Sequence record: OR466728.1
Length of the DNA stretch: 48,315 nt
Reading direction: 5' to 3' (one strand)
Origin: Escherichia phage ES
The translations under genes and the position numbers were made by a program. This document shows positions 1 through 48,315 of this stretch, piece after piece. How positions within the stretch are numbered: the stretch's first letter is position 1; every line of letters begins with the position of its first letter. Below the pieces are notes generated by a model. The model ran no database searches. It was not told the DNA's origin and worked only from the letters and a program-made list of their open reading frames with translations.

Positions 1-211
1 GATTAATGGGTCGTAGTTGCAAAAGTTGCACTCAAGAATTTATCGCGTCGGTTACTGCTAAGTCCTCAGAGGAAGCAGTAGCGAAAGTTAAGGTAATGTC
101 TGGTGCCGACCCGGATTACCACAAATTCCTAGTAGCTTACGTTCGTGAGCGAAAGTAAAAGAAGTTCTACTCTCTGTTTGTTTCATATCTCTCGTTGTTG
201 TTCGATACTTC

Positions 212-235
212 GCCCTCTTCTTGAGGGCTTTTTTT
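212..235 (+). terminator. rho-independent terminator
   Basis: 6-bp GC stem GCCCTC/GAGGGC, 5-nt loop, followed by 7 T. Confidence 0.55.
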
Positions 236-246
236 CGTTTGCTATA

Positions 247-255
247 TGATATAAT
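247..255 (+). promoter_or_regulatory. extended -10 promoter element (TGaTATAAT) upstream of packaging genes
   Basis: TG-n-TATAAT about 28 nt upstream of the small-terminase RBS; no clear -35. Confidence 0.35.
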
Positions 256-282
256 GCATCTCTAAACAAAGGAGGTAACAAA

Positions 283-807
283 ATGAAAGACGAAAACTTC
301 ACCAGTCAGGCGCAGGAAAAGGTCAGCTCTGGCAACTTTAAAGCCATGTACAATAAAAAGTACTCAGACATTACAACGCTAGCCAAAAACCGAAGCATGA
401 CACCCGAACAGCTATTTGAATTCGCCGTGAAATACTTCTCATGGGCTGAGGACCAGGCAATCAAGGCAATCGAGACAGCCAGCTTCCAGGGTGTGGTAAA
501 AGAGAGCCTGGTGCACAAACCACGAGTCTTCACGCTAACCGGATTCTGCCTTTACTGCGGCGTCACCCATAGCGCCATCGAGAAATGGAGGAAGTCGGCT
601 GGTTACGATGAGGTGATGGCATTCATTGATTCCGTGATTCGCGAGCAAAAGTACCAGTTAGCAGCGTCCGGCATCATTAACCCTGGCATGATTTCTAAAG
701 AGCTCGGTATCGACAAGCCGCAGGAGATTAACATCACCAGCACATCTTCAGCCAACGACGTCGATACGATGAAAGAGGCGCTCGAATCGGTTATTAGCAA
801 GTTGTAG
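283..807 (+). CDS. terminase small subunit (putative)
   Basis: 174-aa ORF, RBS AAAGGAGG 7 nt upstream, immediately upstream of large terminase; function inferred from position. Confidence 0.5.
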   Translation: MKDENFTSQAQEKVSSGNFKAMYNKKYSDITTLAKNRSMTPEQLFEFAVKYFSWAEDQAIKAIETASFQGVVKESLVHKPRVFTLTGFCLYCGVTHSAIEKWRKSAGYDEVMAFIDSVIREQKYQLAASGIINPGMISKELGIDKPQEINITSTSSANDVDTMKEALESVISKL

Positions 808-822
808 CACTTTTTGTTAAAA
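805..822 (+). promoter_or_regulatory. dyad box copy 1 (TAGCACTTTTTGTTAAAA)
   Basis: TAG is the stop codon of 283-807; GATAAT about 22 nt downstream; ATG of 875 is 70 nt downstream. Confidence 0.5.
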
Positions 823-874
823 ATAGCGAACCAATCAGTGGGATAATGGGTCACTAAATAAACAAGGAGAATAT

Positions 875-1351
875 ATGGATTGGGGTGATTTCTTCTATCT
901 TAGTGATGATTCCGTTTCTGGTATAAAGTGGAAGGTTAATAAGGGTCGGTCAATGGCTGGTGACGACGCTTTAACATCTGTTGGTAATGGATATTACAAA
1001 GGCAGACTCAACCAGAAGACAACGTACGCCCACAGGGTCGTTTACTTTCTTAACTATGGCGTAATCCCTGATGTTATAGATCATATGGATGGTAATGGGC
1101 TTAACAACTCAATAGAAAACCTAAGGGATGGCACCACAGCCAAGAATATGCAAAACAAGCTATGTAAGGGTTACAGCTACAATAAGAGGGATGACGTTTA
1201 TTATGCTCAGGTAACTACAAATGGGGTGACTAAACATGTAGGTTCTTTTGCAAGCAAGGAATTGGCTATTGCTGCTTACCTAAAGGAGAAGGAATTGCAG
1301 CATGATTTCTATAACAAAGAGAGGAAGATATGCTTGTTTGGGAAAGTATGA
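875..1351 (+). CDS. HNH homing endonuclease with AP2-like DNA-binding domain
   Basis: HNH signature YAHRVVY...IDHMDGNGLNN...NLR, then AP2-like C-terminal segment; RBS AAGGAG. Confidence 0.7.
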   Translation: MDWGDFFYLSDDSVSGIKWKVNKGRSMAGDDALTSVGNGYYKGRLNQKTTYAHRVVYFLNYGVIPDVIDHMDGNGLNNSIENLRDGTTAKNMQNKLCKGYSYNKRDDVYYAQVTTNGVTKHVGSFASKELAIAAYLKEKELQHDFYNKERKICLFGKV

Positions 1352-2892
1352 GCCAGCAGGAAAAGCTGGCTGTAAAACTTATATCAGAGAATAGTTTTGA
1401 GGGATTTTTAAGGTGCTGGTTTTCCATTACTCAGGGTGAGAGATACATCCCTAACTGGCACCACAAGTATCTTTGCAGAATCATCGATGAGATTATCGCA
1501 GGTGAGCGTAAGGACACAATCATCAACATAGCACCCGGGAGTGGGAAGACAGAGATAGCATCAATTCACTTCCCAGCCTACTCCATGGTTAAGTTGAAGA
1601 AGGTAAGGAACCTTAACATCTCGTTTGCCGACTCACTTGTTAAGCGTAACTCTAAGCGAGTGCGTGACCTGATTAAGTCGGTTGAGTTCCAGGAGTTGTG
1701 GCCCTGCAAGTTTGGCACATGTAAGGATGATGAGCTACAGATTCTGGATGAGTCTGGTAAGGTTCGGTTTGAGTCAATATCTAAGGCTGCTGGAGGCCAA
1801 ATAACCGGCGCAAGGGGTGGATATATAACGGATTCATATAGCGGAGCGGTTCTGTTAGATGATTTTGACAAACCAGCCGACATGCTTTCTGCTGTTTTTC
1901 GCGCTAACAATCACGTGATGCTAAAGAATACAATACGCTCTCGTAGGGCGAGCTCCGTAAAAGGAAAGGCGACGCCGATTATCTCTATCCAACAGCGCCT
2001 TCATGTGAATGATAGTACGTGGTTCATGATGAATGGCGGTATGGGTATTAGCTTCGACTTGATTAAGATACCGGCGCTCGTAACTGAGGATTACGTCGAA
2101 ACGCTTCCTGACTGGATTAAGCAGCAATTCATTGATGACGTTCTATCAAGCGAATATATTGAGCGTGATGGTGTTAGGTACTATAGCTATTTCCCTGGCA
2201 AGGAATCTGTTCACGACCTAGTTGCAATGTGGGATTCTGATAGCTATACATTCCTTAGCCAGTATCAGCAAGAACCAGTAGCACTTGGCGGCAACCTGAT
2301 TAACGTAGACTGGCTTCAACGCATTAGCGACACTCTGCGACCGCCAGCTAAGTACGATTACAGGTTTATGGTCCTTGATACTGCGATGACAACCAAAAGT
2401 TACAGCGACTTTAGTGTCATGCAGCTATGGGGTTATAAGGATGGGAAGATTTATCTGCTTGACCAGCGGCGCGGTAAATTTGAAGCTCCTGAGCTCGAGG
2501 CTGAGTTATTGAATTTCGAGAAGATGGCTAGGGCATCCAATCAGATAGATGGCATCCTTCGTAAAATCATCATCGAGAAGAAAGCCTCTGGTATTGGCCT
2601 GATTCAATCAGCCGGAAGGGTTATGCGAACGCCTATCGAGCCGTACGTTCCTGATAACGATAAGCTGACTCGCGTAATGAGTGCATTGCCGCAGATTAAA
2701 GCTGGTAACGTAATCCTTCCGGAGTCTGCTACTTGGCTTAATGGCTTGCTAACGGAGATTGCGGCATTCACGGCAGATGATTCACATGTTCACGATGACC
2801 AGATAGACTGTTTGACAATGGCTGTCAACCTGGTACTGAACATTGCAGAAGACCCTAAATCGAGGATGATGCGCCTCGCTGGCATCAAATAG
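1330..2892 (+). CDS. terL: terminase large subunit
   Basis: 520 aa; P-loop IAPGSGKT near N-terminus, acidic C-terminal nuclease-like half; start may be ATG 1348. Confidence 0.75.
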   Translation: MLVWESMSQQEKLAVKLISENSFEGFLRCWFSITQGERYIPNWHHKYLCRIIDEIIAGERKDTIINIAPGSGKTEIASIHFPAYSMVKLKKVRNLNISFADSLVKRNSKRVRDLIKSVEFQELWPCKFGTCKDDELQILDESGKVRFESISKAAGGQITGARGGYITDSYSGAVLLDDFDKPADMLSAVFRANNHVMLKNTIRSRRASSVKGKATPIISIQQRLHVNDSTWFMMNGGMGISFDLIKIPALVTEDYVETLPDWIKQQFIDDVLSSEYIERDGVRYYSYFPGKESVHDLVAMWDSDSYTFLSQYQQEPVALGGNLINVDWLQRISDTLRPPAKYDYRFMVLDTAMTTKSYSDFSVMQLWGYKDGKIYLLDQRRGKFEAPELEAELLNFEKMARASNQIDGILRKIIIEKKASGIGLIQSAGRVMRTPIEPYVPDNDKLTRVMSALPQIKAGNVILPESATWLNGLLTEIAAFTADDSHVHDDQIDCLTMAVNLVLNIAEDPKSRMMRLAGIK

Positions 2893-2907
2893 CACGTTTT
2901 GCTAAAG
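2890..2907 (+). promoter_or_regulatory. dyad box copy 2 (TAGCACGTTTTGCTAAAG)
   Basis: TAG is the terL stop; TATAGT about 22-23 nt downstream; ATG of 2962 is 72 nt downstream. Confidence 0.5.
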
Positions 2908-2961
2908 ACGCGCCGCCAAGGATGGCTTATAGTTACTTCACGCAAACGAGAGGAGTAAAAA

Positions 2962-3315
2962 ATGAAAGCAGTATTTAAAGGGTATAAAAAAGCTGGTTAT
3001 TTTGATTTTACCGTTGGTAAGATTTATGACTTATCAAGAACGCCTGGAAGTAATAATGAATACGTCAAAGTTAAGGATGATAAAGGCTATTTGGGCGTAA
3101 TTAATCTTAGTGTTTATGATTTCGAAGTTATAGAGCCTACCGATTTTGTCGTTAAAGGTGATAATTTTAAAGTTGAAAAGGCTGGGATTAAATACTTCAT
3201 CAACAAAGACATAGTAACTAAAGAGGCATTTTATGAAGTCAGAAGGGAGGTTCGCCAGTTAACACTTAATGGAGTGAAAACATCATCAATCAAGTTCGAA
3301 GTAAAATTCGAGTAA
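2962..3315 (+). CDS. hypothetical Lys-rich protein (AT-rich insertion)
   Basis: 117-aa ORF, RBS GAGAGGAG, AT-rich codon usage unlike flanking genes, own promoter box and terminator. Confidence 0.5.
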   Translation: MKAVFKGYKKAGYFDFTVGKIYDLSRTPGSNNEYVKVKDDKGYLGVINLSVYDFEVIEPTDFVVKGDNFKVEKAGIKYFINKDIVTKEAFYEVRREVRQLTLNGVKTSSIKFEVKFE

Positions 3316-3338
3316 CCATAAAAGCTATGCTAAACTAA

Positions 3339-3358
3339 GCCCCTAAATGGGGCTTTTT
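3339..3358 (+). terminator. rho-independent terminator
   Basis: GCCCC/GGGGC stem, TAAAT loop, 5 T. Confidence 0.55.
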
Positions 3359-3373
3359 ATTGGAGCAAATAAA

Positions 3374-4645
3374 ATGGTAAAAGCAGATTCATACGCCACG
3401 CAATTTCTTGGTGGCTCCAGTGATGGTAGCGAGATTTACGGGCACTTTGGCAACACGTATCTTACACCTCCTTTCGCTGATTCACTGTACGCATCAAACT
3501 CAATTGTACGCCGCATCGTCGACACCATACCGGAGACAGCAATCGCCGCAGGTTTCCATATCGATGGTATTGATAACGAAGGTGAATTCTGGTCCAGGTG
3601 GGATTACCTGAAGGTTAACGAGTCAATCTCTGACGCATGGTCATGGGCGAGGTTATTTGGCGGCTCTGCAATTGTGGCTATCGTTAAGGACAATCGTGCG
3701 CTAACTAGCCCGGTACGTGAAGGCGCGGAACTTGAATCACTTCGCGTTTATGAGCGTAGCCAGGTAAGAGTTCAGACTAAGGAGGAAAACCCTCGCAATG
3801 TGCGATTCGGTAAGCCATTAACGTATCGCATCACGCCAGAAGGTGGCGCCATGTTTTATGATGTGCACTACTCGCGAGTTCACATTATTGATGGCGAGAA
3901 GATTCCTAGTTCATTGCGTCGCGGTAATGACGGGTGGGGTGCTAGCGTTCTGGTTCCTGACCTGCTTGAATCAATCAAGGATTATCAGACGTGTGAGAAA
4001 CTGGCAACTCAGTTATTGCGCCGCAAGCAGCAGGCGGTGTGGAAGGCTAAAGGCCTTGCTGAACTGTGTGACGACGCGGAAGGTTTTGGTGCGGCGAGGT
4101 TGAGGCTTGCCCAGGTTGATGATAACTCTGGCGTTGGTCGCGCGATTGGTATCGACGCTGAAGCTGAAGAGTACAGCGTTCTTAACTCGGATATTGGTGG
4201 GATTGATGGATTCCTCGATAAGAAGTTCGACAGAATTGTTGCTCTGAGCGGTATCCATGAAATCATTCTCAAAGGTCGTAACGTTGGCGGGTTGTCATCA
4301 AGCCAGAATACAGCGCTAGAGACTTTCCACAAGCTAATCGACCGCAAGCGCAATGAGGAGTTACTTCCAGTGCTTGGTTTCTTAATCCCATTCATCACAA
4401 CCGAGCAGGAATGGTCAGTTGAGTTTAACCCTCTAGCTCAGGAATCGAAAAAGGACCGAGCTGAAATACTGAAGAATAACGTTGATTCAATAGCCGCCCT
4501 CATCACTAACGGCGTAATGGATGCTGATGAAGCACGAGATACCTTGCGCGCATTAGCCCCAGAGGTTAAGATTGGTGAGGGTTCGATTGCAAATGAGCAG
4601 CCCGCTCAGGAAGAATCACCAAAAGAGGAGCCTGCAATTGAATAA
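3374..4645 (+). CDS. portal protein (putative)
   Basis: 423 aa from ATG 3374 (RBS GGAG); large ORF directly after terL; call rests on gene order and size. Confidence 0.55.
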   Translation: MVKADSYATQFLGGSSDGSEIYGHFGNTYLTPPFADSLYASNSIVRRIVDTIPETAIAAGFHIDGIDNEGEFWSRWDYLKVNESISDAWSWARLFGGSAIVAIVKDNRALTSPVREGAELESLRVYERSQVRVQTKEENPRNVRFGKPLTYRITPEGGAMFYDVHYSRVHIIDGEKIPSSLRRGNDGWGASVLVPDLLESIKDYQTCEKLATQLLRRKQQAVWKAKGLAELCDDAEGFGAARLRLAQVDDNSGVGRAIGIDAEAEEYSVLNSDIGGIDGFLDKKFDRIVALSGIHEIILKGRNVGGLSSSQNTALETFHKLIDRKRNEELLPVLGFLIPFITTEQEWSVEFNPLAQESKKDRAEILKNNVDSIAALITNGVMDADEARDTLRALAPEVKIGEGSIANEQPAQEESPKEEPAIE

Positions 4646-4665
4646 TAAAGGTGAGGAGAATTGGG

Positions 4666-5781
4666 ATGTATAAGAATCGCTTTGATACAGCAACATTCAA
4701 AGCCACTATCGACGAGAACGGATTTCTCGTTGATACACCAGTAGTGGCAAGGTTGGGTGTTCAGGTTTATTACATGGAGGATGGCTCAGTCGTTCGCGAA
4801 TTCAGGCCAGCAGAAGAGGTGTTTAAAGAGGAGTCTCTAGCCAGCTATCAGGGTAAGCCAATGACTCTGGACCACGTATTCGTAAACTCTGATAACGCTA
4901 AAGATGTGGTTGTTGGCTCGGTAACTGGTAAAGCGGAGGCACTTGGCAGTACAGTTATTGCGCCAATTGTTGTTTACTCCCAAGAGGCAATCGACGAAGC
5001 TCGAGCTGGTAACGCCAAGGAATTATCCGTCGGTTACTCGGCAGTTCTTGATGAAACTCCAGGTTGGGGCGACCCGGCAACTGGTAAGTACATTCTTAGG
5101 ACTGACAACACGCAGGGTTTGGACATACCCGCTGACTGGCAAGAATTCGACGCAATACAGCGAGACATTAAGGTAAACCATTTAGCTATGGTGTTCAGTG
5201 GTAGGGCTGGAATTGCTAAGCTAAATATGGACGGGCAGCAAGAAAACCCGTATACTGACAACGTTGATTTAAATACTAAGGAAAACAAAATGACAGTTAA
5301 GATTAAGATTGACTCTGTTGAAGTTGAAGTGTCTAAAGAAGTTGCAGACCATATCTCCAAGATTAACTCTGCTGTTGAAGCGCAGAAAGCCAAGGTCGAC
5401 TCCATTGAAGCTGAGCGTGATGCGCTTAAGGCTAAAGTTGATGCAATGCCAGCAGAAATCGAGAAAGCAGTTGCTAAAGCGAAAGCAGACGCAGACGCGC
5501 TCGCAGCTTTGGTTGCTGTTGCTGCTGAAGCTGGTGTTAAAGCTGATGGCCTGGATGCTAAAGGCATTAAGGTAGCTTACGTTAAAGAAGTCTCTGGTCT
5601 TGATGTTTCTGAGAAGTCTGACGCATACATCGACGCAGCGTTCGACATTGCCAAAGAATCTGATAAAATGGCTGAAGTACGTAAAGCGACTACCGCTTCC
5701 GATAAATCTGACAAGTCCGACAAGGCTGATAATATCGCTGACCTTGACCCGCGTGCTTGCCTCAAGAAAATTAAAAAGTAA
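4666..5781 (+). CDS. prohead protease / scaffolding-like protein (putative)
   Basis: 372 aa from ATG 4666 (RBS GAGGAG); N-terminal globular domain plus Ala/Lys/Glu-rich coiled-coil C-terminus typical of scaffolds. Confidence 0.45.
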   Translation: MYKNRFDTATFKATIDENGFLVDTPVVARLGVQVYYMEDGSVVREFRPAEEVFKEESLASYQGKPMTLDHVFVNSDNAKDVVVGSVTGKAEALGSTVIAPIVVYSQEAIDEARAGNAKELSVGYSAVLDETPGWGDPATGKYILRTDNTQGLDIPADWQEFDAIQRDIKVNHLAMVFSGRAGIAKLNMDGQQENPYTDNVDLNTKENKMTVKIKIDSVEVEVSKEVADHISKINSAVEAQKAKVDSIEAERDALKAKVDAMPAEIEKAVAKAKADADALAALVAVAAEAGVKADGLDAKGIKVAYVKEVSGLDVSEKSDAYIDAAFDIAKESDKMAEVRKATTASDKSDKSDKADNIADLDPRACLKKIKK

Positions 5782-5792
5782 GGAGATAGATA

Positions 5793-6296
5793 ATGGCAAT
5801 TCGTTCTGTAGCACTGGCAGGTATGGTAGCTGATACTTCCCTGTATAATATCGATGGCGCTTGTGTAGTTGGCGGCAATGCTCAGGCTCGCATTCAGGTT
5901 GGCACAGCAGTCACTGTCACTCCAGACCCGCTAATCGATGGTCATAAAGTTGTTATCGCAGGTGCTTCAGCAACTCTTCCGGCTTACGGCGTTGTAGTTC
6001 GCTCTAGCTATGAAACTCCTGATGGCGCAGCTCGCGGCCAGGAAGCAGTTAACGTCATGAGTCATGGCCGCATCTGGATGCGCACCAGCCTGGCAGCAAA
6101 GCCAGCTTTCGGCTCTGAGGTTTTTGTAAATGGCTCTGGCGTTGCAGTCGCTGGCCCTGCTAGCGATTCAGTCTTCGCAACTGGCTGGACCTATGCTGGC
6201 GGCTTCGCTACAGCTTACACACCTGGTTTACTTCCGATTACCGAAGAACAATCCGTTGATGGCGCAATCGTAGAAGTTCAGGTTAAGCAAAAGTAA
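5793..6296 (+). CDS. Gly/Ala/Val-rich head accessory (decoration-like) protein
   Basis: 167 aa, RBS AAGGAG, between scaffold and capsid genes, followed by terminator. Confidence 0.35.
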   Translation: MAIRSVALAGMVADTSLYNIDGACVVGGNAQARIQVGTAVTVTPDPLIDGHKVVIAGASATLPAYGVVVRSSYETPDGAARGQEAVNVMSHGRIWMRTSLAAKPAFGSEVFVNGSGVAVAGPASDSVFATGWTYAGGFATAYTPGLLPITEEQSVDGAIVEVQVKQK

Positions 6297-6317
6297 AATA
6301 TCAAAGCTAAATTAAAG

Positions 6318-6337
6318 CCTCCTTCGGGAGGTTTTTT
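6318..6337 (+). terminator. rho-independent terminator
   Basis: CCTCC/GGAGG stem, TTCG loop, 6 T. Confidence 0.6.
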
Positions 6338-6390
6338 ATTGCCTTTTATCTGATAGAATGGTAATCACCACAAATAGTCAGGAGATTCAA

Positions 6391-7851
6391 ATGGAGTTAG
6401 TTGAAATCGCTTCAAATAGCTGCGAAGGACTTGAGGCAAAAGCGAAGGCTTTAATGCCATCATTTCAGCCTTATGACAGTATTATTCTGGTAGGTGACTT
6501 GCCAGTCAGGTGTTTAATGGCGTCTGGAACAGACCTAAGCATTACTGATATCAAGTTCCTAACTTTCGGTAGCCGAGCAAGGCTAATCACTGAAATTAAC
6601 AAGATGATTGCTGATGGTTGGGAGATTTTCGGCGAGCCAAAGGCTGACGCAAACAGATTTGGCACAATTATGACCAAAGGCTTTCAGGGCGCTAAGGGTA
6701 CGGCTGGTGTCGCTGGCCCGCAAGGTCCGCAGGGCGTTCAGGGTTTGCAGGGTCCAGAAGGCCCGCAAGGTCCAAAAGGTAATGATGGCGATGATGGTTC
6801 TCAAGGTGAGCGAGGACCACAAGGTCCGCAGGGTATCCGTGGCGAGCAAGGCGTTCAAGGTCCGCAGGGCATCCAGGGGCCAATCGGCTTAACTGGTGAT
6901 ACAGGTCAGCAGGGGCCAGCTGGTCCAACTGGTGCTACTGGTCCTCGTGGACCTCAAGGTGTGCAAGGTGAGGCTGGTCCTGCTGGCGCTACAGGTCTGG
7001 AATTTAAAGGCGCATGGGCTCCAGGTATCGAATACAAAGCAAACGACGCAGTGGCTTATAACGGTTCAACATGGTTTGCTGTGACTGGAAATACAGACGA
7101 GACACCAGGGACGGGAACATCATGGCAGGTAATGGCATCACAAGGTTCTCGCGGACCAGCCGGACCAGAAGGCCCGCAAGGTGATGTTGGCCCGCAAGGT
7201 GAGCAAGGAATTCAAGGACCAATCGGAGCAACTGGACCATCTGGACCTCAGGGCGCAAAAGGTGATACAGGAGACACTGGACCAGCAGGACCAGAAGGAC
7301 CACAAGGTTTAACTGGACCAGCCGGACCGCAAGGCATTCAAGGACCAGCTGGTGTTCGAGGTGCTACTGGTGCAACTGGTGTAAACGGAGCTAATGGCGC
7401 CACAGGACCGCAAGGGCCAGCTGGACCAAATGGTGATTCAGGTCTTAATTACACATATCAGAAATGGTCAAACGTAGCAAATGGCGTTGGGTATGTAACA
7501 ATCCCCGGGATGCCTAATACACAAATAGGAGTTAACAGGAATTCTGCCGGAGCAATTGTGTACACTCTCTATAGTACTGGTGGAACCGTTAGGTATCTTG
7601 ATTGGCGCGCTGAGATACCATCATATGATACAAATGCAATAACCACGGCTGCTGGCACGGCGACAACACCAAGCTCTGCTGGTGTAATAGCAACGATGAA
7701 TACCGTTTTATATAATGGGTTAAGATCAGTCAAATTTATAATTAAGGATTGGGGCGCATCAAGGATTGCTGTAATTGAATGTTACCAACACGGAAGGGCT
7801 AACTCAGACGCGAGGCCTGTTACTATCGAGATGCGCTCATTCTCTTACTAA
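6391..7851 (+). CDS. collagen-like (Gly-X-Y) repeat protein
   Basis: two long uninterrupted G-X-Y tracts (about 6679-6997 and 7141-7453) flanked by globular N- and C-terminal domains; RBS CAGGAG. Confidence 0.8.
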
Positions 7852-7876
7852 CTTCGACGCCTCAAGGAAGAGGCTA

Positions 7877-7904
7877 TTGCTACACCTGAAAACTCGTGTA
7901 TAAT
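7877..7904 (+). promoter_or_regulatory. sigma70-type promoter (TTGCTA -16 nt- TATAAT) for the capsid gene
   Basis: near-consensus -35 and perfect -10 with 16-nt spacer, 38 nt upstream of ATG 7942. Confidence 0.5.
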
Positions 7905-7941
7905 TAATCTCGTAATCTATTAACTAAAAGGAAGATACAGA

Positions 7942-8886
7942 ATGGCTATTAAGTTTGACGCTGAACAAGCGAAAATCACTGCTCACCTAGAGCAGATGGG
8001 CGTAGATAAAGCTGACGCCGCTGGCATCTGGACCGTCAAGCAACTGACACAGACCCTGAAGCGCAACTACGAGCGTGAATATACCGACAACTCTGTTGTT
8101 AATATCTTCCCGATCAGTAACGAAATCCCTGCTTCTGCTAAATACTTCGAGTACCCAGAATTCGATGGCGTTTCAATCGCTCAGATTATCGCAGACTACT
8201 CCGATGACCTGCCGCTTGTTGACGCGTTCATGACTGAGAAACAAGGTAAAGTGTTCCGCTTCGGTAACGCATTCCTGATCTCCATCGATGAAATCGCAGC
8301 TGGTGCAGCAACTGGTCAATCTCTGTCTGCTCGTAAACAGGCTCTGGCTTTTGAAGCTCACGACAACCTGCTTGACAAACTGGTATGGTTTGGCTCTGCT
8401 CCGCACGGTATTAACAGCGTATTTAATACCCCCAACGCAAGCCGCGTAACCCCGAACGCATGGGTTGATGCCGCTGCTGCTGTTAACGATATCACTCGAA
8501 TGATTGATGCTATCGAAACTAACACGCAGGGTATGCATACTGCTACTGATATCATTCTGCCAGCCTCCGCTCGCCGCTTGATGCAGCAACTGGTTCCTGG
8601 TACTACGATTAGCTATGCTCAGCTGTTCGCAACTAACAATACCAGCGTAAATATTCGCTATTTGCAGTTCCTGGACGATATTGATGGCGCTGGCACTAAA
8701 GCAGCTCTGGCGTTTGAAAAAGACCCGCTGAACATGAGTATTGAAATTCCTGAGGCAACCCACGTATTGCCGGGTCAGCCGAAAGATTTGCATTTCAAAT
8801 ACCCTGTTACTTCCAAGTCTACAGGTCTGGTTGTTTACCGACCTCTGACTCTTGCTATCATGTCTGGCATCGAAATTACCGCATAA
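7942..8886 (+). CDS. major capsid protein (putative)
   Basis: 314 aa, own strong promoter and terminator, RBS AAAGGAAG, position in head module. Confidence 0.6.
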   Translation: MAIKFDAEQAKITAHLEQMGVDKADAAGIWTVKQLTQTLKRNYEREYTDNSVVNIFPISNEIPASAKYFEYPEFDGVSIAQIIADYSDDLPLVDAFMTEKQGKVFRFGNAFLISIDEIAAGAATGQSLSARKQALAFEAHDNLLDKLVWFGSAPHGINSVFNTPNASRVTPNAWVDAAAAVNDITRMIDAIETNTQGMHTATDIILPASARRLMQQLVPGTTISYAQLFATNNTSVNIRYLQFLDDIDGAGTKAALAFEKDPLNMSIEIPEATHVLPGQPKDLHFKYPVTSKSTGLVVYRPLTLAIMSGIEITA

Positions 8887-8891
8887 TCACC

Positions 8892-8913
8892 GCCCTCTCC
8901 GGAGGGCTTTTTT
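8892..8913 (+). terminator. rho-independent terminator
   Basis: GCCCTC/GAGGGC stem, TCCG loop, 6 T. Confidence 0.6.
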
Positions 8914-8976
8914 ACGTCTGTACGAAGGCGTGTTTGTGCGATATAATTCACTCCTAAGATAACAAAGGAGATTAAA

Positions 8977-9222
8977 ATGGTACGTTTAGAACACATTGGC
9001 GCATGCTCAGTTAACTACAAGGATAAATATTACCTTCCTGGTGATATCATTGAGGCTGATGAAATCTGTACTGGCCTTAAAGCACTCATCGCTCAGGGTA
9101 TTCTTGAGATTGAAGGTGACGGTAAGACTTCAAAGCAGATCGCGTTAGAGGTTAAGGCGAAATCTAGGCGCAAAGAACCGAAGACCATTGACGAAGCTCA
9201 GACTGGTCAGGAATATAAATAA
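8977..9222 (+). CDS. hypothetical protein
   Basis: 81-aa ORF, RBS AAAGGAG, followed by hairpin plus T-run. Confidence 0.5.
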   Translation: MVRLEHIGACSVNYKDKYYLPGDIIEADEICTGLKALIAQGILEIEGDGKTSKQIALEVKAKSRRKEPKTIDEAQTGQEYK

Positions 9223-9228
9223 CCAAAT

Positions 9229-9250
9229 GGGCGCTTCGGCGTCCGTTTTT
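9229..9250 (+). terminator. rho-independent terminator
   Basis: GGGCGC/GCGTCC stem with one wobble pair, then GTTTTT. Confidence 0.4.
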
Positions 9251-9263
9251 GTATGGAGGTTTT

Positions 9264-9659
9264 ATGAACGAACAAGCATTGGCCTTTATGAGGTCACTAG
9301 TTCCAGCTTTGCGTAACGTGCAAGATGAAACGCTGGATGTATGGCTTGAACTTGCTAAACTTTACATCTGCACCAGTAAATTTGGTGATGATGCTTACAA
9401 GGCGCTTGCACTGTACACTATGCACATCGCCTTTCTTGATGGTGCGCTTAAGCAGAATGAGTCTTTGGATGATTATGGCAAGAAGGTGACTAGTTACTCC
9501 CTGAGTGGTGAATTTTCCATTAGCTATGAATCAACATCTCAATCGCAGTCAGCACTAACAGCAACTCCGTGGGGCCGACTGTACTGGAATCTTCTACGTA
9601 AGAAAGGTGGTGGATTTGGCTTAATTACGTCCACTGGGCGTGGGTGTGGTTGCCTATGA
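9264..9659 (+). CDS. head-tail connector/adaptor protein (putative)
   Basis: 131 aa from ATG 9264 (RBS GGAGG); position between capsid and tail genes. Confidence 0.35.
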   Translation: MNEQALAFMRSLVPALRNVQDETLDVWLELAKLYICTSKFGDDAYKALALYTMHIAFLDGALKQNESLDDYGKKVTSYSLSGEFSISYESTSQSQSALTATPWGRLYWNLLRKKGGGFGLITSTGRGCGCL

Positions 9660-10027
9660 ATTACTCACAAGTCGAATCATTGATGCGAACTGGCATCAAT
9701 ATCTTTAGTGATGGTGACGGAATCTTTACCATGGAAACTGGCAAAGGCGGTGTAGAAATTGTTGATGGCGTAGAAGTTCCTGTATCTGGTGGCACTGCAT
9801 TAATCAAGGGGCTGGTGAGGGGAATTAAAACCAGGGATATTGATGGTGAGTATATCCAGTTTGGTGATAAGCGAGGAATCTTTACTTCTGAAGTTCCAAT
9901 CTTACAGGGGTGCAGGATTATTGTGGACGATGAAACTTACACGGTAGTTGACCCGAGGCCAGTTAAACCAACAGGTACTGTAGTCGCATATAGGCCAATC
10001 CTAAGGAGGGTTGCTACTTATGGCTAA
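9656..10027 (+). CDS. head-tail joining protein (putative)
   Basis: 123 aa; ATGA overlap with upstream stop suggests translational coupling. Confidence 0.35.
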   Translation: MNYSQVESLMRTGINIFSDGDGIFTMETGKGGVEIVDGVEVPVSGGTALIKGLVRGIKTRDIDGEYIQFGDKRGIFTSEVPILQGCRIIVDDETYTVVDPRPVKPTGTVVAYRPILRRVATYG

Positions 10028-10463
10028 GTTTGGTGGAAACCTCGAGGTTCAGACTTTCTACAAAGACATTAACGGATGGATTGCGTTCGTTGAAGATTCC
10101 GTGAAGGATGTTGTTTATCTAACTGTTGAGAAGGCGTCTGAGGATATTGTAAAGCTATCCCCGGTTGACACAGGAAGATTTAAAGGCAACTGGCAGGTTA
10201 CTGCGAACGCCCCAGCACAACAGGCACTTATCGACAGGGATGTTGCTGGCTCAGATACAATAGCAAGGCTAAAGAGACAGGCGAGAGCTGTAGCTAATGC
10301 ACAATCTACCAAGGTAATTTTCATATCTAACGTCGTTGATTATAGCGTTCATCTTGAGTATGGTTCTTCATTGCAAGCGCCAAACGGGGTTCTTGGAGTG
10401 GTTGAGACAAGGTTAGGCAGGTATTTCTCTGAAGCGGTCGAGGAATCAAGGAGAAAACGATAA
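10020..10463 (+). CDS. tail completion / neck protein (putative)
   Basis: 147 aa from ATG 10020, RBS AAGGAGGG. Confidence 0.35.
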   Translation: MAKFGGNLEVQTFYKDINGWIAFVEDSVKDVVYLTVEKASEDIVKLSPVDTGRFKGNWQVTANAPAQQALIDRDVAGSDTIARLKRQARAVANAQSTKVIFISNVVDYSVHLEYGSSLQAPNGVLGVVETRLGRYFSEAVEESRRKR

Positions 10464-10861
10464 TGCAATATGAACTATCTTTAGCAGCAAGGAGGTTTGT
10501 AACTGATTTGGTTAAAACATTTCCAGTCAGGTATCCAATCTCCTACGAAAACGTAGCCTTTTCTCCACCAAGAAATGGTGGGATGTGGCTGAAATACGAC
10601 TATACTGAGGCTGATACAGTAACCTATAGCTTGAGTCGAAAGTGCAAATACTATGTAGGCATGGTTCAGTTATCTGTCTTTTTCTCCCCTGGTGATGGCG
10701 TTGATAAAGCGAGGAAACTAGCTAATCAATTGGCAGAATCAATGCTTGATGGTACAATGCTTGACACAGGCTACATTTATGAGGGCGGAGTAGTTCACCC
10801 GGTAGTGAAGTCAAAATCTGGCTGGTTTATTCCAGTTCGTTTCTATGTTCGTCTTGACTAA
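10463..10861 (+). CDS. tail terminator-like protein (putative)
   Basis: 132 aa, start overlaps upstream stop; last gene before major tail protein. Confidence 0.35.
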   Translation: MQYELSLAARRFVTDLVKTFPVRYPISYENVAFSPPRNGGMWLKYDYTEADTVTYSLSRKCKYYVGMVQLSVFFSPGDGVDKARKLANQLAESMLDGTMLDTGYIYEGGVVHPVVKSKSGWFIPVRFYVRLD

Positions 10862-10872
10862 AAGGAAAATAT

Positions 10873-11532
10873 ATGGCCCATCTCAGCAATGGCACCCAGG
10901 TGTTCGTAGAAGGCACCAGGGGTGATACTATCGACGTAACGGCAATTTCCAACGCTGTTACTCCTGTTTTAACTTTGTCCAGCGTGGCAGACATTGCACG
11001 CGGTGACTACCTGTTGTTTACCAGCTCTGCTTCAACTCTGCTTGCTGATAAGCAAGTTCGCGTTACCGCTGTAACTGGTTCCACTGTAACTGTTGAAGGT
11101 ATTGATACCTCCAGCACCACTAAGTTCCCTGCTGGTTTAACTGGTGAAGTGGTTAAGATTCTTAGCTGGTTTGAGGTTCCTTGCGTTCAAGACGTATCCA
11201 CTGACGGCGGCGAGCAGCAGTTCGTTAACTTCCAGTGTTTGTCCGATAACCGTGAGCAACAGATTCCAACTTACAAGTCCGCGGTAACCAACACCTATAC
11301 GTTCGCGCACGAATACACCAACCCGGTATATCCGATTCTGCGTAACTATGATGAGTCTGGCCAGGTTGTTGCAATTCGCCTGTTCGTACCTCGAGCCAGT
11401 GAAATGCGTCTTCAGTCAGGAACTATCGCTTTCAACGACACCCCGAGCATTGGTGTTAACGAAATCGAAACGGTATCCATCGCTGTTTCTATTCGCGGAA
11501 GGCTAAGTTCCGTAGCTTCTGAGCTAGCATAA
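10873..11532 (+). CDS. major tail protein (putative)
   Basis: 219 aa, RBS AAAAGGAA, followed by strong terminator, directly upstream of the chaperone/tape-measure genes. Confidence 0.55.
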   Translation: MAHLSNGTQVFVEGTRGDTIDVTAISNAVTPVLTLSSVADIARGDYLLFTSSASTLLADKQVRVTAVTGSTVTVEGIDTSSTTKFPAGLTGEVVKILSWFEVPCVQDVSTDGGEQQFVNFQCLSDNREQQIPTYKSAVTNTYTFAHEYTNPVYPILRNYDESGQVVAIRLFVPRASEMRLQSGTIAFNDTPSIGVNEIETVSIAVSIRGRLSSVASELA

Positions 11533-11539
11533 TAACCAA

Positions 11540-11559
11540 CCCTCTTCGGAGGGTTTTTT
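11540..11559 (+). terminator. rho-independent terminator
   Basis: CCCTC/GAGGG stem, TTCG loop, 6 T. Confidence 0.6.
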
Positions 11560-11564
11560 ATTGA

Positions 11565-11582
11565 TAGCACTTTTTGTTAAAG
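11565..11582 (+). promoter_or_regulatory. dyad box copy 3 (TAGCACTTTTTGTTAAAG)
   Basis: TATAGT 22 nt downstream, then CATCGAAAAG; ATG of 11641 is 76 nt downstream. Confidence 0.5.
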
Positions 11583-11640
11583 GCTAAGTCGCGGATTGCT
11601 GTATAGTTCATTCATCGAAAAGAAATGAGAGATTAATGAA

Positions 11641-11889
11641 ATGAACAACGTAAAAAACATCATCAAACTTGCCGCTGCTCTTGGTGCTTTCTACCTGGCA
11701 ATTCAGATTGTTAACCCAACTGGTAGCGCAACCGCAAACTCTGATGCAATAAAATATCAGACCAAATTCAATAGCGCATATTCATACTGTGAAAAAGTTG
11801 CTGGCGATAAAGTTAATCAGATTATGACGCATGGTCGCGAAGTGTGCACCGAAGTTGCTCACAACATTGTAAAAAACGAATCAAAGTAA
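11641..11889 (+). CDS. small exported/membrane protein (hypothetical)
   Basis: 82 aa, N-terminal hydrophobic segment LAAALGAFYLAIQIV, two Cys; own promoter box; inserted between major tail and chaperone genes. Confidence 0.5.
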   Translation: MNNVKNIIKLAAALGAFYLAIQIVNPTGSATANSDAIKYQTKFNSAYSYCEKVAGDKVNQIMTHGREVCTEVAHNIVKNESK

Positions 11890-11924
11890 TATAATAATTC
11901 AACATAAACAAAGGAGATAACGAG

Positions 11925-12239
11925 ATGGCAAAATTTAAACTTTCACTAAAGGCGCTGCCTGACTTTAAACTTCCAGTTAAGTTTCAGCTTGCGAATGGTG
12001 AAGATGCGGAAGTGGTACTGACGGTTAAGCACAAGAAATCATCCGAGTTGCAGGAGATTCTTAATCGTGAGAACTTCAGTACTAAAGAATTGATTAACGA
12101 AATCTGCTCTGATTGGGATTTAGAAGAGCCATTTAACGATGAGAACGTAGATGAGTTCACCAACCTTTTTCCGGGCGCTGTGCCATCGTTGATGGATAGC
12201 TACATGAAAGCTCTGGCAGGTCAGCGAGTAAAAAACTAA
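11925..12239 (+). CDS. tail assembly chaperone (G-like)
   Basis: 104 aa immediately upstream of tape measure; ends just after slippery A_AAA_AAC. Confidence 0.6.
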   Translation: MAKFKLSLKALPDFKLPVKFQLANGEDAEVVLTVKHKKSSELQEILNRENFSTKELINEICSDWDLEEPFNDENVDEFTNLFPGAVPSLMDSYMKALAGQRVKN

Positions 12240-12553
12240 AACGCGCAGTATACTTACAATACCAGTCACCGCCAACGGATGCTGAACTCGAAGCTATCGG
12301 AATGAAACGTTCCGATTATGAAGGTGATGAGCCTGAAGAGTTATACTTCGATGAAACAATGATGCAAAGCTGGGATGTGTACTGTGCCATGTCAACTCAA
12401 TGGCGAGTAGGGGCTTGCGGTGCCACAGGCCTTGATTATAATTGCCTTCCATTCTTGTTCAAAGTCTATAAAATAGATGATGACGAAATGGTACTTAACG
12501 ACATCAGAATACTTGAGGCTAAAGCCTTAGATATGATGAACGCCAAGAAATAG
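11925..12553 (+). CDS. tail assembly chaperone frameshift fusion (GT-like), -1 shift at 12230-12236
   Basis: heptamer A_AAA_AAC at 12230-12236; the -1 frame is open from 12236 to 12553 and joins ORF 12302-12553. Confidence 0.55.
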
Positions 12554-12576
12554 CCATCCTTCGGGGTGGCTTTTTT
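12553..12576 (+). terminator. rho-independent terminator
   Basis: GCCATCC/GGGTGGC stem with one wobble, TTCG loop, 6 T. Confidence 0.5.
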
Positions 12577-12590
12577 ATTATGGAGACAAC

Positions 12591-15563
12591 ATGGCAACTA
12601 ACGAAATTGCTGGTATCACGCTAGCCGTCGACGTAGCTCAGGTCGATAAGGGTACGCAATCCTTACAGAAATTCAGGCAAGCAAACGAGCAAGCTGCAAC
12701 AGGCATTAATAGCTTCGTCAACGCCGAACTTGTAGCCAAGACTCAAGCAAGGGACACTGCAAGGCAGCTTGAGGAGCAGCGCAAATCTTTCGCATCACTT
12801 CAGCAAGCCATAGACCCAACCGCTGCTAAATTCCTGAAGTTGCAGAAAGCAGCAACAGATTTGGACAAAGCATTTGAATCCGGGATAGTTCCTGATGATG
12901 AATTCTTCAGGCTTGGCTCTGTTATTGAAACTCAAATCAATAAGCTAAACAGGTCTAAAGCCGCTCTTAGCGAAGAAGGCAGGGCTGCACTACAGGCATC
13001 AATAGATAAAGAGAAAGCAACAACAGCAGCGCAAAAGTTCATTCAATCTCTTGAGAACGAGGCGAATGCAGCAAGCCTGACAAGGACTGAACTTCTTCAG
13101 CTTAAGGCTGCTCAGCTAGGAGTTAGTGACCAGGCTGCACCGATTATCGACAGGATTGGAAAGGCTGCCGAGGCATCTGCGGTACAATTGCAGAAGCAAA
13201 GCTCCGCTTTTGTTAAGTCTGGGCTTAGTGCCGGTCAATACAAGCAAGCAATACGACAGCTACCAGCTCAGATTACAGATATCGGAACATCTCTTGCTGG
13301 CGGCATCCCAATCTGGCTCATTGCAATTCAGCAGGGCGGTCAGATTAAGGATAGTTTTGGTGGCATTGGCAATACAGCAAGGTTTGCATTAGCAGCCATT
13401 AATCCATTAACGGCAGTTGTTGGGACTTTGGGATTGGCTCTTGGTGCTCTTGGTGTTGCAGCTTATCAGGCCGACAAGAATACTCGCGGACTAGCATCAA
13501 CGATAACACTGGTTGGCAACTCAACTATTACATCAACAGCGCAGATAAATCAGGTTGTTGATGGAATCGAGAGCTCAACGCTAGCCACGCGCGGACTTAT
13601 CCAGGAGATAGCTAACAGCCTGGTAGCAAACGGCAATCTAACGCTTACACAGATAGACAAAATAACTAAGGCAACCGCGCAGTGGGCAACTGTAACATCA
13701 ACTGACTCGAAAACTATTCTTGGGTACTTTGACCAGATTACAAAGGACCCAATTCAAGGTCTGATTGCACTCGATAAGCAGTTCAACTTCCTTCAGTCAG
13801 GGCAGTTAAAATACATTGAGAATATCAGGAAGACCGCTGGAGAAACGGAGGCTGTAACAGCAGCTACAGAGCTATTCGCTAACGTTATGGAAAACAGGCT
13901 CGCGGACGTTGCGCTAAGCCTTAACCCGCTTGAAAGTGCATGGAATAGCTTCAGGAAGTTTGTAAGTGAGATCTGGGATGATATAAGCAAAAGGACGCTT
14001 GGGGCGCTTAACTTAATAACTGACGTTGTTGCGGGTACGATTGAGCAGATAAGGTCGTTAATAAACTCCGGTGATATCCTATTAGGCGAGTTTGCAATAG
14101 CCGCAACCAAGACTCTTCAGTCAATCCCTGGACTTGGGGATTTAGGCAATGAGGCAATCGCTGAACAGCAAAAGATTGTTGATGCAGCCAAGAAGCAAAA
14201 TGAGGAGTTAGCAAAAAGCATAGCTGAGCGAGATGCTAGAATCAGGAAGGGTGAGCTTGGTTATGTTGAGAGTAACAATAACACCAACCCGAGCGGCAAC
14301 AAAACATCAACTGATAAGGAGTTCGGAGCAAGGAAGAAGGCGCTAGCTGATGAGCTTGATACAATAAAGAAAGCAAGGAGCGAGAGGAATAAGGCAGTAA
14401 AAGAAGAGAGGGATTTAACTTTATCTTATGAATCTGGTGTTCTTGCTCTTCAGGCTCAGTTAAAGGTTTTACAAGAGCACAAGACGATAAACGATGTAAT
14501 AAGTAACGAACGAAAGCAACTATTCCAGGAGGAAGCAAAGTTTGCAATACTTGAGCAAAGAAAGGCCGATGGCAGCTTAACTAAGTCCCAAGCTAAGCTA
14601 CTTGCTCAGAAGAATATCATTCTTGAACAGGCTAAACAGAAGGCTGAGCTTGGTGACCAGATTGTGCTTCAGGAGAGGTCAAACAAGTTACTTGATGACA
14701 ACCTCAAGAAGACTGTGCAGATTAAGAATGAGGCAAATAATGTTTCGCTTGCTGCTAATTTATCTGACAGGGAGAAGCAGAGGGCAAAAGAGCTTCAGGC
14801 TCTACAGTCCAATCAGGTAAACAAAGGTGGCTCTGTTGATGATACTGACTTTCAGGCTTTACTCGAAGCTAGGCGTAATTTCTATGCTCAAGAGGATGCG
14901 CTACGTGAAAACTGGCTCGCTGGTGTGCAGTCATCCTTCGCAAATTGGGCAGAGAGCGCGACAGATGCTTTCTCAATTGCTGGTGAATTAACAACTTCTG
15001 TCTTTACAGGAATTACGGAGCAGATTACTAGCCTTGTGACAACTGGCACGGCAGACTTCAGGAGTTTTACCGTTGAAATCCTGAAACAGATTGCGAAGAT
15101 TGCTACTCAGCTTCTGATTGTGAAGGCGATTGAGTCAAGCTTAAGTAGCTTTGGTGGCACTGGCGGCGCAATTGGTTCAATTGGTAGCGCTCTTGGCTTT
15201 GCTGGCGGCGGTTATACTGGTGATGGTGGGAAGTATCAACCTGCCGGAACTGTGCACCGCGGTGAGTTTGTATTCACAAAAGAAGCAACAAGCAGAATTG
15301 GCGTTAAGAATCTGTATAAGCTAATGCGAGGTTATGCAAATGGCGGTGCTGTTGGTGGGCCTTCTGGATATGCTAATGGTGGAGTTGTTGGCGGTACTAA
15401 TGTCAGTGTTGGTGGTGTGACGGTTAACGTAAGCTCTGGATTTAGTAGCGGTAATGATGCTAAGGCGATAGAATCTGGAGTCAAGGTTATCGTTGCTGAG
15501 GAAATCAGCAAGTCATTCCAGCAGGGCGGCAGAGCCTTTGCTTATCTGAGGGGTTACAACTAA
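12591..15563 (+). CDS. tail tape measure protein
   Basis: 990 aa, Ala/Gln/Lys-rich coiled-coil body, Gly-rich C-terminal region, follows the G/GT chaperones. Confidence 0.8.
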   Translation: MATNEIAGITLAVDVAQVDKGTQSLQKFRQANEQAATGINSFVNAELVAKTQARDTARQLEEQRKSFASLQQAIDPTAAKFLKLQKAATDLDKAFESGIVPDDEFFRLGSVIETQINKLNRSKAALSEEGRAALQASIDKEKATTAAQKFIQSLENEANAASLTRTELLQLKAAQLGVSDQAAPIIDRIGKAAEASAVQLQKQSSAFVKSGLSAGQYKQAIRQLPAQITDIGTSLAGGIPIWLIAIQQGGQIKDSFGGIGNTARFALAAINPLTAVVGTLGLALGALGVAAYQADKNTRGLASTITLVGNSTITSTAQINQVVDGIESSTLATRGLIQEIANSLVANGNLTLTQIDKITKATAQWATVTSTDSKTILGYFDQITKDPIQGLIALDKQFNFLQSGQLKYIENIRKTAGETEAVTAATELFANVMENRLADVALSLNPLESAWNSFRKFVSEIWDDISKRTLGALNLITDVVAGTIEQIRSLINSGDILLGEFAIAATKTLQSIPGLGDLGNEAIAEQQKIVDAAKKQNEELAKSIAERDARIRKGELGYVESNNNTNPSGNKTSTDKEFGARKKALADELDTIKKARSERNKAVKEERDLTLSYESGVLALQAQLKVLQEHKTINDVISNERKQLFQEEAKFAILEQRKADGSLTKSQAKLLAQKNIILEQAKQKAELGDQIVLQERSNKLLDDNLKKTVQIKNEANNVSLAANLSDREKQRAKELQALQSNQVNKGGSVDDTDFQALLEARRNFYAQEDALRENWLAGVQSSFANWAESATDAFSIAGELTTSVFTGITEQITSLVTTGTADFRSFTVEILKQIAKIATQLLIVKAIESSLSSFGGTGGAIGSIGSALGFAGGGYTGDGGKYQPAGTVHRGEFVFTKEATSRIGVKNLYKLMRGYANGGAVGGPSGYANGGVVGGTNVSVGGVTVNVSSGFSSGNDAKAIESGVKVIVAEEISKSFQQGGRAFAYLRGYN

Positions 15564-15594
15564 TTAACGGGGCTTCGGCCCCTAAGGATTTTAA

Positions 15595-15945
15595 ATGGCA
15601 TTGCAAACATTTAACTGGTGCTTGAACGTTCTCAACGGTGGATCATTATTTAGTAACAAGAACAACGTTAGAATTGTATCCTTTGGCAACGGCTTTGAAC
15701 AAAGGGGTACTGGAGGATACAGGACAAACAAAAGGACGTATACGGTTAGCTACGTTGGTCGTGAGTGGGAGGCAGTAATGAACTTCTGCTTTGATCACAT
15801 TGTAAAACCTTTCGCATGGACTACGCCACAGGGTGAATTAAAGCTGTTTGTTATTCAGCAGGATAGTATCAGCGTCACTCCTAGCACAAAAGAAGTCCAG
15901 ACTGTTAGCATGCAATTTACTGAAGTTTTTACTTCAATGAGTTAA
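15595..15945 (+). CDS. M: minor tail protein (lambda M-like)
   Basis: 116 aa, first gene after tape measure in a lambda-like M-L-K-I-J block. Confidence 0.6.
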   Translation: MALQTFNWCLNVLNGGSLFSNKNNVRIVSFGNGFEQRGTGGYRTNKRTYTVSYVGREWEAVMNFCFDHIVKPFAWTTPQGELKLFVIQQDSISVTPSTKEVQTVSMQFTEVFTSMS

Positions 15946-15950
15946 ACTAA

Positions 15951-15971
15951 GGCCCATAGAGGGCCTTTTTT
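15951..15971 (+). terminator. rho-independent terminator
   Basis: GGCCC/GGGCC stem, ATAGA loop, 6 T. Confidence 0.5.
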
Positions 15972-15983
15972 ATTGGAGAGAAT

Positions 15984-16739
15984 ATGGCAAGTTTAAAGTT
16001 TGAAAACCAGCTTCAATCACTTTTTCCTGGTGAAGTGGTTACGCTTATTGAGGTTGACGGAAGTAAATTCGGGGCAAGGGTTTACAGGTTTCATGGGGAG
16101 AACATCTCATACACGCCTGAAGAAATCATGCAAGCCCAAGCGTCCGGCCAGCCACTACCATCCAAGACAATCACTTTCCGTGGAGAAGAGTATGGAGCCA
16201 GGCCTTTCGGTATTAGCGGCATTAATCTTACTTCTGACGGCAAAGCAAACAAGCTCACGCTAATTTTATCAAACGTAGACCAGGCTGTTTCCGCGCTAAT
16301 ACGTCAGTATAATGGCATGGTTCAGGCTAAGGTGACAATTTGGGTTACTATCAGGGATAATATCAATGAGGACGGCAGCATTGCAGATGGTGATTATCGT
16401 AAGATGGTTTACTTTATTGAGCGCCCAAAGCAGGTTGACTACAAAACTGCCTCTTTTGAGTTATCTAGCCCAATTGATATGGATGGCATTTATATTCCAG
16501 CGAGGTTAGTCCAGTCAGTATGCTACTTCGCTTCTCGCGGCTGGTATCGCAGCGGTAACGGTTGTGATTATGCCGGGAATCGATACTTTGATAAAGACAA
16601 TAATCCGGTTGATGACCCTGGCCTGGATTTCTGCGCCGGAACTGTTGATGCATGTAAGTTAAGGTTTGGTGAAAACAACCAGCTATCATTTGGAGGTTGT
16701 GCCTCTGCCAGTTTACAAGCTAAGAATAACCAGAACTAA
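15984..16739 (+). CDS. L: minor tail protein (lambda L-like)
   Basis: 251 aa with Cys-containing C-terminal region; position in M-L-K-I-J block. Confidence 0.65.
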   Translation: MASLKFENQLQSLFPGEVVTLIEVDGSKFGARVYRFHGENISYTPEEIMQAQASGQPLPSKTITFRGEEYGARPFGISGINLTSDGKANKLTLILSNVDQAVSALIRQYNGMVQAKVTIWVTIRDNINEDGSIADGDYRKMVYFIERPKQVDYKTASFELSSPIDMDGIYIPARLVQSVCYFASRGWYRSGNGCDYAGNRYFDKDNNPVDDPGLDFCAGTVDACKLRFGENNQLSFGGCASASLQAKNNQN

Positions 16740-16749
16740 GGGGAGTAAA

Positions 16750-17508
16750 GTGCTTACACCAAAAGTTAAATTAGAAATCATGCGCCACGCAAAAGAGGAT
16801 TACCCAAACGAATGCTGCGGGGTTGTCACACAAAAGGGCATGGCCCAGAAGTATCACAGAATCACTAACGCATCAAAAGACCCCGAGAGTGAATTCATTC
16901 TTAATGCCAATGAGTATGCCGATATTGTCTTTAGTCTTGGCTACAGCGAATCAATTGTCTATATCGCTCACTCACACACCGGAGATGGAGCCACCACTCG
17001 ACCAAGCCCAGCAGATATATGCAGTTGCAATGAGTGTGAGATTCCTTATGTGATTGTTAGCTACCCTGAGGGGGATATGCGAATCCTTGAGCCTGAGGAT
17101 ATGCCGTTAGCAGGAAGGCCGTGGGGGCTTGGTAGCTTCGATTGTTGGGGGTTGATAATGGCGTTCCACGCAAAACACGGCGTTAAACTGGCTGATTACC
17201 GCGTTAATTATCCATGGTGGAACAAGGAGTATGGCGAAAATATCTATGACGAGAATTGGATTAAGGAAGGATTTGAGCTAGTAGAAACTGATGATATTCC
17301 AGTTGGCTCCATGATTATGATGCAGGTTCAAAGTGAGACGACAAACCACGCAGGAATCTACATTGGAGATAACAAGTTCCTGCATCACCTTTACGGAAAG
17401 ATGAGTAAAGTAGATACTTATAGCGATTACTGGCGCGAGCGCACGGTTCGCATTGTTCGCCACAAAGATTTACCAGAAGGAGTAAACTACAATGCAGAGA
17501 CTGATTAA
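16750..17508 (+). CDS. K: tail assembly protein K (MPN/JAB plus NlpC/P60 domains)
   Basis: JAB-like EDYPNECCGVV...HSH motif and NlpC/P60-like C-terminus; GTG start 16750 with RBS AAGGGGAG (ORF-track start 16666 overlaps L). Confidence 0.7.
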   Translation: MLTPKVKLEIMRHAKEDYPNECCGVVTQKGMAQKYHRITNASKDPESEFILNANEYADIVFSLGYSESIVYIAHSHTGDGATTRPSPADICSCNECEIPYVIVSYPEGDMRILEPEDMPLAGRPWGLGSFDCWGLIMAFHAKHGVKLADYRVNYPWWNKEYGENIYDENWIKEGFELVETDDIPVGSMIMMQVQSETTNHAGIYIGDNKFLHHLYGKMSKVDTYSDYWRERTVRIVRHKDLPEGVNYNAETD

Positions 17509-18067
17509 AATTAAACTTGGATTATCCCTCGGCAGGAAGTACGGAAAGATTCACGAACTTTGCGTTGAGTCAGTGCCCGAGGCGCTAAGGGCCCTATCTG
17601 TTAACATCCCAGCGTTCAAGGAATTTATGCAAAGCCATGCCGGGCAGAACACAAGGTTTGCAATCTTCGCGGATGGTAAGAACCTTAATGAACATCGCAT
17701 TAAAGACTTCAAGGCAGTTAAAGAGATTCGCATCATGCCAATCCCTCAGGGTCGAAAGAGTGGTGGGTTGTTCCAGACTGTTTTGGGGGCTGCACTAATA
17801 GGTGCCAGCTTCTTTCTTACTGGTGGTATTGCAACCGCTGTTCTTGGTGCTGGTATCTCACTAGCTGCTGGCGGTGTAGCTCAACTGCTTTCTCCACAGG
17901 CAGCTGGATTAAAGACACAGGAGTCAGCGCAAAACAGGGCTTCATATGCCTTTGGTTCTGCCGTAAATACTGTAGCGGCTGGTTATCCTGTGTGTTTGCC
18001 ATATGGGTACAGGTCTGTTGGTGGCTCAGTATTTAGCGCAGGCAGTTACTCAGAGGATATTAGTTAA
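17492..18067 (+). CDS. I: tail assembly protein I-like
   Basis: 191 aa between K and J, Gly/Ala-rich C-terminal hydrophobic segment. Confidence 0.55.
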   Translation: MQRLIKIKLGLSLGRKYGKIHELCVESVPEALRALSVNIPAFKEFMQSHAGQNTRFAIFADGKNLNEHRIKDFKAVKEIRIMPIPQGRKSGGLFQTVLGAALIGASFFLTGGIATAVLGAGISLAAGGVAQLLSPQAAGLKTQESAQNRASYAFGSAVNTVAAGYPVCLPYGYRSVGGSVFSAGSYSEDIS

Positions 18068-18075
18068 AAACAAAG

Positions 18076-18096
18076 CCCGCCTAGTGCGGGTTTTTT
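18076..18096 (+). terminator. rho-independent terminator
   Basis: CCCGC/GCGGG stem, 6 T. Confidence 0.55.
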
Positions 18097-18108
18097 ATTT
18101 AGTGTAGA

Positions 18109-21100
18109 ATGGCACAAATGGTCAAAACAAATACGGAGCTATGTGATATGGCACAAGATATTAAGATTTATGGGAGTAAGGGCGGTAGCCAGAAACAGAG
18201 ACAGCCTGTTGAGCAACCTGACAACCTGGTATCTGTAAACAAGGTTAAAGTACTTTTGGCGGTAGCGGATGGTGAGGTTGATAGTTCTTTTTCACTTCGT
18301 GATTTGTACCTGGCTGATGTTCCCGTTCAGAATGCAGATGGTACTTTAAACTACGAAGGAGTCACGGCTGAATTTAGGCCGGGAACTCAAGATCAGGATT
18401 ATATTCCTGGACTTGACGGTGCTAACTCGGAGGTTCAGGTTAGCCGAGAAATCACCAACAGCACTCCTTACATTATTGCCGTTAACAACAGTCAGCTATC
18501 GGCAATTAGGGTTAAGTTGTTTTGGCCAAGACTGATTAGCCAAGAAAGTAATGGCGACCTTAATGGCACTACGTGCGAGTACGCGATTGACTTATCTGTT
18601 GATGGCGCAACTTACACTGAATACACGCGCGGCGTAGCTAATGGCAAGACAACTAGCGGATACGACAGAAGTATCAGGGTTAACCTTCCAGCGGAGTTCT
18701 CTAGCGCACTGGTAAGGATTCGAAAGATTACGGCAGATTCAGAAAGTTCTACGCTGGTTAACGACATGCAAATTACGACCTATCAGGAAGTAATTGATGC
18801 TAAATTCCGCTACCCACTTACAGCGCTGGTTTACGTTGAGTTCAGTTCTGACCTCTTCCCTAACGGAATCCCGACGATTTCAATCAAGAAGAAGTGGAAG
18901 TTGATTCGCGTTCCAACTAACTACAACCCAGAGACAAGGACTTACAGCGGAACCTGGAACGGCACCTTTAAGATGGCGTATTCCAATAACCCGGCGTGGG
19001 TTCTTTACGACTTGGTGACGAATCAGCGTTACGGACTTGACCAGCGAGAGCTTGGCATTACTATTGATAAGTGGGGTCTGTATGAGGCGGCGCAATTCTG
19101 TGACCAGATGGTTCCAGATGGTAAGGGTGGAGTTGAGCCGCGCTACCTGTGTGATGTTGTCATTCAGCAGAAAGTTGAAGCATATCAGGTAATCCGTGAT
19201 ATTTGCTCTATCTTCCGTGGGCTGACATTCTATGACGGCGAGCAGATAGGGATTGTTGTCGATAAGCCGCGTCAACCATCGTACGTATTCACCAATGACA
19301 ACGTTGTTGATGGATTGTTCAACCGTACATTTGGTAGCGATAAGTCACTTTACACGGTTGCCAACGTTCAGTTTGATGACGTTGAAAACTCATACCAACA
19401 GGATGTTGAGCCAGTATTCGAGTTAGAGGCAACAAGGCGTTTTGGTTACAACCCGGTCGACCTTACAGCTATTGGATGTACTCGCAGGAGTGAGGCAAAC
19501 CGCCGCGGGCGCTGGTTATTAAAGACGAACATTCGCAGCGAGACTATTAGTTTCACTACTGGTCTGGAAGGTATGATTCCAATGATTGGTGAGGTTATTG
19601 CAGTTAATGACCAGGCATGGTCTAGCAACTACACCCTTAACCTTTCTGGTCGTATCGAGTCAGTAAGTGGGTTGCAAGTTTTTGTGCCATTTAAGATTGA
19701 TGCTACTGCTGGCGACAGGATTCTAATAAACAAGCCTGATGGAATGCCAGAGTACAGGACCATTGCATCTGTATCTGAAGATGGTATGACGCTGCAACTT
19801 AATACAGCGTTTAGCTTTACTCCTCAGCCTGACACAGTATTTGCGATTGATAAGGAAAATCTTGCTCTTCAGCAATATGTTGTGACCGGGATTCAAAAAG
19901 CAGACAGCGATGGAGACGATGCGTTCGGTTACAGCATTACGGCAGTCGAGTACGACCCGAATAAATACGACGAAATTGATTACGGCGTAAACATTCAGGA
20001 TAGGCCATCGTCAATCGTTGAACCTGACACGCTACTTGCCCCAGAAAATGTTCAGGTGAGCAGCTACAGCAAGGTTGTGCAGGGTTTATCAGTTGAAACA
20101 ATGGTAATCACCTGGGACAAAGTTCAGTACGCCAAGACTTACACGGTACAGTGGCGTAAGGAGAACGGAAACTGGATTAACGTACCGCGCACAGCAAACA
20201 CAGAAGTTGATATTGAAGGTATTTATGCTGGTATTTATCAGGTTCGCGTGAGGGCTGTTTCTGATACTGAAAACGTATCCGCATGGTCTGACATTGTTTC
20301 AGCAAGCCTAACTGGTAAAATTGGAACGCCGTCTGAGCCTACGGTAATCACAGCTTCAGATGATGAAATATTCGGCATTAGGGTTAAGTGGGGATTTCCT
20401 GAAAACTCAGCCGATACGTCATACACTGAATTGCAGCAAGTAGCCGACAATGGTGATGGTACTTACTCACCAGAGAACGCCAGTTTGTTAACGCTAGTTC
20501 CTTACCCGGGTTACGAGTATTGGCACACTACATTGCCGGCAGGAAAGGTTATCTGGTACAGGGCGCGACTGATTGACAAGATTGGTAACGTCTCACCATG
20601 GACTGATTTTGTAAGGGGTATGGCAAGCGATGATGTGTCGTCAATCATTGGTGATATTAAGGTTGATATAGAAAACTCAGATGGGTTCAAGTATCTCCAA
20701 CAGAATGCCATTGAGTCAAACGGAGCTATTCAGGCGCAAGCGGAATCAATAATTGAGAACGCCCTGGCTAATGATGGTGACGTGCGTAGAATGACGAAGG
20801 AAAACGGCAAGAGGAAGGCCGAATTTGTTCAGGCTGTGAATCTTATCGCCGATGAAGAAAGGGCTCGCGTAGAGGCTCTGACGCAGCTTAAAGCGCAGAT
20901 TGATGATGAGATTGTGGCTTCGTTGACAAGGATTGATACGGCGCTAGCGGAAGAAACGCAAGCAAGGACCACTGCGGACACTGCTTTATCTGCAAGGCTC
21001 GGTGAGAATGAAGCTGCTTTAAATGAGAAGCTGGATACTTACGTTACAGCTGATTCAATTGGTGCGCAGTACGGCATTAAGCTGGGTCTTACTTACAATG

Positions 21101-21534
21101 GGGTTGAGTACAATTCAGGGATGAGCATGGAACTAACCGGATCTGGTGGCAATGTTCGCAGTCAGGTCATATTTGATGCTAACAGGTTCGCAATCAGTAA
21201 TGGGGTTAGTTCTGGCTCCGGTCAGTGGTCATTGCCTTTCGTGGTTGAGAATAATCAGGTATTCATTCAAAGCGCAGTGATTCAGGATGGTTCAATCACT
21301 AACGCGAAGATTGGTAACCGGATTCAATCTAATAACTACGTGGCTGGTTCTCAGGGTTGGGCCATTGATAAGTCAGGCAGTGCGGAACTTAACAATGCAA
21401 CTGTAAGGGGTAGTCTGTACGCAAGTAACGGCAACTTTGCGTTTAACGGAACCAACAACACTGTTCAGATTAACAATAATGGAATTACAGTTAATTTACC
21501 GAATGGTGGAAGGGTTGTAGTTGGAGTGTGGTAA
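18109..21534 (+). CDS. J: host specificity protein J (central tail fibre / tip attachment)
   Basis: 1141 aa; segments such as VPTNYNPETRTYSGTWNGTFKMAYSNNPAWVLYDLVTNQRYG match recalled lambda J; start could be ATG 18148. Confidence 0.9.
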   Translation: MAQMVKTNTELCDMAQDIKIYGSKGGSQKQRQPVEQPDNLVSVNKVKVLLAVADGEVDSSFSLRDLYLADVPVQNADGTLNYEGVTAEFRPGTQDQDYIPGLDGANSEVQVSREITNSTPYIIAVNNSQLSAIRVKLFWPRLISQESNGDLNGTTCEYAIDLSVDGATYTEYTRGVANGKTTSGYDRSIRVNLPAEFSSALVRIRKITADSESSTLVNDMQITTYQEVIDAKFRYPLTALVYVEFSSDLFPNGIPTISIKKKWKLIRVPTNYNPETRTYSGTWNGTFKMAYSNNPAWVLYDLVTNQRYGLDQRELGITIDKWGLYEAAQFCDQMVPDGKGGVEPRYLCDVVIQQKVEAYQVIRDICSIFRGLTFYDGEQIGIVVDKPRQPSYVFTNDNVVDGLFNRTFGSDKSLYTVANVQFDDVENSYQQDVEPVFELEATRRFGYNPVDLTAIGCTRRSEANRRGRWLLKTNIRSETISFTTGLEGMIPMIGEVIAVNDQAWSSNYTLNLSGRIESVSGLQVFVPFKIDATAGDRILINKPDGMPEYRTIASVSEDGMTLQLNTAFSFTPQPDTVFAIDKENLALQQYVVTGIQKADSDGDDAFGYSITAVEYDPNKYDEIDYGVNIQDRPSSIVEPDTLLAPENVQVSSYSKVVQGLSVETMVITWDKVQYAKTYTVQWRKENGNWINVPRTANTEVDIEGIYAGIYQVRVRAVSDTENVSAWSDIVSASLTGKIGTPSEPTVITASDDEIFGIRVKWGFPENSADTSYTELQQVADNGDGTYSPENASLLTLVPYPGYEYWHTTLPAGKVIWYRARLIDKIGNVSPWTDFVRGMASDDVSSIIGDIKVDIENSDGFKYLQQNAIESNGAIQAQAESIIENALANDGDVRRMTKENGKRKAEFVQAVNLIADEERARVEALTQLKAQIDDEIVASLTRIDTALAEETQARTTADTALSARLGENEAALNEKLDTYVTADSIGAQYGIKLGLTYNGVEYNSGMSMELTGSGGNVRSQVIFDANRFAISNGVSSGSGQWSLPFVVENNQVFIQSAVIQDGSITNAKIGNRIQSNNYVAGSQGWAIDKSGSAELNNATVRGSLYASNGNFAFNGTNNTVQINNNGITVNLPNGGRVVVGVW

Positions 21535-21541
21535 ATGATTA

Positions 21542-21566
21542 GGCCCCTTTCGGGGCCTTTTCTTTT
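21542..21566. terminator. bidirectional terminator between convergent J and minus-strand genes
   Basis: GGCCCC/GGGGCC stem, TTTC loop, T-rich on plus strand. Confidence 0.55.
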
Positions 21567-22527
21567 AGTAGAAGTTTGGTATGAATGGTAGAGCCATTGA
21601 TATGTTTGTGTCGAATGGGAATTGGGCTCCCGTCTGCGTTGAGTAGTTCCCTATCACAGTGCCTGGAACTGCCCTTACGGCACCACCAGACATGCATATT
21701 CCCTTGTACCTTAAGTTGTTATACCCTCCAGTAACTCTTGTTGTAGCGCCGCACCTGAGCAGTGGGAAGAACCCTCCATTTATTGACTGGAAACCGTTAG
21801 TCATTTGTATAAAGCCACCAAGCACAAACGGTCGCCTAACGCTGGAAAAGACAATCTGTCCAGAACTATTAGACATTGTGAGTCCTGGGCCAGCTACTGG
21901 AGGGTCATTCCTGAATATCACTAACTGTACGTAAGTACTTGCTGCAACGTCATCTATGCCGCTGTAGTTTATGTTGCGGCACCAAATTGTATTACCGTCG
22001 CTCTCCAGAGAAACGTTTGGGTTATCCCATTTACCAAATGGAATCCCACTGACTGGTAGTGAGGCGGCGCCGTTAACCTGTATTCCACCAACCCATGCCG
22101 CAGACATTAACCGCGAATTGCTTGAAATTGCCAAAAAGTCAGTTGAGTTCTCAACCAGTATTCCTGGGCTTGATGAAGACGAGGCTGGGAGTATTTCAAA
22201 GCAATTTCCAGCAAAGTCAATTATACGACCTCTTGCGCCATTGAAGTCACTAAGCGTTATCCTGCCAGTTCCGTCATTTACCTTCTGGAACCCGTTCATA
22301 TAATAAACTTCAGGTACAACATCATAAGCGTCAACGTGCACAGCCTTTGTTGGAAGGCAGAATGCTGTTGATCCTGGGGACATGGTTAAACCAAAATCCC
22401 ATGATGATGCTGGCGTCGAAAGTCCATTGGTATTTATTGAGCCAGTCACAGCGGGCGCTCTTAATCCTGCCGTTATTTCCATAGGTGGCCTTCCGTCGTT
22501 GAGGTCTATCAATATACCCTGTGGCAT
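21565..22527 (-). CDS. hypothetical Gly/Asn/Ser-rich protein; candidate receptor-binding protein
   Basis: 320 aa from ATG 22527 (RBS AAGGAG); TAATG coupling with the upstream lipoprotein gene; function inferred. Confidence 0.35.
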   Translation of the reverse strand: MPQGILIDLNDGRPPMEITAGLRAPAVTGSINTNGLSTPASSWDFGLTMSPGSTAFCLPTKAVHVDAYDVVPEVYYMNGFQKVNDGTGRITLSDFNGARGRIIDFAGNCFEILPASSSSSPGILVENSTDFLAISSNSRLMSAAWVGGIQVNGAASLPVSGIPFGKWDNPNVSLESDGNTIWCRNINYSGIDDVAASTYVQLVIFRNDPPVAGPGLTMSNSSGQIVFSSVRRPFVLGGFIQMTNGFQSINGGFFPLLRCGATTRVTGGYNNLRYKGICMSGGAVRAVPGTVIGNYSTQTGAQFPFDTNISMALPFIPNFY

Positions 22528-22772
22528 TATTTCCACTCCTTAGACCCGTGATCTGCAACTGAACCGCCATAACCTCCACCAGCCTTGCTCTCAATACCAG
22601 CGTAGCGCACATCAACTTCACCAGCCGGTACAATCACGCCACCTTTCCATTTAGCCACGCATACACCGTTTGCTTTCGTTGCACACCATCCGTCAGGACG
22701 CGGAGCAGAAGAGCAACCCACCATTATGATTGCTGCTGCTGCGATGATTGAAAGTTTGATTAAGTTAGTCAT
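22527..22772 (-). CDS. lipoprotein, candidate superinfection-exclusion (Llp/Cor-like)
   Basis: 81 aa from ATG 22772 (RBS AAGGAA); signal peptide with lipobox IMVGC; small Cys-containing mature protein. Confidence 0.5.
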
Positions 22773-22833
22773 TTTCGTATTCCTTGTGAGGTTCGTTTCG
22801 ATGGAGTAATCATACATCATCTATAATCTTTGT

Positions 22834-22851
22834 CTTTAGCAATTCGTGCTA
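22834..22851 (-). promoter_or_regulatory. dyad box copy 4 (minus strand TAGCACGAATTGCTAAAG)
   Basis: on minus strand followed by TATGAT at about 22 nt and CATCGAAAC; 62 nt upstream of lipoprotein ATG. Confidence 0.5.
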
Positions 22852-22910
22852 TTGGTTACGCGTAACCGATGTAACTCGATGTATACCATATGCATCCGCG
22901 GGAAATCGTA

Positions 22911-23000
22911 TACACCTATTTACGCCTCGATACGCCATAGTTACATTAAAATATCTATATATATCAACCCTTTACTCTTATTATTATTATTATATATATT
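22911..23000. repeat. control-region repeat block 1 (copy A) with (TA)n/(TTA)n microsatellite
   Basis: about 80% identical to 43029-43121 by eye, including ATATCTATATATATCAACC..TTTACT..ATTATTATTATTAT. Confidence 0.6.
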
Positions 23001-23143
23001 ACTGTGTATATCATGTAACTACTATTCTGTAGTGTTCCGGTTATAATTTTTATATCATGTGATTTTATACAGTATTGCGAGGCACCCATACCTATGCACC
23101 ATCCGCCAAGATCGGTATACACGATATACGCACCATTTACATT

Positions 23144-23197
23144 GAGCTATAGCTGGGCTCAGGCAGTGAAAAACGTAACCAATAGAAATGTCTACAC
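23144..23197. repeat. control-region repeat block 2 (copy A)
   Basis: AGCTATAGCTGGGCT...AAAACGTAACCAAT matches 43256-43308. Confidence 0.6.
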
Positions 23198-23317
23198 GTA
23201 GTTACGGATTTATACGCGTATACTTGATTAATTAATCGGTGATACCAATTGGACTGTGTGTCTTGCGTGCGGCATCATTACATCATCGAAATCACGCAAC
23301 CAAAGAGAGATAAAGAA

Positions 23318-23512
23318 ATGCCATACTTCATCATCAAAGAGAAAAACAACGCACTGTTCGACGACTGCTACTTTGGTGGCCCGGCTGGATACACAATTCA
23401 TAAATCTGAAGCCGATCGATTCGAGACTAAGGAAGAAGCTAAGTCTATTCTGACCGGATATTTCACTGAGGAAGATTTGAAAGCCGTTAAGATTGTTAAA
23501 GTTAAGGATTGA
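23318..23512 (+). CDS. hypothetical protein
   Basis: 64 aa from ATG 23318, RBS AAAGAGAGA, preceded by CATCGAAAT element. Confidence 0.5.
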   Translation: MPYFIIKEKNNALFDDCYFGGPAGYTIHKSEADRFETKEEAKSILTGYFTEEDLKAVKIVKVKD

Positions 23513-23515
23513 ATC

Positions 23516-24487
23516 ATGACATTCAAAGTTTATTTAAATAACGAACTTAGCAACGAAGCCTATCACGAAGAGCAGGACCACATCTCTGGCTCTTCACTGG
23601 CTGAGATTCTTGCTACCTCACCAGCTAAATGGAAGTTTAAGCAGCGCAATAACTCTAGCGCAGCACTTAAGTTTGGCACACTAAGTCACTGCATGATGCT
23701 AGAGCGCGAGGTGTTTGACTCAACATACATGCGAGCTACTGACTTTGACGAAGTGGAAGGATTGATTACTAGCCAAACGGCTTTATCCGCAGCGCTTAAA
23801 AAAGTTGGAGTTTCAGGCACGTCAGGGAAGGGTTATAACGAGCTTGTAGAGATGATGTATAAGTGTGGTGAGGATTGGCCTGTTAAATGGTTAATTGAGC
23901 AGCAGGAGAGCGCTCATGCGCTAATTAGTGGCAAAGAGCTAGTTGCTGCGAAAGATTACGATAAAGTAATTCAAATGCGAGAGGTTCTAACTAATATTCC
24001 GGCATATGATTCGGTAATTAATTCACCATCAGCGCAGAAAGAACTATCAATATTTGGTGAGATTCTCGGTTGTGGTGTTAAGGTTCGTCTTGACCATGTG
24101 GATGTTGTTGATGGTATTGTCTACATTACTGACTATAAAACTACGTCAGACGCAAGCCCGAGGGGGTTTGGGAAGTCAGCTTATGACCATGGATACCTGT
24201 GCAAGATGGCACTTCAGCGAGATCTGTTTGTGAAAGCCTTTAATGAGAAACGTAAGGTTGTAGTTCGCCTTCTGGCGCAGGAGAAAACAGAGCCTTACTT
24301 ACCAATGAGCTACACTCTTACGGATGAACAGCTTAGAATTGGACGTTTACAATATTGTGAGGCACTGTCAATTTACAAGAATTGCAAGGAAACAAACATG
24401 TGGCCCGGATACTCAAACGGAGCAACGGAACAGGAGTTAATGATACCTGAATGGGTAATTAACAGTTATAAGGATATTATAAAGTGA
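23516..24487 (+). CDS. PD-(D/E)XK (RecB-family) exonuclease, recombination partner
   Basis: 323 aa; nuclease motif ...D...VYITDYKTT; located just upstream of Erf and SSB. Confidence 0.55.
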   Translation: MTFKVYLNNELSNEAYHEEQDHISGSSLAEILATSPAKWKFKQRNNSSAALKFGTLSHCMMLEREVFDSTYMRATDFDEVEGLITSQTALSAALKKVGVSGTSGKGYNELVEMMYKCGEDWPVKWLIEQQESAHALISGKELVAAKDYDKVIQMREVLTNIPAYDSVINSPSAQKELSIFGEILGCGVKVRLDHVDVVDGIVYITDYKTTSDASPRGFGKSAYDHGYLCKMALQRDLFVKAFNEKRKVVVRLLAQEKTEPYLPMSYTLTDEQLRIGRLQYCEALSIYKNCKETNMWPGYSNGATEQELMIPEWVINSYKDIIK

Positions 24488-24968
24488 TTGATAAATTTAA
24501 TGATATCTTTAGATATGATGGTGAAAAGCTGTACTATAAAAACTGGGTAAACGGTAGAAGTAAGTCTCTTGGACTAGAGGCTGGTAGCAAACAGAATGGT
24601 TACTTGAAAGTTACAATTGGCGGCAGAAATTATAAAGTTCATAGAATTATATGGGAAATGGTTAATGGTGAAATACCTGATGGAATGGAATAGATCACAT
24701 AAATCACGTAAAGGATGATAATAGGATTGAGAATCTAAGGCTGGTAACTCACAAGGAAAACTCAAGAAATAGGAAAAAGAGGTCAGATAACTCTTCAGCA
24801 ACACAGGGCGTTTCTCTGCATAAGATTACAAGGAAGTGGCAATCTTATTGCTCTGATAATGATGGAAAAATTATGTACCTTGGATTATTTGAGGATATTA
24901 ATGATGCTATTGATGCTAGGGTTAAGTTCGCCTCACAATGTGACTTCCATGAGAATCATGGTAAATAG
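24484..24968 (+). pseudogene. HNH endonuclease, frameshifted (1-nt deficit near 24689-24691)
   Basis: N-part VHRIIWEMVNGEIPDGME in frame 1 and C-part IDHINHVKDDNRIENLRLVTHKENSRN in frame 0; paralogue of intact 41210-41707. Confidence 0.6.
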
Positions 24969-24983
24969 CAATAATTGCTAAAG
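24966..24983 (+). promoter_or_regulatory. dyad box copy 5 (TAGCAATAATTGCTAAAG)
   Basis: TAG is the stop of the HNH C-terminal frame; TATCAT about 22 nt downstream; ATG of 25039 is 73 nt downstream. Confidence 0.45.
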
Positions 24984-25038
24984 ACAAATCTTATAGGTGG
25001 GGTATCATTACCCCATAGAAACTAAAGAGAGATAGGTA

Positions 25039-25689
25039 ATGAAAACTTCAGAACAAAACAAGCAGGTATTGAAAGCGTTATTTGAGGCTAAATCAAAGTT
25101 TGCAAAGGCTGAAAAGTCAAAGCAGAACTCGCACCTCAAGAACAAGTACGCGACCCTTGAAGACGTTTTGGCGGCTGTAGAGCCAGGACTCGCAGATAGC
25201 GGCCTTGTCATGTTTCAAGGCATGATTGATGATGAAGCCACAACTAGAATTAAGGTTGAAACAACTGTCTATCATGCAGAATCTGGAGAGTGGGTCAGCT
25301 TCCTGACAATCGTCCCAATCAGCAAGCAAGATGCTCAAGGTTATGGGTCATCACTTACATACGCTCGCCGTTACGCAATCACAGCGGCGTTAGGTTTAAG
25401 CCAGGCAGATGATGATGGTCAGTTAGCAGTTAAAGGCATCAACTCATTTAAGAAAGATTTAGCTAAGTGCAACACTCTTGATGACCTGCGAGATGTATAC
25501 AAAGAAGCTAAGCAGTCTCTTGATTCAGCTGGTTGGCTGGTGATTGAACCTCACATTATTGAGCGTAAGGCAGAGATTCAGGCTAATGCAACTAACGGCT
25601 TCAATCCTGCAAAACCTAAACAGGTTGCACAAAAGTCTGTTCAAGAAGAAAAAGTTGAAGTACAATCTCAAGAAATCGACACATTCTAA
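25039..25689 (+). CDS. erf: Erf-family single-strand annealing protein
   Basis: 216 aa; GYGSSLTYARRYAITAALGL core resembles the Erf signature; sits between exonuclease and SSB. Confidence 0.7.
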   Translation: MKTSEQNKQVLKALFEAKSKFAKAEKSKQNSHLKNKYATLEDVLAAVEPGLADSGLVMFQGMIDDEATTRIKVETTVYHAESGEWVSFLTIVPISKQDAQGYGSSLTYARRYAITAALGLSQADDDGQLAVKGINSFKKDLAKCNTLDDLRDVYKEAKQSLDSAGWLVIEPHIIERKAEIQANATNGFNPAKPKQVAQKSVQEEKVEVQSQEIDTF

Positions 25690-25729
25690 TTTAACGGGGC
25701 TGCGGCCCCAACATTAAGAGAGAAAGAAA

Positions 25730-26167
25730 ATGAGTCATGTAATTACTGGTGTTATCCGTCGCGCTCCGTTCACCAAAGAAGGTCAGAATGCTAACGGAAC
25801 CTGGAAAATGTATGCAGTTGATTTAAGCGAGCGCTACAAGGACAAGGATGGTCAGGTACATTACAGTAACTATCGAGCTGTCTTCTTCGCAAAAGAATCA
25901 ATGCTTGCATGGTACGATGAGGCTTTTCAGGAAGGAAAAATTGTTAGCGTAAGCTGCGAAACTCTTGCTGTAGATGTTCGTGATAAAGATGGTAAGACGT
26001 ATGTAACCATTAACATGAACAACCCGCGACTTGAGTTTAGTCAGCGCGGTGATGGTATTCAGCAACAACAGCGCCAGCAGCCACAGCAGCAACAAAGCCA
26101 ACAACCACAGCAGAACCATCAGCAACCTAAGCAGCAGCAGAACTTCGACGATGACATCCCATTCTGA
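25730..26167 (+). CDS. ssb: single-stranded DNA-binding protein
   Basis: 145 aa, Gln/Pro-rich linker and C-terminal acidic tail ending DDDIPF, as in bacterial SSB. Confidence 0.8.
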   Translation: MSHVITGVIRRAPFTKEGQNANGTWKMYAVDLSERYKDKDGQVHYSNYRAVFFAKESMLAWYDEAFQEGKIVSVSCETLAVDVRDKDGKTYVTINMNNPRLEFSQRGDGIQQQQRQQPQQQQSQQPQQNHQQPKQQQNFDDDIPF

Positions 26168-26176
26168 TAAAAGATA

Positions 26177-26199
26177 AAGCCCCTTTCGGGGCTTTTTTT
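26177..26199. terminator. bidirectional terminator
   Basis: AAGCCCC/GGGGCTT stem flanked by A-run upstream and T-run downstream, between convergent genes. Confidence 0.6.
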
Positions 26200-28732
26200 A
26201 TGCGAGAGAAACTCTTGAATTTGCAAATATCATGGCATCCCTTTGGTTATCAAACTGCACAACAAAGTAATCAGCAAGACTTAACACCATACCAGTTAGT
26301 CCATCAAGGTTGATATGCAGGTTTGCAGTGCCAGATACTGAAGCCTGAGCAACTCCAAATGTATGAACCCACTTACCGCCCTCAGTGAACACTTTCCCTA
26401 AAGATGCAGTACCAAAAATACTGATAGCACCATCTGCACCACCTTGAATCCTGTTTGCAGAGATACCCCAAACGTACCATTTGCCGGAAGTTATATTAAA
26501 GCCACCATTTATCAATTCGTACTGAGCCGCACCAGCCAATTCGTAGTATCCAGATGATTGCGAGTGTATACCCCTTGTATCAGAACCTTCACTTGCCGAC
26601 CCTGTTCCACCAAAGTTGTTCCCACCAGTACCAAAAGGCCTCCTGACTAAAACAGTTCCGGAATCGGGATTAAAAACTCGACCCTTAGTAACATATCCTC
26701 TAACAGATAAGTCAGATGTACCCGTTATCTTGGCTGTCTGTGATACCAGTGACTCAACTATAACGTTTGATGTTGAAGAGCCATTCAGGTATGCATCCTT
26801 AGCAAAAATAATACTGTTCGAATCAAGAGAGAAACTTTGATGCCCATCAGCGTTATCAAACCTGCAACCGTAAGTAACAAGGTTTGAGTTAGACAACTCA
26901 ATGTTATTAATGTAGGAGTGCTCAGCAAAGAAAACAGACGTATCAATAAGCTTCAAAACCCTTGGTAGCTCAGCACCCTCACCTACGTTAATTGCCCCAC
27001 CAGTCGCTATTGCTTCAAACCATACATTTGACAAACCACAAGGCGAGGTCGGGCAATCTCCAGGTTTATTCTTTAACCTTATACCACCTCCAGCAGAGGC
27101 CTCCATTATTGAATCCCTAATCCACCATCCACCAATCCCTCCAGCACCAGGGTTAGTTGCACTACTTGTGCTTGTCGCATCTAGCATTACTGAATATTGA
27201 GAGATTGTATCTGAGTGGTACCCGTATAAAGTGTCCGCTCCTATATGCATTTCGTCATGAGCTTTGGCTCGATACCCGTAATTCGCATTTCTAATACTTA
27301 CGTTTCTGTAGGTATTTCCAATGTTGCCAGCATTTTTCCTTATACCAACATCCAGGTCATTGAAGTAAAGCCTATCCAATACAACCCTTCCAGCATAAGG
27401 GTCATCCGGGAATTGAAAGCCGTTATTACCTTGTATTGCAGTACCTGTAAACTGCAAATCCGATAAATGCTTTTGCCTCCAGTGCGGAACCGATAGCGTT
27501 GAGGTGAGTCCGGTTTCAAAAGGTTTAACACTTATTACGGTATTATATCCAGAGCCTGATATGTTCCTGCCAGCAAAGGAGTAGTTATTACTCTCATAAG
27601 TTCCCGGGCTTATAACTACCGACCCGCCATCGCCAGCGGCTTCTATTGCTGAAGATATTGAGCCGCTATAGCTTGATGTGCTTTTTGAATCTGTATTTAA
27701 AATTGATGACACCTCACCCTTTGAGTAAACATCAAGGTTGGTTCTTGCCACGGACTTATCTGCAATGTCTGAAAGATTCAATGATTTTTGAAACGTCTCG
27801 GATTTTGAGTAAACATCAAGCAACCCCCTAACCCTTGACGCGCTTGATCCACCAGTTGCAGCATCACCGCCAGGCAAGCTTAGTACTTCCCTTACATAAA
27901 AAACCCTAGATCCAGTCGCACCAGAAATTGTGACATCTGCAATCCTAAAATTTGAGTTTGACCCAGTAGACGGAGATAACCTTAATACTTTAGCCGAATT
28001 AACACCCCTAGTTGCAATAACATCAATACAAATAGGAGTTGTTGAAACCGGAAACATTGAACTAATTTCTTTTGGGGTGTTTAACATATTCCCAGGTGTG
28101 CACTGATAACGACCTCCGGAATAAAATTGCATTGTTTGCCAATCTAAAGAGGTAAGTAATGGCGTTGTCGTGCTACCTATTCCGTGATTAGCAAAGTAAG
28201 CAACAGCCGCTGTATTTCCAGCCGCATTTATTGCTTCAACCGTCCTGTTATATGAATTTTGTGCGTTAGTGCTTGCACCAACTGCGGTCGCTGCACTTTC
28301 AGCAGCAGCAATCTGACTAGCTAACGCCTCCGCAGCTCCGGTAGTTGACTGAGTTGCCAGTTGTTCAAAACGAGGCCAATCAAAAGTATCTTGACCAATA
28401 AATTGCAGTAGACTTTCAATAGAAGTCTCTTTTGACTGGTAGTAACGCAATGTTTCCGCAACATCCTGTGCCAACCCCTGAACAGTAATTCCATCATGAG
28501 CAAGAATTGCGTAACCAGTACCAGCGGGAACAGTTTCAGAACTTGGATTATAAACATTAACCTGAGTATCGCTGATGATTTCAGAGATGGTGTAAATTTT
28601 CAGAGGGCTGGTTTTGAAAATGATAGTAGCACCTACACGAATCAGCGTAAGCGGCGCTTTCCATGTTGTACCGACACCAGTTACCTCTCCATTCGCGGCC
28701 AGTGACGCTGTTCCTAAGTCATAAATTGCCAT
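26198..28732 (-). CDS. tail fibre / tailspike-like protein
   Basis: 844 aa from ATG 28732 (RBS GGAGA; ORF-track start 28762 is GTG); Gly/Ser/Thr/Asn-rich repetitive beta-type composition. Confidence 0.5.
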   Translation of the reverse strand: MAIYDLGTASLAANGEVTGVGTTWKAPLTLIRVGATIIFKTSPLKIYTISEIISDTQVNVYNPSSETVPAGTGYAILAHDGITVQGLAQDVAETLRYYQSKETSIESLLQFIGQDTFDWPRFEQLATQSTTGAAEALASQIAAAESAATAVGASTNAQNSYNRTVEAINAAGNTAAVAYFANHGIGSTTTPLLTSLDWQTMQFYSGGRYQCTPGNMLNTPKEISSMFPVSTTPICIDVIATRGVNSAKVLRLSPSTGSNSNFRIADVTISGATGSRVFYVREVLSLPGGDAATGGSSASRVRGLLDVYSKSETFQKSLNLSDIADKSVARTNLDVYSKGEVSSILNTDSKSTSSYSGSISSAIEAAGDGGSVVISPGTYESNNYSFAGRNISGSGYNTVISVKPFETGLTSTLSVPHWRQKHLSDLQFTGTAIQGNNGFQFPDDPYAGRVVLDRLYFNDLDVGIRKNAGNIGNTYRNVSIRNANYGYRAKAHDEMHIGADTLYGYHSDTISQYSVMLDATSTSSATNPGAGGIGGWWIRDSIMEASAGGGIRLKNKPGDCPTSPCGLSNVWFEAIATGGAINVGEGAELPRVLKLIDTSVFFAEHSYINNIELSNSNLVTYGCRFDNADGHQSFSLDSNSIIFAKDAYLNGSSTSNVIVESLVSQTAKITGTSDLSVRGYVTKGRVFNPDSGTVLVRRPFGTGGNNFGGTGSASEGSDTRGIHSQSSGYYELAGAAQYELINGGFNITSGKWYVWGISANRIQGGADGAISIFGTASLGKVFTEGGKWVHTFGVAQASVSGTANLHINLDGLTGMVLSLADYFVVQFDNQRDAMIFANSRVSLA

Positions 28733-28756
28733 TGTGTAAAGTCTCCATTTGTAAAA

Positions 28757-28774
28757 TAGCACGAATTGCTAAAG
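28757..28774 (+). promoter_or_regulatory. dyad box copy 6, orphan (plus orientation between two minus-strand genes)
   Basis: exact TAGCACGAATTGCTAAAG; no plus-strand gene or good -10 downstream; overlaps 5' leader of the tail fibre gene. Confidence 0.4.
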
Positions 28775-28797
28775 TTGATTGTAGCATCTTTGAGTCA

Positions 28798-28819
28798 TAA
28801 AAAAACCTCCCTTAGGAGG
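28798..28819 (-). terminator. rho-independent terminator (minus strand) after primase
   Basis: CCTCC/GGAGG stem, CTTA loop, 8 A on plus strand (T-run on minus). Confidence 0.55.
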
Positions 28820-29743
28820 TTAGTCTAGCAATTCGCTTGCCTTGTATATTCGCTTTCTTATGCCTGACTTGAAAAAATTATCATCATTTGGCATTACCAC
28901 ATCAAGATCGCGATCGTCAGCAACGGCGAGTAAATCAAAAGCGTGGCGAGTGCAAGCGATGCGTAACTTGTATTTTCTAAGCGCGTAAGCAACCATTTCC
29001 ATGTTGTAGCTGGAGTAGCAAACAATCACGCAGCGGTTGCCAGTAGCAAGATGAACGCGAATACCATCAATCCAATTATCGACAAGATAAGCGTACTCAT
29101 CATCTTTAAGGGAGCCAATAACAGACACTGACTGTCGAGTATAATCTTTTGCAGCATAGCTAACATCTCCTTCCTCATTGATAAACATTACATTGCACAT
29201 TTCTTCTGATATGCCGTCACTATAAGCCATAAAGCACGGGACAGCATGGATTAATTCACCTGATTTTGTTCTACCAACATCAAATCCAAACTCGCTATAA
29301 ATACCCTCGTATGTACTGAGTGGAGTTGATTCTACTCTTTCCGTCCTTTCCATTATCTCCAGGCATCTTTCGTGGTCAATCTGTGCTCCCATTTTGTAGA
29401 GCTGGGCTCTTGATGCTTGCTTGTTTGCCTTGTTAACAACTTCAACCGGGATGAGGTTCAGCCACTCACCTAGAGTGTCAATACATTCACTGAATGACTC
29501 ACCCCGCATCTTCATGACCCAAATAATCCCATCACCTGACCCGCACTGGTTGCAGATAATCCCACCGTCACCATCCTCACTAACCTTGTTTGTCCAGCGA
29601 GCGCGGTCAACTCCTCCACAATAAATACATGGCTTATGCTTTTTTGTCTGGAAGAATTTTGGGTCTGCGCCGCAAATGTTTATAAGCGCCTTATCCCACA
29701 GTCCGCGCATTCTTGGTAAAACTTCTTTCTTGTCGTAGTGCAT
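28820..29743 (-). CDS. DNA primase (zinc-ribbon type, putative)
   Basis: 307 aa; N-terminal CIYCGG...CNQCG zinc-binding motif; adjacent to helicase region. Confidence 0.55.
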   Translation of the reverse strand: MHYDKKEVLPRMRGLWDKALINICGADPKFFQTKKHKPCIYCGGVDRARWTNKVSEDGDGGIICNQCGSGDGIIWVMKMRGESFSECIDTLGEWLNLIPVEVVNKANKQASRAQLYKMGAQIDHERCLEIMERTERVESTPLSTYEGIYSEFGFDVGRTKSGELIHAVPCFMAYSDGISEEMCNVMFINEEGDVSYAAKDYTRQSVSVIGSLKDDEYAYLVDNWIDGIRVHLATGNRCVIVCYSSYNMEMVAYALRKYKLRIACTRHAFDLLAVADDRDLDVVMPNDDNFFKSGIRKRIYKASELLD

Positions 29744-29764
29744 ATCAATCTACCTCTTAACAAA

Positions 29765-29795
29765 TAAAAAAGGATGTACCGATTATGGCACATCC
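29765..29795 (-). terminator. hairpin plus T-run (minus strand) after HTH gene
   Basis: GGATGT/ACATCC stem with 12-nt loop, 6 A on plus strand (T-run on minus). Confidence 0.35.
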
Positions 29796-29801
29796 AATCC
29801 T

Positions 29802-30275
29802 TTACTCTTTAGCTTTTCGTGCTGCTTCGTTAGCGGCCTTAATCTTGCGCCATGATCGACACTCTGGCTTGGTGGCTAGCTCTGCTTCAGTAACTACGCG
29901 AAGCATATGACGCTTCTTACATCGAAGTGTTAGCGGCTTACCGTTTCCGTCGAATTGCAGGTCTGGTCGGCAGAACGTAGCTCGAAATCCTTCCTTATTT
30001 CTCTTATACGCATTGTGAGCTTTCTGCGCTCCTCGAGCCGAAATCATCCCGCGATCAAACCATTGCTCTACAGTCTGGTGAGATACGTTTAACTGCTTTG
30101 CGATGTTCGCCTTTGTTCCATAGAAATCAAGAACCATCTCCAGGCGAGCACGTAGCCCAGCCTTTACCTCATCTTTCAATACGTAGTAGCCTGACGGTCG
30201 TTTGCGTTGCTTCTTGTCTTGTGTGCGTACCGTTCCGTTATTGCCGTTAATAGTTCGTTTGTCAATTTCACACAT
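29802..30275 (-). CDS. HTH DNA-binding protein (candidate transcription regulator)
   Basis: 157 aa, basic, HTH-like GTKANIAKQLNVSHQTVEQWFDRG; RBS GAGG; a dyad box overlaps its 5' region. Confidence 0.5.
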   Translation of the reverse strand: MCEIDKRTINGNNGTVRTQDKKQRKRPSGYYVLKDEVKAGLRARLEMVLDFYGTKANIAKQLNVSHQTVEQWFDRGMISARGAQKAHNAYKRNKEGFRATFCRPDLQFDGNGKPLTLRCKKRHMLRVVTEAELATKPECRSWRKIKAANEAARKAKE

Positions 30276-30288
30276 CTCATTACCTCAA

Positions 30289-30306
30289 TAGCACTTTTTG
30301 TTAAAC
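30289..30306 (+). promoter_or_regulatory. dyad box copy 7 (TAGCACTTTTTGTTAAAC) in divergent region
   Basis: TATTAT about 21-22 nt downstream; helicase ATG 83 nt downstream; 14 nt from the ATG of the divergent HTH gene. Confidence 0.5.
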
Positions 30307-30371
30307 AATAGGTTCGATAATTGATATTATACAGCAATGCAACGAACTAACAAACTGTCAGGATACTTAAA

Positions 30372-33300
30372 ATGCTTCCAGTAGAGCGCTTAGTGGCAAA
30401 CTTTGATCAAGAGAAAATCAAACAGATTCAGAAAGATTACCAGTTTGGAGACATAACTCCTTACGAATTCCAGTGTGTAACATTTGACGCAATTGGTAAG
30501 GCTATTGGTAAGTACGAGGCTCCATTCATCGCAGACCTGTCTGTATCTGCTGGTAAAACAATAATTCTTGCCATGATTGGGAAAAGAATGGAGCAACTTG
30601 GACTTCCTTATATGGTACTGTCTCGCCAGTCAGAGATTATCAGCCAGAACGCAGAGGAACTCCGTAACTTCGGTATCCGTAATAGCGTCTATTGCGCTGG
30701 ACTTAACGTTAAATCAGTTTACTACCCAACCATAGTGGCTAGTGAGGGTACAGCTGCCAATGGCCTGTTTAAGGGGCTTGGTGACTATGTTCCTGCTGTT
30801 ATCGCGATAGATGAGTGCTTAACTGGAGACACGATGATAACCACCGATTCAGGGATGATGAGGATTGATAGCGAAGACCTTATCAATCATAAAATAAAAT
30901 GCATAAACGAAAGCACTGGTGATTACTTCTATCATAAGCCAAAAAGAGTTTTTACTAATGGTGTAAGACATGTATCATCAATTAAATTAGAAAGCGGAGA
31001 GGAAATAAAATGCACGAGTACACACAAACTTTATTCGAACGGCTGCTGGGTAGGAGCGGGAAAACTTCGTATTGGGATGAATCTGTCGCTAGACGGCTCG
31101 CAGGACAAATTTACGAAAAAGCTCCTGCGTGCAAGTGTGGCTGTGGTGAAAAAGTTATGCCGCATTCAAGCAAGGGGTTAGGCGTACTTCTTAAGAACCC
31201 TTTCGATTTCTATTTGGATTACAGAACGGGGCATCATAATTCAACCGTCAACCCATCAATGGAGGTTGATGACTTTTTACATCAAAACATTCTTGCGGCA
31301 ATGGCTGGTGATGGTTGCTTGATTAAAAATACAGAAAAAGGAACGCATAGGCTATCTTGGAATATGGGAAATAAGGAGCACGCACTAAGCAAGGTTGAAA
31401 GGTTTGCAAAACTAAACCCTAGATACAGGGAGAAGAAAAACCCTGGATTTGGCGACAACTGGTTTTGCGTATCAACATCATGTACGAAAGTTCTGGATTC
31501 ATATGCTGATAAGTACGGAAATTCTAAGGATGGTTACGATATTGGAAAGATATGCAGAGAGCTTGATCCAGTTGGTTGGGCTGCTTACTTTGGTGATGAT
31601 GGTCATTGCACTGTAAGCTCAGGGAAGAGGGTTGTAGAAATCCACACCGAATCATTTAGCAGGCGTGAAGTTCAATCAGTAGTTGATGCGCTAATAGCAT
31701 TTATTGCTAATGACGGAGTTAATGTTAGAAGCTATATTGGCGGCAAGAAAAAGAGAGAGCTTTACTCAGTATCAATAACAACGAGGTCGGCACAAGATGA
31801 GTTTTTTAAGAGAATTAGTAAGCACATGGAAAATGGCGTGGAATACAAAATCAAGCAAAATTAAAGACATCTCACCCATTGGCAAGGAACTTGTTTGGGA
31901 TATAGAGATGCCTGAGCACCATAATTTCATTGCTGACGGGGTCGTGGCACATAATTGCCACATGGTGGACCATATGGATATCGTAGAAGCTGAAGAGAAT
32001 GAGGAAACATTCGAGCAGATGAGCACGAAGAAGGGTGAGATGGTCTTTAAGGATGGTGTGAATACCGGGCTTCTTGGCACTGGTCGCGCGCAATACACGT
32101 TAATCATTACCGAAATGAAGCGTCGATGCAAGGAGAAGTACGGTCGCGAACTTCGTATCTTTGGGTTAACTGGTAGCCCGTACCGTAACAACGACCACAT
32201 TGTAGTTAGTAACCCAAATGTCCGTGGATTCTGGCGCAAAACTGTAATGCAAGTGCCAACCAGCTACCTTGTTGACTTGGGGTTCGTTGTTCCTACTGTC
32301 TACGGTGAAGTTGGTGATTTGGGCTACGACCTTAGTGAGTTCACTCCTGATGGAAGTGATGGGGTTAAGGACTTCAGCAAGAAAGAAATGGATGCGATGG
32401 CTGCAAAGATTCACGAAAACCAAACGATGACACAAAAGATAATGGGATTTGCTGCTAGGTTTATGGAAACAAGGAATGCTGCATTGGTAACTTGCGCTGG
32501 CAAACAGCATTGCGAGGAGGCGGCAGCCGCACTTCCAGAAGGTGTTACTTGGGCGATAGTTACCAACTCCACTGGTGATAAGAAGCGTAGAGAGATACTT
32601 GAGAAGGCAGCCAGCGGAGAATATAAGTTCATATTTCAGATTGGTTGCCTCACAACTGGCGTAAACTGCCCCCCGTGGGATACAAGCATTATCCTGAGGA
32701 AGGTTGGTAGCATTACTCTACTCATTCAGTTGCTTGGTCGTGGTATGCGTATCCTTAAGAAGAAGCACAAAGAAGCTGGAATGGTAAAAGATGACCATGT
32801 TGTTCTTGATTTTGCCGGGACGCTTGACGATATGGCAGAACTCTACTTCGACCCAATTATAGAAGAGGTTCAGGACCAGAAGTTTAAGTCATCCAGGAAA
32901 GGGGGTGATGAACCAAGAATTTGCCCAGCATGTTCTTATGAGAATTCTCCTTTCGCACGGCGCTGTAATAATGTGATTGACGGTAAACGATGCGAGCATT
33001 TTTTTCAGTTCCGTCTTTGCGAAGATATTGAGGACCCGCAGACGAAAGTTATCGTTAAGAAAGGTTGCGGAGAGAAAAATGACGTTGCAGCAAAGAACTG
33101 CCGCTGCTGCGGAGAGATGCTGATAGACCCAAATGCAAAGCTATCTGGAAAAATGTATCGGAAAGGGGACTGGTTGAGAGTTTATGACTTCAAGATTGGG
33201 TTGACAAAAAACCAGTCAGGGATCGTTGCTTCATATGAGGTAATGGCTCATAGTGGAGATAAGTTCCGAGCTTATGAAACATTCTTCCCGGAGTCAGACC

Positions 33301-33506
33301 ATCGTGTTTGTTCTGTCAAATGGAAGGCGTTTTGCTCAACTCACATCGAGAACAGGACTGAGGCTTTTAGGATTGGCAGATTGCGTAATGCTAAAATGAT
33401 TATGACAAATGCACATCTTTTCCGTGCGCCGCTAAGGATTACGCACCGCAAGAATCAGAAGTCGCAAGATATTATCGCCAACAAATCATTTACGATGGAG
33501 GATTGA
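30372..33506 (+). CDS. SF2 DExH-box DNA helicase, interrupted by an intein (exteins 30372-30815 and 31956-33506)
   Basis: Walker A SVSAGKT; motif II DE|CH restored on excision; three track ORFs (30372, 31010, 31797) belong to one gene. Confidence 0.75.
30816..31955 (+). mobile_element. intein with LAGLIDADG homing-endonuclease domain (1140 nt, 380 codons)
   Basis: starts CLTGDTMI, block B TSTHKL, LAGLIDADG-like ILAAMAGDGCL and AAYFGDDGHC, ends NFIADGVVAHN before +1 Cys; endonuclease domain is in a different frame. Confidence 0.8.
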
Positions 33507-33507
33507 T

Positions 33508-33927
33508 ATGAAAATCACAGACAAAGGTGATTACCTCGAGTTCTATGGCGGACCGGTGAAGTCATGCCCAAAGGAAGACGATGAACAAATCTTCTGCTCT
33601 GATTGGGTGAAATACAACTATCCGCAGATTGTTTACTGGCACACGATTAACGAAAATAAAAAGAGCATTGGTCAAGCAATAAAAGACCAAGCCAAGGGGC
33701 TTCTCAAAGGTGTGTCAGACTGCTTATTTCTGATACCTGAGTCATTGCGTGGCGGTTATCCATTTGGCGCCATAGAGTTAAAGAGGGCTGGTAAAACGCA
33801 AGCAAGCCCAGTTAGCAATGAGCAAAAGTCATTCCTAAAAAGCGTAAGGGAATCAGGCGGTTTCGCAGCGGTGGCTTATGGAAGAGAGGGTTTTCTTGCG
33901 GCATTCGCAGAGATGATAAGAAAATAG
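33508..33927 (+). CDS. VRR-NUC-like nuclease (putative)
   Basis: 139 aa; ...D...IELKRAGK... PD-(D/E)XK-like core; RBS GGAGG. Confidence 0.45.
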   Translation: MKITDKGDYLEFYGGPVKSCPKEDDEQIFCSDWVKYNYPQIVYWHTINENKKSIGQAIKDQAKGLLKGVSDCLFLIPESLRGGYPFGAIELKRAGKTQASPVSNEQKSFLKSVRESGGFAAVAYGREGFLAAFAEMIRK

Positions 33928-33942
33928 CACGAATTGCTAAAG
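33925..33942 (+). promoter_or_regulatory. dyad box copy 8 (TAGCACGAATTGCTAAAG)
   Basis: TAG is the stop of 33508-33927; TATTAT 22 nt downstream, then CATCGAAAC; ATG of 34006 is 81 nt downstream. Confidence 0.55.
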
Positions 33943-34005
33943 ACGAATTGGTGAGTTGGTGTATTATCAACTCATCGAAACGAAACAAAGAGAGAGATAA
34001 ATAAA

Positions 34006-34194
34006 ATGAAAGACATTATTACTAAAGAATCCCAAAGCTACTACGCCTCATACTATGAGACAGTTAATGGTTTTAAATTTATTGATATAGAGCAAGGTGG
34101 AAACGCCGTTACGCTAACTAGCGAAAAAGATTTAAATGACATGATTTCGTTCTTAGAAAAAGTGAAAGAGCATTTAAATAGCACGAATTGCTAA
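34006..34194 (+). CDS. hypothetical protein (C-terminus NSTNC)
   Basis: 62 aa, RBS AAAGAGAGAGA; last five codons are encoded by the next dyad box. Confidence 0.5.
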   Translation: MKDIITKESQSYYASYYETVNGFKFIDIEQGGNAVTLTSEKDLNDMISFLEKVKEHLNSTNC

Positions 34195-34196
34195 AG
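34179..34196 (+). promoter_or_regulatory. dyad box copy 9 (TAGCACGAATTGCTAAAG)
   Basis: lies inside the 3' end of 34006-34194; TATAGT 22 nt downstream, CATCGAAAC; ATG of 34256 is 77 nt downstream. Confidence 0.55.
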
Positions 34197-34255
34197 AGAT
34201 TTCGCAGGGACGCGATATAGTTACTCCATCGAAACAAAACGCAGAGAGAAAGAAA

Positions 34256-34444
34256 ATGGCTACTATCTATACTGGTAAATTCTACGAATCACGCAAGACT
34301 GGTTACGAATATGAATTAGTAATTACAGATGACGGTTATGCTCTTGATGATGGTGAAGGATACGCATTTGAAGTTAGCCCAACTTACAAATATGATCTGG
34401 AAACTGTTAAAAACGAATTCGGCGAAAAATTTGATGAGGTATAA
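34256..34444 (+). CDS. hypothetical protein
   Basis: 62-aa ORF, RBS AGAGAGAAAG. Confidence 0.5.
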   Translation: MATIYTGKFYESRKTGYEYELVITDDGYALDDGEGYAFEVSPTYKYDLETVKNEFGEKFDEV

Positions 34445-34449
34445 GAGTA

Positions 34450-34671
34450 ATGGCAATTTTAACATTTGACAAACAATGGGAACTATTTCAGGCAATGGGG
34501 GTTCAGGAGCTACACAATGCTGGTTATAAAGGTAACTCATGGTTTTTAGCAGGATGCCTTGATTACAGCTTTGAAGAAGATTACTTGCGAACGGACATCG
34601 AAACATGGCGCGAACGCATGGTTGCAGACATTGCGGAAATGAAAAAAGATTGCCCGGAGGATTTTGAATAA
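34450..34671 (+). CDS. hypothetical protein
   Basis: 73-aa ORF, RBS GAGG. Confidence 0.5.
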   Translation: MAILTFDKQWELFQAMGVQELHNAGYKGNSWFLAGCLDYSFEEDYLRTDIETWRERMVADIAEMKKDCPEDFE

Positions 34672-34796
34672 TGAAAATCTTAGATAAGGAGATGTTCGAA
34701 ATTGCACAGACTTATGCAAATGAAGCAGTTAAAACCGGATCAGAATATTGTTGGATGTGTGCTAAAGAATATCTGAAAATGGCTTATGACTTATGA
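34671..34796 (+). CDS. hypothetical small protein
   Basis: 41-aa ORF below the track cut-off, tightly packed in the operon. Confidence 0.35.
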   Translation: MKILDKEMFEIAQTYANEAVKTGSEYCWMCAKEYLKMAYDL

Positions 34797-35041
34797 TAGT
34801 TGAAACCGGACGCGCCGCAGTTTGGGCGCATTGCGGAGAGGCGGGATTGCAGGATGACATCAAGAAAATATCTAAATACTTCGATATTCAAGAAATCAGC
34901 GTTGTCTACGGCGGTAAGTTTTCATATATACAAGATCGTCCAAGGAAATATGTAAGAGTTAAACCAGGTGCCAGGATTGATGTTAACGAGTTCCTTAAAT
35001 CTGAGGGATTCAAGTTTAAGATAACGAAGCATAAGGATTAA
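34793..35041 (+). CDS. hypothetical protein
   Basis: 82-aa ORF, ATGA overlap with upstream stop. Confidence 0.45.
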   Translation: MIVETGRAAVWAHCGEAGLQDDIKKISKYFDIQEISVVYGGKFSYIQDRPRKYVRVKPGARIDVNEFLKSEGFKFKITKHKD

Positions 35042-35043
35042 TC

Positions 35044-35190
35044 ATGAAGCCACACGAATATTCAGCATTGGTTAACGGGTTACTTGAGGTTTCTATAAAA
35101 TTCAAGGATACGCAGCAGTTAAGGGAGCAGCTATCACGAGAACTCTCAAGGCATGGTATTAGACCGAGTCATAAGATGGAAAAGGATTGA
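35044..35190 (+). CDS. hypothetical small protein
   Basis: 48-aa ORF below the track cut-off, fills the gap between flanking genes. Confidence 0.3.
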   Translation: MKPHEYSALVNGLLEVSIKFKDTQQLREQLSRELSRHGIRPSHKMEKD

Positions 35191-35192
35191 GC

Positions 35193-35444
35193 ATGTTGGG
35201 TTTAGATTTTCAGCCGGAGCATTACGATTTAGTATATGGTCAAAGTGGTGCGAAGTTTAGAGCGATACCTATTTCTGACTGGTTTCCTCCTGACTACGTG
35301 GATGTTAATGCGAAGACGAAGGATGGTAAATGGGTACAGATTTACTATTCCCCAGCGTGCGGGAATCTCTGCATGACAGACCTGGACCAGAAATTAGAAA
35401 TTAGTGCAGATTTAATTGATTACTGGTTGAAAGAGGTTGTATGA
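35193..35444 (+). CDS. hypothetical protein
   Basis: 83 aa from ATG 35193, RBS AAGGA. Confidence 0.45.
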   Translation: MLGLDFQPEHYDLVYGQSGAKFRAIPISDWFPPDYVDVNAKTKDGKWVQIYYSPACGNLCMTDLDQKLEISADLIDYWLKEVV

Positions 35445-35515
35445 AGTACACAGCCCTAGTAGCATTAGTACCACTGTTTAGCTTTACTATCTTATATTTT
35501 ATTGTGATGAACTAA
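35441..35515 (+). CDS. hydrophobic micro-peptide (24 aa, putative membrane)
   Basis: MKYTALVALVPLFSFTILYFIVMN; RBS AAGAGG 5 nt upstream; ATGA overlap with upstream stop. Confidence 0.3.
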   Translation: MKYTALVALVPLFSFTILYFIVMN

Positions 35516-35525
35516 GGACTTAAAA

Positions 35526-36659
35526 ATGGCAGCATCAAAGATTACAAATGAACAGCTTATCGAAGAGCTGAAAAGCGGCCTGACTAACAAGGCAATTGCA
35601 GAGAAGTACGGCATGAATATTCGCAACGTTGAGCTTCGTCGCAGTAAGTTGGCTAAGAGTGGTATTGGGCATGGTAATGAAGGTATCAAGAAGCTAGTTC
35701 CTGACGGTTATTTAGTCAAGGGCACCTCAACAATGATTGATGCGGAAGGGAATGAGAAGCTGCGTTGGGTTAAGACTTCGATTGATGCTGAGAAGCAAGA
35801 AGAGATGCTTCAGCAGATTGTTAAGGCTCTTACAGACGAGGTTCCTCGCGAGACTCCAAAGCCACTCAGTGAATCAAGCTATGAAGATACATTGAGTCTC
35901 TACCCTGTATTTGATATGCACATTGGCGCAATGGCTCACCATGCAGAGTGTGGGGAGAACTACAGTACAGAAATTGCAGAGCGAGTGCTTAACCAATACT
36001 TTGATTATGCAGTTGCTAAGGCCCCGAATTCATCAAAAGCCGTATTACTGATTGGTGGAGACTTCCTTCACTCGGATGGAATGGAAGCTGTAACTCCAAC
36101 CAGCAAGCACGTACTTGATCAAGATAGCCGTTATCATAAACTTGTCTACGTAGCTGTTCGTGCAACTCGCCGCGCCGTCAGTAAGATGCTTGACAAGCAT
36201 AAAGAGGTTGAGGTTCAGATTATACCAGGCAACCACGACCTTTCTGGGATGATTTGGCTTCGAGCTGCAATGGCTGCCTTCTACATGGATGAGCCTCGTG
36301 TAAATGTTGATGCCTCACCAGCCGCTCTTCACGTGACGGAGTTTGGTAAAACATTGTTGGGTTACTGCCATGGTCATGAATTGCGAAAGCCTGACACTCG
36401 TCTTTCAACTCTTGCGCGCGACCATCGCAAAGCATTTGGTAATGCTGAATACGTTTATACACATAGTGGCCATTATCATCATCAGACGGTTACTGAGGGT
36501 AATCTTGGAATTGATGAGTCACACGGTCAGTTGGGTGCTAAAGATGCGTACAGCGCAAACGGAGGGTATCGCTCTTATCGTCAGGCCTCAGTAATTATCT
36601 ATAGCTCAGAGTACGGTGAAGTTGGTCGATTCACTTGCCGACCTGAAATGTTTAAGTAA
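35526..36659 (+). CDS. calcineurin-like metallophosphoesterase with N-terminal HTH domain
   Basis: phosphoesterase motifs DMHIG, GGDFLHSD, PGNHD; N-terminal HTH-like LTNKAIAEKYGMNIRNV. Confidence 0.55.
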   Translation: MAASKITNEQLIEELKSGLTNKAIAEKYGMNIRNVELRRSKLAKSGIGHGNEGIKKLVPDGYLVKGTSTMIDAEGNEKLRWVKTSIDAEKQEEMLQQIVKALTDEVPRETPKPLSESSYEDTLSLYPVFDMHIGAMAHHAECGENYSTEIAERVLNQYFDYAVAKAPNSSKAVLLIGGDFLHSDGMEAVTPTSKHVLDQDSRYHKLVYVAVRATRRAVSKMLDKHKEVEVQIIPGNHDLSGMIWLRAAMAAFYMDEPRVNVDASPAALHVTEFGKTLLGYCHGHELRKPDTRLSTLARDHRKAFGNAEYVYTHSGHYHHQTVTEGNLGIDESHGQLGAKDAYSANGGYRSYRQASVIIYSSEYGEVGRFTCRPEMFK

Positions 36660-36677
36660 TAGCACTTTTTGTTAATA
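36660..36677 (+). promoter_or_regulatory. dyad box copy 10 (TAGCACTTTTTGTTAATA)
   Basis: immediately after the TAA stop of 35526-36659; ATG of 36733 is 73 nt downstream; -10 weak (CAAAAT). Confidence 0.4.
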
Positions 36678-36732
36678 AAGCCTCAAAGGATTGAGGCAAA
36701 ATGAATAAACGATAACGATATGAGGAGTTGTA

Positions 36733-37206
36733 ATGATTTACGTGTTTGATATTGATGGAACTGTTGCTAACAATGAACATAGAAGCCACCTCTTACCATC
36801 TAGTGACCTTCACTTGACTTCAAGTTGGAGTGATTACAATAGAGCCTGTTCTGGAGATTCACCGATAATCCCAATGATAAACATGATGAATGCGTTAGCT
36901 GAGTTATCGCCAGTTTACATCATGACTTCAAGAAGTGACGAAGTCGAATGTATGACGCTTGAATGGCTTCAGTATAATAATATTAATTATGATGGAATAT
37001 ATATGAGGAGTAGATTGGATAACAGAAATGACTATATCATTAAAGAGATGTGGCTAAATGATTTGTGTAATGGTGACAAAGCAAGTGTGATAATCTTTGA
37101 GGATAATCCTAATGTTATCAGTCACCTAAGGAATTGCGGATATACTGTAATGTCAGTTTGTGAATATAAAGAATTACCAAAAGACTGCGAATCTCACGGA
37201 GAATAA
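36733..37206 (+). CDS. HAD-superfamily phosphatase (polynucleotide 3'-phosphatase-like)
   Basis: motif I VFDIDGTV at N-terminus; 157 aa; RBS GAGGAG. Confidence 0.55.
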   Translation: MIYVFDIDGTVANNEHRSHLLPSSDLHLTSSWSDYNRACSGDSPIIPMINMMNALAELSPVYIMTSRSDEVECMTLEWLQYNNINYDGIYMRSRLDNRNDYIIKEMWLNDLCNGDKASVIIFEDNPNVISHLRNCGYTVMSVCEYKELPKDCESHGE

Positions 37207-37207
37207 A

Positions 37208-37762
37208 ATGAAAAAGTTAATCATCCTTAATGCACCCCCTGGTGCTGGAAAAGATACAGTTGCAGATATCATTGTTAATCTTGGAATTTGCAAGGATAAG
37301 GTTTCATTCAAGTCACCAATGTTTAATGTTGCAAAAGGAATACTATCAAGTGATGAGTTTGATGGATTTATTAATAATTACGATGACCGAGAGTACAAAG
37401 AATCACCACACGAATTTCTTGGTGGAATGACTGTTCGTGAATTTATGATTTGGATTAGCGAATCAGTTATGAAGCCAGTCTTTGGTGATGATGTTTTCGG
37501 CAAAAGGCTCACACAATCACTTGGTGATGGATGCTACATTTGTTCAGACGGTGGATTTGCGAGTGAAATCGAACCACTGATTGGCAACGGCGTTGAGGTT
37601 ACATTGATTAGGCTTCACAGGCCTGGTTATACTTTCGAAGGAGATAGTAGGTCATACCTTAGTTGCGTCTGCGCAAGAGAGATTGATGTTGATGTTATTG
37701 AAGGTGATATTAAAAGAACTACAGAAAAAGTAATTAGTGCAATCAATAGCACGAATTGCTAA
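37208..37762 (+). CDS. P-loop kinase (nucleotide or polynucleotide kinase-like)
   Basis: Walker A LNAPPGAGKDT at residues 6-16; 184 aa from ATG 37208 (RBS GGAG); ends NSTNC inside a dyad box. Confidence 0.55.
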   Translation: MKKLIILNAPPGAGKDTVADIIVNLGICKDKVSFKSPMFNVAKGILSSDEFDGFINNYDDREYKESPHEFLGGMTVREFMIWISESVMKPVFGDDVFGKRLTQSLGDGCYICSDGGFASEIEPLIGNGVEVTLIRLHRPGYTFEGDSRSYLSCVCAREIDVDVIEGDIKRTTEKVISAINSTNC

Positions 37763-37764
37763 AC
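37747..37764 (+). promoter_or_regulatory. dyad box copy 11 (TAGCACGAATTGCTAAAC)
   Basis: overlaps the last codons of 37208-37762; AATAAT about 23 nt downstream, CATCGAAAAC; ATG of 37821 is 74 nt downstream. Confidence 0.5.
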
Positions 37765-37820
37765 AATCACCTTAGAGATGCGGAATAATCAACACATCGA
37801 AAACAAGAGAGGATTCAAAA

Positions 37821-37994
37821 ATGACTAAATTATACTGCGTTAAAAACAACTCCAAGACACTGCCTTTTACCGAGAGCCAACCTTATAGCGGAGAGTCGCT
37901 TGGAGATGGTTACTACAAGATTTACGGAGACGATATGACTCACATCCTTGCGCCGATTGATGGCTCTTTGGTGGAATTTATTATCGCAGATTAA
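37821..37994 (+). CDS. hypothetical small protein
   Basis: 57-aa ORF, RBS AAGAGAGG, followed by strong terminator. Confidence 0.4.
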   Translation: MTKLYCVKNNSKTLPFTESQPYSGESLGDGYYKIYGDDMTHILAPIDGSLVEFIIAD

Positions 37995-38021
37995 CACATC
38001 AAAAACATAGATTTGCATGCG

Positions 38022-38047
38022 GGGGGCCTTTTGGCTCCCTTTTTTTT
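38022..38047 (+). terminator. rho-independent terminator
   Basis: 7-bp stem GGGGGCC/GGCTCCC with one wobble, TTTT loop, 8 T. Confidence 0.55.
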
Positions 38048-38121
38048 GCTTATAATTTGCCACCGCCTAATGTATGATATTTGCACTATGTATTGACAAA
38101 TTAGGATTTAAAGGTGATCAC

Positions 38122-38337
38122 ATGAGGGAAGTAATTAACGCCGCCACGGCATCAACCGGCGGAGCCGCTGTAACTGGTGCCGCAACTGGTCAAATGACTA
38201 TAGCAATAATCAGCCTTGTGGCTCTTGTTGTTTTCGGGCTGTGGGGAGCATATTGGAAGTTTAAGGACAGTCAGGCAATCAGGAAGGCTCTAGAGTCGGG
38301 TGATTTAAAGACAGCTATCAATATTAGGAGTAAGTAA
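38122..38337 (+). CDS. holin (putative)
   Basis: 71 aa from ATG 38122 (RBS AGGTGA); one hydrophobic TMD IAIISLVALVVFGLWGAYW and charged C-terminus; directly upstream of endolysin. Confidence 0.55.
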   Translation: MREVINAATASTGGAAVTGAATGQMTIAIISLVALVVFGLWGAYWKFKDSQAIRKALESGDLKTAINIRSK

Positions 38338-38822
38338 TGAAGCAGAAGCTGGTAATTAGTGCAGCGACGGCTGTGGCAATATACATCGCAGCGCCGATTA
38401 TTGAGCTAGTAGAAGGTGTGGAATACAAGCCTTACATGGACATTGCAGGCATTCCTACGGTTTGTTCAGGTATCACTGGTCCTGATGTGGTGTGGGGTAA
38501 AAAGTACAGTGCAAGGGAGTGCAGGAACTTACTGGAGAAACACATCCAGATTCATGGAAAGTATGTGCAGGATGCAGTAACTTACCCAATCTCTCCACAG
38601 ACAAGGGCGGCGTTAATCAGCTTTAGCTACAACGTTGGTGGCGCTGCAATGAGGAAGTCAACGGCAGTAAGGCTGATTAATCAGGGCAAGATTGAAGAGG
38701 GTTGTAATGCTCTCGCCTCCTGGAATAAAGCTCGAGTAAATGGCAAGCTAAAAGTTGTTAAAGGCCTCGTTAACAGGCGCAACGAGGAGATTAAATTATG
38801 CTTAAGTGGGGTGGGTAAATGA
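38337..38822 (+). CDS. SAR endolysin (T4-lysozyme-like)
   Basis: N-terminal weakly hydrophobic signal-anchor-release segment, then E-x8-D-x5-T catalytic triad (ELVEGVEYKPYMDIAGIPT). Confidence 0.75.
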   Translation: MKQKLVISAATAVAIYIAAPIIELVEGVEYKPYMDIAGIPTVCSGITGPDVVWGKKYSARECRNLLEKHIQIHGKYVQDAVTYPISPQTRAALISFSYNVGGAAMRKSTAVRLINQGKIEEGCNALASWNKARVNGKLKVVKGLVNRRNEEIKLCLSGVGK

Positions 38823-39205
38823 AGGCTGCGTTAATTGCTGCGGTAATTATACTTTCTGGTTGCTCGGCAACATCTGCGCTGACCGGGTTGATTGGTAGTA
38901 AGCCAGAGATTAGCGCTCAAGCAGGTGCGGAGAATAACAAGGTTGGAGTAGGGCTAACTAATAAGGTTGATTCAAGTTCCAGCGCAAAGGCTGAAGTGAA
39001 GAACTCTAAGGTTGACACTCTTGATAGTTCAAGCGGTAAAAAGACTTCTGATAACTCAATCAAGGCATCAACAATCACGGCTGAGAAGATTGAAATCACC
39101 AACAATGACTCGTCTGCAATCCCGTGGATTGGGAGTGGAATCATGTTTTGCGTCATCATCATTCTGCTCTTAATGATATTCAGGAAAAACAAAAAAGCCC
39201 CGTAA
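38819..39205 (+). CDS. unimolecular spanin (T1 gp11-like)
   Basis: N-terminal lipoprotein signal with lipobox ILSGC and C-terminal TMD GIMFCVIIILLLMIF in one 128-aa protein. Confidence 0.65.
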   Translation: MKAALIAAVIILSGCSATSALTGLIGSKPEISAQAGAENNKVGVGLTNKVDSSSSAKAEVKNSKVDTLDSSSGKKTSDNSIKASTITAEKIEITNNDSSAIPWIGSGIMFCVIIILLLMIFRKNKKAP

Positions 39206-39218
39206 TGGGGCTATTTTT
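39196..39218. terminator. bidirectional terminator between lysis cassette and minus-strand block
   Basis: AGCCCC/GGGGCT stem, A-run upstream and T-run downstream. Confidence 0.55.
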
Positions 39219-39552
39219 ATGCAAACAATTCGTCATCACTCATGTTGGCTATGTTCATCATCTCACTGACGTAATCACTGGACCTACCTTCAAGGCTCAT
39301 GAATTCAAACTGAAATGGTCGCTTAATTGAACCCTTACACCAGTACACTCCATTAACTCCATCAAGATAACCAGCCGTAAGCATTCTCGCCATAAACTCC
39401 TTCGAGCAACTTGAGGCAAAATACCTTTCATCAACCCCGGCAGCCTTGGCCATCCTTGCGCAATCCTTGTGCTTATAGATGAATCTTGCCAGGTGCTGGC
39501 GGTTGAAGTTCTTGTATCCTTCGCAGAAATTATACAGGTCGAGCAGGTACAT
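39217..39552 (-). CDS. hypothetical protein
   Basis: 111-aa ORF, overlaps the upstream minus-strand gene. Confidence 0.45.
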   Translation of the reverse strand: MYLLDLYNFCEGYKNFNRQHLARFIYKHKDCARMAKAAGVDERYFASSCSKEFMARMLTAGYLDGVNGVYWCKGSIKRPFQFEFMSLEGRSSDYVSEMMNIANMSDDELFA

Positions 39553-39555
39553 AAA

Positions 39556-41139
39556 TTACCCCAGCAATCGTGGATTAATGTAAATTTTATCACCAATCAG
39601 GCATGTGTAGTTTTTCTCATCAAGCATAGGAATCAAGTGGTCCTTAATGCGAGTCATAATTCCAGCCTGAGCTTCAAAAGGTTTAACCTTGCGTGCAGCC
39701 TCATACAACGAGCGAACACCAACAACACCTTTACCATTCTTGCCCTGCTTAATCAGGATATCAACCAGCTTGTTCATCTCGGCATTGTCACCAGCATGAC
39801 CAGCAGCACTAGCTGATGACAAATACGTCTTGCTTAGCTCGTTGAAAATCATAACTGCCTCCTGCATTGTCTCCAGTTCAATCTCTCTGGACTTCTGCGG
39901 GCTAGAGCCAGTTTGTGAGGACCAGTTACGAATAACGTGAAGTACGGAAGCGATGCGGATTGCTTGCTTATCAAACTTACCAAGAGCACCGCGCAACATT
40001 GTGTGAGAATACTTGCCACCATCACCAAGATGAGGCTCCATCTCCTGACGTGCTCGGTTAAGGTAACGCATTGATGATGCGCTTACTGTTAGCTTAACCT
40101 CTACTTCATTCATAATCTCATGAACAAGACGGAAGTAGTCCGCTTTCAGGCCGCCATCAATAGCCTCGTATGTTGAATCACCATTAGCATCAACAAATAC
40201 GCGGTCGCCAAGGAATGACTTTTCGCGCACCAGAAGGAAACGCTCAGATACACCAATACCACGCGCACCAGCATTCATAATGGCATTGATTGTTTCATCC
40301 TGAGCAATTACGGAGATGCATCCCATAGCCACAAAGCTCATGTTATTTTCTGCGTTCGCACGGGCAATTGACACATTACCTGCATCCCATGCTTTCAGCA
40401 CGAGCTCGCTGTTCGTTTTCTTAGAGCCATCACCATATGTCATACCCAACAATGAGTTGACGCTAGTTGCCTCATCCGAGATTACCGAGAAGTTACCCTG
40501 GCGGTTGTTGATTCGCGCAAGGCCTTCTGGTGTAGTATCGGAGACAGGGAATACGATATCGCACAGCTTCTCAAGTTTTTCCTCCAGGTCTTCTTTATCT
40601 TCAAACAATGAAGCCATTTCAGAAGGTGATTTCTCCTGCTTCATCTCTTTAGCCAGGGCGGACAGTTTAGCCATAATCTTTTTTCGATCACGTTTACGTA
40701 CTTCATTCAACCGCTCAGTCTCAGCAATCATTGGCGCGATTGCCAGTGAGTTAATGGCTGACTTACCAGTTGAAGGAGGCTGGCTCGTCACGACATAAAG
40801 AGATGTCGGCTGCTGGGTTCCGTGATACTCAACAGTGAAGCGCCCAAGCATTGCAGCGGACACGCAGCCCAGAAAGTGCATATAAGCAGATGACTCAGGG
40901 AACTGAACTGAGCGAGCGATGTTGGCTGACAGCTTGCCAACAATATCAATGTCATTACCGAGTGAGATTACTGGATATTTGTAATTCCCAGCATCAATCT
41001 CGACAGGTGCTTTCCAGAATGATTGAGACTGGCGATAACCATTTGCATTAATTGCTACGCGAAGTGGTGGAAGGTTGTCTGTAGCTGCAATTGCCATAAC
41101 TTGTTCAACAGATAGTTTATCTTCGTTGAAATCAAACAT
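39556..41139 (-). CDS. P-loop ATPase, replication-associated (putative)
   Basis: 527 aa; Walker-A-like VTSQPPSTGKSA; own promoter box upstream. Confidence 0.35.
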   Translation of the reverse strand: MFDFNEDKLSVEQVMAIAATDNLPPLRVAINANGYRQSQSFWKAPVEIDAGNYKYPVISLGNDIDIVGKLSANIARSVQFPESSAYMHFLGCVSAAMLGRFTVEYHGTQQPTSLYVVTSQPPSTGKSAINSLAIAPMIAETERLNEVRKRDRKKIMAKLSALAKEMKQEKSPSEMASLFEDKEDLEEKLEKLCDIVFPVSDTTPEGLARINNRQGNFSVISDEATSVNSLLGMTYGDGSKKTNSELVLKAWDAGNVSIARANAENNMSFVAMGCISVIAQDETINAIMNAGARGIGVSERFLLVREKSFLGDRVFVDANGDSTYEAIDGGLKADYFRLVHEIMNEVEVKLTVSASSMRYLNRARQEMEPHLGDGGKYSHTMLRGALGKFDKQAIRIASVLHVIRNWSSQTGSSPQKSREIELETMQEAVMIFNELSKTYLSSASAAGHAGDNAEMNKLVDILIKQGKNGKGVVGVRSLYEAARKVKPFEAQAGIMTRIKDHLIPMLDEKNYTCLIGDKIYINPRLLG

Positions 41140-41194
41140 TACTTCTCTCCGTATTGTTTCTGAGCGGATATTATATCAACAGCCGCTTATAATA

Positions 41195-41212
41195 CATTAT
41201 CAATTTGTGCTA
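41195..41212 (-). promoter_or_regulatory. dyad box copy 12 (minus strand TAGCACAAATTGATAATG)
   Basis: TAG is the stop of HNH gene 41210-41707; perfect TATAAT 22 nt downstream on minus strand; 56 nt upstream of ATG 41139. Confidence 0.5.
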
Positions 41213-41707
41213 TTTGCCATGATTTGGGTGATAACCCAGCCTCACCTCTGCAACAATTCTTGCCTCACATGCAGAGATAAAGTCATCAAAAAAACCAAGG
41301 TGAACAGTCTTTCCACCACTCTGTATTGAGGCCCTCCACTTACCTGTTCTTTTGTATATGGCGACTCCAGTTACACCACTTTTATTATCAAACCTTAATG
41401 ATGAGTTCATTGAATTCACTTTTTGGGTAACAAGCCTTAGATTTTCAATCCTATTGTCACGCCTATTTCCATTTATGTGGTCTATGAATAGACAATCAGG
41501 TATGTCTCCATTAGTCATCTCCCATATAATTCTGTGAGCCATTGTGTAGCCGATTCCCTTATTGCTAACCCTAACGTACCCGCTTGTTGTAACCTCCGTG
41601 TTAACTGGCTTATTTGCATATTTTGTATTCCAAGATTGAGTTCTATCTGACCTCTCCTTTCTGTACAAAACTGAATCTTTTATATAAAAAATTTCATTCC
41701 AGTTCAT
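41210..41707 (-). CDS. HNH homing endonuclease
   Basis: AHRIIWEMTNGDIPDCLFIDHINGNRRDNRIENLRLVTQKVN; ATG 41707 overlaps upstream stop (ATGA). Confidence 0.7.
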   Translation of the reverse strand: MNWNEIFYIKDSVLYRKERSDRTQSWNTKYANKPVNTEVTTSGYVRVSNKGIGYTMAHRIIWEMTNGDIPDCLFIDHINGNRRDNRIENLRLVTQKVNSMNSSLRFDNKSGVTGVAIYKRTGKWRASIQSGGKTVHLGFFDDFISACEARIVAEVRLGYHPNHGK

Positions 41708-42090
41708 GAGTATTTTGCTTCCATTTTGTATGTGCCACACAATGTTTTAAAGCCAACGTCATCCCTGTACAGCTGCCATGCAAAGCCACCCTCATCATAG
41801 ATGTACCCCGCTTGCTGGCCCAGTCCAGAGTGAAGGTTTACGATATATCTCTTGCCTTCTTTGAAGTCTTTCTTAACTCCTGACTTATGGTTAACATTAG
41901 TGCAGTAAAGCGTCTTCGTCTTAATGTATTTCCCACGCTCTTCAAGATTAATCCACTTGCCATTTTTCTTGATTTGCTCAAATTCAACTTCCTCAGCGAC
42001 ACCGTTAACCCACTGGTGAATCTTTTTAACGCGAGCTTTAAACAGTTTGTTATCGTTGCTAATCCAATTTTTGGTTATCGTAGTAGTCAT
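41704..42090 (-). CDS. hypothetical protein
   Basis: 128-aa ORF, RBS AGAGAG upstream of ATG 42090. Confidence 0.45.
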   Translation of the reverse strand: MTTTITKNWISNDNKLFKARVKKIHQWVNGVAEEVEFEQIKKNGKWINLEERGKYIKTKTLYCTNVNHKSGVKKDFKEGKRYIVNLHSGLGQQAGYIYDEGGFAWQLYRDDVGFKTLCGTYKMEAKYS

Positions 42091-42127
42091 TATTTTACTC
42101 TCTTCGTTGTTTCATTTCGATGAAATA

Positions 42128-42154
42128 ACTATACAGGAAAAGCCCCGAAGGGCT
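42128..42154 (-). terminator. minus-strand terminator hairpin embedded in a promoter spacer
   Basis: on minus strand AGCCC/GGGCT stem then TTTTCC, immediately followed by TATAGT. Confidence 0.45.
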
Positions 42155-42170
42155 TTAGCAATTCGTGCTA
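42153..42170 (-). promoter_or_regulatory. dyad box copy 13 (minus strand TAGCACGAATTGCTAAAG)
   Basis: overlaps the NSTNC C-terminus of the 53-aa minus ORF; TATAGT 22 nt downstream; ATG 42090 about 63 nt downstream. Confidence 0.5.
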
Positions 42171-42316
42171 TTTCGTGCCTTCTCAATCGCCTTCAGCATA
42201 ATCTCGTGAGACTCAAGCAAGTCCTCGTTGAACCAGTCTCCGCAAGGCCACCCCTTCCCACTGTAAGCGGCAACAACGCTCAAGTCGTAATAGTTAATGT
42301 CAGATGGTAGAAGCAT
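42155..42316 (-). CDS. hypothetical small protein (C-terminus NSTNC)
   Basis: 53-aa ORF, TAATG coupling with the upstream gene. Confidence 0.35.
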   Translation of the reverse strand: MLLPSDINYYDLSVVAAYSGKGWPCGDWFNEDLLESHEIMLKAIEKARNSTNC

Positions 42317-42519
42317 TATTCAGTCACCTTAAAAGTTGCAATTCCTGGGATGACTACGTAATCAAGGCATTTAAGCGCCTGGAACGTATCGTGGTTCTTG
42401 TGCGGACGATCTCCGGTAATAAGGCACATGTCATTTTTAAACTCAGTAGCGTTGTATTCAGAACCCTTATTGAAGGCATCGTTAAAGTCTTTAATTACGT
42501 TCGTGCAAATTAGCTTCAT
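42316..42519 (-). CDS. hypothetical protein
   Basis: 67 aa from ATG 42519 (RBS AAGGAA). Confidence 0.4.
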   Translation of the reverse strand: MKLICTNVIKDFNDAFNKGSEYNATEFKNDMCLITGDRPHKNHDTFQALKCLDYVVIPGIATFKVTE

Positions 42520-42530
42520 TATCTCATTCC

Positions 42531-42716
42531 TTACCAGGGTAAACATTCGTCGCAGCCGAGGCCATCGCAGCACAGATAATAATCTTCTGACTGGAATTGC
42601 TTAGCCAGGTCGATATCGATGCGTCCGCGTAAAACCATATCAGTATAGTCACTGTTCAATCCAATCAGCGCACATTCCTGCTTTAATTGCTCAAATGCTT
42701 CGTCTTTAAGTTTCAT
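42531..42716 (-). CDS. hypothetical Cys-rich small protein
   Basis: 61 aa with CCDGLGCDEC near C-terminus; RBS GAGGAGAGGG. Confidence 0.45.
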   Translation of the reverse strand: MKLKDEAFEQLKQECALIGLNSDYTDMVLRGRIDIDLAKQFQSEDYYLCCDGLGCDECLPW

Positions 42717-42769
42717 ATCCCTCTCCTCGTTGTTGATGGATTCATTATGGCCTCGTCGCCAGTTTTTGT

Positions 42770-42787
42770 CATTAGCAAAAAGTGCTA
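42770..42787 (-). promoter_or_regulatory. dyad box copy 14 (minus strand TAGCACTTTTTGCTAATG)
   Basis: perfect TAGCA-N5-TGCTA dyad; CATAAT about 22-23 nt downstream on minus; 54 nt upstream of ATG 42716. Confidence 0.5.
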
Positions 42788-42807
42788 TTCGTTGGATTTA
42801 TCTATTG

Positions 42808-42899
42808 TTGCAGCTATTGCAATGATTATCATGATTATTGCACATATAGCAATATTGCATGGAATGCAATGATGTTTTTGATTGTTGCAGAATTTGCAA
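42808..42899. promoter_or_regulatory. array of four TTGCA-N5-TGCAA palindromic sites (operator- or iteron-like)
   Basis: sites at 42808-42822, 42838-42852 (imperfect), 42855-42869, 42885-42899; spacings 30/17/30 nt. Confidence 0.55.
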
Positions 42900-43028
42900 T
42901 GATTGATGTGGGGTGAATGAATAGTGGATGAACTACCATACAAGTTGATTTTGATTCTTGCTGAGCCAATTTGGATATACACGTTATCGAAGTTATGGTG
43001 TGTATATGAGGTGCGCTTCCGAAGAATC

Positions 43029-43121
43029 ATACACGCCTACCACGCGAGATTACGCAATGGTTACATAATAATATCTATATATATCAACCTTTTACTATAT
43101 TATTATTATTATTATATATAT
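43029..43121. repeat. control-region repeat block 1 (copy B) with (TAT)n microsatellite
   Basis: matches 22911-23000. Confidence 0.6.
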
Positions 43122-43255
43122 GTATGTATATGGTGTAGATTGGTCGTATGGATGGGTCGATAGTTTTTCTATGAAAACTACTAATTTTATCTATATAGAT
43201 ACATATGCATACCCCCGGCGAATCCGCGTAAAATCTTACACAGGGTAATTACACC

Positions 43256-43308
43256 AGCTATAGCTGGGCTGAGAGGTCAAAAAGCGTAACCAATGCAGAT
43301 ATAAACAC
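43256..43308. repeat. control-region repeat block 2 (copy B)
   Basis: matches 23144-23197 (AGCTATAGCTGGGCT...GCGTAACCAAT). Confidence 0.6.
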
Positions 43309-43388
43309 AACATAACACTTGATAACGCGTATATTCATGATACCATGGTTTCATCTTAACGAAGAGCAACCAATCAGGAGTAACGAAT

Positions 43389-43910
43389 ATGTCAGAACAT
43401 AAAGAAGCAGTAAGTTTGGGTGAAATCATTCGATACATGGCGAGTCAGGCGCTCAAGTCAGAAGACAAAGTGTGCACAGTCCCTGTGACCATGATTGCTC
43501 GTCAATACTTCGGCATGAGTCGTGAGACGTTCGTATCGCTAAGTGGTGAGGAGGTTCTACCTGGTGGTGAATACCACATGCCAAAACTAAAAGCGTCATA
43601 CGTTTCAAACACCGTAAGCCGAATGCCTGAGATTAAGGCGGCTGACGTGCGCTCAAGGTTCTCACTTAGTTTTACCGACTTTGAGGGCGAGAGTGAGACA
43701 TACTGCGCATCACTTAGCCTGGTTCCTGGCGCTGTAAAATCCGGCTCAAGAAGCAAAGCAGAGCAAGAGAAGGAGGCGGCTACCATTGAAAGGTTCAAGG
43801 CTCGATTGTTGAAACTATCACCAAGCGTCGCTGGTCTTGAAGGTGATGAACTTAAGGGTGCAGTATCAATGATTAACGCATACCAGGAAATGATTAAGGA
43901 GACTAAATAG
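43389..43910 (+). CDS. hypothetical protein (first gene of early region)
   Basis: 173-aa ORF, RBS CAGGAG. Confidence 0.5.
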   Translation: MSEHKEAVSLGEIIRYMASQALKSEDKVCTVPVTMIARQYFGMSRETFVSLSGEEVLPGGEYHMPKLKASYVSNTVSRMPEIKAADVRSRFSLSFTDFEGESETYCASLSLVPGAVKSGSRSKAEQEKEAATIERFKARLLKLSPSVAGLEGDELKGAVSMINAYQEMIKETK

Positions 43911-44011
43911 TAGGTATCCTAGTAGACTACCATACCACTTTCGGTACGGTGAGGAGGAGGTTGAGGCGGCTATGGAGTTTTATCGGAAAGCTAAGTCACT
44001 CCTGAATGGAA

Positions 44012-44029
44012 ATAGCACTTTTTGCCTAA
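44012..44029 (+). promoter_or_regulatory. dyad box copy 15 (TAGCACTTTTTGCCTAAC)
   Basis: CATAAT 22 nt downstream, CATCGAAAC; ATG of 44093 is 81 nt downstream; spacer contains ATGCCA/TGGCAT hairpin. Confidence 0.5.
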
Positions 44030-44092
44030 CGCAATAATGCCATGGATGGCATAATTATCTCATCGAAACGAGAGGCACAAAGGAAAACGAAA

Positions 44093-44281
44093 ATGGCTAA
44101 GCGCATCACTAAAGAACTTAAAGTCCTGAATAAAGAAAACGTAATCACCATCCTGACAATGTTCGGATACAACGAAGAGTCAGCGATTGCAAAGGTTGAG
44201 GCTGGTTACGATGTTGCAGTACGTAGTATGCCGGAAGCAACCTCAAAAGGTATCGCCGACTTCCTGGCTACCTGCTACTGA
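44093..44281 (+). CDS. hypothetical protein
   Basis: 62 aa from ATG 44093, RBS AAAGGAAAA. Confidence 0.45.
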   Translation: MAKRITKELKVLNKENVITILTMFGYNEESAIAKVEAGYDVAVRSMPEATSKGIADFLATCY

Positions 44282-44336
44282 GTTATCTTACAAGGCATCT
44301 CGCGGGGTGCCTCAATAAGACAACTGGAGAAACAGC

Positions 44337-44522
44337 ATGAAAACTAAAATGGTACATAAGAGCGAAGTTAAGATTGGCGATACTGTTATCCATCGTGGCT
44401 ATCTTAGAACTGTAAATGCCAACACTTTTAGTAAGGATGAGTTTATGGGACTACTTCTTTGGGGCGACTCCTACCGGCTTGGGCAGGAGATGGTTGAAGT
44501 TATAATTGATGTTAAGTTTTGA
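44337..44522 (+). CDS. hypothetical protein
   Basis: 61-aa ORF, RBS GGAGA. Confidence 0.45.
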   Translation: MKTKMVHKSEVKIGDTVIHRGYLRTVNANTFSKDEFMGLLLWGDSYRLGQEMVEVIIDVKF

Positions 44523-44523
44523 A

Positions 44524-44541
44524 TAGCACAAATTGTTAAAC
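44524..44541 (+). promoter_or_regulatory. dyad box copy 16 (TAGCACAAATTGTTAAAC)
   Basis: starts 2 nt after the TGA of 44337-44522; TATAGT 22 nt downstream; ATG of 44599 is 75 nt downstream. Confidence 0.5.
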
Positions 44542-44598
44542 CTTCCGCAAGGCCATTTGATATAGTGGCCTTATTAAAGCAAAGCAAGAGAGGGTGGG

Positions 44599-44829
44599 AT
44601 GGATAGGAACAAATATGAAAGAGAGATTACTGGGCTTAATGGCGAGCGGGCTGTTGTTGATGTGTATCGCACGCTATCAGCGTTCAACGTTACAGACCCA
44701 GCATGTCAGCATGCAATCAAAAAGCTGCTCTGCATGGGTTTACGAGGTCACAAGGATGTTATCACAGACCTTGATGACGCAATAGACTCACTGAACAAGA
44801 TGAAAACTTACCTGGAACAAACGAAATGA
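44599..44829 (+). CDS. hypothetical protein
   Basis: 76-aa ORF, RBS AGAGAGGG. Confidence 0.45.
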   Translation: MDRNKYEREITGLNGERAVVDVYRTLSAFNVTDPACQHAIKKLLCMGLRGHKDVITDLDDAIDSLNKMKTYLEQTK

Positions 44830-45059
44830 TTACAATTAACCTGTCAGAGAAAGATGCAGCAATCCTTAAATCGATCATAATGAAGCCGATGTACTCTACG
44901 CTCACCTTTGAGCAGATGCGTGTCGTAAAAGAGACTAGCGCGCAAATCAACAATCAGCAGTTCGACGTATCAGACTTCGAGTCATCTCGCCAGTACGAGC
45001 AGCTAAGCGTGCAGAATGCTGGCTACCTCACTAACTGGGATAAGGCGACAAAGAGATGA
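44826..45059 (+). CDS. hypothetical protein
   Basis: 77-aa ORF, ATGA overlap with upstream stop. Confidence 0.45.
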   Translation: MITINLSEKDAAILKSIIMKPMYSTLTFEQMRVVKETSAQINNQQFDVSDFESSRQYEQLSVQNAGYLTNWDKATKR

Positions 45060-45202
45060 TTTACATTCACACTTACTATACAGGAAAGTTTAACAGCGTT
45101 AAGCACGTGCGTGTGCATGAAACATACGAATCGGCACATAGTCAGCTTAGAGTTCTTGGTGGAACAATTACAATGTGTGAAATTGTTGAAGAATACAGAT
45201 AG
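45056..45202 (+). CDS. hypothetical small protein
   Basis: 48-aa ORF, ATGA overlap; its TAG stop is the first triplet of a dyad box. Confidence 0.35.
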   Translation: MIYIHTYYTGKFNSVKHVRVHETYESAHSQLRVLGGTITMCEIVEEYR

Positions 45203-45217
45203 CACGAATTGCTAAAC
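45200..45217 (+). promoter_or_regulatory. dyad box copy 17 (TAGCACGAATTGCTAAAC)
   Basis: CATAAT 22 nt downstream, CATCGACAAC; spacer hairpin GCCGGAGTAATCCGGC; ATG of 45275 is 75 nt downstream. Confidence 0.55.
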
Positions 45218-45274
45218 AATCGCCGGAGTAATCCGGCATAATTACTACATCGACAACGAACGAGTAAATGAAGA

Positions 45275-45487
45275 ATGAAAATTAAAATTATCGACGTGAA
45301 CCACATACCAGAAGAAGGCGTTCTGACACTTGAAGAATGCGGGTTTAAGGTTGGTGACGTATTAGAAGTAACCGGTCGGTTCGGGTGTGGTAGCTTATCA
45401 GCTCGAGAGATTCGTGATACTGAGTTAGTATCAATAGGACAGATGGTTAGTTTTGAAGAAGGCGAGTACAAGGTGGTCGAAGAATGA
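45275..45487 (+). CDS. hypothetical protein
   Basis: 70-aa ORF. Confidence 0.45.
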   Translation: MKIKIIDVNHIPEEGVLTLEECGFKVGDVLEVTGRFGCGSLSAREIRDTELVSIGQMVSFEEGEYKVVEE

Positions 45488-45663
45488 AATTCCAGAAAAG
45501 TAACCCTAAGCTCCAGGCTAACAACTTCGATGGTTACACAACATTTATCATCGCCCAGGCTTTCGGTTTGCATGATGAACCTAAGGTTCATACTATCCAC
45601 TTAAATGAAGAGCAAGCTCGAGAACTGGCTTTCGAGATTCTTGATCAATTGAATAAAATTTAA
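45484..45663 (+). CDS. hypothetical small protein
   Basis: 59-aa ORF, ATGA overlap with upstream stop. Confidence 0.35.
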   Translation: MKFQKSNPKLQANNFDGYTTFIIAQAFGLHDEPKVHTIHLNEEQARELAFEILDQLNKI

Positions 45664-45673
45664 GGTTTATAAA

Positions 45674-46096
45674 ATGAAATTAAGCAAATCTCAAAGGGAA
45701 GAGTTGAAGGGCAAGTTCGGTGGTCGCTGCGCTTATTGTGGGTGTGAACTACCTGAGAAAGGCTGGCATGCTGACCATGTTGAACCGGTGCTACGTAAAT
45801 CTGAGGTATGCATGAAGGCAGCGGAGAAAGGAACTTTCAAGCTGAAGGCGACAGGTGAGTTTAATCGACCACAAGCTGATCGAATGGAAAACCTTTACCC
45901 TGCATGTGCTCCATGCAACCTCATGAAAACTTGCTATTCCCTTGAAATGTTCAGGGAACAGGTGTCTCTTCAAGTCGCTCGCGGGCGTAAGAGCAGCATG
46001 AATTTTCGCACGGCAGAGCGGTTCGGCCTCATCTCCATAGTGGAGGATCCAGTTGTTTTCTGGTTTGAGAAGTTTGAGCAAATTAACAAAATCTGA
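45674..46096 (+). CDS. HNH endonuclease (zinc-finger HNH type)
   Basis: CAYCGC...WHADHVEPV...NLYPACAPCN motif arrangement. Confidence 0.65.
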   Translation: MKLSKSQREELKGKFGGRCAYCGCELPEKGWHADHVEPVLRKSEVCMKAAEKGTFKLKATGEFNRPQADRMENLYPACAPCNLMKTCYSLEMFREQVSLQVARGRKSSMNFRTAERFGLISIVEDPVVFWFEKFEQINKI

Positions 46097-46106
46097 GGAT
46101 AGAGAA

Positions 46107-46241
46107 ATGCATACTGGGTTAATGATGGATGAAGTTCTGGTTGAAGCATTGCCATGGTTACTCTGGTCATTGGGCTTCATGATTATTTACATGATTTCAG
46201 CAGCCGTAGATGACGCTAAAAGCGATTCTAACGAACTATAA
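46107..46241 (+). CDS. small membrane protein (putative)
   Basis: 44 aa from ATG 46107 (RBS GAGGA), hydrophobic helix ALPWLLWSLGFMIIYMISAAV. Confidence 0.35.
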   Translation: MHTGLMMDEVLVEALPWLLWSLGFMIIYMISAAVDDAKSDSNEL

Positions 46242-46259
46242 TTTAAGTGAGGTGATTGC

Positions 46260-46420
46260 ATGATTAAGATCGTATACATTGGTCAGGATGATTATATGGC
46301 GCGCTTAAAGCATGGCGACGTATTCTATGCAGAGCCTAGCGAAGATGGCAATGGGTACTTCATTAAAAACAAGCACGATGAGGAGCTTTACATAGCAAAC
46401 CACGAGGCTCTTGTTTACTA
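46260..46420 (+). CDS. hypothetical small protein
   Basis: 53-aa ORF, RBS GTGAGGTG. Confidence 0.35.
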
Positions 46421-46561
46421 ATGGATAACTACGAAACACCAAGCCAGTGGGCTAAACGGATGATGGATGAGGCTAAGACTGGCGAGGTTGCCATGATGTA
46501 CTTCGAGCTGATGAATCTATGGAAGGAGCGTGAAGATAAAATAAACAGCACGAATAGCTAA
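46421..46561 (+). CDS. hypothetical small protein (C-terminus NSTNS)
   Basis: 46-aa ORF overlapping upstream stop; its 3' end is encoded by a dyad box. Confidence 0.35.
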   Translation: MDNYETPSQWAKRMMDEAKTGEVAMMYFELMNLWKEREDKINSTNS

Positions 46562-46563
46562 AC
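46546..46563 (+). promoter_or_regulatory. dyad box copy 18 (CAGCACGAATAGCTAAAC, degenerate)
   Basis: perfect TATAAT 22 nt downstream; spacer hairpin GGCA/TGCC; ATG of 46618 is 72 nt downstream. Confidence 0.45.
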
Positions 46564-46617
46564 ACCAAAGGCATGGATGCCATATAATTTATATATCAAA
46601 CAGCGAGAGGTTAGAAA

Positions 46618-46854
46618 ATGTTCGGATTAGAAGACGCATACTTTAACGCAGTCAAGCGACAGGCTGACAAGCTGAATGAAGAGTACGGCAAGCTGGGTGT
46701 AAAGAAGAAAGATGATAAGGTTGTGGCGGCACTGATTACCCAGGTTTGGGGGCCAGTTTCGACATTAATTGCTCGTGATAAGTTTGTGTGGATTGCTGGC
46801 TATCGAAAAGGTCGAGTGGGTCATGATGAGAATGGGAATAGCCTTTATGAGTAA
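46618..46854 (+). CDS. hypothetical protein
   Basis: 78-aa ORF, RBS GAGAGG. Confidence 0.45.
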   Translation: MFGLEDAYFNAVKRQADKLNEEYGKLGVKKKDDKVVAALITQVWGPVSTLIARDKFVWIAGYRKGRVGHDENGNSLYE

Positions 46855-47098
46855 AGATTTTCAGGAATTTTTAGAAAGCATAGCGATAGGTATCTTTATT
46901 GGTTTTGTGTTCATGGCGGTCCTGACGGTGGTATGATGAGTGTACTAATCTAGTGGTGGTCTAAGTATGAATGATATTATTATTGATTTAGTGTTAACTT
47001 TGATTGCTGTTGTTCTTGCTATTGCTACAGGTGCAGGGATGCTTTTACTTGTAATGAGACTTTCTTAATGGATGTTGATAAGAACAGGAGCCATATGT

Positions 47099-47290
47099 AT
47101 GAATGAAAACGACAATAACCACAAGCATCGCTACGTTTACGTGTTCACATCAAATATTAACGATTTTGACATTAAAGCGCTAAACGACAAGTACCATGAG
47201 TCAACAAAACAAAGTCTATTTGTTGGTGAAAGCTGTTCATTCTACGAGTGCAAAGATTGTGGCAAGATGCTTATAACTGAGGAGTTTTGA
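47099..47290 (+). CDS. hypothetical Cys-containing small protein
   Basis: 63 aa from ATG 47099 (RBS AGGAG); C-x4-C-x2-C near C-terminus. Confidence 0.4.
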   Translation: MNENDNNHKHRYVYVFTSNINDFDIKALNDKYHESTKQSLFVGESCSFYECKDCGKMLITEEF

Positions 47291-47487
47291 TGAATAAAAT
47301 TATTAAGAAAGGCGATGCTATCAAGTGCACAAAGGCAGTATCGGATGACTTCATGGATGGATGCGATTACCAGGTCGAAAAGGTATCGAAGACTGGCCAC
47401 GTATTCTGCTACAGCGATAATGGCGAATTGGTGAGCATTGACTACCCGTATGACCAGAATTATGGGAAATTCGAAAGAGTAAGTTGA
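47287..47487 (+). CDS. hypothetical protein
   Basis: 66-aa ORF, ATGA overlap with upstream stop. Confidence 0.4.
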   Translation: MMNKIIKKGDAIKCTKAVSDDFMDGCDYQVEKVSKTGHVFCYSDNGELVSIDYPYDQNYGKFERVS

Positions 47488-47675
47488 CACATCTAACCCT
47501 GACTGGTACATTAACAACTGTAGACAGACGAGGCCACCAAGTGGCAACGGCGCACGGAGCGCAACACAAAGTCCATAGCTCACTAAGCAGCGTATATGGC
47601 GAAATCGGTCGAGAAACTCGACGCTGGAAGCGTAACCAGCAATCCTTCAATAGCGCAATCGCTACTCAAGGATTT

Positions 47676-47751
47676 GTTCTGCTGGCGTAACAGGATAACG
47701 CAAAGACCTCCTAAGTCTTAGTTACTGGTTCGAGTCCAGTGCGGAACACCA
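47676..47751 (+). tRNA. tRNA-Arg (anticodon CCT)
   Basis: hand-folded cloverleaf: 7-bp acceptor GTTCTGC/GCGGAAC, D-arm GCGT/ACGC with GG loop, anticodon loop CTCCTAA, T-arm ACTGG-TTCGAGT-CCAGT, discriminator A, encoded CCA. Confidence 0.8.
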
Positions 47752-47782
47752 AATTAAGAAACCAATAATCCTGGGGGATTAA

Positions 47783-47995
47783 ATGAAAAAAGTAACAATC
47801 ATCGTAAAAGATATTGAAAGCGGCACTTCCCAAAAATTCAACGCAACACTTGACCGTGAACATAAATGCTTAAAGGGTGTGATTGGCGGGGTTTCAGTTA
47901 GCGCGGATATTAAAGGTTATCTCGAGCTTGAAAGAGAAATTCAAAACTATAGCAATCAGAGCGGGAAGATAAAAAATGCAGCTCTGGGATGTTAA
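47783..47995 (+). CDS. hypothetical protein
   Basis: 70-aa ORF, RBS GGGGGA; last gene before the junction with position 1. Confidence 0.45.
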   Translation: MKKVTIIVKDIESGTSQKFNATLDREHKCLKGVIGGVSVSADIKGYLELEREIQNYSNQSGKIKNAALGC

Positions 47996-48004
47996 GCTTT
48001 CAAT

Positions 48005-48160
48005 CTGCTTCCTCTGAGGACTTAGCAGTAACCGACGCGATAAATTCTTGAGTGCAACTTTTGCAACTACGACCCATTAATCGGATTGAAAGCTTAACAT
48101 CCCAGAGCTGCATTTTTTATCTTCCCGCTCTGATTGCTATAGTTTTGAATTTCTCTTTCA
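48005..48160. other. 156-nt fold-back: reverse complement of the end-to-start junction (probable assembly artefact)
   Basis: 48005-48082 is the exact reverse complement of 1-78; 48083-48160 is the reverse complement of 47929-48004 plus CC. Confidence 0.7.

Positions 48161-48315
<155 letters not shown>

What the first reader, a model, noticed from the sequence alone, without database searches (positions are those of the whole stretch)
42128..42170. Terminator and other hairpins embedded inside the promoter spacer
On the minus strand, box copy 13 is followed at once by an AGCCC/GGGCT hairpin plus TTTTCC (terminator-like) and then TATAGT, so termination of the upstream transcript and re-initiation would share about 40 nt. 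Several other spacers between box and -10 are short inverted repeats without a T-run: GCCGGAGTAATCCGGC (45218-45233), ATGCCATGGATGGCAT (about 44034-44049), GGCATGGATGCC (about 46570-46581), TGGGGTA/TACCCCA (about 24999-25016). The spacer sequences differ but are repeatedly palindromic.
Basis: seen in the sequence. Interest (0 to 1): 0.5.

Follow-up and report, generated by a model that had tools for sequence, protein, structure and literature searches.

The report
Terminator hairpins inside T1-type phage promoters
In this T1-like coliphage, the stretch between a repeated upstream box and the -10 element of many promoters encodes an RNA hairpin that most likely stops or trims the transcript of the gene before it; this packs the end of one gene and the start of the next into about 45 bases, a layout already known in T4-like phages and bacteria.

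Summary
On the minus strand at 42170-42128, a box (TAGCACGAATTGCTA) runs straight into a 7-bp stem with a UUCG loop, then a T-run, then TATAGT. The window is Escherichia phage AN_ECEAS (Drexlerviridae). It carries about 19 such cassettes: box, 22 nt, -10, CATCGAAAC, RBS.

Across 129 non-redundant cassettes from T1-like phages, the -32..+3 region folds far better than controls. The stems covary. The sense strand folds better than the antisense strand, and GNRA/UUCG loops occur on the sense strand. Hairpins are common when a same-strand gene ends at the box (78%) and uncommon otherwise (31%). They are therefore selected RNA structures that act on read-through transcripts.

Only a minority, including the reported site, have a U-run.

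The closest known relatives are the PeSL cassettes of T4-type phages and the "promoter-coupled terminators" of bacteria. I rate this a new member of a known kind.

Side finding: the box matches the published marbox consensus (MarA/SoxS/Rob) perfectly, in class II geometry. I found no paper that reports this link.

The parts
42156..42170 (-). Box (TAGCACGAATTGCTA), at -49 to -35 of the predicted promoter. Its last bases hold the TAA stop codon (42157-42155) of the upstream 53-aa ORF (42155-42316, minus strand).
   Evidence: PWM
42139..42156 (-). RNA stem-loop AAAGCCC-UUCG-GGGCUUU. The stem has 7 bp, and its A-tract is the AAA of the box.
   Evidence: -10.4 kcal/mol, z = -1.98; identical hairpin in phage TR1
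42134..42141 (-). T-rich tail (TTTTCCTG) between the stem and the -10. The predicted RNA 3' ends fall about 12-14 nt upstream of the next start site.
   Evidence: geometry compared
42128..42133 (-). -10 hexamer TATAGT, 22 nt after the box.
42114..42122 (-). Conserved start region CATCGAAAT. The predicted +1 is the A at 42121. It is followed by an RBS and the 128-aa ORF 41704-42090 (minus strand).
   Evidence: inferred start site, not mapped
45200..45242 (+). Cassette: box 45200-45214; hairpin GCCGGA-GUAA-UCCGGC at 45222-45237 (GNRA loop), abutting the -10 CATAAT at 45237-45242.
44013..44055 (+). Cassette: variant box 44013-44027; hairpin AUGCCA-UGGA-UGGCAU at 44037-44052, overlapping the first 3 nt of the -10 CATAAT at 44050-44055.
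46546..46588 (+). Cassette: variant box 46546-46560; weak hairpin GGCA-UGGA-UGCC at 46570-46581; -10 TATAAT at 46583-46588.
24966..25016 (+). Cassette: box 24966-24980; 8-bp hairpin at 24997-25016 whose loop and stem contain the -10 TATCAT (25003-25008).
29766..29824 (-). Cassette after the HTH-regulator gene: variant box 29824-29810; strong terminator GGAUGUGCC...GGUACAUCC (29795-29772) plus U6. The -10 CATAAT (29787-29782) sits in its loop. T1 has the same layout with a different stem sequence.
   Evidence: -15.4 kcal/mol, z = -4.84
33925..33973 (+). Cassette: box 33925-33939; arms GAGUUG (33953-33958) and CAACUC (33968-33973) enclose the -10 TATTAT. TR1 has GAAGUG/CACUUC at the same place, which is two compensatory pair changes.
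36660..36697 (+). Cassette: box 36660-36674; hairpin GCCUCAA-AGGA-UUGAGGC at 36680-36697, abutting the -10 CAAAAT.
41163..41212 (-). Cassette: box 41212-41198; arms AGCGG (41187-41183) and CCGCU (41167-41163) enclose the -10 TATAAT (41175-41170).
44524..44572 (+). Cassette: box 44524-44538; arms AAGGCCA (44549-44555) and UGGCCUU (44566-44572) enclose the -10 TATAGT. It belongs to the family used for the covariation test.

Best explanation
**What the site is.** The sequence at 42170-42128 (minus strand) is an intrinsic terminator fused to the next promoter.

**The cassette.** The phage uses a compact intergenic cassette made of:
- a conserved 19-nt box at -51 to -33, which usually contains the stop codon of the upstream gene;
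- about 18 nt that carry no promoter information;
- a -10 hexamer;
- a conserved start region, CATCGAAAC;
- an RBS.

**Why a hairpin fits there.** The box takes the place of a -35 element, so the stretch from -32 to -13 is free to vary. Selection has filled it with sequences that fold into stem-loops in RNA coming from the upstream gene.

**What the hairpins do.**
- Where the stem is followed by a U-run (42156, 29810), or abuts the U/A-rich -10, it terminates or attenuates read-through a few bases before the next start site. The next gene then depends on its own promoter.
- Hairpins that enclose the -10 and end at -1 to +3 lack a U-run. They probably act as weak attenuators, pause sites or 3'-end barriers.

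**Shown versus inferred.** Shown: the structures are selected, they are sense-strand specific, and they depend on an upstream same-strand gene. Inferred: termination itself, the start site, and the protein that reads the box.
For: - **Architecture.** The window holds 19 oriented cassettes with fixed 22-nt spacing. A PWM of 55 cassettes shows almost no information from -32 to -15.
- **Excess structure.** The mean MFE is -7.8, versus -4.6 and -3.9 in the two controls (p = 8e-20). 50% of sites have an empirical p of 0.05 or less.
- **Acts at the RNA level, on the sense strand.** The sense strand is more stable than the antisense strand (Wilcoxon p = 1e-6). 12% of pairs are G-U. 13 of 39 tetraloops are GNRA or UNCG on the sense strand, versus 1 for the reverse-complement forms of those loops, which would mark antisense folding.
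- **Covariation.** In a family chosen only by its loop motif, 91.7% of cells pair, versus 70% in shuffles and 35-45% in slid controls. 6 of 7 pairs change on both sides, and 0 of 500 shuffles reach the observed value. Orthologous compensatory changes separate the window from TR1.
- **Depends on read-through.** 78% of cassettes abutted by a same-strand ORF have MFE of -6 or lower, versus 31% without one (p = 1e-7). The window's divergent-region promoter at 30289 has no hairpin and the one at 22837 only a weak one (-4.6 kcal/mol). The promoter at 11565, which follows a separate terminator, also has none.
- **Terminator features at 42156.** It has a GC stem, a UUCG loop and a T-run, and it begins right after the stop codon. 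TR1 has the same hairpin with a longer T-run.
- **Independent annotation.** T1 annotators placed four terminators inside such cassettes.
- **Experimental precedent.** PeSL stem-loops between -35 and -10, or over the -10, terminate transcription. Promoter-coupled terminators have their termination site about 10 bp upstream of the next start site, and a bound polymerase raises termination.
Against: - There are no transcript 3'-end or read-through data for any T1-like phage.
- Most hairpins (57 of 89 among bona fide T1-like cassettes) are followed by an A-rich tail with a mean of 1.4 T in 8 nt, so canonical intrinsic termination is unlikely there.
- At the orthologous junction, EC3a has no hairpin and Rtp has a different one. 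The 42156 hairpin is therefore not essential.
- At 42156 the stop codon lies inside the stem base, so a terminating ribosome could melt the hairpin.
- The upstream-ORF test rests on open-frame length (60 or more codons), not on curated genes.
Confidence: 0.6

Rival explanations
1. The hairpins mainly control RNA stability or processing rather than termination. After read-through and cleavage, they act as 3' exonuclease barriers for the upstream message, or as 5' protective stems for the downstream one.
For: - Most stems have no U-run and end exactly at -1 to +3, just before a conserved, unstructured, A-rich leader.
- The sense-strand specificity and the dependence on an upstream gene fit this reading as well as they fit termination.
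Against: - No cleavage site is known.
- The stems are too short (6-12 bp) for RNase III.
- The subset with U-runs, and the T1 terminator annotations, point to termination.
Confidence: 0.25
2. The palindromes act on DNA. They could be binding sites for dimeric proteins, cruciforms, or non-template-strand hairpins that tune promoter opening.
For: - Many repeats are centred on the -10.
- GAA-type loops also stabilise DNA hairpins (own knowledge).
- Terminator palindromes can double as transcription-factor sites.
Against: - The stem sequences differ from site to site, so no single protein can read them.
- G-U pairs make the antisense strand much weaker (for example -15.3 versus -5.6), which a cruciform cannot tolerate.
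- Loops of 6-12 nt extrude poorly.
- Promoters with no upstream same-strand gene mostly lack them.
Confidence: 0.07
3. The cassettes are chiefly recombination linkers for swapping gene modules, as proposed for PeSLs, and the hairpins are a by-product or a recombination signal.
For: - Homology breakpoints between the window and TR1 or EC3a fall inside cassettes in 10-19% of cases, versus 2.2% at random positions.
- Orthologous junctions carry unrelated spacers.
- G-run/C-run stems resemble those of PeSLs.
Against: - Breakpoints are expected in intergenic DNA anyway, and no intergenic control was possible.
- Recombination does not explain the covariation, the strand asymmetry or the tetraloops.
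- This reading is compatible with the main explanation rather than opposed to it.
Confidence: 0.1
4. The palindromes are chance features of short intergenic sequences.
For: Two of the five named examples are no better than shuffles, and enrichment in the strict spacer within the window alone is only p about 0.02.
Against: The family-wide statistics, the covariation and the context dependence all argue against it.
Confidence: 0.01

Closest known systems
PeSL (promoter-early stem-loop) cassettes of T4-type phages phi1/RB49 (Arbiol et al. 2010, PMC2839356)
   Same: [quoted passage not shown]
- The stem-loop lies between the upstream promoter element and the -10, or overlaps the -10.
- Stems are often G-run/C-run.
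- PeSL stem-loops were shown to terminate, and PeSLs are associated with small genes of unknown function and with mosaic junctions.
   Different: - The phage family differs (Drexlerviridae siphoviruses).
- The upstream element is not a -35 hexamer plus an AT-rich tract. It is a 19-nt specific box at -51 to -33.
- Cassettes also precede structural and replication genes.
- Neither termination nor recombination was tested here.
Promoter-coupled terminators of bacteria (Fletcher, ... Grainger, bioRxiv 2026, 10.64898/2026.08.19.745784)
   Same: - They lie between tandem genes.
- The stem overlaps the -35 region, the T-tract lies just upstream of the -10, and the termination site is about 10 bp before the next start site.
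- The 42156 site has exactly this layout.
   Different: - Those are chromosomal, mapped by Term-seq and Cappable-seq, and use ordinary -35 elements.
- Most hairpins here extend over the -10 to the start site and have no T-tract, a layout that paper does not describe.
T1 'transcriptons' and the 21-nt direct repeat of TLS (aaATAGCACnnnTTGnTAAAA; PMC11447400)
   Same: - It is the same box, reported in TLS, T1, Rtp and Rogue1. [quoted passage not shown]
- T1 late genes have been described as modules flanked by terminators.
   Different: That paper leaves the function of the repeat open (stoperator, enhancer site or UP element). It does not describe the fixed -10 partner, the hairpins between the two, or a marbox match.
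Class II marbox promoters of the MarA/SoxS/Rob regulon
   Same: - The box matches gcannwwntgnnaaa at every specified position.
- It is in the forward orientation.
- Its centre lies at about -40, overlapping the -35 position.
   Different: - Binding was not tested.
- The box also contains a TAGCA-N5-TGCTA inverted repeat, which would suit a dimeric phage regulator.
- This comparison concerns the promoter, not the hairpins.

Membership tests
Intrinsic (rho-independent) terminator: site 42139-42156 | GC-rich stem of at least 5 bp with a 3-8 nt loop | tested here: met
   7 bp (4 G-C and 3 A-U pairs), UUCG loop, -10.4 kcal/mol
Intrinsic (rho-independent) terminator: site 42139-42156 | U-rich tract immediately after the stem | tested here: met
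   The run is UUUU CC UG. Three of the U residues can also pair with the AAA of the box. TR1 has UUUUGUUGU. The generic terminator scan did not list this stem, only a shifted 5-bp one.
Intrinsic (rho-independent) terminator: site 42139-42156 | Lies downstream of a same-strand coding region | tested here: met
   The stop codon TAA at 42157-42155 belongs to ORF 42155-42316.
Intrinsic (rho-independent) terminator: site 42139-42156 | RNA 3' ends and transcript release at the site | not testable with these tools
   Needs Term-seq or in vitro transcription.
Intrinsic terminator: the other cassette hairpins | U-rich tract after the stem | tested here: not met
   Hairpins that span or overlap the -10 have a mean of 1.4 T in the next 8 nt (57 sites). 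Spacer hairpins have a mean of 3.7, mostly supplied by the -10 itself.
Promoter-coupled terminator (Fletcher et al. 2026) | Terminator and same-strand promoter overlap, with the termination site within 35 bp (mode about 10 bp) upstream of the start site | tested here: inconclusive
   The stem ends at -19 and the T-run reaches -13, which predicts 3' ends about 12-14 nt before the predicted +1. Both ends are inferred, not mapped.
Promoter-coupled terminator (Fletcher et al. 2026) | Located between tandem genes, with the stem over the -35 region and the T-tract next to the -10 | tested here: met
PeSL cassette | Repeated cassette of promoter plus stem-loop, with the stem-loop at variable positions relative to the -35/-10 | tested here: met
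   description
PeSL cassette | Sigma-70 consensus early promoter (-35 and -10) with an upstream AT-rich tract | tested here: not met
   There is no -35-like hexamer at 16-18 nt from the -10. A specific box with invariant AGCA lies at -51 to -33.
PeSL cassette | Mediates recombination (mini-circles, module exchange) | tested here: inconclusive
   Breakpoints are enriched 5-9 fold in cassettes, but without an intergenic control.
Class II marbox promoter (MarA/SoxS/Rob) | Match to the marbox consensus gcannwwntgnnaaa | tested here: met
   13 exact matches versus 0.99 expected, and all are box copies. The family PWM agrees at all specified positions.
Class II marbox promoter (MarA/SoxS/Rob) | Forward orientation, overlapping the -35, with the centre between -36 and -55 | tested here: met
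   The centre lies at about -40 relative to the inferred +1.
Class II marbox promoter (MarA/SoxS/Rob) | Bound and activated by MarA, SoxS or Rob | not testable with these tools
   No AraC-type domain was found in 20 phage ORFs, so any such reader would have to be a host protein. A phage HTH regulator is an alternative.

The most novel reading that the evidence does not exclude
T1-family promoters may be class II marbox promoters read by a host MarA/SoxS/Rob-type activator (Rob is constitutively abundant). The embedded hairpins would then be terminators whose efficiency depends on whether activator and polymerase occupy the overlapping promoter. The phage genome would be a chain of self-insulated modules, each switched on by a host stress regulator, with the end of one transcript mechanically coupled to the start of the next.
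Probability: 0.25. Interest if true: 0.75.

Novelty: new member of a known kind. Interest (0 to 1): 0.5.

Why it matters
- **Gene packing.** It explains how T1-like phages fit a stop codon, a transcript end, a promoter and a ribosome site into about 75 nt. It also explains why standard promoter and terminator finders perform poorly on these genomes.
- **Annotation.** The cassette (box, 22 nt, -10, CATCGAAAC) gives a usable rule for annotating transcription units in a large, therapeutically used phage family.
- **A natural data set.** More than 100 natural variants place a hairpin at graded positions across a promoter. They can be used to test how termination and initiation interfere with each other.
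- **A cheap test.** The marbox match gives an inexpensive, direct experiment on what activates T1-type promoters, a question the TLS paper (2024) left open.

Tried and rejected
- **TTGCTA in the box as a -35 hexamer.** Rejected. It lies 22 nt from the -10, and no -35-like hexamer lies at 16-18 nt.
- **Box as an UP element (suggested in the TLS paper).** Unlikely. It has invariant G and C positions.
- **A phage-encoded MarA-like protein.** Pfam on 20 ORFs found no AraC-type domain. The only HTH protein is the 157-aa regulator. It has no close solved homologue, and I did not pursue it further.
- **Known RNA families.** Rfam at gathering threshold finds only one tRNA.
- **Pairwise substitution counts across all cassettes.** These gave only a modest excess of kept pairs (56% versus about 44% expected), because many of the pairs compared are not homologous. 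I replaced this test with the family chosen by loop motif.
- **Literature searches.** I searched for marbox or Rob together with T1-like phages, and for transcript maps of Drexlerviridae. Neither search found anything.
- **The generic terminator scan.** It lists only 29795-29772 and a shifted stem at 42147-42134 among the cassette hairpins, so it is not a useful detector here.

Full report
**Identity and context**

The window is Escherichia phage AN_ECEAS (PP944860.1, Drexlerviridae, Braunvirinae). It matches 100% over the 10 kb tested and is circularly permuted relative to the record. The finding lies between a 53-aa ORF (42155-42316, minus strand) and a 128-aa ORF (41704-42090, minus strand). 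Both belong to phage families of unknown function.

**The observation**

On the minus strand:
- The box TAGCACGAATTGCTA occupies 42170-42156. Its last bases contain the upstream stop codon TAA (42157-42155).
- The stem AAAGCCC/GGGCUUU (42156-42150 with 42145-42139) has a UUCG loop.
- The T-run ends at 42138, followed by CCTG.
- TATAGT lies at 42133-42128.
- The stem folds at -10.4 kcal/mol with z = -1.98.

The four other palindromes exist, with small coordinate corrections. Two of them (44037-44052 and 46570-46581) are not individually better than shuffles. The one at 24998-25015 encloses the -10 rather than lying in the spacer.

**The cassette**

- A search for the box finds 19 oriented copies in the window. 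All have a -10-like hexamer 22 nt downstream, followed by CATCGAAAC, an RBS and a start codon.
- The same architecture occurs in TR1, EC3a and T1 and in IMG/VR contigs retrieved with the box pattern.
- A PWM of 55 cassettes gives aAATAGCAC[GT][AT][AT]TTG[CT]TAAA at -51 to -33.
- From -32 to -15 there is almost no information, apart from T at -17 and G at -14.
- TATAaT occupies -12 to -7, and tacc.cAtcgAAAc occupies -6 to +8. Here +1 is inferred to be the conserved A, 7 nt after the -10.
- No -35-like hexamer lies at a usable distance. The "spacer" is therefore the gap between an activator-type site and the -10.
- In 62 of 81 cassettes that follow a gene, the stop codon lies inside the box.

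**Are the hairpins more than chance?**

- In the window alone, the strict spacer is weakly enriched (p about 0.02). The spacer plus the -10 flank is clearly enriched (p about 0.0004).
- Over 129 non-redundant cassettes, the mean MFE of -32..+3 is -7.8 kcal/mol. Upstream coding windows give -4.6, and shuffles of the spacer alone give -3.9.
- Half of the sites have an empirical p of 0.05 or less. The t-test on z-scores gives p = 8e-20.

**At what level do they act?**

- The sense strand folds better than the antisense strand in every geometric class (overall Wilcoxon p = 1e-6).
- 12% of stem pairs are G-U.
- 13 of 39 tetraloops are GNRA or UNCG on the sense strand. Only 1 has the reverse-complement form that would mark antisense folding.
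- For covariation I chose a family by its loop/-10 motif only, so the arms were not selected for pairing. In that family 91.7% of cells pair, versus 70% in shuffles and 35-45% in slid controls. Six of seven pairs change on both sides, and 0 of 500 shuffles reach the observed covariation.
- An orthologous pair shows two compensatory exchanges: GAGTTG/CAACTC at 33953-33973 in the window versus GAAGTG/CACTTC in TR1.
- Together these results point to selection on an RNA fold (or, less likely, a sense-strand DNA fold) and not on a duplex palindrome.

**Dependence on context**

- Among 113 cassettes in 24 bona fide T1-like loci, 78% of those abutted by a same-strand open frame of 60 or more codons have MFE of -6 or lower. 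Only 31% of the rest do (p = 1e-7).
- In the window, the divergent-region promoter at 30289 has no hairpin and the one at 22837 only a weak one. The promoter at 11565, which follows a separate canonical terminator, also has none.
- This is what one expects if the hairpins act on RNA arriving from upstream. It is not what one expects if they served promoter recognition.

**Geometry and limits of the terminator reading**

Counts are for the 129 non-redundant cassettes:
- In 33 cassettes the hairpin lies wholly in the spacer. The 3' arm typically ends at -12 or -13, so the -10 supplies a U/A-rich tail. Six of these are textbook terminators, with the stem at -32 to -19 followed by a T-run. The reported site is one of them.
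- In 60 cassettes the hairpin spans or overlaps the -10 and ends at -1 to +3. The next 8 nt hold 1.4 T on average (measured on the 57 such hairpins in bona fide loci), so these are not canonical terminators.
- 36 cassettes have no hairpin.
- The second strong case in the window is 29795-29772 (minus strand). It is a 9-bp stem plus U6, with the -10 CATAAT in its loop, and it lies after the HTH-regulator gene. T1 has the same layout with an unrelated stem sequence.
- The T1 GenBank record annotates rho-independent terminators inside four cassettes: 38973-39001, 39998-40024, 41980-42007 and 35930-35971c.
- At the junction orthologous to 42156, TR1 keeps the hairpin, Rtp has a different one and EC3a has none. 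Individual hairpins therefore turn over.

**Comparison with what is known**

- The box has been published as a 21-nt direct repeat of TLS, T1, Rtp and Rogue1, with unknown function (PMC11447400).
- PeSL cassettes of T4-type phages combine a promoter with a stem-loop placed between -35 and -10 or over the -10. They terminate transcription and mediate module exchange (PMC2839356).
- A 2026 preprint defines promoter-coupled terminators in bacteria. The stem lies over the -35, the T-tract lies next to the -10, and the termination site is about 10 bp before the next start site. A polymerase at the coupled promoter enhances termination.
- The 42156 site fits that layout. The -10-spanning, U-less hairpins do not.
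- I therefore rate the finding a new member of a known kind.
- Homology breakpoints against TR1 and EC3a are 5-9 fold enriched in cassettes. This is compatible with PeSL-like shuffling but lacks an intergenic control.

**Side finding**

- The box matches the published marbox consensus gcannwwntgnnaaa at every specified position. There are 13 exact matches in the window versus 0.99 expected, and all are box copies.
- No AraC-type domain was found in 20 phage ORFs.
- The box also contains TAGCA-N5-TGCTA, which could suit the phage's 157-aa HTH regulator (phrog_2856). The box lies in the 5' UTR of that regulator's own mRNA. The protein that reads the box is therefore unresolved.
- I found no paper linking T1-like phages to MarA/SoxS/Rob.

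**Verdict**

The hairpins are selected, sense-strand RNA structures that act on read-through transcripts. Termination or attenuation is the best-supported role for the reported site (confidence about 0.6). The role of the more numerous U-less hairpins remains open.

Noticed in passing
window, all box copies (e.g. 42154-42168 minus, 45202-45216 plus): The box matches the published marbox consensus (gcannwwntgnnaaa; MarA/SoxS/Rob) perfectly: 13 exact matches versus 0.99 expected. [quoted passage not shown] I found no paper that makes this link for T1-like phages.
   Followed up: partly
window 30289-30353: The box promoter on the plus strand and a good sigma-70 promoter on the minus strand (TTGTTA-16-TATAAT, 30353..30326), which reads into the HTH-regulator gene, use the same -10 positions back to back. 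The box lies in the regulator's 5' UTR, which suggests autoregulation if the regulator binds the box.
   Followed up: partly
window 28757-28771 (plus strand): A perfect box points against both neighbouring minus-strand genes (primase and tail fibre). It has only a poor -10 and is followed by the primase terminator. This arrangement is conserved in TR1, EC3a and T1, and I have no explanation for it.
   Followed up: no
window, cassettes; e.g. 33925-33927, 42155-42157: The stop codon of the upstream gene lies inside the box (TAG of TAGCAC or TAA of CTAAA) in 62 of 81 cassettes that follow a gene.
   Followed up: yes
window cassettes versus L002 (TR1) and L003 (EC3a): The ends of blastn homology blocks fall inside box cassettes in 10-19% of cases, versus 2.2% for random positions. 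This is compatible with PeSL-like module exchange.
   Followed up: partly
window +1 to +12 of each cassette, e.g. 42121-42110 minus: The start region A-T-C-G-A-A-A-C is more conserved than initial transcribed sequences usually are. The reason is unknown; it could be a start-site context, a translational leader or a processing site.
   Followed up: no
window 47676-47748 (plus strand): A tRNA gene (Rfam RF00005, 58.9 bits).
   Followed up: no
window 1-91, 47929-48160 and 47992-48082: Window 1-91 is an inverted copy (95.7%) of 47992-48082, and 47929-48160 is a 237-nt imperfect palindrome. The last 60 nt of the window are absent from PP944860.1. This could be a genome-end structure or an assembly artefact.
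   Followed up: no
window 30372-31181 (plus strand): A 269-aa ORF upstream of the helicase gives weak, sub-threshold intein/HINT matches (E = 3e-4).
   Followed up: no
window spacers, e.g. 2917-2922, 44044-44049, 46574-46579: A GGATGG/GGATGC-like motif recurs about 8 nt upstream of the -10 in several cassettes of this phage and of EC3a. It often forms the loop and 3' arm of a weak 4-bp hairpin.
   Followed up: no

What the first reader, a model, noticed from the sequence alone, without database searches (positions are those of the whole stretch)
42808..42899. Array of four TTGCA-N5-TGCAA palindromes upstream of a minus-strand promoter
Three perfect and one imperfect 15-bp inverted repeats lie within 92 bp at the edge of the large non-coding region, just upstream (on the minus strand) of box copy 14. 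The half-site TTGCA differs by one base from the box half-site TAGCA. The regular spacing suggests cooperative binding of a dimeric protein, as at an operator cluster or origin iterons.
Basis: seen in the sequence. Interest (0 to 1): 0.7.

Follow-up and report, generated by a model that had tools for sequence, protein, structure and literature searches.

The report
Conserved dyad array beside phage pac site
Four short palindromes in a T1-like coliphage are real, conserved protein-binding sites lying just left of the point where DNA packaging starts, so they are a first candidate for the never-defined packaging signal of this phage family, although a role as transcription operators or a replication origin is not excluded.

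Summary
The window is Escherichia phage AN_ECEAS (Drexlerviridae). TTGCA-N5-TGCAA dyads sit at 42808, 42838 (one mismatch), 42855 and 42885. The three perfect copies are the only ones in 48 kb.

The array is two tandem 47-bp units, each with two dyads 30 bp apart. It lies in the 672-bp divergent intergenic region, 21 bp from the already described Rtp52-type box (TAGCA-N5-TGCTA) of the leftward promoter.

The array is at the same position in 20 distinct relatives. Half-sites are better conserved (0.945) than the N5 spacers (0.805).

Mapped or annotated genome ends of relatives (MSK, SU57, Rao1, T1, TLS, Rtp) fall inside the array or 30-55 bp to its right, with packaging running rightward.

Phages that share the same box carry other dyads next to it: TTCCA-N7-TGGAA in T1 and AGACC-N4-GGTCT in TLS. 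The box-binding regulator is therefore unlikely to bind the array.

No protein could be assigned. Co-variation tests with TerS, TerL, DUF7174, DUF3987 and the HTH regulator each gave exceptions or, for the HTH regulator and DUF3987, no support.

Best reading, at 0.4: the recognition arm of the pac region. Rivals are an early-promoter operator array (0.3) and a replication origin (0.15). I found no prior description in the papers I could search. Interest is moderate.

The parts
42808..42822 (.). Dyad 1, TTGCAGCTATTGCAA (perfect)
   Evidence: In 20 distinct relatives the left half is TTGCA in 17 and the right half is TGCAA in 18.
42838..42852 (.). Dyad 2, TTGCACATATAGCAA (right half AGCAA)
   Evidence: The 'imperfect' right half AGCAA is invariant in 20 of 20 relatives. 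Position 1 of the Rtp record falls inside this dyad.
42855..42869 (.). Dyad 3, TTGCATGGAATGCAA (perfect here)
   Evidence: The right half is TGCAA in 19 of 20 relatives; the left half varies between TTGCA and TTGCT. T1, L097 and L116 have a counterpart.
42885..42899 (.). Dyad 4, TTGCAGAATTTGCAA (perfect here)
   Evidence: The left half is TTGCG in 17 of 20 relatives and the right half is variable. T1 has a counterpart at its positions 32-46.
42808..42900 (.). Two tandem 47-bp units (42808-42853 and 42855-42900), each [dyad-N15-dyad]
   Evidence: the repeat finder family D1: 72% identity, 47-bp spacing.
42773..42787 (-). Box copy (TAGCA-N5-TGCTA) of the leftward early promoter. This is the known 21-nt Drexlerviridae repeat, the proposed Rtp52 site.
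   Evidence: Described in the TLS paper PMC11447400. The box ends about 22-23 nt before the -10-like CATAAT at 42749-42744.
42900..42910 (+). TGATTGATGTG core, shared with TLS. In TLS it directly precedes position 1 of the genome record.
   Evidence: It is one of six same-strand TGATT copies in 42790-42965, against 0.43 expected.
42928..42954 (+). Inferred zone where headful packaging starts (projected pac cuts); packaging runs towards higher coordinates
   Evidence: Rao1 record end corresponds to 42927|42928. The MSK PhageTerm start (36,862 in MW057918) corresponds to 42935|42936. The SU57 record end corresponds to 42953|42954. This is projected from relatives and was not measured for this phage.
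42946..42964 (+). Fifth, half-dyad-like copy TGATTTTGATTCTTGCTGA; resembles the left part of dyad 4
   Evidence: the repeat finder family D6: 84% identity to 42873-42891. It lies within the conserved block GGACTACCATACAAGTTGATTTTGATTCT.
43060..43210 (.). AT-rich stretch with ATATA-type repeats; perfect IHF consensus at 43082-43094. Candidate unwinding or bending element.
43389..43910 (+). First rightward gene, DUF7174. It was a candidate binder but is largely ruled out.
283..807 (+). Small terminase (P22 gp3 family), candidate reader of the pac region
   Evidence: Pfam GP3_package E = 6e-12; PHROG 606 E = 3e-57.
29802..30275 (-). HTH regulator (homologue of Rtp52 and T1 gp23), probable box binder
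   Evidence: Rtp52 annotation. A box lies at 30289-30303 in its own upstream region.

Best explanation
The four dyads are binding sites for a phage-specified dimeric DNA-binding protein. Together they form the left, non-packaged arm of the pac (packaging-initiation) region. Proposed sequence of events: the protein is either the gp3-family small terminase or an accessory factor that recruits it. It occupies two pairs of dyads, 30 bp apart within a pair and 47 bp between pairs. With the TGATT-rich core (42900-42910) and the half-copy at 42946-42964, this positions the large terminase to make the first cut about 30-55 bp to the right (about 42928-42954). Headfuls are then filled rightward. Shown: the dyads exist, are conserved in position and half-site, occur as a cluster only once in the genome, and adjoin the ends mapped or annotated in relatives. 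Inferred: that a protein binds them, which protein it is, and that binding serves packaging.
For: (1) Genome ends in relatives. MSK PhageTerm reports a pac-type forward start at 36,862, which corresponds to window 42935/6. The SU57 end was chosen from PhageTerm plus a coverage step and corresponds to 42953/4. The Rao1 record end corresponds to 42927/8. T1 record position 1, the start of its annotated 2,800-bp terminal repeat, lies one base before a TTGCA-N5-TGCAA dyad, with a second dyad at position 32. TLS pac was mapped by restriction digestion to the homologous spot, just after ATGATTGATGTGTG. The records of Rtp, Rogue1, XT34 and EC3a also open or close here. (2) Repeat copies flank the cut zone: dyad 4 on the left and a 19-nt half-copy on the right (D6). 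From my own knowledge, this is the layout of the P1 and SPP1 pac sites. (3) The pac-proximal dyad pair (3 and 4) is kept in lineages whose box-proximal dyads differ: T1-like, L097 and L116. (4) The cluster is unique in the genome. (5) The inter-dyad DNA is itself constrained. The 15-bp spacer between dyads 3 and 4 has mean column conservation 0.91, and most of ATGATGTTTTTGATTG, including a T5 tract, is invariant. This fits a shaped nucleoprotein complex better than independent operators. (6) In P818 and CJ19 the block at the cut is T1-like, and P818's TerL is closer to T1's (60%) than to type-A TerL (48-49%). This suggests the block right of the dyads belongs to the packaging machinery.
Against: Dyad symmetry is typical of HTH dimers. 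It is not typical of ring-shaped small terminases, which in known cases read asymmetric or direct-repeat sites (my own knowledge). TerS does not track the dyads cleanly. L097 has two TTGCW dyads and L059 has none, yet their TerS are 73% identical. TerS among type-A phages is only 56-67% identical while their arrays are about 90% identical. TLS-like phages pack from the same place without any TTGCA dyad. The dyads lie on the side of the cut that is not packaged. The ends are projected from relatives, and some record starts may simply copy T1 or Rtp. How position 1 of T1 and Rtp was chosen could not be read, because those papers are not held. The resemblance of GGATTTATCTA (42796-42806) to the P22 pac core fails the published P22 pseudo-pac pattern.
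Confidence: 0.4

Rival explanations
1. The dyads are an operator array for a transcription regulator. A dimeric HTH or winged-helix protein, distinct from the box-binding Rtp52 homologue, binds the four dyads cooperatively. The dyads lie at about -78, -108, -125 and -155 of the box-dependent leftward early promoter, and binding turns that promoter up or down.
For: The 15-bp dyads have conserved half-sites and variable spacers. They start 21 bp from the box of a promoter whose box is centred near -42. The slot next to the box holds a lineage-specific dyad in every lineage examined: TTCCA-N7-TGGAA in T1, AGACC-N4-GGTCT x2 in TLS and TGTCA-N3-TGACA in L097. This is the pattern of regulator/operator pairs that change specificity together.
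Against: No dyad overlaps a conserved -35 or -10. The one promoter-like match inside the array (TTGCTA-16-GATAAT, minus strand) loses its -10 in relatives. Pfam finds no second HTH protein among 30 early and small ORFs. The adjacent DUF7174 protein fails the co-variation test. The DNA between dyads is almost as conserved as the dyads themselves.
Confidence: 0.3
2. The dyads are a replication origin. They are the recognition sites of the phage initiator, most plausibly the DUF3987 P-loop ATPase that relatives' records annotate as a DNA helicase (39556-41139), encoded 1.4 kb away (the gene ends at 41139). Paired inverted sites would load two oppositely oriented complexes next to the AT-rich, IHF-site-bearing stretch at 43060-43210.
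For: This is the largest non-coding region, with repeats, AT-rich DNA and a perfect IHF consensus. The helicase is 89-92% identical among type-A phages, which share the array, and 57% identical to T1. From my own knowledge, superfamily-3 initiator helicases (SV40 T antigen, papillomavirus E1, P4 alpha, SaPI Rep) use short inverted or paired repeats beside AT-rich DNA.
Against: The helicase of TLS is closer to type A (70-73%) than T1's is (57%), yet TLS lacks TTGCA dyads and T1 has them. The AT-rich DNA is about 160 bp away, on the other side of the packaging start. The DnaA-box count is at chance level. GC skew only mirrors the direction of transcription. The helicase has no solved relative by sequence, so an origin-binding domain could not be shown.
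Confidence: 0.15
3. The dyads are sites for a host factor. TTGCA pentamers in inverted or direct order are the half-sites of E. coli CytR, so the array would recruit CytR (with CRP).
For: The published CytR descriptions are TGCAA-N2-3-TTGCA, TTGCAA and GTTGCATT octamers. The invariant junction AGCAA-TA-TTGCA between dyads 2 and 3 fits with one mismatch.
Against: CytR needs flanking CRP sites at physiological levels, and no CRP-like site with up to 3 mismatches lies in 42700-43000. T1 and TLS infect the same host but carry other dyads at the box-proximal position. The orientation and the N5 spacing differ from the preferred CytR arrangement.
Confidence: 0.04

Closest known systems
pac sites with repeats on both sides of the cut (P1 pac with TGATCA/G hexamers; SPP1 pacL-pacC-pacR)
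   Same: A unique locus lies at the start of a headful series. Short repeats sit within about 100 bp on both sides of the cleavage zone. There is a bend-prone T tract and an IHF consensus nearby. Only one side of the cut is packaged.
   Different: Here the repeats are 15-bp dyads rather than hexamers or direct boxes. The TerS is of the P22 gp3 family, whose known site is a single asymmetric 22-bp sequence inside its own gene. This locus is 5.4 kb upstream of terS. Binding was not shown.
Lambda cosB (R3-I1-R2-R1, read by gpNu1 dimers)
   Same: A small-terminase recognition arm made of several copies of a roughly 16-bp element, some in inverted orientation, next to the nicking site, with an IHF site.
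   Different: Lambda is a cos phage and cosB is on the packaged side of the cut. gpNu1 is unrelated to gp3-type TerS. The R elements are not individually palindromic.
Rtp52/T1 gp23 box (21-nt repeat aaATAGCACnnnTTGnTAAAA of TLS, T1 and Rtp)
   Same: The same 5-N5-5 geometry and the same GCA-N5-TGC core, in the same genomes. One box lies 21 bp from the array.
   Different: Position 2 of the half-site is always A in boxes and almost always T in the dyads. Boxes sit 22 nt upstream of a -10 hexamer and are spread over the genome (18 copies here), whereas the dyads have no -10 partner and occur once as a cluster. The box is family-wide, whereas the dyads next to it are lineage-specific.
Lambdoid operator clusters (OR1-3, OL1-3)
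   Same: Several adjacent dyad-symmetric 14-18-bp sites in a divergent control region. Half-sites are conserved and centres are free. Specificity varies by lineage.
   Different: The dyads do not overlap core promoter elements. No cognate repressor gene was identified. The phage is virulent.

Membership tests
Rtp52-type box regulon (21-nt Drexlerviridae repeat) | Half-sites TAGCA / TGCTA (or TGTTA), with A at position 2 | tested here: not met
   In the 18 box matches in the window (up to 1 mismatch), position 2 is A in all but one borderline match (41043, TTGCA). The dyad half-sites are TTGCA / TGCAA, apart from the right half of dyad 2 (AGCAA). Position 2 is T in the dyad left halves of all 20 relatives.
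Rtp52-type box regulon (21-nt Drexlerviridae repeat) | A -10-like hexamer 22 nt downstream of the repeat, in the direction of transcription | tested here: not met
   The ten clearest box promoters have this hexamer at 22 nt. The hexamers 22 nt from each dyad are TATAGC, TTTTTG, ATTTGC and TAGTGG on the plus strand, and GCACTT, AGCTGC, ATGATA and CCATGC on the minus strand.
Rtp52-type box regulon (21-nt Drexlerviridae repeat) | Conserved across the whole family together with the regulator | tested here: not met
   The identical box TAGCAAAAARTGCTATTC is followed by different dyads in T1, TLS, L059, L097 and L116.
Headful pac site | Coincides with the fixed end of the first headful, with unidirectional packaging | tested here: inconclusive
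   This holds for relatives: MSK PhageTerm, SU57, TLS restriction mapping and the T1 terminal-repeat annotation. No read data exist for this phage, and the projected cuts lie 30-55 bp outside the dyads.
Headful pac site | Unique in the genome | tested here: met
   The only perfect dyads, and the only cluster, are at 42808-42899.
Headful pac site | Specifically bound by the small terminase | not testable with these tools
   Co-variation with TerS is ambiguous. The TerS tree groups type A, T1 and L116 (all have dyads). However, L097 (dyads) and L059 (none) share 73% TerS identity.
Repressor/operator cluster | Dyad-symmetric 14-18-bp sites with conserved halves and a free centre, several side by side | tested here: met
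Repressor/operator cluster | Sites overlap the regulated core promoter(s) | tested here: not met
   The leftward -10 is at 42749-42744 and the dyads begin at 42808. No conserved promoter lies inside the array.
Repressor/operator cluster | A cognate DNA-binding protein co-varies with the sites | tested here: not met
   DUF7174: T1 and L102 have 87% identical arrays but only 28% identical protein, and TLS-type DUF7174 is closer to type A yet its phage has no TTGCA dyads. HTH regulator: T1 is closer to TLS (58%) than to the window (54%). No other HTH protein was found.
Iteron-type or initiator-helicase replication origin | Repeated initiator sites next to an AT-rich unwinding element | tested here: inconclusive
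   The repeats are present but inverted. The AT-rich DNA and an IHF site lie 160-300 bp to the right.
Iteron-type or initiator-helicase replication origin | DnaA boxes, or an initiator with a demonstrable origin-binding domain | tested here: not met
CytR operator | TTGCA-type half-sites flanked by CRP sites | tested here: not met
   The half-site motif is present, but no CRP-like site with up to 3 mismatches was found.

The most novel reading that the evidence does not exclude
The dyad array is the sequence that defines pac in T1-like phages. A P22-gp3-family small terminase, or a still unrecognised small partner protein, reads paired palindromes in a dimer-like, lambda-Nu1-style mode. The site is 5 kb from its own gene and abuts an early promoter, so occupancy of the same DNA could couple early-promoter shut-off to the start of packaging. 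This would be the first sequence-level pac definition for Drexlerviridae, and an unusual recognition mode for this TerS family.
Probability: 0.15. Interest if true: 0.65.

Novelty: new member of a known kind. Interest (0 to 1): 0.45.

Why it matters
T1-like phages are notorious laboratory and fermentation contaminants. They are also generalized transducers and candidates for phage therapy. Yet their pac signal, replication origin and early control circuits have never been defined at sequence level. The 2024 TLS re-annotation could only guess 'AGATTT' by analogy with P22.

The present analysis gives a precise, testable map of the control region. From left to right it reads: box, four dyads, TGATT core, cut zone, AT-rich DNA with an IHF site. 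The dyads can be mutated directly in plasmid-transduction, footprinting and reporter assays.

If the dyads are the pac recognition arm, three things follow. Transduction-prone pseudo-pac sites in hosts could be predicted. Non-transducing therapeutic derivatives could be designed. Genome records of this family could be opened at a biologically meaningful position.

Tried and rejected
1. Lambda esp test. From memory (Drexler 1984), T1 starts packaging at a site between lambda P and Q. I scanned lambda for T1-type dyads. Only chance-level matches appeared: 14 of 16 bases in ninG and 13-mers at 33458 and 39898. No dyad pair was found. Inconclusive.

2. Pattern search in IMG/VR. The pattern dyad-N15-dyad matched 82 loci. 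Nearly all are in-frame Ala-rich coding repeats of tail fibres. Only Drexlerviridae share the architecture. Uninformative.

3. P22 pac similarity. GGATTTATCTA at 42796-42806 shares 9 nt with the P22 core. It fails the published pseudo-pac regular expression and is absent from T1. Dropped as evidence.

5. Co-variation of dyad type with TerS, TerL, the HTH regulator, DUF3987 and DUF7174. I used five complete genomes and extra loci. No protein tracked the dyads: TerS, TerL, DUF3987 and DUF7174 each showed a contradicting case, and the HTH regulator simply did not track them.

6. Promoters inside the array. There is one weak minus-strand match, and it is not conserved.

7. Host-factor motifs. DnaA boxes, CRP sites and GATC clusters are all absent or at chance level. 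One perfect IHF consensus lies at 43082.

8. CytR. The motif resembles the dyad half-sites, but the required CRP context is missing.

9. GC skew. It follows the direction of transcription only.

10. Missing sources. The T1 (Roberts 2004) and Rtp (Wietzorrek 2006) papers are not held. I could not verify how their position 1 was chosen. My recollection that the Rtp abstract links Rtp52 to ten inverted repeats is likewise unverified. The Rtp52 annotation in the record agrees with it.

Full report
**Identity and setting.** The window is a rotated copy of Escherichia phage AN_ECEAS (PP944860; Drexlerviridae, Braunvirinae), matching at 99.99-100% identity. The finding lies in the 672-bp non-coding region 42717-43388. 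This region sits between a leftward operon (first gene 42716-42531) and a rightward operon (first gene 43389-43910). It is conserved in at least 129 phage records.

**The observation.**
- Three are perfect TTGCA-N5-TGCAA, and one reads TTGCA-N5-AGCAA.
- Allowing one mismatch gives 14 matches in the window, against 3.9 +/- 2.0 in shuffles (0 of 100 shuffles reach 14).
- The only perfect copies in the window are these three.
- The spacing is 30, 17 and 30 bp, not uniform. The array is a tandem duplication of a 47-bp unit made of two dyads 30 bp apart (D1).
- A fifth, half-dyad-like copy (TGATTTTGATTCTTGCTGA, 42946-42964) resembles the left part of dyad 4 (D6).
- Six TGATT pentamers lie on the plus strand and none on the minus strand in 42790-42965, against 0.43 expected.

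**The neighbouring box is already known.** TAGCA-N5-TGCTA occurs 18 times in the window with up to one mismatch. In the ten clearest promoter copies the box ends exactly 22 nt before a -10-like hexamer. That puts the box centre near -42, the geometry of a class II activator site (inference).
- The 2024 TLS re-annotation describes the box as a 21-nt repeat of unknown function, also present in T1 and Rtp.
- The Rtp record annotates Rtp52 as an HTH transcriptional regulator. From memory, the Rtp paper links Rtp52 to ten such inverted repeats. That paper is not held.
- The homologue here is 29802-30275 on the minus strand. It has a box in its own upstream region.

**Conservation.** Twenty distinct arrays were compared. 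They come from Braunvirinae, Rogunavirinae, Nouzillyvirus and metagenomic relatives. All keep the order box, +35, +65, +82, +112.

| Region | Mean column conservation |
|---|---|
| Box | 0.99 |
| Dyad half-sites | 0.945 |
| N5 spacers | 0.805 |
| Inter-dyad DNA | 0.85-0.91 |

- The 'defect' of dyad 2 (right half AGCAA) is invariant in all 20 arrays.
- The left half of dyad 3 is TTGCA or TTGCT. Dyad 4 is mostly TTGCG...WGMAA.
- So three perfect dyads are a feature of the AN_ECEAS, TR2 and Rao1 lineage only.
- Caveat: the neighbouring DUF3987 gene is also 89-92% identical among these phages. Part of the conservation therefore reflects a young shared module. The contrast between half-sites and spacers is the better argument for selection.

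**Not the box binder.** I fetched every IMG/VR locus carrying the identical 18-nt box. Phages with the same box carry different dyads in the slot next to it:
- T1-like phages have TTCCA-N7-TGGAA, followed by two TTGCA dyads.
- TLS has AGACC-N4-GGTCT twice, followed by TGATT direct repeats and no TTGCA dyad.
- L097 has TGTCA-N3-TGACA, followed by two TTGCW dyads.
- L116 has TTGCT-N5-AGCAA.
- L059 has TTGTCA repeats.

. The box and its regulator are family-wide, whereas the array is lineage-specific. Position 2 is fixed as A in boxes and is almost always T in dyads. A different protein therefore reads the dyads (inference).

**Packaging starts here.**
- T1's record begins G|TTGCATGGTGTGCAA. It annotates positions 1-2800 as the terminal repeat, and a second dyad lies at position 32.
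- TLS pac was mapped by restriction digests. Position 1 of its record follows ATGATTGATGTGTG. The same 11-mer, TGATTGATGTG, lies at 42900-42910 in the window.
- MSK PhageTerm gives a forward pac-type start at 36,862 (P = 1.6e-9), which corresponds to 42935/6.
- The SU57 end, chosen from PhageTerm and a coverage step, corresponds to 42953/4.
- The Rao1 record end corresponds to 42927/8.
- The records of Rtp, Rogue1, XT34 and EC3a also break within or beside the array.

The first cut is therefore most likely 30-55 bp right of dyad 4, and DNA to the right is packaged.

In P818 and CJ19 the block at the cut is T1-like (GGGGGG..GATCT..CGCCTGGTAG). P818's TerL is closer to T1's (60%) than to type-A TerL (48-49%). 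This hints that the block goes with the nuclease subunit.

**Who binds?** Pfam and PHROG find three candidate sequence-specific proteins: TerS (gp3 family, 283-807), the HTH regulator, and the DUF3987 P-loop protein that relatives' records annotate as a DNA helicase. Scans of about 30 small ORFs found no further HTH.

- **DUF7174**, the first rightward gene, holds that position in T1, TLS and most related loci examined (one locus, L054, lacks it).
  - Its AF2 model has pLDDT 78.8, with residues 10-110 above 80.
  - T1 and L102 share 87% identical arrays but only 28% identical DUF7174.
  - TLS-type DUF7174 is nearer to type A, yet its phage has no TTGCA dyads. I therefore drop it as the prime candidate.
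- **TerS.** The tree groups type A, T1 and L116, which all have dyads. However, L097 (dyads) and L059 (none) share 73% TerS identity.
- **DUF3987, the HTH regulator and TerL** also fail to track the dyads.

The binder stays unassigned.

**Weighing the functions.** That a dimeric protein binds these dyads seems very likely to me (about 0.8), from the symmetry and the conservation pattern. The purpose of that binding is less clear.
- **Packaging (0.4).** This has the only experimental anchor: the genome ends in relatives. It also fits the repeats flanking the cut, the single occurrence in the genome, and the retention of the pac-proximal pair across lineages. Against it stand the dyad symmetry, the TLS-like phages that manage without these dyads, and the L097/L059 conflict.
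- **Early-promoter operator array (0.3).** This fits the geometry and the lineage-specific dyad next to the box. It lacks promoter overlap and an identified regulator.
- **Replication origin (0.15).** This fits the repeats, the AT-rich DNA with a perfect IHF site (43082-43094) and the nearby DUF3987 helicase. It has no positive test: DnaA boxes are at chance level, skew is uninformative, and helicase similarity does not track the dyads.
- **Host CytR (0.04).** CytR shares the TTGCA half-site, but the obligatory CRP sites are absent.

**Novelty.** The papers I could search are the TLS 2024, MSK 2021, SU57 2020, KanT1 2026, Niu 2014 and SH6 2017 papers. None describes these dyads. Discussion of pac is limited to 'AGATTT' (TLS) or ATATA repeats (attributed to the Rtp paper). 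The array is therefore a new member of a known kind: a protein-binding repeat array in a phage control/pac region. It is not a new kind of element. Its value is that it makes the long-undefined T1-type pac and early-control region directly testable.

Noticed in passing
window 805, 2890, 11565, 24966, 33925, 34179, 36660, 37747, 44524, 45200 (box copies): Each box ends exactly 22 nt before a -10-like hexamer, so the box centre is near -42. Most of these promoters also carry their own short inverted repeat straddling the -10. Examples: GAGTTG..CAACTC at 33925, GGGGTA..TACCCC at 24966, AGGCCA..TGGCCT at 44524. The purpose of these promoter-specific hairpin-like repeats is unexplained.
   Followed up: partly
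window 29802-30371: The gene for the Rtp52/T1 gp23-type HTH regulator has a box (30289-30303) in the 96-bp gap it shares with the divergent helicase gene. This suggests the regulator controls its own promoter.
   Followed up: no
window 43060-43210 (IHF consensus 43082-43094): An AT-rich stretch with ATATA-type direct and inverted repeats holds a perfect IHF consensus, TATCAACCTTTTA, which is also present in phage MSK. Short TTACRC/GCGTAA repeats flank the stretch. It could be a DNA unwinding or bending element for replication or packaging.
   Followed up: partly
L005 (P818) 1600-1700 and L011 (CJ19), compared with L014 (T1) 47-100: P818 and CJ19 combine type-A dyads with a T1-like block (GGGGGG..GATCT..CGCCTGGTAG) at the presumed cut. 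P818's large terminase is closer to T1's (60%) than to type-A phages (48-49%). This is a fine-scale mosaic suggesting that the cut block co-inherits with TerL.
   Followed up: partly
window 47992-48160 and 1-4435: The last part of the window contains an inverted copy of the preceding ~170 bp, and the window is 234 bp longer than the GenBank record. This looks like a fold-back assembly artefact at the window end, not biology.
   Followed up: partly
loci L038, L055, L063, L115 (other Drexlerviridae): The same 18-nt box also precedes the recE-like exonuclease gene. There it is followed by four TGTTCT repeats and AT-rich DNA, making a second repeat-rich non-coding region in the family. The equivalent region in this window was not examined.
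   Followed up: no
window 43389-43910: DUF7174 is the first rightward gene in T1, TLS and most related loci examined, though one locus (L054) lacks it. It diverges extremely fast: T1 versus this phage gives no BLASTP hit. Its model shows an N-terminal winged-helix-like domain plus a C-terminal helical hairpin. Its function is unknown.
   Followed up: yes
window 42531-42716 (minus strand): The first leftward gene encodes a 61-aa protein ending in a Cys-rich motif (CCDGLGCDEC). It matches PHROG 9053 and has no Pfam match. It is a possible small zinc-binding protein encoded right next to the array.
   Followed up: no

Follow-up and report, generated by a model that had tools for sequence, protein, structure and literature searches.

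A 21-nt direct repeat, aaATAGCACnnnTTGnTAAAA, has been described in the Drexlerviridae phages TLS, T1, Rtp and Rogue1; its authors, who did not settle its role, weighed reading it as a stoperator, an enhancer or a UP element, and reported only three σ70-like promoters in TLS (PMC11447400). T4-type phages offer a second point of reference: promoter/stem-loop (PeSL) cassettes flank small variable ORFs in their hyperplastic regions and lie at the breakpoints of insertions, deletions and replacements (PMC2839356, PMC4122927).

The window analyzed here, 48,315 nt at its full length (OR466728.1), comes from Escherichia phage ES / AN_ECEAS (Drexlerviridae, Braunvirinae). A preliminary description had singled out a dense, largely uncharacterized block of small genes at 43389-47487, adjoining a divergent control region, and this picture is borne out: the block occupies the same position in every relative examined, in the order divergent control region, DUF7174 gene, small genes, phrog_303 gene, tRNA-Arg, TerS and TerL. 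It is ordinary in kind, the usual, highly shuffled set of accessory small genes that a T1-like coliphage has, and adds a few details missing from annotation; taken together, the observations make it probable that the block is the hyperplastic accessory arm, reaching from the control region to tRNA-Arg/terminase, common to every Rtp-/Rogue1-like member of the Drexlerviridae. All 18 + strand ORFs of the preliminary description were recovered at their coordinates; 17 are credible genes and the remaining one is a gene remnant. Profile searches place 13 of the 18 in PHROG families and about 4-5 in Pfam families, and tblastn finds relatives for 15, in 8 related loci or in contigs found later. The features are:

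43389..43910, + strand: g01, 173 aa, DUF7174 / phrog_4841; first in the block of every relative; equivalent to rtp1 of Rtp
43915..44037, + strand: what is left of a deleted gene; final 31 codons match the C-termini of a gene of relatives
44093..44281, + strand: g03, 62 aa, DUF7421 / phrog_7717; by profiles and tblastn
44337..44522, + strand: g04, 61 aa, phrog_3623
44599..44829, + strand: g05, 76 aa; similar to phrog_2452 and phrog_17613 in their C-terminal part
44826..45059, + strand: g06, 77 aa, DUF7180 / phrog_16063; ATGA overlap; unannotated in PP944860
45056..45202, + strand: g07, 48 aa, phrog_3955; ATGA overlap
45275..45487, + strand: g08, 70 aa, phrog_5684
45484..45663, + strand: g09, 59 aa, phrog_7411; ATGA overlap
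45674..46096, + strand: g10, 140 aa, free-standing HNH endonuclease
46107..46241, + strand: g11, 44 aa, single-helix micro-protein with acidic tails
46260..46421, + strand: g12, 53 aa, phrog_38524
46421..46561, + strand: g13, 46 aa, phrog_1312 (DUF8272 in precomputed hits); TAATG overlap
46618..46854, + strand: g14, 78 aa, phrog_303 (rtp15)
46847..46936, + strand: g15, 29 aa, single hydrophobic helix; orphan
46967..47068, + strand: g16, 33 aa, single hydrophobic helix
47099..47290, + strand: g17, 63 aa, H-x-H ... C-x2-C motif; homologue of SU57_00019 (46%)
47290..47487, + strand: g18, 65 aa, phrog_4927; TGATG overlap

The earlier count of about 18 tightly coupled genes of 21-173 codons thus stands for the ORFs, with one ORF struck out as a gene and two starts shifted. 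The shortest, 43972-44037 (21 codons), lies within the remnant: its frame is that of the last 31 codons of a gene still present in relatives (SU57_0002, RobRod40 CDS0067, Rao1 gp02 and a gene of IME542), shifted by the loss of 1 nt and reading on into a promoter box, and it was rejected as a gene. Profile matches to g03 begin at residue 18 of a 79-codon ORF whose ATG, at 44042, sits upstream of the −10 of promoter A (see below), which makes the 79-aa reading unlikely; g03 probably starts at 44093. Likewise, the 72-codon ORF that holds g17 is better read from 47099; its motif looks zinc-ribbon-like by eye. Overlapping ATGA and TAATG starts, also part of the preliminary description, were seen: start and stop codons overlap at 6 of the 17 junctions, as ATGA (44826, 45056, 45484), TAATG (46421), TGATG (47290) or ATGAGTAA (46847, where the g14 stop and the g15 start share 8 nt). 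Where starts do not overlap, most are preceded at 5-10 nt by a ribosome-binding site of AGGAG/GAGG type; those of g08 (45275) and g16 (46967) are weak. Within each unit, translation would be coupled through the overlapping codons.

What do these genes do? The preliminary view that none could be assigned from sequence fails for 45674-46096: g10 passes the gathering score of the Pfam HNH domain (23.0 bits against a cut-off of 21.4) and matches phrog_2118 at 7.4e-55. The homologues of its neighbors g09 and g11 in Rao1 (gp04 and gp05) are adjacent, 10 nt apart; g10 is a free-standing mobile HNH insertion between them. PP944860 labels g10 a ‘DNA repair ATPase’. Apart from the HNH gene, NCBIfam and PADLOC gave no matches in the block, and profile and structure searches attached a function to no other gene. 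The structure-based homology search that the preliminary description had suggested was run on two models: g14, more conserved than any other gene of the block, gave an AF2 model that folds as a helical bundle (pLDDT 78) and matches nothing in the PDB, and the g01 model has no significant structural neighbor. The soluble small proteins may act on host or defense targets. Literature searches turned up no transcript, ribosome or proteome evidence for phage ES or its family, and timing, start sites and translation are therefore inferred throughout. The early timing and the host-takeover or anti-defense roles put forward in the preliminary description are putative.

How the block might be transcribed is suggested by five elements:

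43319..43346, + strand: g01 promoter, canonical σ70-like, TTGATA-16-TACCAT, then CATCTTAACGAA
44013..44071, + strand: candidate promoter A, box 44013-44030, GC hairpin, −10 CATAAT 44050-44055, CATCGAAACGA 44061-44071
44524..44582, + strand: candidate promoter B, box 44524-44541, −10 TATAGT 44561-44566 within a 9-bp hairpin
45200..45258, + strand: candidate promoter C, box 45200-45217, hairpin GCCGGA/TCCGGC (z −3.7), −10 CATAAT 45237-45242, CATCGACAACGA
46546..46604, + strand: candidate promoter D, box 46546-46563 overlapping the g13 stop codon, −10 TATAAT 46583-46588

Only g01 has a canonical −35/−10 promoter of the σ70 type, and 10 related loci have such a pair at the matching place before their g01 homologue. 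This promoter is the one clue to early transcription, and an indirect one. The dyad box (TAGCA-N5-TGCTA) said to precede each gene group does precede four of the five, at 44013, 44524, 45200 and 46546; g01 has none. The box is real, but it is the published family-wide repeat rather than a peculiarity of the block: because 19 copies lie across the genome, each oriented with its downstream genes, it is not specific to 43389-47487, and since the same type heads the terminase, portal and tail operons, box promoters are no sign that the block is early.

The box looks like a promoter without a −35 element. A hexamer matching TATAAT at 4 or more of 6 positions lies exactly 19 nt downstream at 14 of the 19 sites (background 4.9%), and a TATAAT-like hexamer is found at this distance at 52 of 65 box sites in relatives. 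From box to ATG there are 80, 75, 75 and 72 nt for the copies at 44013, 44524, 45200 and 46546. The box units have a −10, and no TTGACA-like −35 stands 16-18 nt upstream of it: TTGCTA of the box is 22 nt away, and the hexamer at 17-18 nt matches TTGACA at about 3-4 of 6 positions. A σ54 promoter was ruled out on comparison of the box, TAGCAC-N3-TTGC, with TGGCAC-N5-TTGC: the first G of the GG is an A, the spacing is 2 nt short, and a −10 element follows. A stable hairpin follows the box in seven of the 19 copies; that of promoter B has −12.9 kcal/mol (z −4.4). In the model we favor, host RNA polymerase would first read g01 from the sole canonical promoter, and the other four units would be read from family-specific promoters composed of the box aaTAGCACnnnTTGCTAAA, 19 nt, TATAAT, 5 nt and CATCGAAACGAA, in which the dyad, centered near −42, would take the place of the −35 element. 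Judged by geometry only, a class II promoter, dependent on an activator, or an upstream enhancer element would typically be built in this way.

Could the boxes be something other than promoters? Stoperators, signals for transcript 3′ ends or processing, or mere recombination linkers, readings of a kind brought up in the paper on the repeat (PMC11447400), would suit the overlap of several boxes with the stop codon of the upstream gene, the hairpins downstream of seven copies, and the clustering of mosaic breakpoints at boxes; they are rather unlikely for elements that keep a fixed 19-nt spacing to a TATAAT-like hexamer here and in relatives, a conserved sequence at the expected start site, a constant 72-80 nt to the start codon and, always, the orientation of the downstream genes, and without which the genome would be nearly devoid of promoters (TLS has only three σ70-like ones).

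Homology breakpoints also concentrate at the boxes. The four box cassettes make up 7.6% of the block and hold 36 of 156 HSP ends (p 2e-9); 105 of the 156 lie either in a cassette or no more than 12 nt from the edge of a gene. The block is a mosaic, its gene content varying among relatives and homology breaking at gene junctions and box cassettes. One variable site is the slot anchored by g14. There, in one related contig, perfect 29-nt direct repeats, 125 nt apart, flank one cassette, of which a sister contig is the precise empty site (L017 and L019, respectively). In 16 of 17 genomes, the ORF that follows the phrog_303 gene overlaps its stop by 8 nt (ATGA[GA]T[AG]A); in 13, the slot holds an intact one-helix micro-ORF, these being unrelated in sequence, and a 14th genome, IME253, has a 21-aa ORF just under the threshold. 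At least five sequence types occur among the slot micro-ORFs of the 17 genomes. Behind g14, short coupled ORFs are gained and lost, most of them encoding single-helix peptides (21-35 aa) unrelated to one another, and the orphan g15 fills this conserved slot.

Are such tiny ORFs genes at all? The preliminary description pointed to single hydrophobic helices at 46107-46241, 46847-46936 and 46967-47068 and, outside the block, at 35441-35515. The hydrophobic stretches are real: the best 19-residue Kyte-Doolittle means are 1.76, 2.64, 2.65 and 2.44, respectively. On the + strand of the block there are two strongly hydrophobic ATG-ORFs against 0.05 ± 0.22 expected from 500 dinucleotide shuffles, a count that by itself is weak evidence because the whole genome has 14 of them on both strands, mostly within longer genes. 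Conservation says more. Homologues of g11 are present in Rao1 (gp05), RobRod40, MM01 and IME542, with dN/dS of 0.06-0.19 (pS 0.62-0.67 vs pN 0.09-0.14) and conservation that extends over the whole helix; g16 has a 33-aa homologue, MSDIIIDLVLTLIAIGLAMATAIGMIFFIFTLN, in five related contigs (alignment z 10.3), with dN/dS of 0.24 (pS 0.60 vs pN 0.24), both sets of ratios coming from very short sequences and few pairs. Purifying selection on g11 and g16 was thus measured, and four diverged phages retain the 24-aa ORF of 35441 undamaged. Hence at least two of the three sub-45-codon hydrophobic ORFs of the block (46107, 46967), together with that at 35441, are conserved, and the claim that the micro-peptide ORFs are real genes holds for most of them. 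These three have what defines a small single-pass membrane protein (a hydrophobic stretch of ~18-23 residues, fewer than 50 aa, a conserved ORF); g15, with no homologue anywhere searched and a weak ribosome-binding site, has the hydrophobic stretch only. Gene callers passed over g15 and g16. By this count the block would encode three to four very small membrane proteins, each of a single helix.

Comparable products of bacteria are the small inner-membrane proteins and type I toxins (AcrZ, MgtS, KdpF, TisB, Ibs), 20-50 residues long with one transmembrane helix and minimal tails. The phage micro-peptides are alike in size, helix number and tails, and no sequence similarity was found. The micro-proteins may insert into the inner membrane and exert their effect there, on membrane proteins of the host or on the integrity of the membrane, for instance to exclude other phages or take over the host. 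Peptides of 21-44 aa with one helix and nearly no soluble tail also resemble type I toxins such as TisB or Ibs, and might depolarize the membrane and shut down host energy metabolism rather than bind specific targets; the acidic tails on both sides of g11 and the conservation of its whole helix better fit a specific partner, and the presence of several such peptides in one phage also speaks against toxins, which we consider an improbable, if respectable, option. A reading in which the hydrophobic ORFs below 45 codons arose by chance or are non-coding spacer, and only ORFs of 46 codons or more are genes, is less probable still: synonymous change far exceeds non-synonymous change in g11 and g16, diverged relatives keep the length and frame of these two and of the 35441 ORF, most genomes have a hydrophobic micro-ORF in the g14 slot despite unrelated sequences, and the gaps that these ORFs fill have no promoter box, even if T-rich intergenic DNA readily encodes a hydrophobic peptide, most of the 14 comparable ORFs are spurious by their location in longer genes, g15 lacks both homologues and a strong ribosome-binding site, the callers skipped it and g16, and the 21-codon ORF is indeed no gene. 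A role in lysis as spanin, holin or antiholin is scarcely credible, although the products are membrane peptides and the GenBank record of phage ES names g11 a ‘u-spanin’: the lysis cassette lies elsewhere (holin 38074-38337, endolysin 38337-38822, spanin 38819-39205, the last matching phrog_1804 at 1.9e-46), and g11, ruled out as a unimolecular spanin, does not align to the phage's own spanin, has no PHROG lysis match, and lacks a lipobox because it lacks cysteine. Unimolecular spanins of the T1 gp11 type carry a cysteine-containing lipobox and a C-terminal helix.

With the single-helix peptides read as putative membrane proteins and the boxes as putative promoters, how does phage ES compare with its models? 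Its box is the repeat of the TLS paper, with the same consensus and three spacer variants (GAA, TTT, AAA), oriented with transcription and ~76 nt from start codons; that paper names no partner element, whereas phage ES has a −10-like hexamer at exactly 19 nt, the conserved motif downstream of it, and a canonical −35 at the first gene alone (PMC11447400). Rtp (AM156909, rtp1-rtp18) has the same layout of control region, DUF7174 gene, 10-20 small genes, phrog_303 gene, tRNA-Arg and terminases, and very small ORFs are already annotated there (rtp2, 19 aa; rtp6, 30 aa). Many gene families are common to phage ES and the Rtp-/Rogue1-like left arms, but gene content differs cassette by cassette; unlike Rtp, phage ES has the HNH insertion and the gene remnant, and, in the slot where Rtp has its 21-aa MSELTIWF... 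ORF, two ORFs of one helix each (g15, g16). The boxes resemble the T4 PeSL cassettes as repeated composite motifs, putatively regulatory, that border variable ORFs and coincide with breakpoints. The two are unrelated in sequence, however, and in phage ES the hairpin lies between box and −10, in some copies only; also unlike T4, another kind of junction is used as well, the ATGAGTRA overlap of start and stop, with a repeat of up to 29 nt.

The small-gene block (43389-47487) carries 18 small + strand ORFs, as the preliminary description held, and start/stop overlaps occur at 6 of the 17 junctions (three by ATGA, one each by TAATG, ATGAGTAA and TGATG). A ribosome-binding site precedes most of the non-overlapping starts by 5-10 nt. 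The observation holds, and regions of this kind are already known. Over 43000-48005 the window matches Escherichia phage AN_ECEAS (PP944860; Drexlerviridae, Braunvirinae) at 100% identity, the two records being circular permutations of each other. The features on which the argument depends are:

283-2892: small terminase, HNH gene, large terminase
43389-43910, + strand: g01, first gene of the block (DUF7174)
43972-44037, + strand: 21-codon ORF
44013, 44524, 45200 and 46546, + strand: repeat boxes of putative promoters A, B, C and D
45674-46096, + strand: HNH gene
46107-46241, + strand: g11, one-helix peptide, 44 aa
46618-46854, + strand: g14, phrog_303
46847-46936, + strand: g15, one-helix peptide, 29 aa
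46967-47068, + strand: g16, one-helix peptide, 33 aa
47099-47290, + strand: g17
47676-47751: tRNA-Arg(CCU)

PHROG families, all functionally uncharacterized, are matched by thirteen ORFs of the block; for four of these ORFs there is a Pfam match too (DUF7174, DUF7421, DUF7180 and HNH). Two starts were revised: the DUF7421 gene begins at 44093, since the family profiles align only from residue 18 of the longer ORF onward, and the upstream ATG of that ORF precedes the predicted -10; and the 72-codon ORF begins at 47099, given the AGGAG site there and the 63-aa GenBank product. ORFs on the opposite strand (e.g., 45142-45600 and 45791-46180) are taken as shadows of the + strand genes, which bear the family matches.

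The box preceding the gene groups had been described as a dyad. It is present, but it is an already published repeat that is genome-wide rather than specific to the block. Nineteen copies of TAGCAC-N5-GYTAAAS are scattered across the genome, always in the orientation of the downstream genes, which include the terminase, portal and tail operons. In phage TLS, the same box was reported as a 21-nt direct repeat, aaATAGCACnnnTTGnTAAAA, with AAA, TTT and GAA subtypes; it was also noted in T1, Rtp and Rogue1, and its function was left open (PMC11447400). What, then, does the box do? At exactly 19 nt past the box, a TATAAT-like hexamer (at least 4/6 matches, against a background rate of 4.9%) is present for 14 of the 19 copies in the window and, in relatives, for 52 of 65; a conserved CATCGAAACGAA follows 5 nt beyond the hexamer, and the distance from box to start codon is 72-80 nt. 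If the -10 is set at -12 to -7, the dyad is centered at about -42. The box units have no acceptable -35 at 16-18 nt; only g01 has a canonical one (TTGATA, 16 nt, TACCAT), and a comparable g01 promoter is kept in 10 relatives. From this geometry, we infer that the boxes are promoters that require either a dyad-bound activator or an upstream-element effect.

Other readings were rejected. Both a sigma-54 promoter and a T4 MotA box are ruled out by spacing. Of the 19 pattern-matched copies, only 7 have a strong GC-rich hairpin between the box and the -10 (in the block, at promoters B and C, with a 6-bp hairpin at promoter A too). Against a terminator reading of the hairpins, terminator-like sites number 3 vs. 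4.0 in shuffled sequences, and no T-run follows the hairpins. If the boxes are activator-dependent promoters, the obvious, albeit unproven, candidate activator is g01. An HTH-like stretch in it had suggested a regulator; in the structure model, the N-terminal half is possibly winged-helix-like and a helical hairpin lies at the C-terminus, but the fold matches are weak.

The 21-codon ORF, counted as a gene in the preliminary description, is instead the remnant of a larger one, as its frame and C-terminal match show. Read in the same frame, 43915-44010 gives ...SRLPYHFRYGEEEVEAAMEFYRKAKSLLNG, which corresponds to the C-terminus of genes of 103-174 aa in SU57, RobRod40, Rao1 and IME542. Those full-length genes terminate at the TAG of the repeat box that follows; in the window, one A was lost, so the remnant frame continues through the box, and the remainder of the gene is absent.

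The gene most conserved within the block is g14 (65-96% identity). No identical g14 protein is on record on other contigs, and in IMG/VR relatives of g14 occur at only 7 loci. The ORF after g14 begins before the g14 stop in 16 of 17 genomes, sharing 8 nt with it (ATGA[GA]T[AG]A), and in 13 of 17 the interval from g14 to a downstream RNA element contains one or two intact ORFs, each encoding a one-helix peptide of 21-35 aa (counted only above a hydrophobicity threshold; the 21-aa copy of IME253 falls just under it). These ORFs belong to at least five sequence types:

type 1: MSELTIWF..., 21 aa
type 2: the g16 type
type 3: the EC3a, DTL and IMM-001 type
type 4: the IME542 30-mer
type 5: g15, in the first position of the slot

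In one related contig (L017), a g16-type cassette lies between perfect 29-nt direct repeats 125 nt apart, and another (L019) is the exact empty site for it; on this evidence, the slot is real. The 21-aa ORF, MSELTIWFIAGLI(A/T)W(A/G)YFLI(V/A/G), is absent from the window. It overlaps the stop of the phrog_303 gene. Many relatives retain it, and most of the changes between them are synonymous or conservative (dN/dS 0.07-0.7); the loci are:

L009 4528-4593: Rtp, without annotation
L007 5262-5327: G8, without annotation
L004 4750-4815: related locus
L014 and L015: related loci

On one metagenome contig (L018, 4454-4786), two extra nt (ATGAGTGTGATATT) join the phrog_303 gene in frame to a g16-type peptide; the 110-aa product reflects either a genuine fusion or a misassembly. 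Proteins with a common N-terminal (C/H)-x-H-x-Y and C-terminal C-x2-C-G (g17, SU57_00019, the IME253 61-mer and Rao1 gp09; loci 47099-47290 in the window, L005 5043-5225 and L002 2682-2918) suggest, by these motifs, one small zinc-ribbon-like family alternating with membrane peptides in the slot. Rao1 gp09 is labeled "transcriptional repressor" in IMM-001.

Several one-helix peptides are conserved. Homologs of g11 in Rao1, RobRod40, MM01 and IME542 share 56-86% identity (dN/dS 0.06-0.19); g16 has no match in the phage collection, and a 33-aa homolog was found in contigs with an identical g18, the last gene of the block (alignment z 10.3, dN/dS 0.24). Outside the block, the ORF at 35441-35515 (24 aa, one helix, MKYTALVALVPLFSFTILYFIVMN) shares ATGA with the stop of the gene before it, and 10 nt separate its end from the exonuclease gene. 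EC3a, RobRod40, Sd1 and Rao1 all have an intact version that differs by synonymous changes; none of the four records annotates it. By contrast, g15 is an orphan in all searches made: tblastn against 50,697 phage records matched phage ES alone, degenerate DNA patterns had no match in IMG/VR and JGI metagenomes, and the IME542 30-aa peptide does not align with it significantly (z 0.9). We consider g15 probably translated.

Do these genes have functions? It had been claimed that none could be assigned from sequence. This fails for one, the HNH endonuclease, and stands for the others, for which searches gave no function: NCBIfam and PADLOC returned only weak HNH-related matches, Rfam found only the tRNA in the block, and the g01, g05 and g14 sequences matched no solved structure below E 0.25. 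The proposed structure-based homology search was run for g14, whose AF2 model has no PDB match in Foldseek (best E 4.4), and for g01, with the weak matches already mentioned. No expression study of Drexlerviridae was found in the literature; the earlier interpretation (early timing, host-takeover or anti-defense functions) is reasonable but generic and unproven. The label "u-spanin" given to g11 in phage ES failed every test, the real spanin being 38819-39205.

Features flanking the block were also noted. Downstream, in region 47484-47675, a good sigma-70-like promoter (TTGACA-17-TACATT, 47484-47512) leads into a core of ~87 nt (47510-47600), 5' of tRNA-Arg, that is 78-89% conserved in all relatives, above the flanking genes; its first hairpin has compensatory changes in 4 pairs (covariation 0.255 vs. 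0.091 +/- 0.014 shuffled, ~0 when slid). There is no Rfam match, and the core probably represents a structured leader, or a small RNA made on one transcript with the tRNA, whose anticodon is CCU in the window, Rao1, IMM-001 and the closest contigs and UCU in Rtp, G8, SU57, IME542 and others. The contig end (48006-48315), an inverted copy of 47950-48005 followed by ~155 G and missing from the AN_ECEAS record, is an artifact. Upstream lies the 670-nt divergent intergenic region 42717-43388. It contains four TTGCA-N5-TGCAA dyads in 100 nt (42808-42899) as well as repetitive AT-rich sequence (43060-43210), and operators, an origin or the packaging site may be located here; linear records of several published relatives begin inside its equivalent.

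In a further-reaching reading that we consider unlikely, the slot would be a dedicated exchange point for unrelated one-helix effector genes, and, in parallel, the family-wide boxes would be activator-dependent promoters. The product of g01, the sole gene with a normal promoter, would turn these on; micro-protein genes would be swapped by recombination at the short conserved start/stop junction (ATGAGTRA, repeat of at most 29 nt), each newcomer being translationally coupled to its upstream neighbor; and the peptides would be fast-evolving effectors at the host inner membrane, excluding rival phages or evading membrane-bound defenses.

T1-like phages are common laboratory and fermentation contaminants and phage-therapy candidates; to our knowledge, no function is known for about half of their genes, nor have their transcription signals been explained. 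The picture of what small-gene blocks are is unchanged by these findings. New are the promoter geometry of the published repeat, the cassette slot, the conserved unannotated micro-proteins and the gene remnant. Concrete and testable are (i) a precise promoter model for a published, unexplained repeat, with one candidate regulator; (ii) a defined slot, with its junction sequence, at which small-gene cassettes are exchanged; and (iii) a conserved, mostly unannotated set of one-helix micro-proteins. Public records are corrected for "u-spanin", the "DNA repair ATPase" label of the HNH gene in PP944860, four genes missing there (g06, g15, g16 and g17) and one spurious ORF.

The block is mosaic. The HNH gene sits between two genes only 10 nt apart in Rao1, a placement typical of free-standing homing endonucleases. 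In blastn comparisons with 17 related loci, the limits of homology coincide with gene junctions and box cassettes; the four cassettes, 7.6% of the block, contain 36 of the 156 ends (p 2e-9). The PeSL promoter/stem-loop cassettes known from T4-type phages (PMC2839356, PMC4122927) may be a functional parallel; they bear no sequence relation to the box cassettes.

What the first reader, a model, noticed from the sequence alone, without database searches (positions are those of the whole stretch)
47488..47751. tRNA-Arg(CCT) with a roughly 190-nt non-coding leader
A canonical 76-nt cloverleaf with anticodon CCT (reads the rare AGG codon) and encoded CCA lies at 47676-47751. The 190 nt upstream have no convincing ORF: the track ORFs 47484-47690 and 47351-47650(-) overlap the tRNA and have odd composition. 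The leader contains stem-loops (GTCGAG-AAA-CTCGAC) and a TAGCG-CAAT-CGCTA palindrome, so it may encode a small RNA or a degenerate second tRNA.
Basis: partly seen in the sequence, partly recalled or inferred. Interest (0 to 1): 0.55.

Follow-up and report, generated by a model that had tools for sequence, protein, structure and literature searches.

The report
Phage tRNA-Arg behind conserved structured leader RNA
The tRNA is real and decodes AGG, this phage's most used arginine codon and, from general knowledge, one of E. coli's rarest; the 190 bases before it encode a folded non-coding RNA conserved in phage T1 and the T1-like phages sampled, absent from Rfam, and of unknown function.

Summary
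tRNA-Arg(CCU) lies at 47676-47751, and 47488-47675 is non-coding. The tRNA fits codon compensation: AGG is this phage's commonest arginine codon (14.8 per 1000 codons, against 5.0 in tRNA-less T1).

The leader is not a degenerate tRNA and not a gene. It starts at a strong sigma-70 promoter (47484-47512), with the transcript start at about 47520. It folds into six hairpins. Five of them keep pairing through compensatory changes in relatives, and G.U pairs place the RNA on the + strand.

The same element sits at the same position in every sampled subgroup of Drexlerviridae, including T1, where no tRNA follows it. There it is the 5' leader of three small ORFs that end at a strong terminator just before the terminase genes. 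The tRNA is therefore a later insertion behind an older RNA element. One relative carries two tRNAs at that spot.

The leader matches no Rfam family and is unannotated in most public records (a few carry over-called hypothetical ORFs). Its function is unknown. My best guess, at low confidence, is that it acts co-transcriptionally on RNA polymerase, like HK022 put RNA, to pass the many terminators in the late genes. A released stable small RNA is almost as likely.

The parts
47484..47512 (+). Sigma-70 promoter: TTGACA, 17-nt spacer, TACATT, with an extended -10 TG at 47504-47505. The -35 hexamer overlaps the stop codon of the upstream ORF.
   Evidence: 10 of 12 matches with TG. It is the only site in the window that combines a perfect -35, a 17-nt spacer and TG. 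A promoter occupies the same place in every relative. All have exactly 7 nt between the -10 hexamer and the conserved GUARAC.
47520..47675 (+). Structured non-coding leader RNA, 156 nt. The 5' end is the predicted start site (pppGUAGAC...). The 3' end is the predicted RNase P cut at the tRNA 5' end.
   Evidence: DNA is conserved in 96 phage records. Covariance models R1 and R2 hit 47520-47601 and 47603-47651. No Rfam family matches. The start site and the RNase P cut are inferred, not measured.
47533..47545 (+). Hairpin H1: GCCAC-CAA-GUGGC.
   Evidence: Four of five pairs show changes on both sides. Seven stem versions occur family-wide: GCCAC, CUAGC, CCAUC, ACCAC, GCUC, GCUCC and ACGG. T1 has GCGC.
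47550..47562 (+). Hairpin H2: GCGC-ACGGA-GCGC, directly after the conserved AACG joiner.
   Evidence: It is invariant within Braunvirinae. It covaries across the family: GCAUC/GAUGC, GCGGC/GCCGC, GCAGC/GCUGC, GCCAG/CUGGC, and GUGAGA/UCUCAC in T1.
47573..47599 (+). Hairpin H3: outer stem CCAU/AUGG, inner stem GCU/AGC, loop CACUAAGC. Present in Braunvirinae only.
   Evidence: CCAU/AUGG, CCGU/ACGG, CCGU/GCGG (U.G) and CCGC/GCGG. It is absent from T1 and Tempevirinae.
47608..47622 (+). Hairpin H4: GUCGAG-AAA-CUCGAC. The stem covaries and the loop varies.
   Evidence: three of five pairs change on both sides (GGUCG/CGACC, GGCUG/CAGCC, GAGC/GCUC, AGGC/GCCU).
47623..47640 (+). Hairpin H5: GCUGG-AAGCGUAA-CCAGC. 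It abuts H4 with no linker. The loop ends in the family-wide [C/G]GUAA.
   Evidence: six stem versions (GCUGG, CCCGG, GCCGG, CCCGC, GCGGG, CGG). The loop is A..[CG]GUAA in all 38 leaders including T1.
47641..47674 (+). Hairpin H6: AAUCCUU...UAGCG-CAAU-CGCUA...AAGGAUU. A clade-specific terminal hairpin that ends 1 nt before the tRNA.
   Evidence: It is present in the window, TR2 and IMM-001. A second version with a different inner stem (CUAG/CUAG) occurs in MM01, IME542 and ACG-M12.
47676..47751 (+). tRNA-Arg(CCU), 76 nt, with encoded CCA.
   Evidence: Reading the sequence gives A20, C35, U36 and A73, and regular acceptor, D, anticodon and T stems. AGG usage is 14.8 per 1000 codons.
47783..47995 (+). 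First ORF of the unit (70 aa, phrog_16862, function unknown). Its Shine-Dalgarno sequence lies in the hairpin AAUCC-UGGG-GGAUU (47767-47780).
   Evidence: I read the hairpin directly from the sequence.
47976..48005 (+). Start of the conserved 62-aa Cys-containing small ORF (phrog_2919, MQLWDVKLSIRLMGRSCKSC...). In the real genome it continues at window 1-158.
   Evidence: Its homologue follows the leader in every clade, for example ST56 of T1.
212..228 (+). Intrinsic terminator GCCCUC-UUCUU-GAGGGC followed by U7. It ends the leader unit 55 nt before terS (283-807).
   Evidence: An equivalent terminator precedes terS in Rtp, Stevie, Motto, MM01, EC3a and T1.

Best explanation
One strong sigma-70 promoter (47484-47512) drives one primary transcript. 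That transcript carries a 156-nt structured non-coding RNA (47520-47675), then tRNA-Arg(CCU) (47676-47751), then two small ORFs, and it ends at the terminator at window 212-228, just before terS.

Shown here:
- The tRNA is canonical, and AGG is the phage's commonest Arg codon.
- The leader belongs to an undescribed RNA family of conserved hairpins (H1, H2, H4, H5, with a ...[C/G]GUAA loop in H5).
- That family occupies the same position in all sampled Drexlerviridae clades, including T1.
- The tRNA is a secondary insertion between the leader and the ORFs.

Inferred:
- RNase P cuts at 47675/47676. This frees the leader and matures the tRNA, which then supplies AGG decoding.

Mechanism I commit to for the leader (about 0.35):
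It acts during transcription on the RNA polymerase that makes it, as HK022 put RNA does. Polymerase that starts at this promoter would then read through the terminator before terS and the further intrinsic terminators that punctuate the structural genes.

My confidence in what the region is (a new structured RNA plus a codon-compensating tRNA) is about 0.9. The figure given for this entry is lower because it also covers the mechanism.
For: Identity of the region:
- tRNA.
- Codon usage: AGG is 14.8 per 1000 codons and 31.5% of Arg codons here, against 5.0 per 1000 in tRNA-less T1.
- Promoter.
- The spacing between the -10 hexamer and the conserved GUARAC is 7 nt in every clade.
- Covariation: 99.1% and 91.7% of cells are paired, and 0 of 500 shuffles reach the observed covariation score. 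The slid controls collapse to 15-45% paired.
- Family-wide stem variants.
- U.G pairs are frequent in H3 and H4. These would be mismatches on the other strand.
- The leader occurs without a tRNA in T1, Stevie (Tlsvirus), HCF1, Motto, PaulSarasin, KLB26 and PMBT35. ARAGORN confirmed the absence of a tRNA for T1, Stevie and the HCF1-like locus L041.
- No Rfam match in 11 loci.

Mechanism:
- The RNA begins at +1 of a strong promoter, as putL does (PMC9378689, read).
- Its position at the head of the unit before the packaging and structural genes never varies.
- A strong terminator lies 0.45-0.75 kb downstream in every clade.
- The + strand late genes hold at least 8 strong terminators here. Eleven lie between terS and the end of the tail genes in the T1 record, besides the one before terS.
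- The TLS re-annotation found 21 terminators, only three intergenic sigma-70 promoters, and no phage RNA polymerase or sigma factor (PMC11447400).
- The element tolerates 0, 1 or 2 tRNAs being cut out between it and the downstream genes. This excludes any role that needs covalent linkage to the mRNA. It still fits put-like action, which does not depend on the tether (PMC9378689).
Against: - No experiment bears on this. The start site, the RNase P release and any effect on termination are all inferred.
- The RNA has no detectable sequence or structural relation to put. Models R1 and R2 find nothing in the HK022 early region. Put is two long stem-loops of about 70 nt, while this RNA is a string of four or more short hairpins.
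- Promoter-like sites occur right after or near the pre-terS terminator. T1 late genes have been described as separate promoter-terminator modules (PMC11447400). Read-through may therefore not be needed.
- The promoter scan is no better than shuffles genome-wide, so I cannot judge whether promoters are really scarce.
- An RNA that always antiterminates makes the terminator directly downstream hard to explain.
- The module expansions and the duplicated H4-H5 unit in tRNA-bearing lineages fit a free trans-acting RNA better.
Confidence: 0.4

Rival explanations
1. The leader is a stable, trans-acting small RNA. It is made in large amounts from the strong promoter. RNase P frees it here. In tRNA-less relatives an endonuclease would free it by cutting in the conserved single-stranded CAUUCA tail. 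It then binds or titrates a host or phage factor through its repeated hairpin loops. It could act as a protein sponge. It could also be a decoy that imitates the 3' half of the anticodon loops of ANN-decoding tRNAs (N-G-U-A-A), which would protect against a tRNA-directed nuclease.
For: - Placement directly before a tRNA guarantees a defined 3' end.
- H6 closes the 3' end 1 nt before the cut.
- Lineages with the tRNA have enlarged the RNA from about 115 nt to 155-360 nt by adding hairpin modules. JulesPiccard and metagenome locus L069 have duplicated the H4-H5 unit.
- [C/G]GUAA occurs 72 times in 38 leaders against 13 expected by chance. Some occurrences are in non-homologous loops: H2 of Nouzillyvirus (UUCGUAAU) and the GAGG-AUAAGGCGUAAA-CCUC module.
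- The tail AUUC(A) after H5 is kept even where no ribosome-binding site follows.
- The arrangement parallels the T4 stable RNAs made in the tRNA cluster (my own knowledge).
Against: - In T1 and the other tRNA-less members nothing obvious forms a 3' end, so the element would stay a 5' UTR.
- H5 loops are 8-10 nt, not the 7 nt of an anticodon loop, and position 33 is not U.
- The motif count is inflated by shared ancestry.
- No partner has been identified.
- No similar sequence exists in E. coli genomes that it could be imitating at the sequence level.
Confidence: 0.3
2. The leader is only a passive 5' structure. It would stabilise the transcript against 5'-end-dependent decay, help pre-tRNA folding or processing, or serve as a translational operator for the first small ORF.
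For: - In the ancestral arrangement it is a 5' UTR that ends about 10 nt before the ribosome-binding site.
- Stable hairpins near a triphosphate 5' end are known to protect E. coli mRNAs (my own knowledge).
Against: - Sequence-specific conservation of loops and joiners (AACG, AAUCGG, [CG]GUAA) across subfamilies goes beyond what a stabiliser needs.
- Once a tRNA is inserted, RNase P would detach the leader from the mRNA. It could then neither stabilise nor regulate the ORFs, yet it remains conserved and even expands there.
- It cannot be a tRNA-processing aid in phages that have no tRNA.
Confidence: 0.12
3. The conservation reflects a site on the DNA, such as the packaging start (pac), an origin, or a protein-binding array, rather than an RNA.
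For: - It lies within 1 kb of terS, where some pac phages keep pac (my own knowledge).
- It contains several inverted repeats.
Against: - The helices use many U.G pairs that would be A.C mismatches on the other strand and serve no purpose in duplex DNA.
- Conservation begins exactly at the predicted transcript start.
- In the T1 record the terminal repeat, and hence the packaging start, is at 1-2800. That is 4.8 kb from the element at 7625-7740.
Confidence: 0.03
4. The leader is a decayed second tRNA gene or a short protein-coding gene.
For: - A 68-aa ORF (47484-47690) is open in this phage.
- Some relatives carry extra tRNA-like sequence near the tRNA-Arg.
Against: - No tRNA signal appears in 47488-47675 with ARAGORN or with RF00005 at E<=10.
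- The ORF is broken in the closest relatives. Insertions of 30-200 nt that are not multiples of three occur between clades. Variable sites show no codon-position bias.
Confidence: 0.03

Closest known systems
HK022 putL/putR antiterminator RNAs
   Same: Both are structured RNAs encoded immediately downstream of a host-type phage promoter, and both begin at or near +1 (putL). Both lie upstream of a long operon that contains terminators. Put action survives loss of the tether to the polymerase (PMC9378689). That fits the tRNA excision tolerated here.
   Different: There is no sequence or model similarity. Put is about 70 nt, with two long stem-loops and a triplex. This RNA is 115-360 nt, with four or more short hairpins and variable inserts. 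HK022 has two copies and this phage has one. HK022 is a temperate lambdoid phage, while these are virulent T1-like phages. Antitermination is proven for put and untested here.
Phage T4 stable RNAs (species 1 and 2, rnaC/rnaD) in the tRNA gene cluster
   Same: Both are non-tRNA structured RNAs made on the same transcript as phage tRNAs, with ends defined by tRNA-processing enzymes. The function of both is unknown. (This comparison rests on my own knowledge.)
   Different: The element here predates the tRNA and exists without any tRNA in T1 and many relatives. It always sits at +1 of its promoter. I did not run any sequence comparison with the T4 RNAs.
Phage-encoded tRNAs that compensate codon usage (for example T4 and T5 tRNAs)
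   Same: The tRNA-Arg(CCU) reads a codon that is rare in the host and very common in the phage.
   Different: The skew is extreme, since AGG is the commonest Arg codon here. Close relatives carry a UCU anticodon instead. A role against tRNA-cleaving defence systems was not tested.
Nus-dependent antitermination signals (rrn and lambda boxA/boxB)
   Same: Both are leader RNA signals placed before terminator-containing units. In Rtp-type relatives, UGCUCAUUAAGUA (the 5' strand and loop of H3) matches 10 of 13 positions of rrn boxA, UGCUCUUUAACAA (sequence; consensus from my own knowledge).
   Different: The window has only 7 of 12 matches. The GCU of that stretch is base-paired in H3. H3 is missing altogether from T1 and the Tempevirinae, which still carry the element. 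A boxA mechanism therefore cannot be the family's function.

Membership tests
tRNA (Rfam RF00005), arginine acceptor | Cloverleaf that scores above the curated threshold | tested here: met
   58.9 bits against a gathering score of 29, with model positions 1-71 covered. ARAGORN calls tRNA-Arg(cct).
tRNA (Rfam RF00005), arginine acceptor | E. coli ArgRS identity elements A20, C35, U36/G36 and A/G73 (list from my own knowledge) | tested here: met
   Numbering the sequence by hand gives a D-loop of AACAGGAUA with A20, anticodon C34-C35-U36, and discriminator A73 before the encoded CCA.
Codon-compensating phage tRNA | The cognate codon is over-used by the phage relative to tRNA-less relatives and the host | tested here: met
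   AGG is 14.8 per 1000 codons (31.5% of Arg) here, against 5.0 per 1000 in T1. The host value of about 1-2 per 1000 is from my own knowledge and was not computed.
Any described RNA family (Rfam 15) for the leader | A covariance-model match in 47488-47675 or in the homologous leaders | tested here: not met
   No match at E<=10 in the window. No match at E<=1 in 10 relatives from five clades.
Second or degenerate tRNA in the leader | A tRNA-like fold detectable by tRNA predictors | tested here: not met
   The conserved hairpins have stems of 4-6 bp and loops of 3, 5, 8, 3 and 8 nt. They are arranged in a row, not around a four-way junction.
HK022 put RNA | Encoded just downstream of a host-RNA-polymerase promoter, ahead of terminators | tested here: met
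HK022 put RNA | About 70 nt, two long stem-loops with a triplex, and sequence similarity among put sites (PMC9378689) | tested here: not met
   Models R1 and R2 find nothing in HK022 22000-40751. The predicted architecture differs.
HK022 put RNA | Binds the beta-prime zinc-binding domain and suppresses termination without protein factors | not testable with these tools
   This needs in vitro transcription or reporter assays.
boxA (NusB-NusE) antitermination signal | A single-stranded GCUCUUUA core conserved among members | tested here: not met
   The window has GCUCACUA, TR2 has GCUAAUUA and OzMSK has GUUCAUUA. Part of it is paired in H3. The hairpin is absent from T1 and the Tempevirinae.
Protein-coding gene | An open reading frame conserved in relatives | tested here: not met
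   stops and frameshifts in the nearest relatives; indels that are not multiples of three.
T4-type stable RNA released from a tRNA precursor | Accumulates as a discrete stable species after RNase P or RNase E processing | not testable with these tools
   The gene arrangement is compatible, but no RNA data are available.

The most novel reading that the evidence does not exclude
All T1-like phages, including the classical phage T1, carry a self-sufficient RNA antiterminator that is unrelated to put. It would be transcribed from +1 of a constitutive promoter and would load onto host RNA polymerase. That polymerase could then read through the roughly ten intrinsic terminators that punctuate the packaging, head and tail genes. 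This would explain how these phages express late genes without an RNA polymerase, sigma factor or known antiterminator protein of their own. The highly transcribed spot behind the RNA has since become a landing pad for tRNA genes.
Probability: 0.25. Interest if true: 0.8.

Novelty: new variant of a known kind. Interest (0 to 1): 0.62.

Why it matters
How T1-like phages control their transcription is an open question. A recent re-annotation of phage TLS lists basic unanswered questions about these phages and reports many terminators but almost no recognisable promoters (PMC11447400).

This work finds a structured RNA with solid covariation support at a fixed position in the T1-like phages sampled. 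These include T1, Rtp and several phages of the BASEL collection, so the question can be tested directly in standard E. coli systems.

If the RNA modifies RNA polymerase, it would be a second, independent example of RNA-only antitermination. If it is a free RNA, it would be a new phage small RNA with a modular, expandable design.

The tRNA result is also a clean case of codon usage and a phage tRNA evolving together. AGG is one of the host's rarest codons (my own knowledge) and has become the phage's commonest arginine codon. That matters for expressing these phages' genes and for engineering therapeutic phages of this family.

Tried and rejected
- **Rfam.** Permissive searches on the window and on ten relatives gave only the tRNA and terminator look-alikes.
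- **Host or plasmid origin.** Nothing was found in 5,426 E. coli genomes, and there were only two chance 27-nt matches in plasmids.
- **Bacterial genomes.** A 20-base H1-H2 pattern gave 17 hits in unrelated MAGs. None had the 3' domain, so I treat them as chance.
- **First 16-mer scan of viral contigs.** Twelve of 18 hits were chance matches.
- **boxA idea.** Rejected because H3 is clade-specific and partly paired.
- **CsrA-sponge idea** (GGA in the H2 loop ACGGA). Dropped because the window leader has only three GGA, close to chance, and the loop is GCGUA in DTL, GCGAUA in the Tempevirinae and CGAU in T1.
- **Guanidine-II (mini-ykkC) look-alike** for the ACGG loop. Dropped for the same reason.
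- **Long-range pairing** of AAGUCC with GGGACU. Not supported, because OzMSK and FP have AAGCCC with an unchanged partner.
- **GUAG/CUAC closing helix** around H1-H2. It is absent from the window's own clade.
- **One alignment of all clades with MAFFT.** It misaligned the 5' half. I therefore compared family-wide helices by per-sequence extraction instead.
- **Literature searches** for a described RNA at this position in T1-like phages found nothing relevant. A retron Eco2 paper that mentions both search terms was unrelated.
- **Not run.** I did not use the large protein-homology search or structure prediction on the small ORFs. Pfam and PHROGs give them no function.

Full report
**1. Observation**

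ARAGORN finds a single tRNA in the 48-kb window: tRNA-Arg(CCT) at 47676-47751 on the + strand. Rfam's tRNA model scores it 58.9 bits against a threshold of 29, and the 3' CCA is encoded. Numbering the sequence by hand gives regular stems, A20 in the D-loop, C35, U36 and discriminator A73. As far as I know, these are the E. coli ArgRS identity elements.

The upstream ORF ends at 47487, which leaves 188 nt before the tRNA.

**2. What the window is**

The region is 100% identical to Escherichia phage AN_ECEAS (Drexlerviridae, Braunvirinae). The window is a circular permutation of that genome.

It matches AN_ECEAS up to 48005. After that, 48006-48160 is a snap-back copy: the reverse complement of window 1-78 plus 47929-48005. 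Then 48161-48315 is a poly-G run. The real sequence continues from 48005, through one missing base, to window position 1.

The genes downstream of the tRNA are therefore, in order:
- a 70-aa ORF (47783-47995);
- a 62-aa Cys-containing ORF (47976-48005, continuing at 1-158);
- a strong terminator (212-228);
- terS (283-807), an HNH endonuclease, and terL.

**3. The tRNA**

In ORFs of at least 120 aa, AGG accounts for 14.8 codons per 1000 and 31.5% of all arginine codons. It is the commonest Arg codon of this phage.

For comparison:
- Phage T1, which has no tRNA, uses AGG at 5.0 per 1000.
- Relatives with a UCU anticodon use AGA at 8.5-12.8 per 1000 in the larger samples.
- From my own knowledge, E. 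coli uses AGG at about 1-2 per 1000.

Codon compensation therefore explains the tRNA well. An additional role against tRNA-cleaving defences is possible but was not tested.

**4. The leader is a structured RNA, not a gene and not a tRNA**

*Promoter and start site.* A promoter with a perfect -35 (TTGACA), a 17-nt spacer, TG and TACATT lies at 47484-47512. No other site in the window combines these features. Every relative has a promoter at the same place, always with 7 nt between the -10 hexamer and a conserved GUARAC. I therefore place the start at G 47520.

*Fold.* The 156-nt RNA folds into six hairpins, H1 to H6.

| Alignment | Cells paired | Shuffles (of 500) reaching the observed covariation | Register-shifted controls |
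|---|---|---|---|
| 20 Braunvirinae 5' domains | 99.1% | 0 | 15-45% paired |
| 17 3' domains | 91.7% | 0 | 15-45% paired |

- H1 changes on both sides at four of its five pairs.
- H3, H4 and H5 also carry compensatory changes.
- H3 and H4 contain many U.G pairs, which fixes the RNA on the + strand.

*Not coding.* The 68-aa ORF across the leader is open only in this phage and is broken in its nearest relatives. Variable sites show no codon periodicity. Insert lengths between clades are not multiples of three.

*Not a tRNA or a known family.* No tRNA-like signal and no Rfam family matches the leader, either here or in ten relatives.

**5. The element is older and wider than the tRNA**

- The leader DNA is found in 96 phage records.
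- A divergent clade of 47-48-kb phages has the same plan with different stems.
- Relatives with more distant terS genes carry a minimal version of about 115-125 nt with no tRNA. These include Citrobacter phage HCF1, Tlsvirus (Stevie), Motto, PaulSarasin, KLB26 and PMBT35. Their version consists of GUAAAC, AAGAG, H1, AACG, H2, a linker, AAUCGG, a variable H4, and H5 with a ...CCGUAA loop. A short tail (CAUUCA) then runs straight into the ribosome-binding site of a small ORF.
- Phage T1 has the element in the unannotated ST58-ST57 gap at 7625-7740, and both models detect it there.
- Across the family I count seven stem versions of H1, at least six of H2 and six of H5. The end of the H5 loop, [C/G]GUAA, never changes.

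In Braunvirinae, Nouzillyvirus and the divergent clade, a tRNA-Arg sits between the tail and the ribosome-binding site. One phage has tRNA-Trp plus tRNA-Arg there.

These tRNA-bearing lineages also enlarged the RNA with H3, extra modules and H6. The longest leader seen is 360 nt. JulesPiccard and a metagenomic relative duplicated the H4-H5 unit.

The element was not found in E. coli genomes, plasmids or GTDB genomes.

**6. Context**

In every clade the unit has the same layout: promoter, leader, 0-2 tRNAs, two or three small ORFs of unknown function, then a strong intrinsic terminator. terS and the structural genes follow on the same strand. One of the small ORFs is always the Cys-containing phrog_2919 protein.

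Those late genes are punctuated by strong terminators:
- at least eight lie on the + strand of this window;
- eleven lie between terS and the end of the tail genes in the T1 record, besides the one before terS.

The TLS re-annotation reports 21 terminators, only three intergenic sigma-70 promoters, and no phage RNA polymerase or sigma factor (PMC11447400).

**7. How it most likely works**

*Shown:* the region holds a strong promoter, a conserved structured + strand RNA that starts at +1, a functional-looking tRNA matched to the phage's codon usage, and a downstream terminator.

*Inferred:* RNase P cuts at 47675/47676, which frees the leader and matures the tRNA.

For the leader itself, two facts constrain the mechanism. 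First, its position at the head of this unit never varies. Second, it tolerates being cut away from the downstream RNA. The second fact argues against a role as an mRNA stabiliser or translational operator. It leaves two main options:
- (a) action on the transcribing polymerase during transcription, as for HK022 put RNA, whose effect does not need the tether (PMC9378689);
- (b) a free trans-acting RNA.

I favour (a) at about 0.35, because of the +1 position and the terminator-rich late region. I put (b) at about 0.30, because of the module expansions, the duplicated H4-H5 unit and the recurring CGUAA loops.

A DNA-level role is unlikely. The helices use U.G pairs, and T1's packaging end lies 4.8 kb away from the element.

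**8. Comparison with known systems**

Put is the closest functional analogue, but the leader is not a member of that family. Neither model hits the HK022 early region, and the architecture differs.

A boxA-like string in the H3 region of some relatives does not hold across the family. The T4 stable RNAs share the co-transcription with tRNAs, but that resemblance rests on my own knowledge only.

**9. Verdict**

The tRNA part is ordinary and is already annotated in many relatives. The leader is a real, previously undescribed RNA family with strong comparative support and unknown function. It is present in classical and widely used model phages.

I rate the whole finding as a new variant of a known kind (a phage leader or stable RNA), with interest 0.62.

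Noticed in passing
window 48006-48315: The end of the window is an assembly artefact. 48006-48160 is a snap-back copy: the reverse complement of window 1-78 followed by that of 47929-48005, giving a 77-nt perfect inverted repeat. 48161-48315 is poly-G. The weak Rfam 'microRNA' matches here come from this hairpin. The ORF at 48000-48113 (-) is the real 62-aa ORF read backwards.
   Followed up: yes
L043 5885-6039 (-), IMG/VR UViG_2974508417: A relative carries tRNA-Trp(CCA) directly upstream of tRNA-Arg(CCU), both behind the leader. Across the family the site behind the leader holds 0, 1 or 2 tRNAs, so it behaves like a landing pad for tRNA genes.
   Followed up: partly
L028 about 4745-4860 (EC3a); L037 1158-1217 (ESCO41): A degenerate tRNA-like sequence lies just after tRNA-Arg in these relatives. 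It has a T-arm (GCAGGTTCGATTCCTGC) and an ACCA end. Rfam tRNA scores it 26 bits in ESCO41, below threshold, and ARAGORN does not call it. It may be a decaying second tRNA or an unusual tRNA-like RNA.
   Followed up: partly
L004 1729-1869 (JulesPiccard); L069 3193-3310 (-): The H4-H5 unit of the leader is duplicated in tandem. The loop of the second copy reads AAUCAUAA instead of AGCCGUAA.
   Followed up: partly
38 leaders from the window and loci: [C/G]GUAA recurs in hairpin loops beyond H5: H2 of Nouzillyvirus (UUCGUAAU), the GAGG-AUAAGGCGUAAA-CCUC module, and the H1/AACG junction of the divergent clade. In total there are 72 occurrences against 13 expected by chance. The string equals positions 34-38 of the anticodon loops of tRNA-Thr(CGU/GGU). 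I do not know whether this means anything.
   Followed up: partly
window 47767-47780: The hairpin AAUCC-UGGG-GGAUU encloses the Shine-Dalgarno sequence of the ORF that starts at 47783. The same hairpin is present in Rtp, JulesPiccard and OzMSK.
   Followed up: no
window 212-228, 3337-3355, 8892-8907, 11538-11555, 12552-12571, 15949-15967, 18072-18094, 21541-21558 (+): Strong canonical intrinsic terminators sit between the late genes, all on the coding strand. The T1 record annotates the same pattern. It is unclear how polymerase passes them.
   Followed up: partly
window 875-1351: An HNH homing endonuclease ORF lies between terS and terL. It is annotated as such in AN_ECEAS. Rtp and RobRod40 also carry an HNH-type ORF directly after terS.
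   Followed up: no
L077 7625-7740 (phage T1, NC_005833): The reference T1 genome has this RNA element in the ST58-ST57 intergenic gap, preceded by the promoter TTGACC-18-TAGTAT. Nothing is annotated there.
   Followed up: yes
L005 (IMM-001), L037 (ESCO41 gp18), HCF1 and related records: Several public records annotate short hypothetical proteins across the leader. One in IMM-001 is even named '30S ribosomal protein S4'. These are almost certainly over-calls on non-coding RNA.
   Followed up: partly
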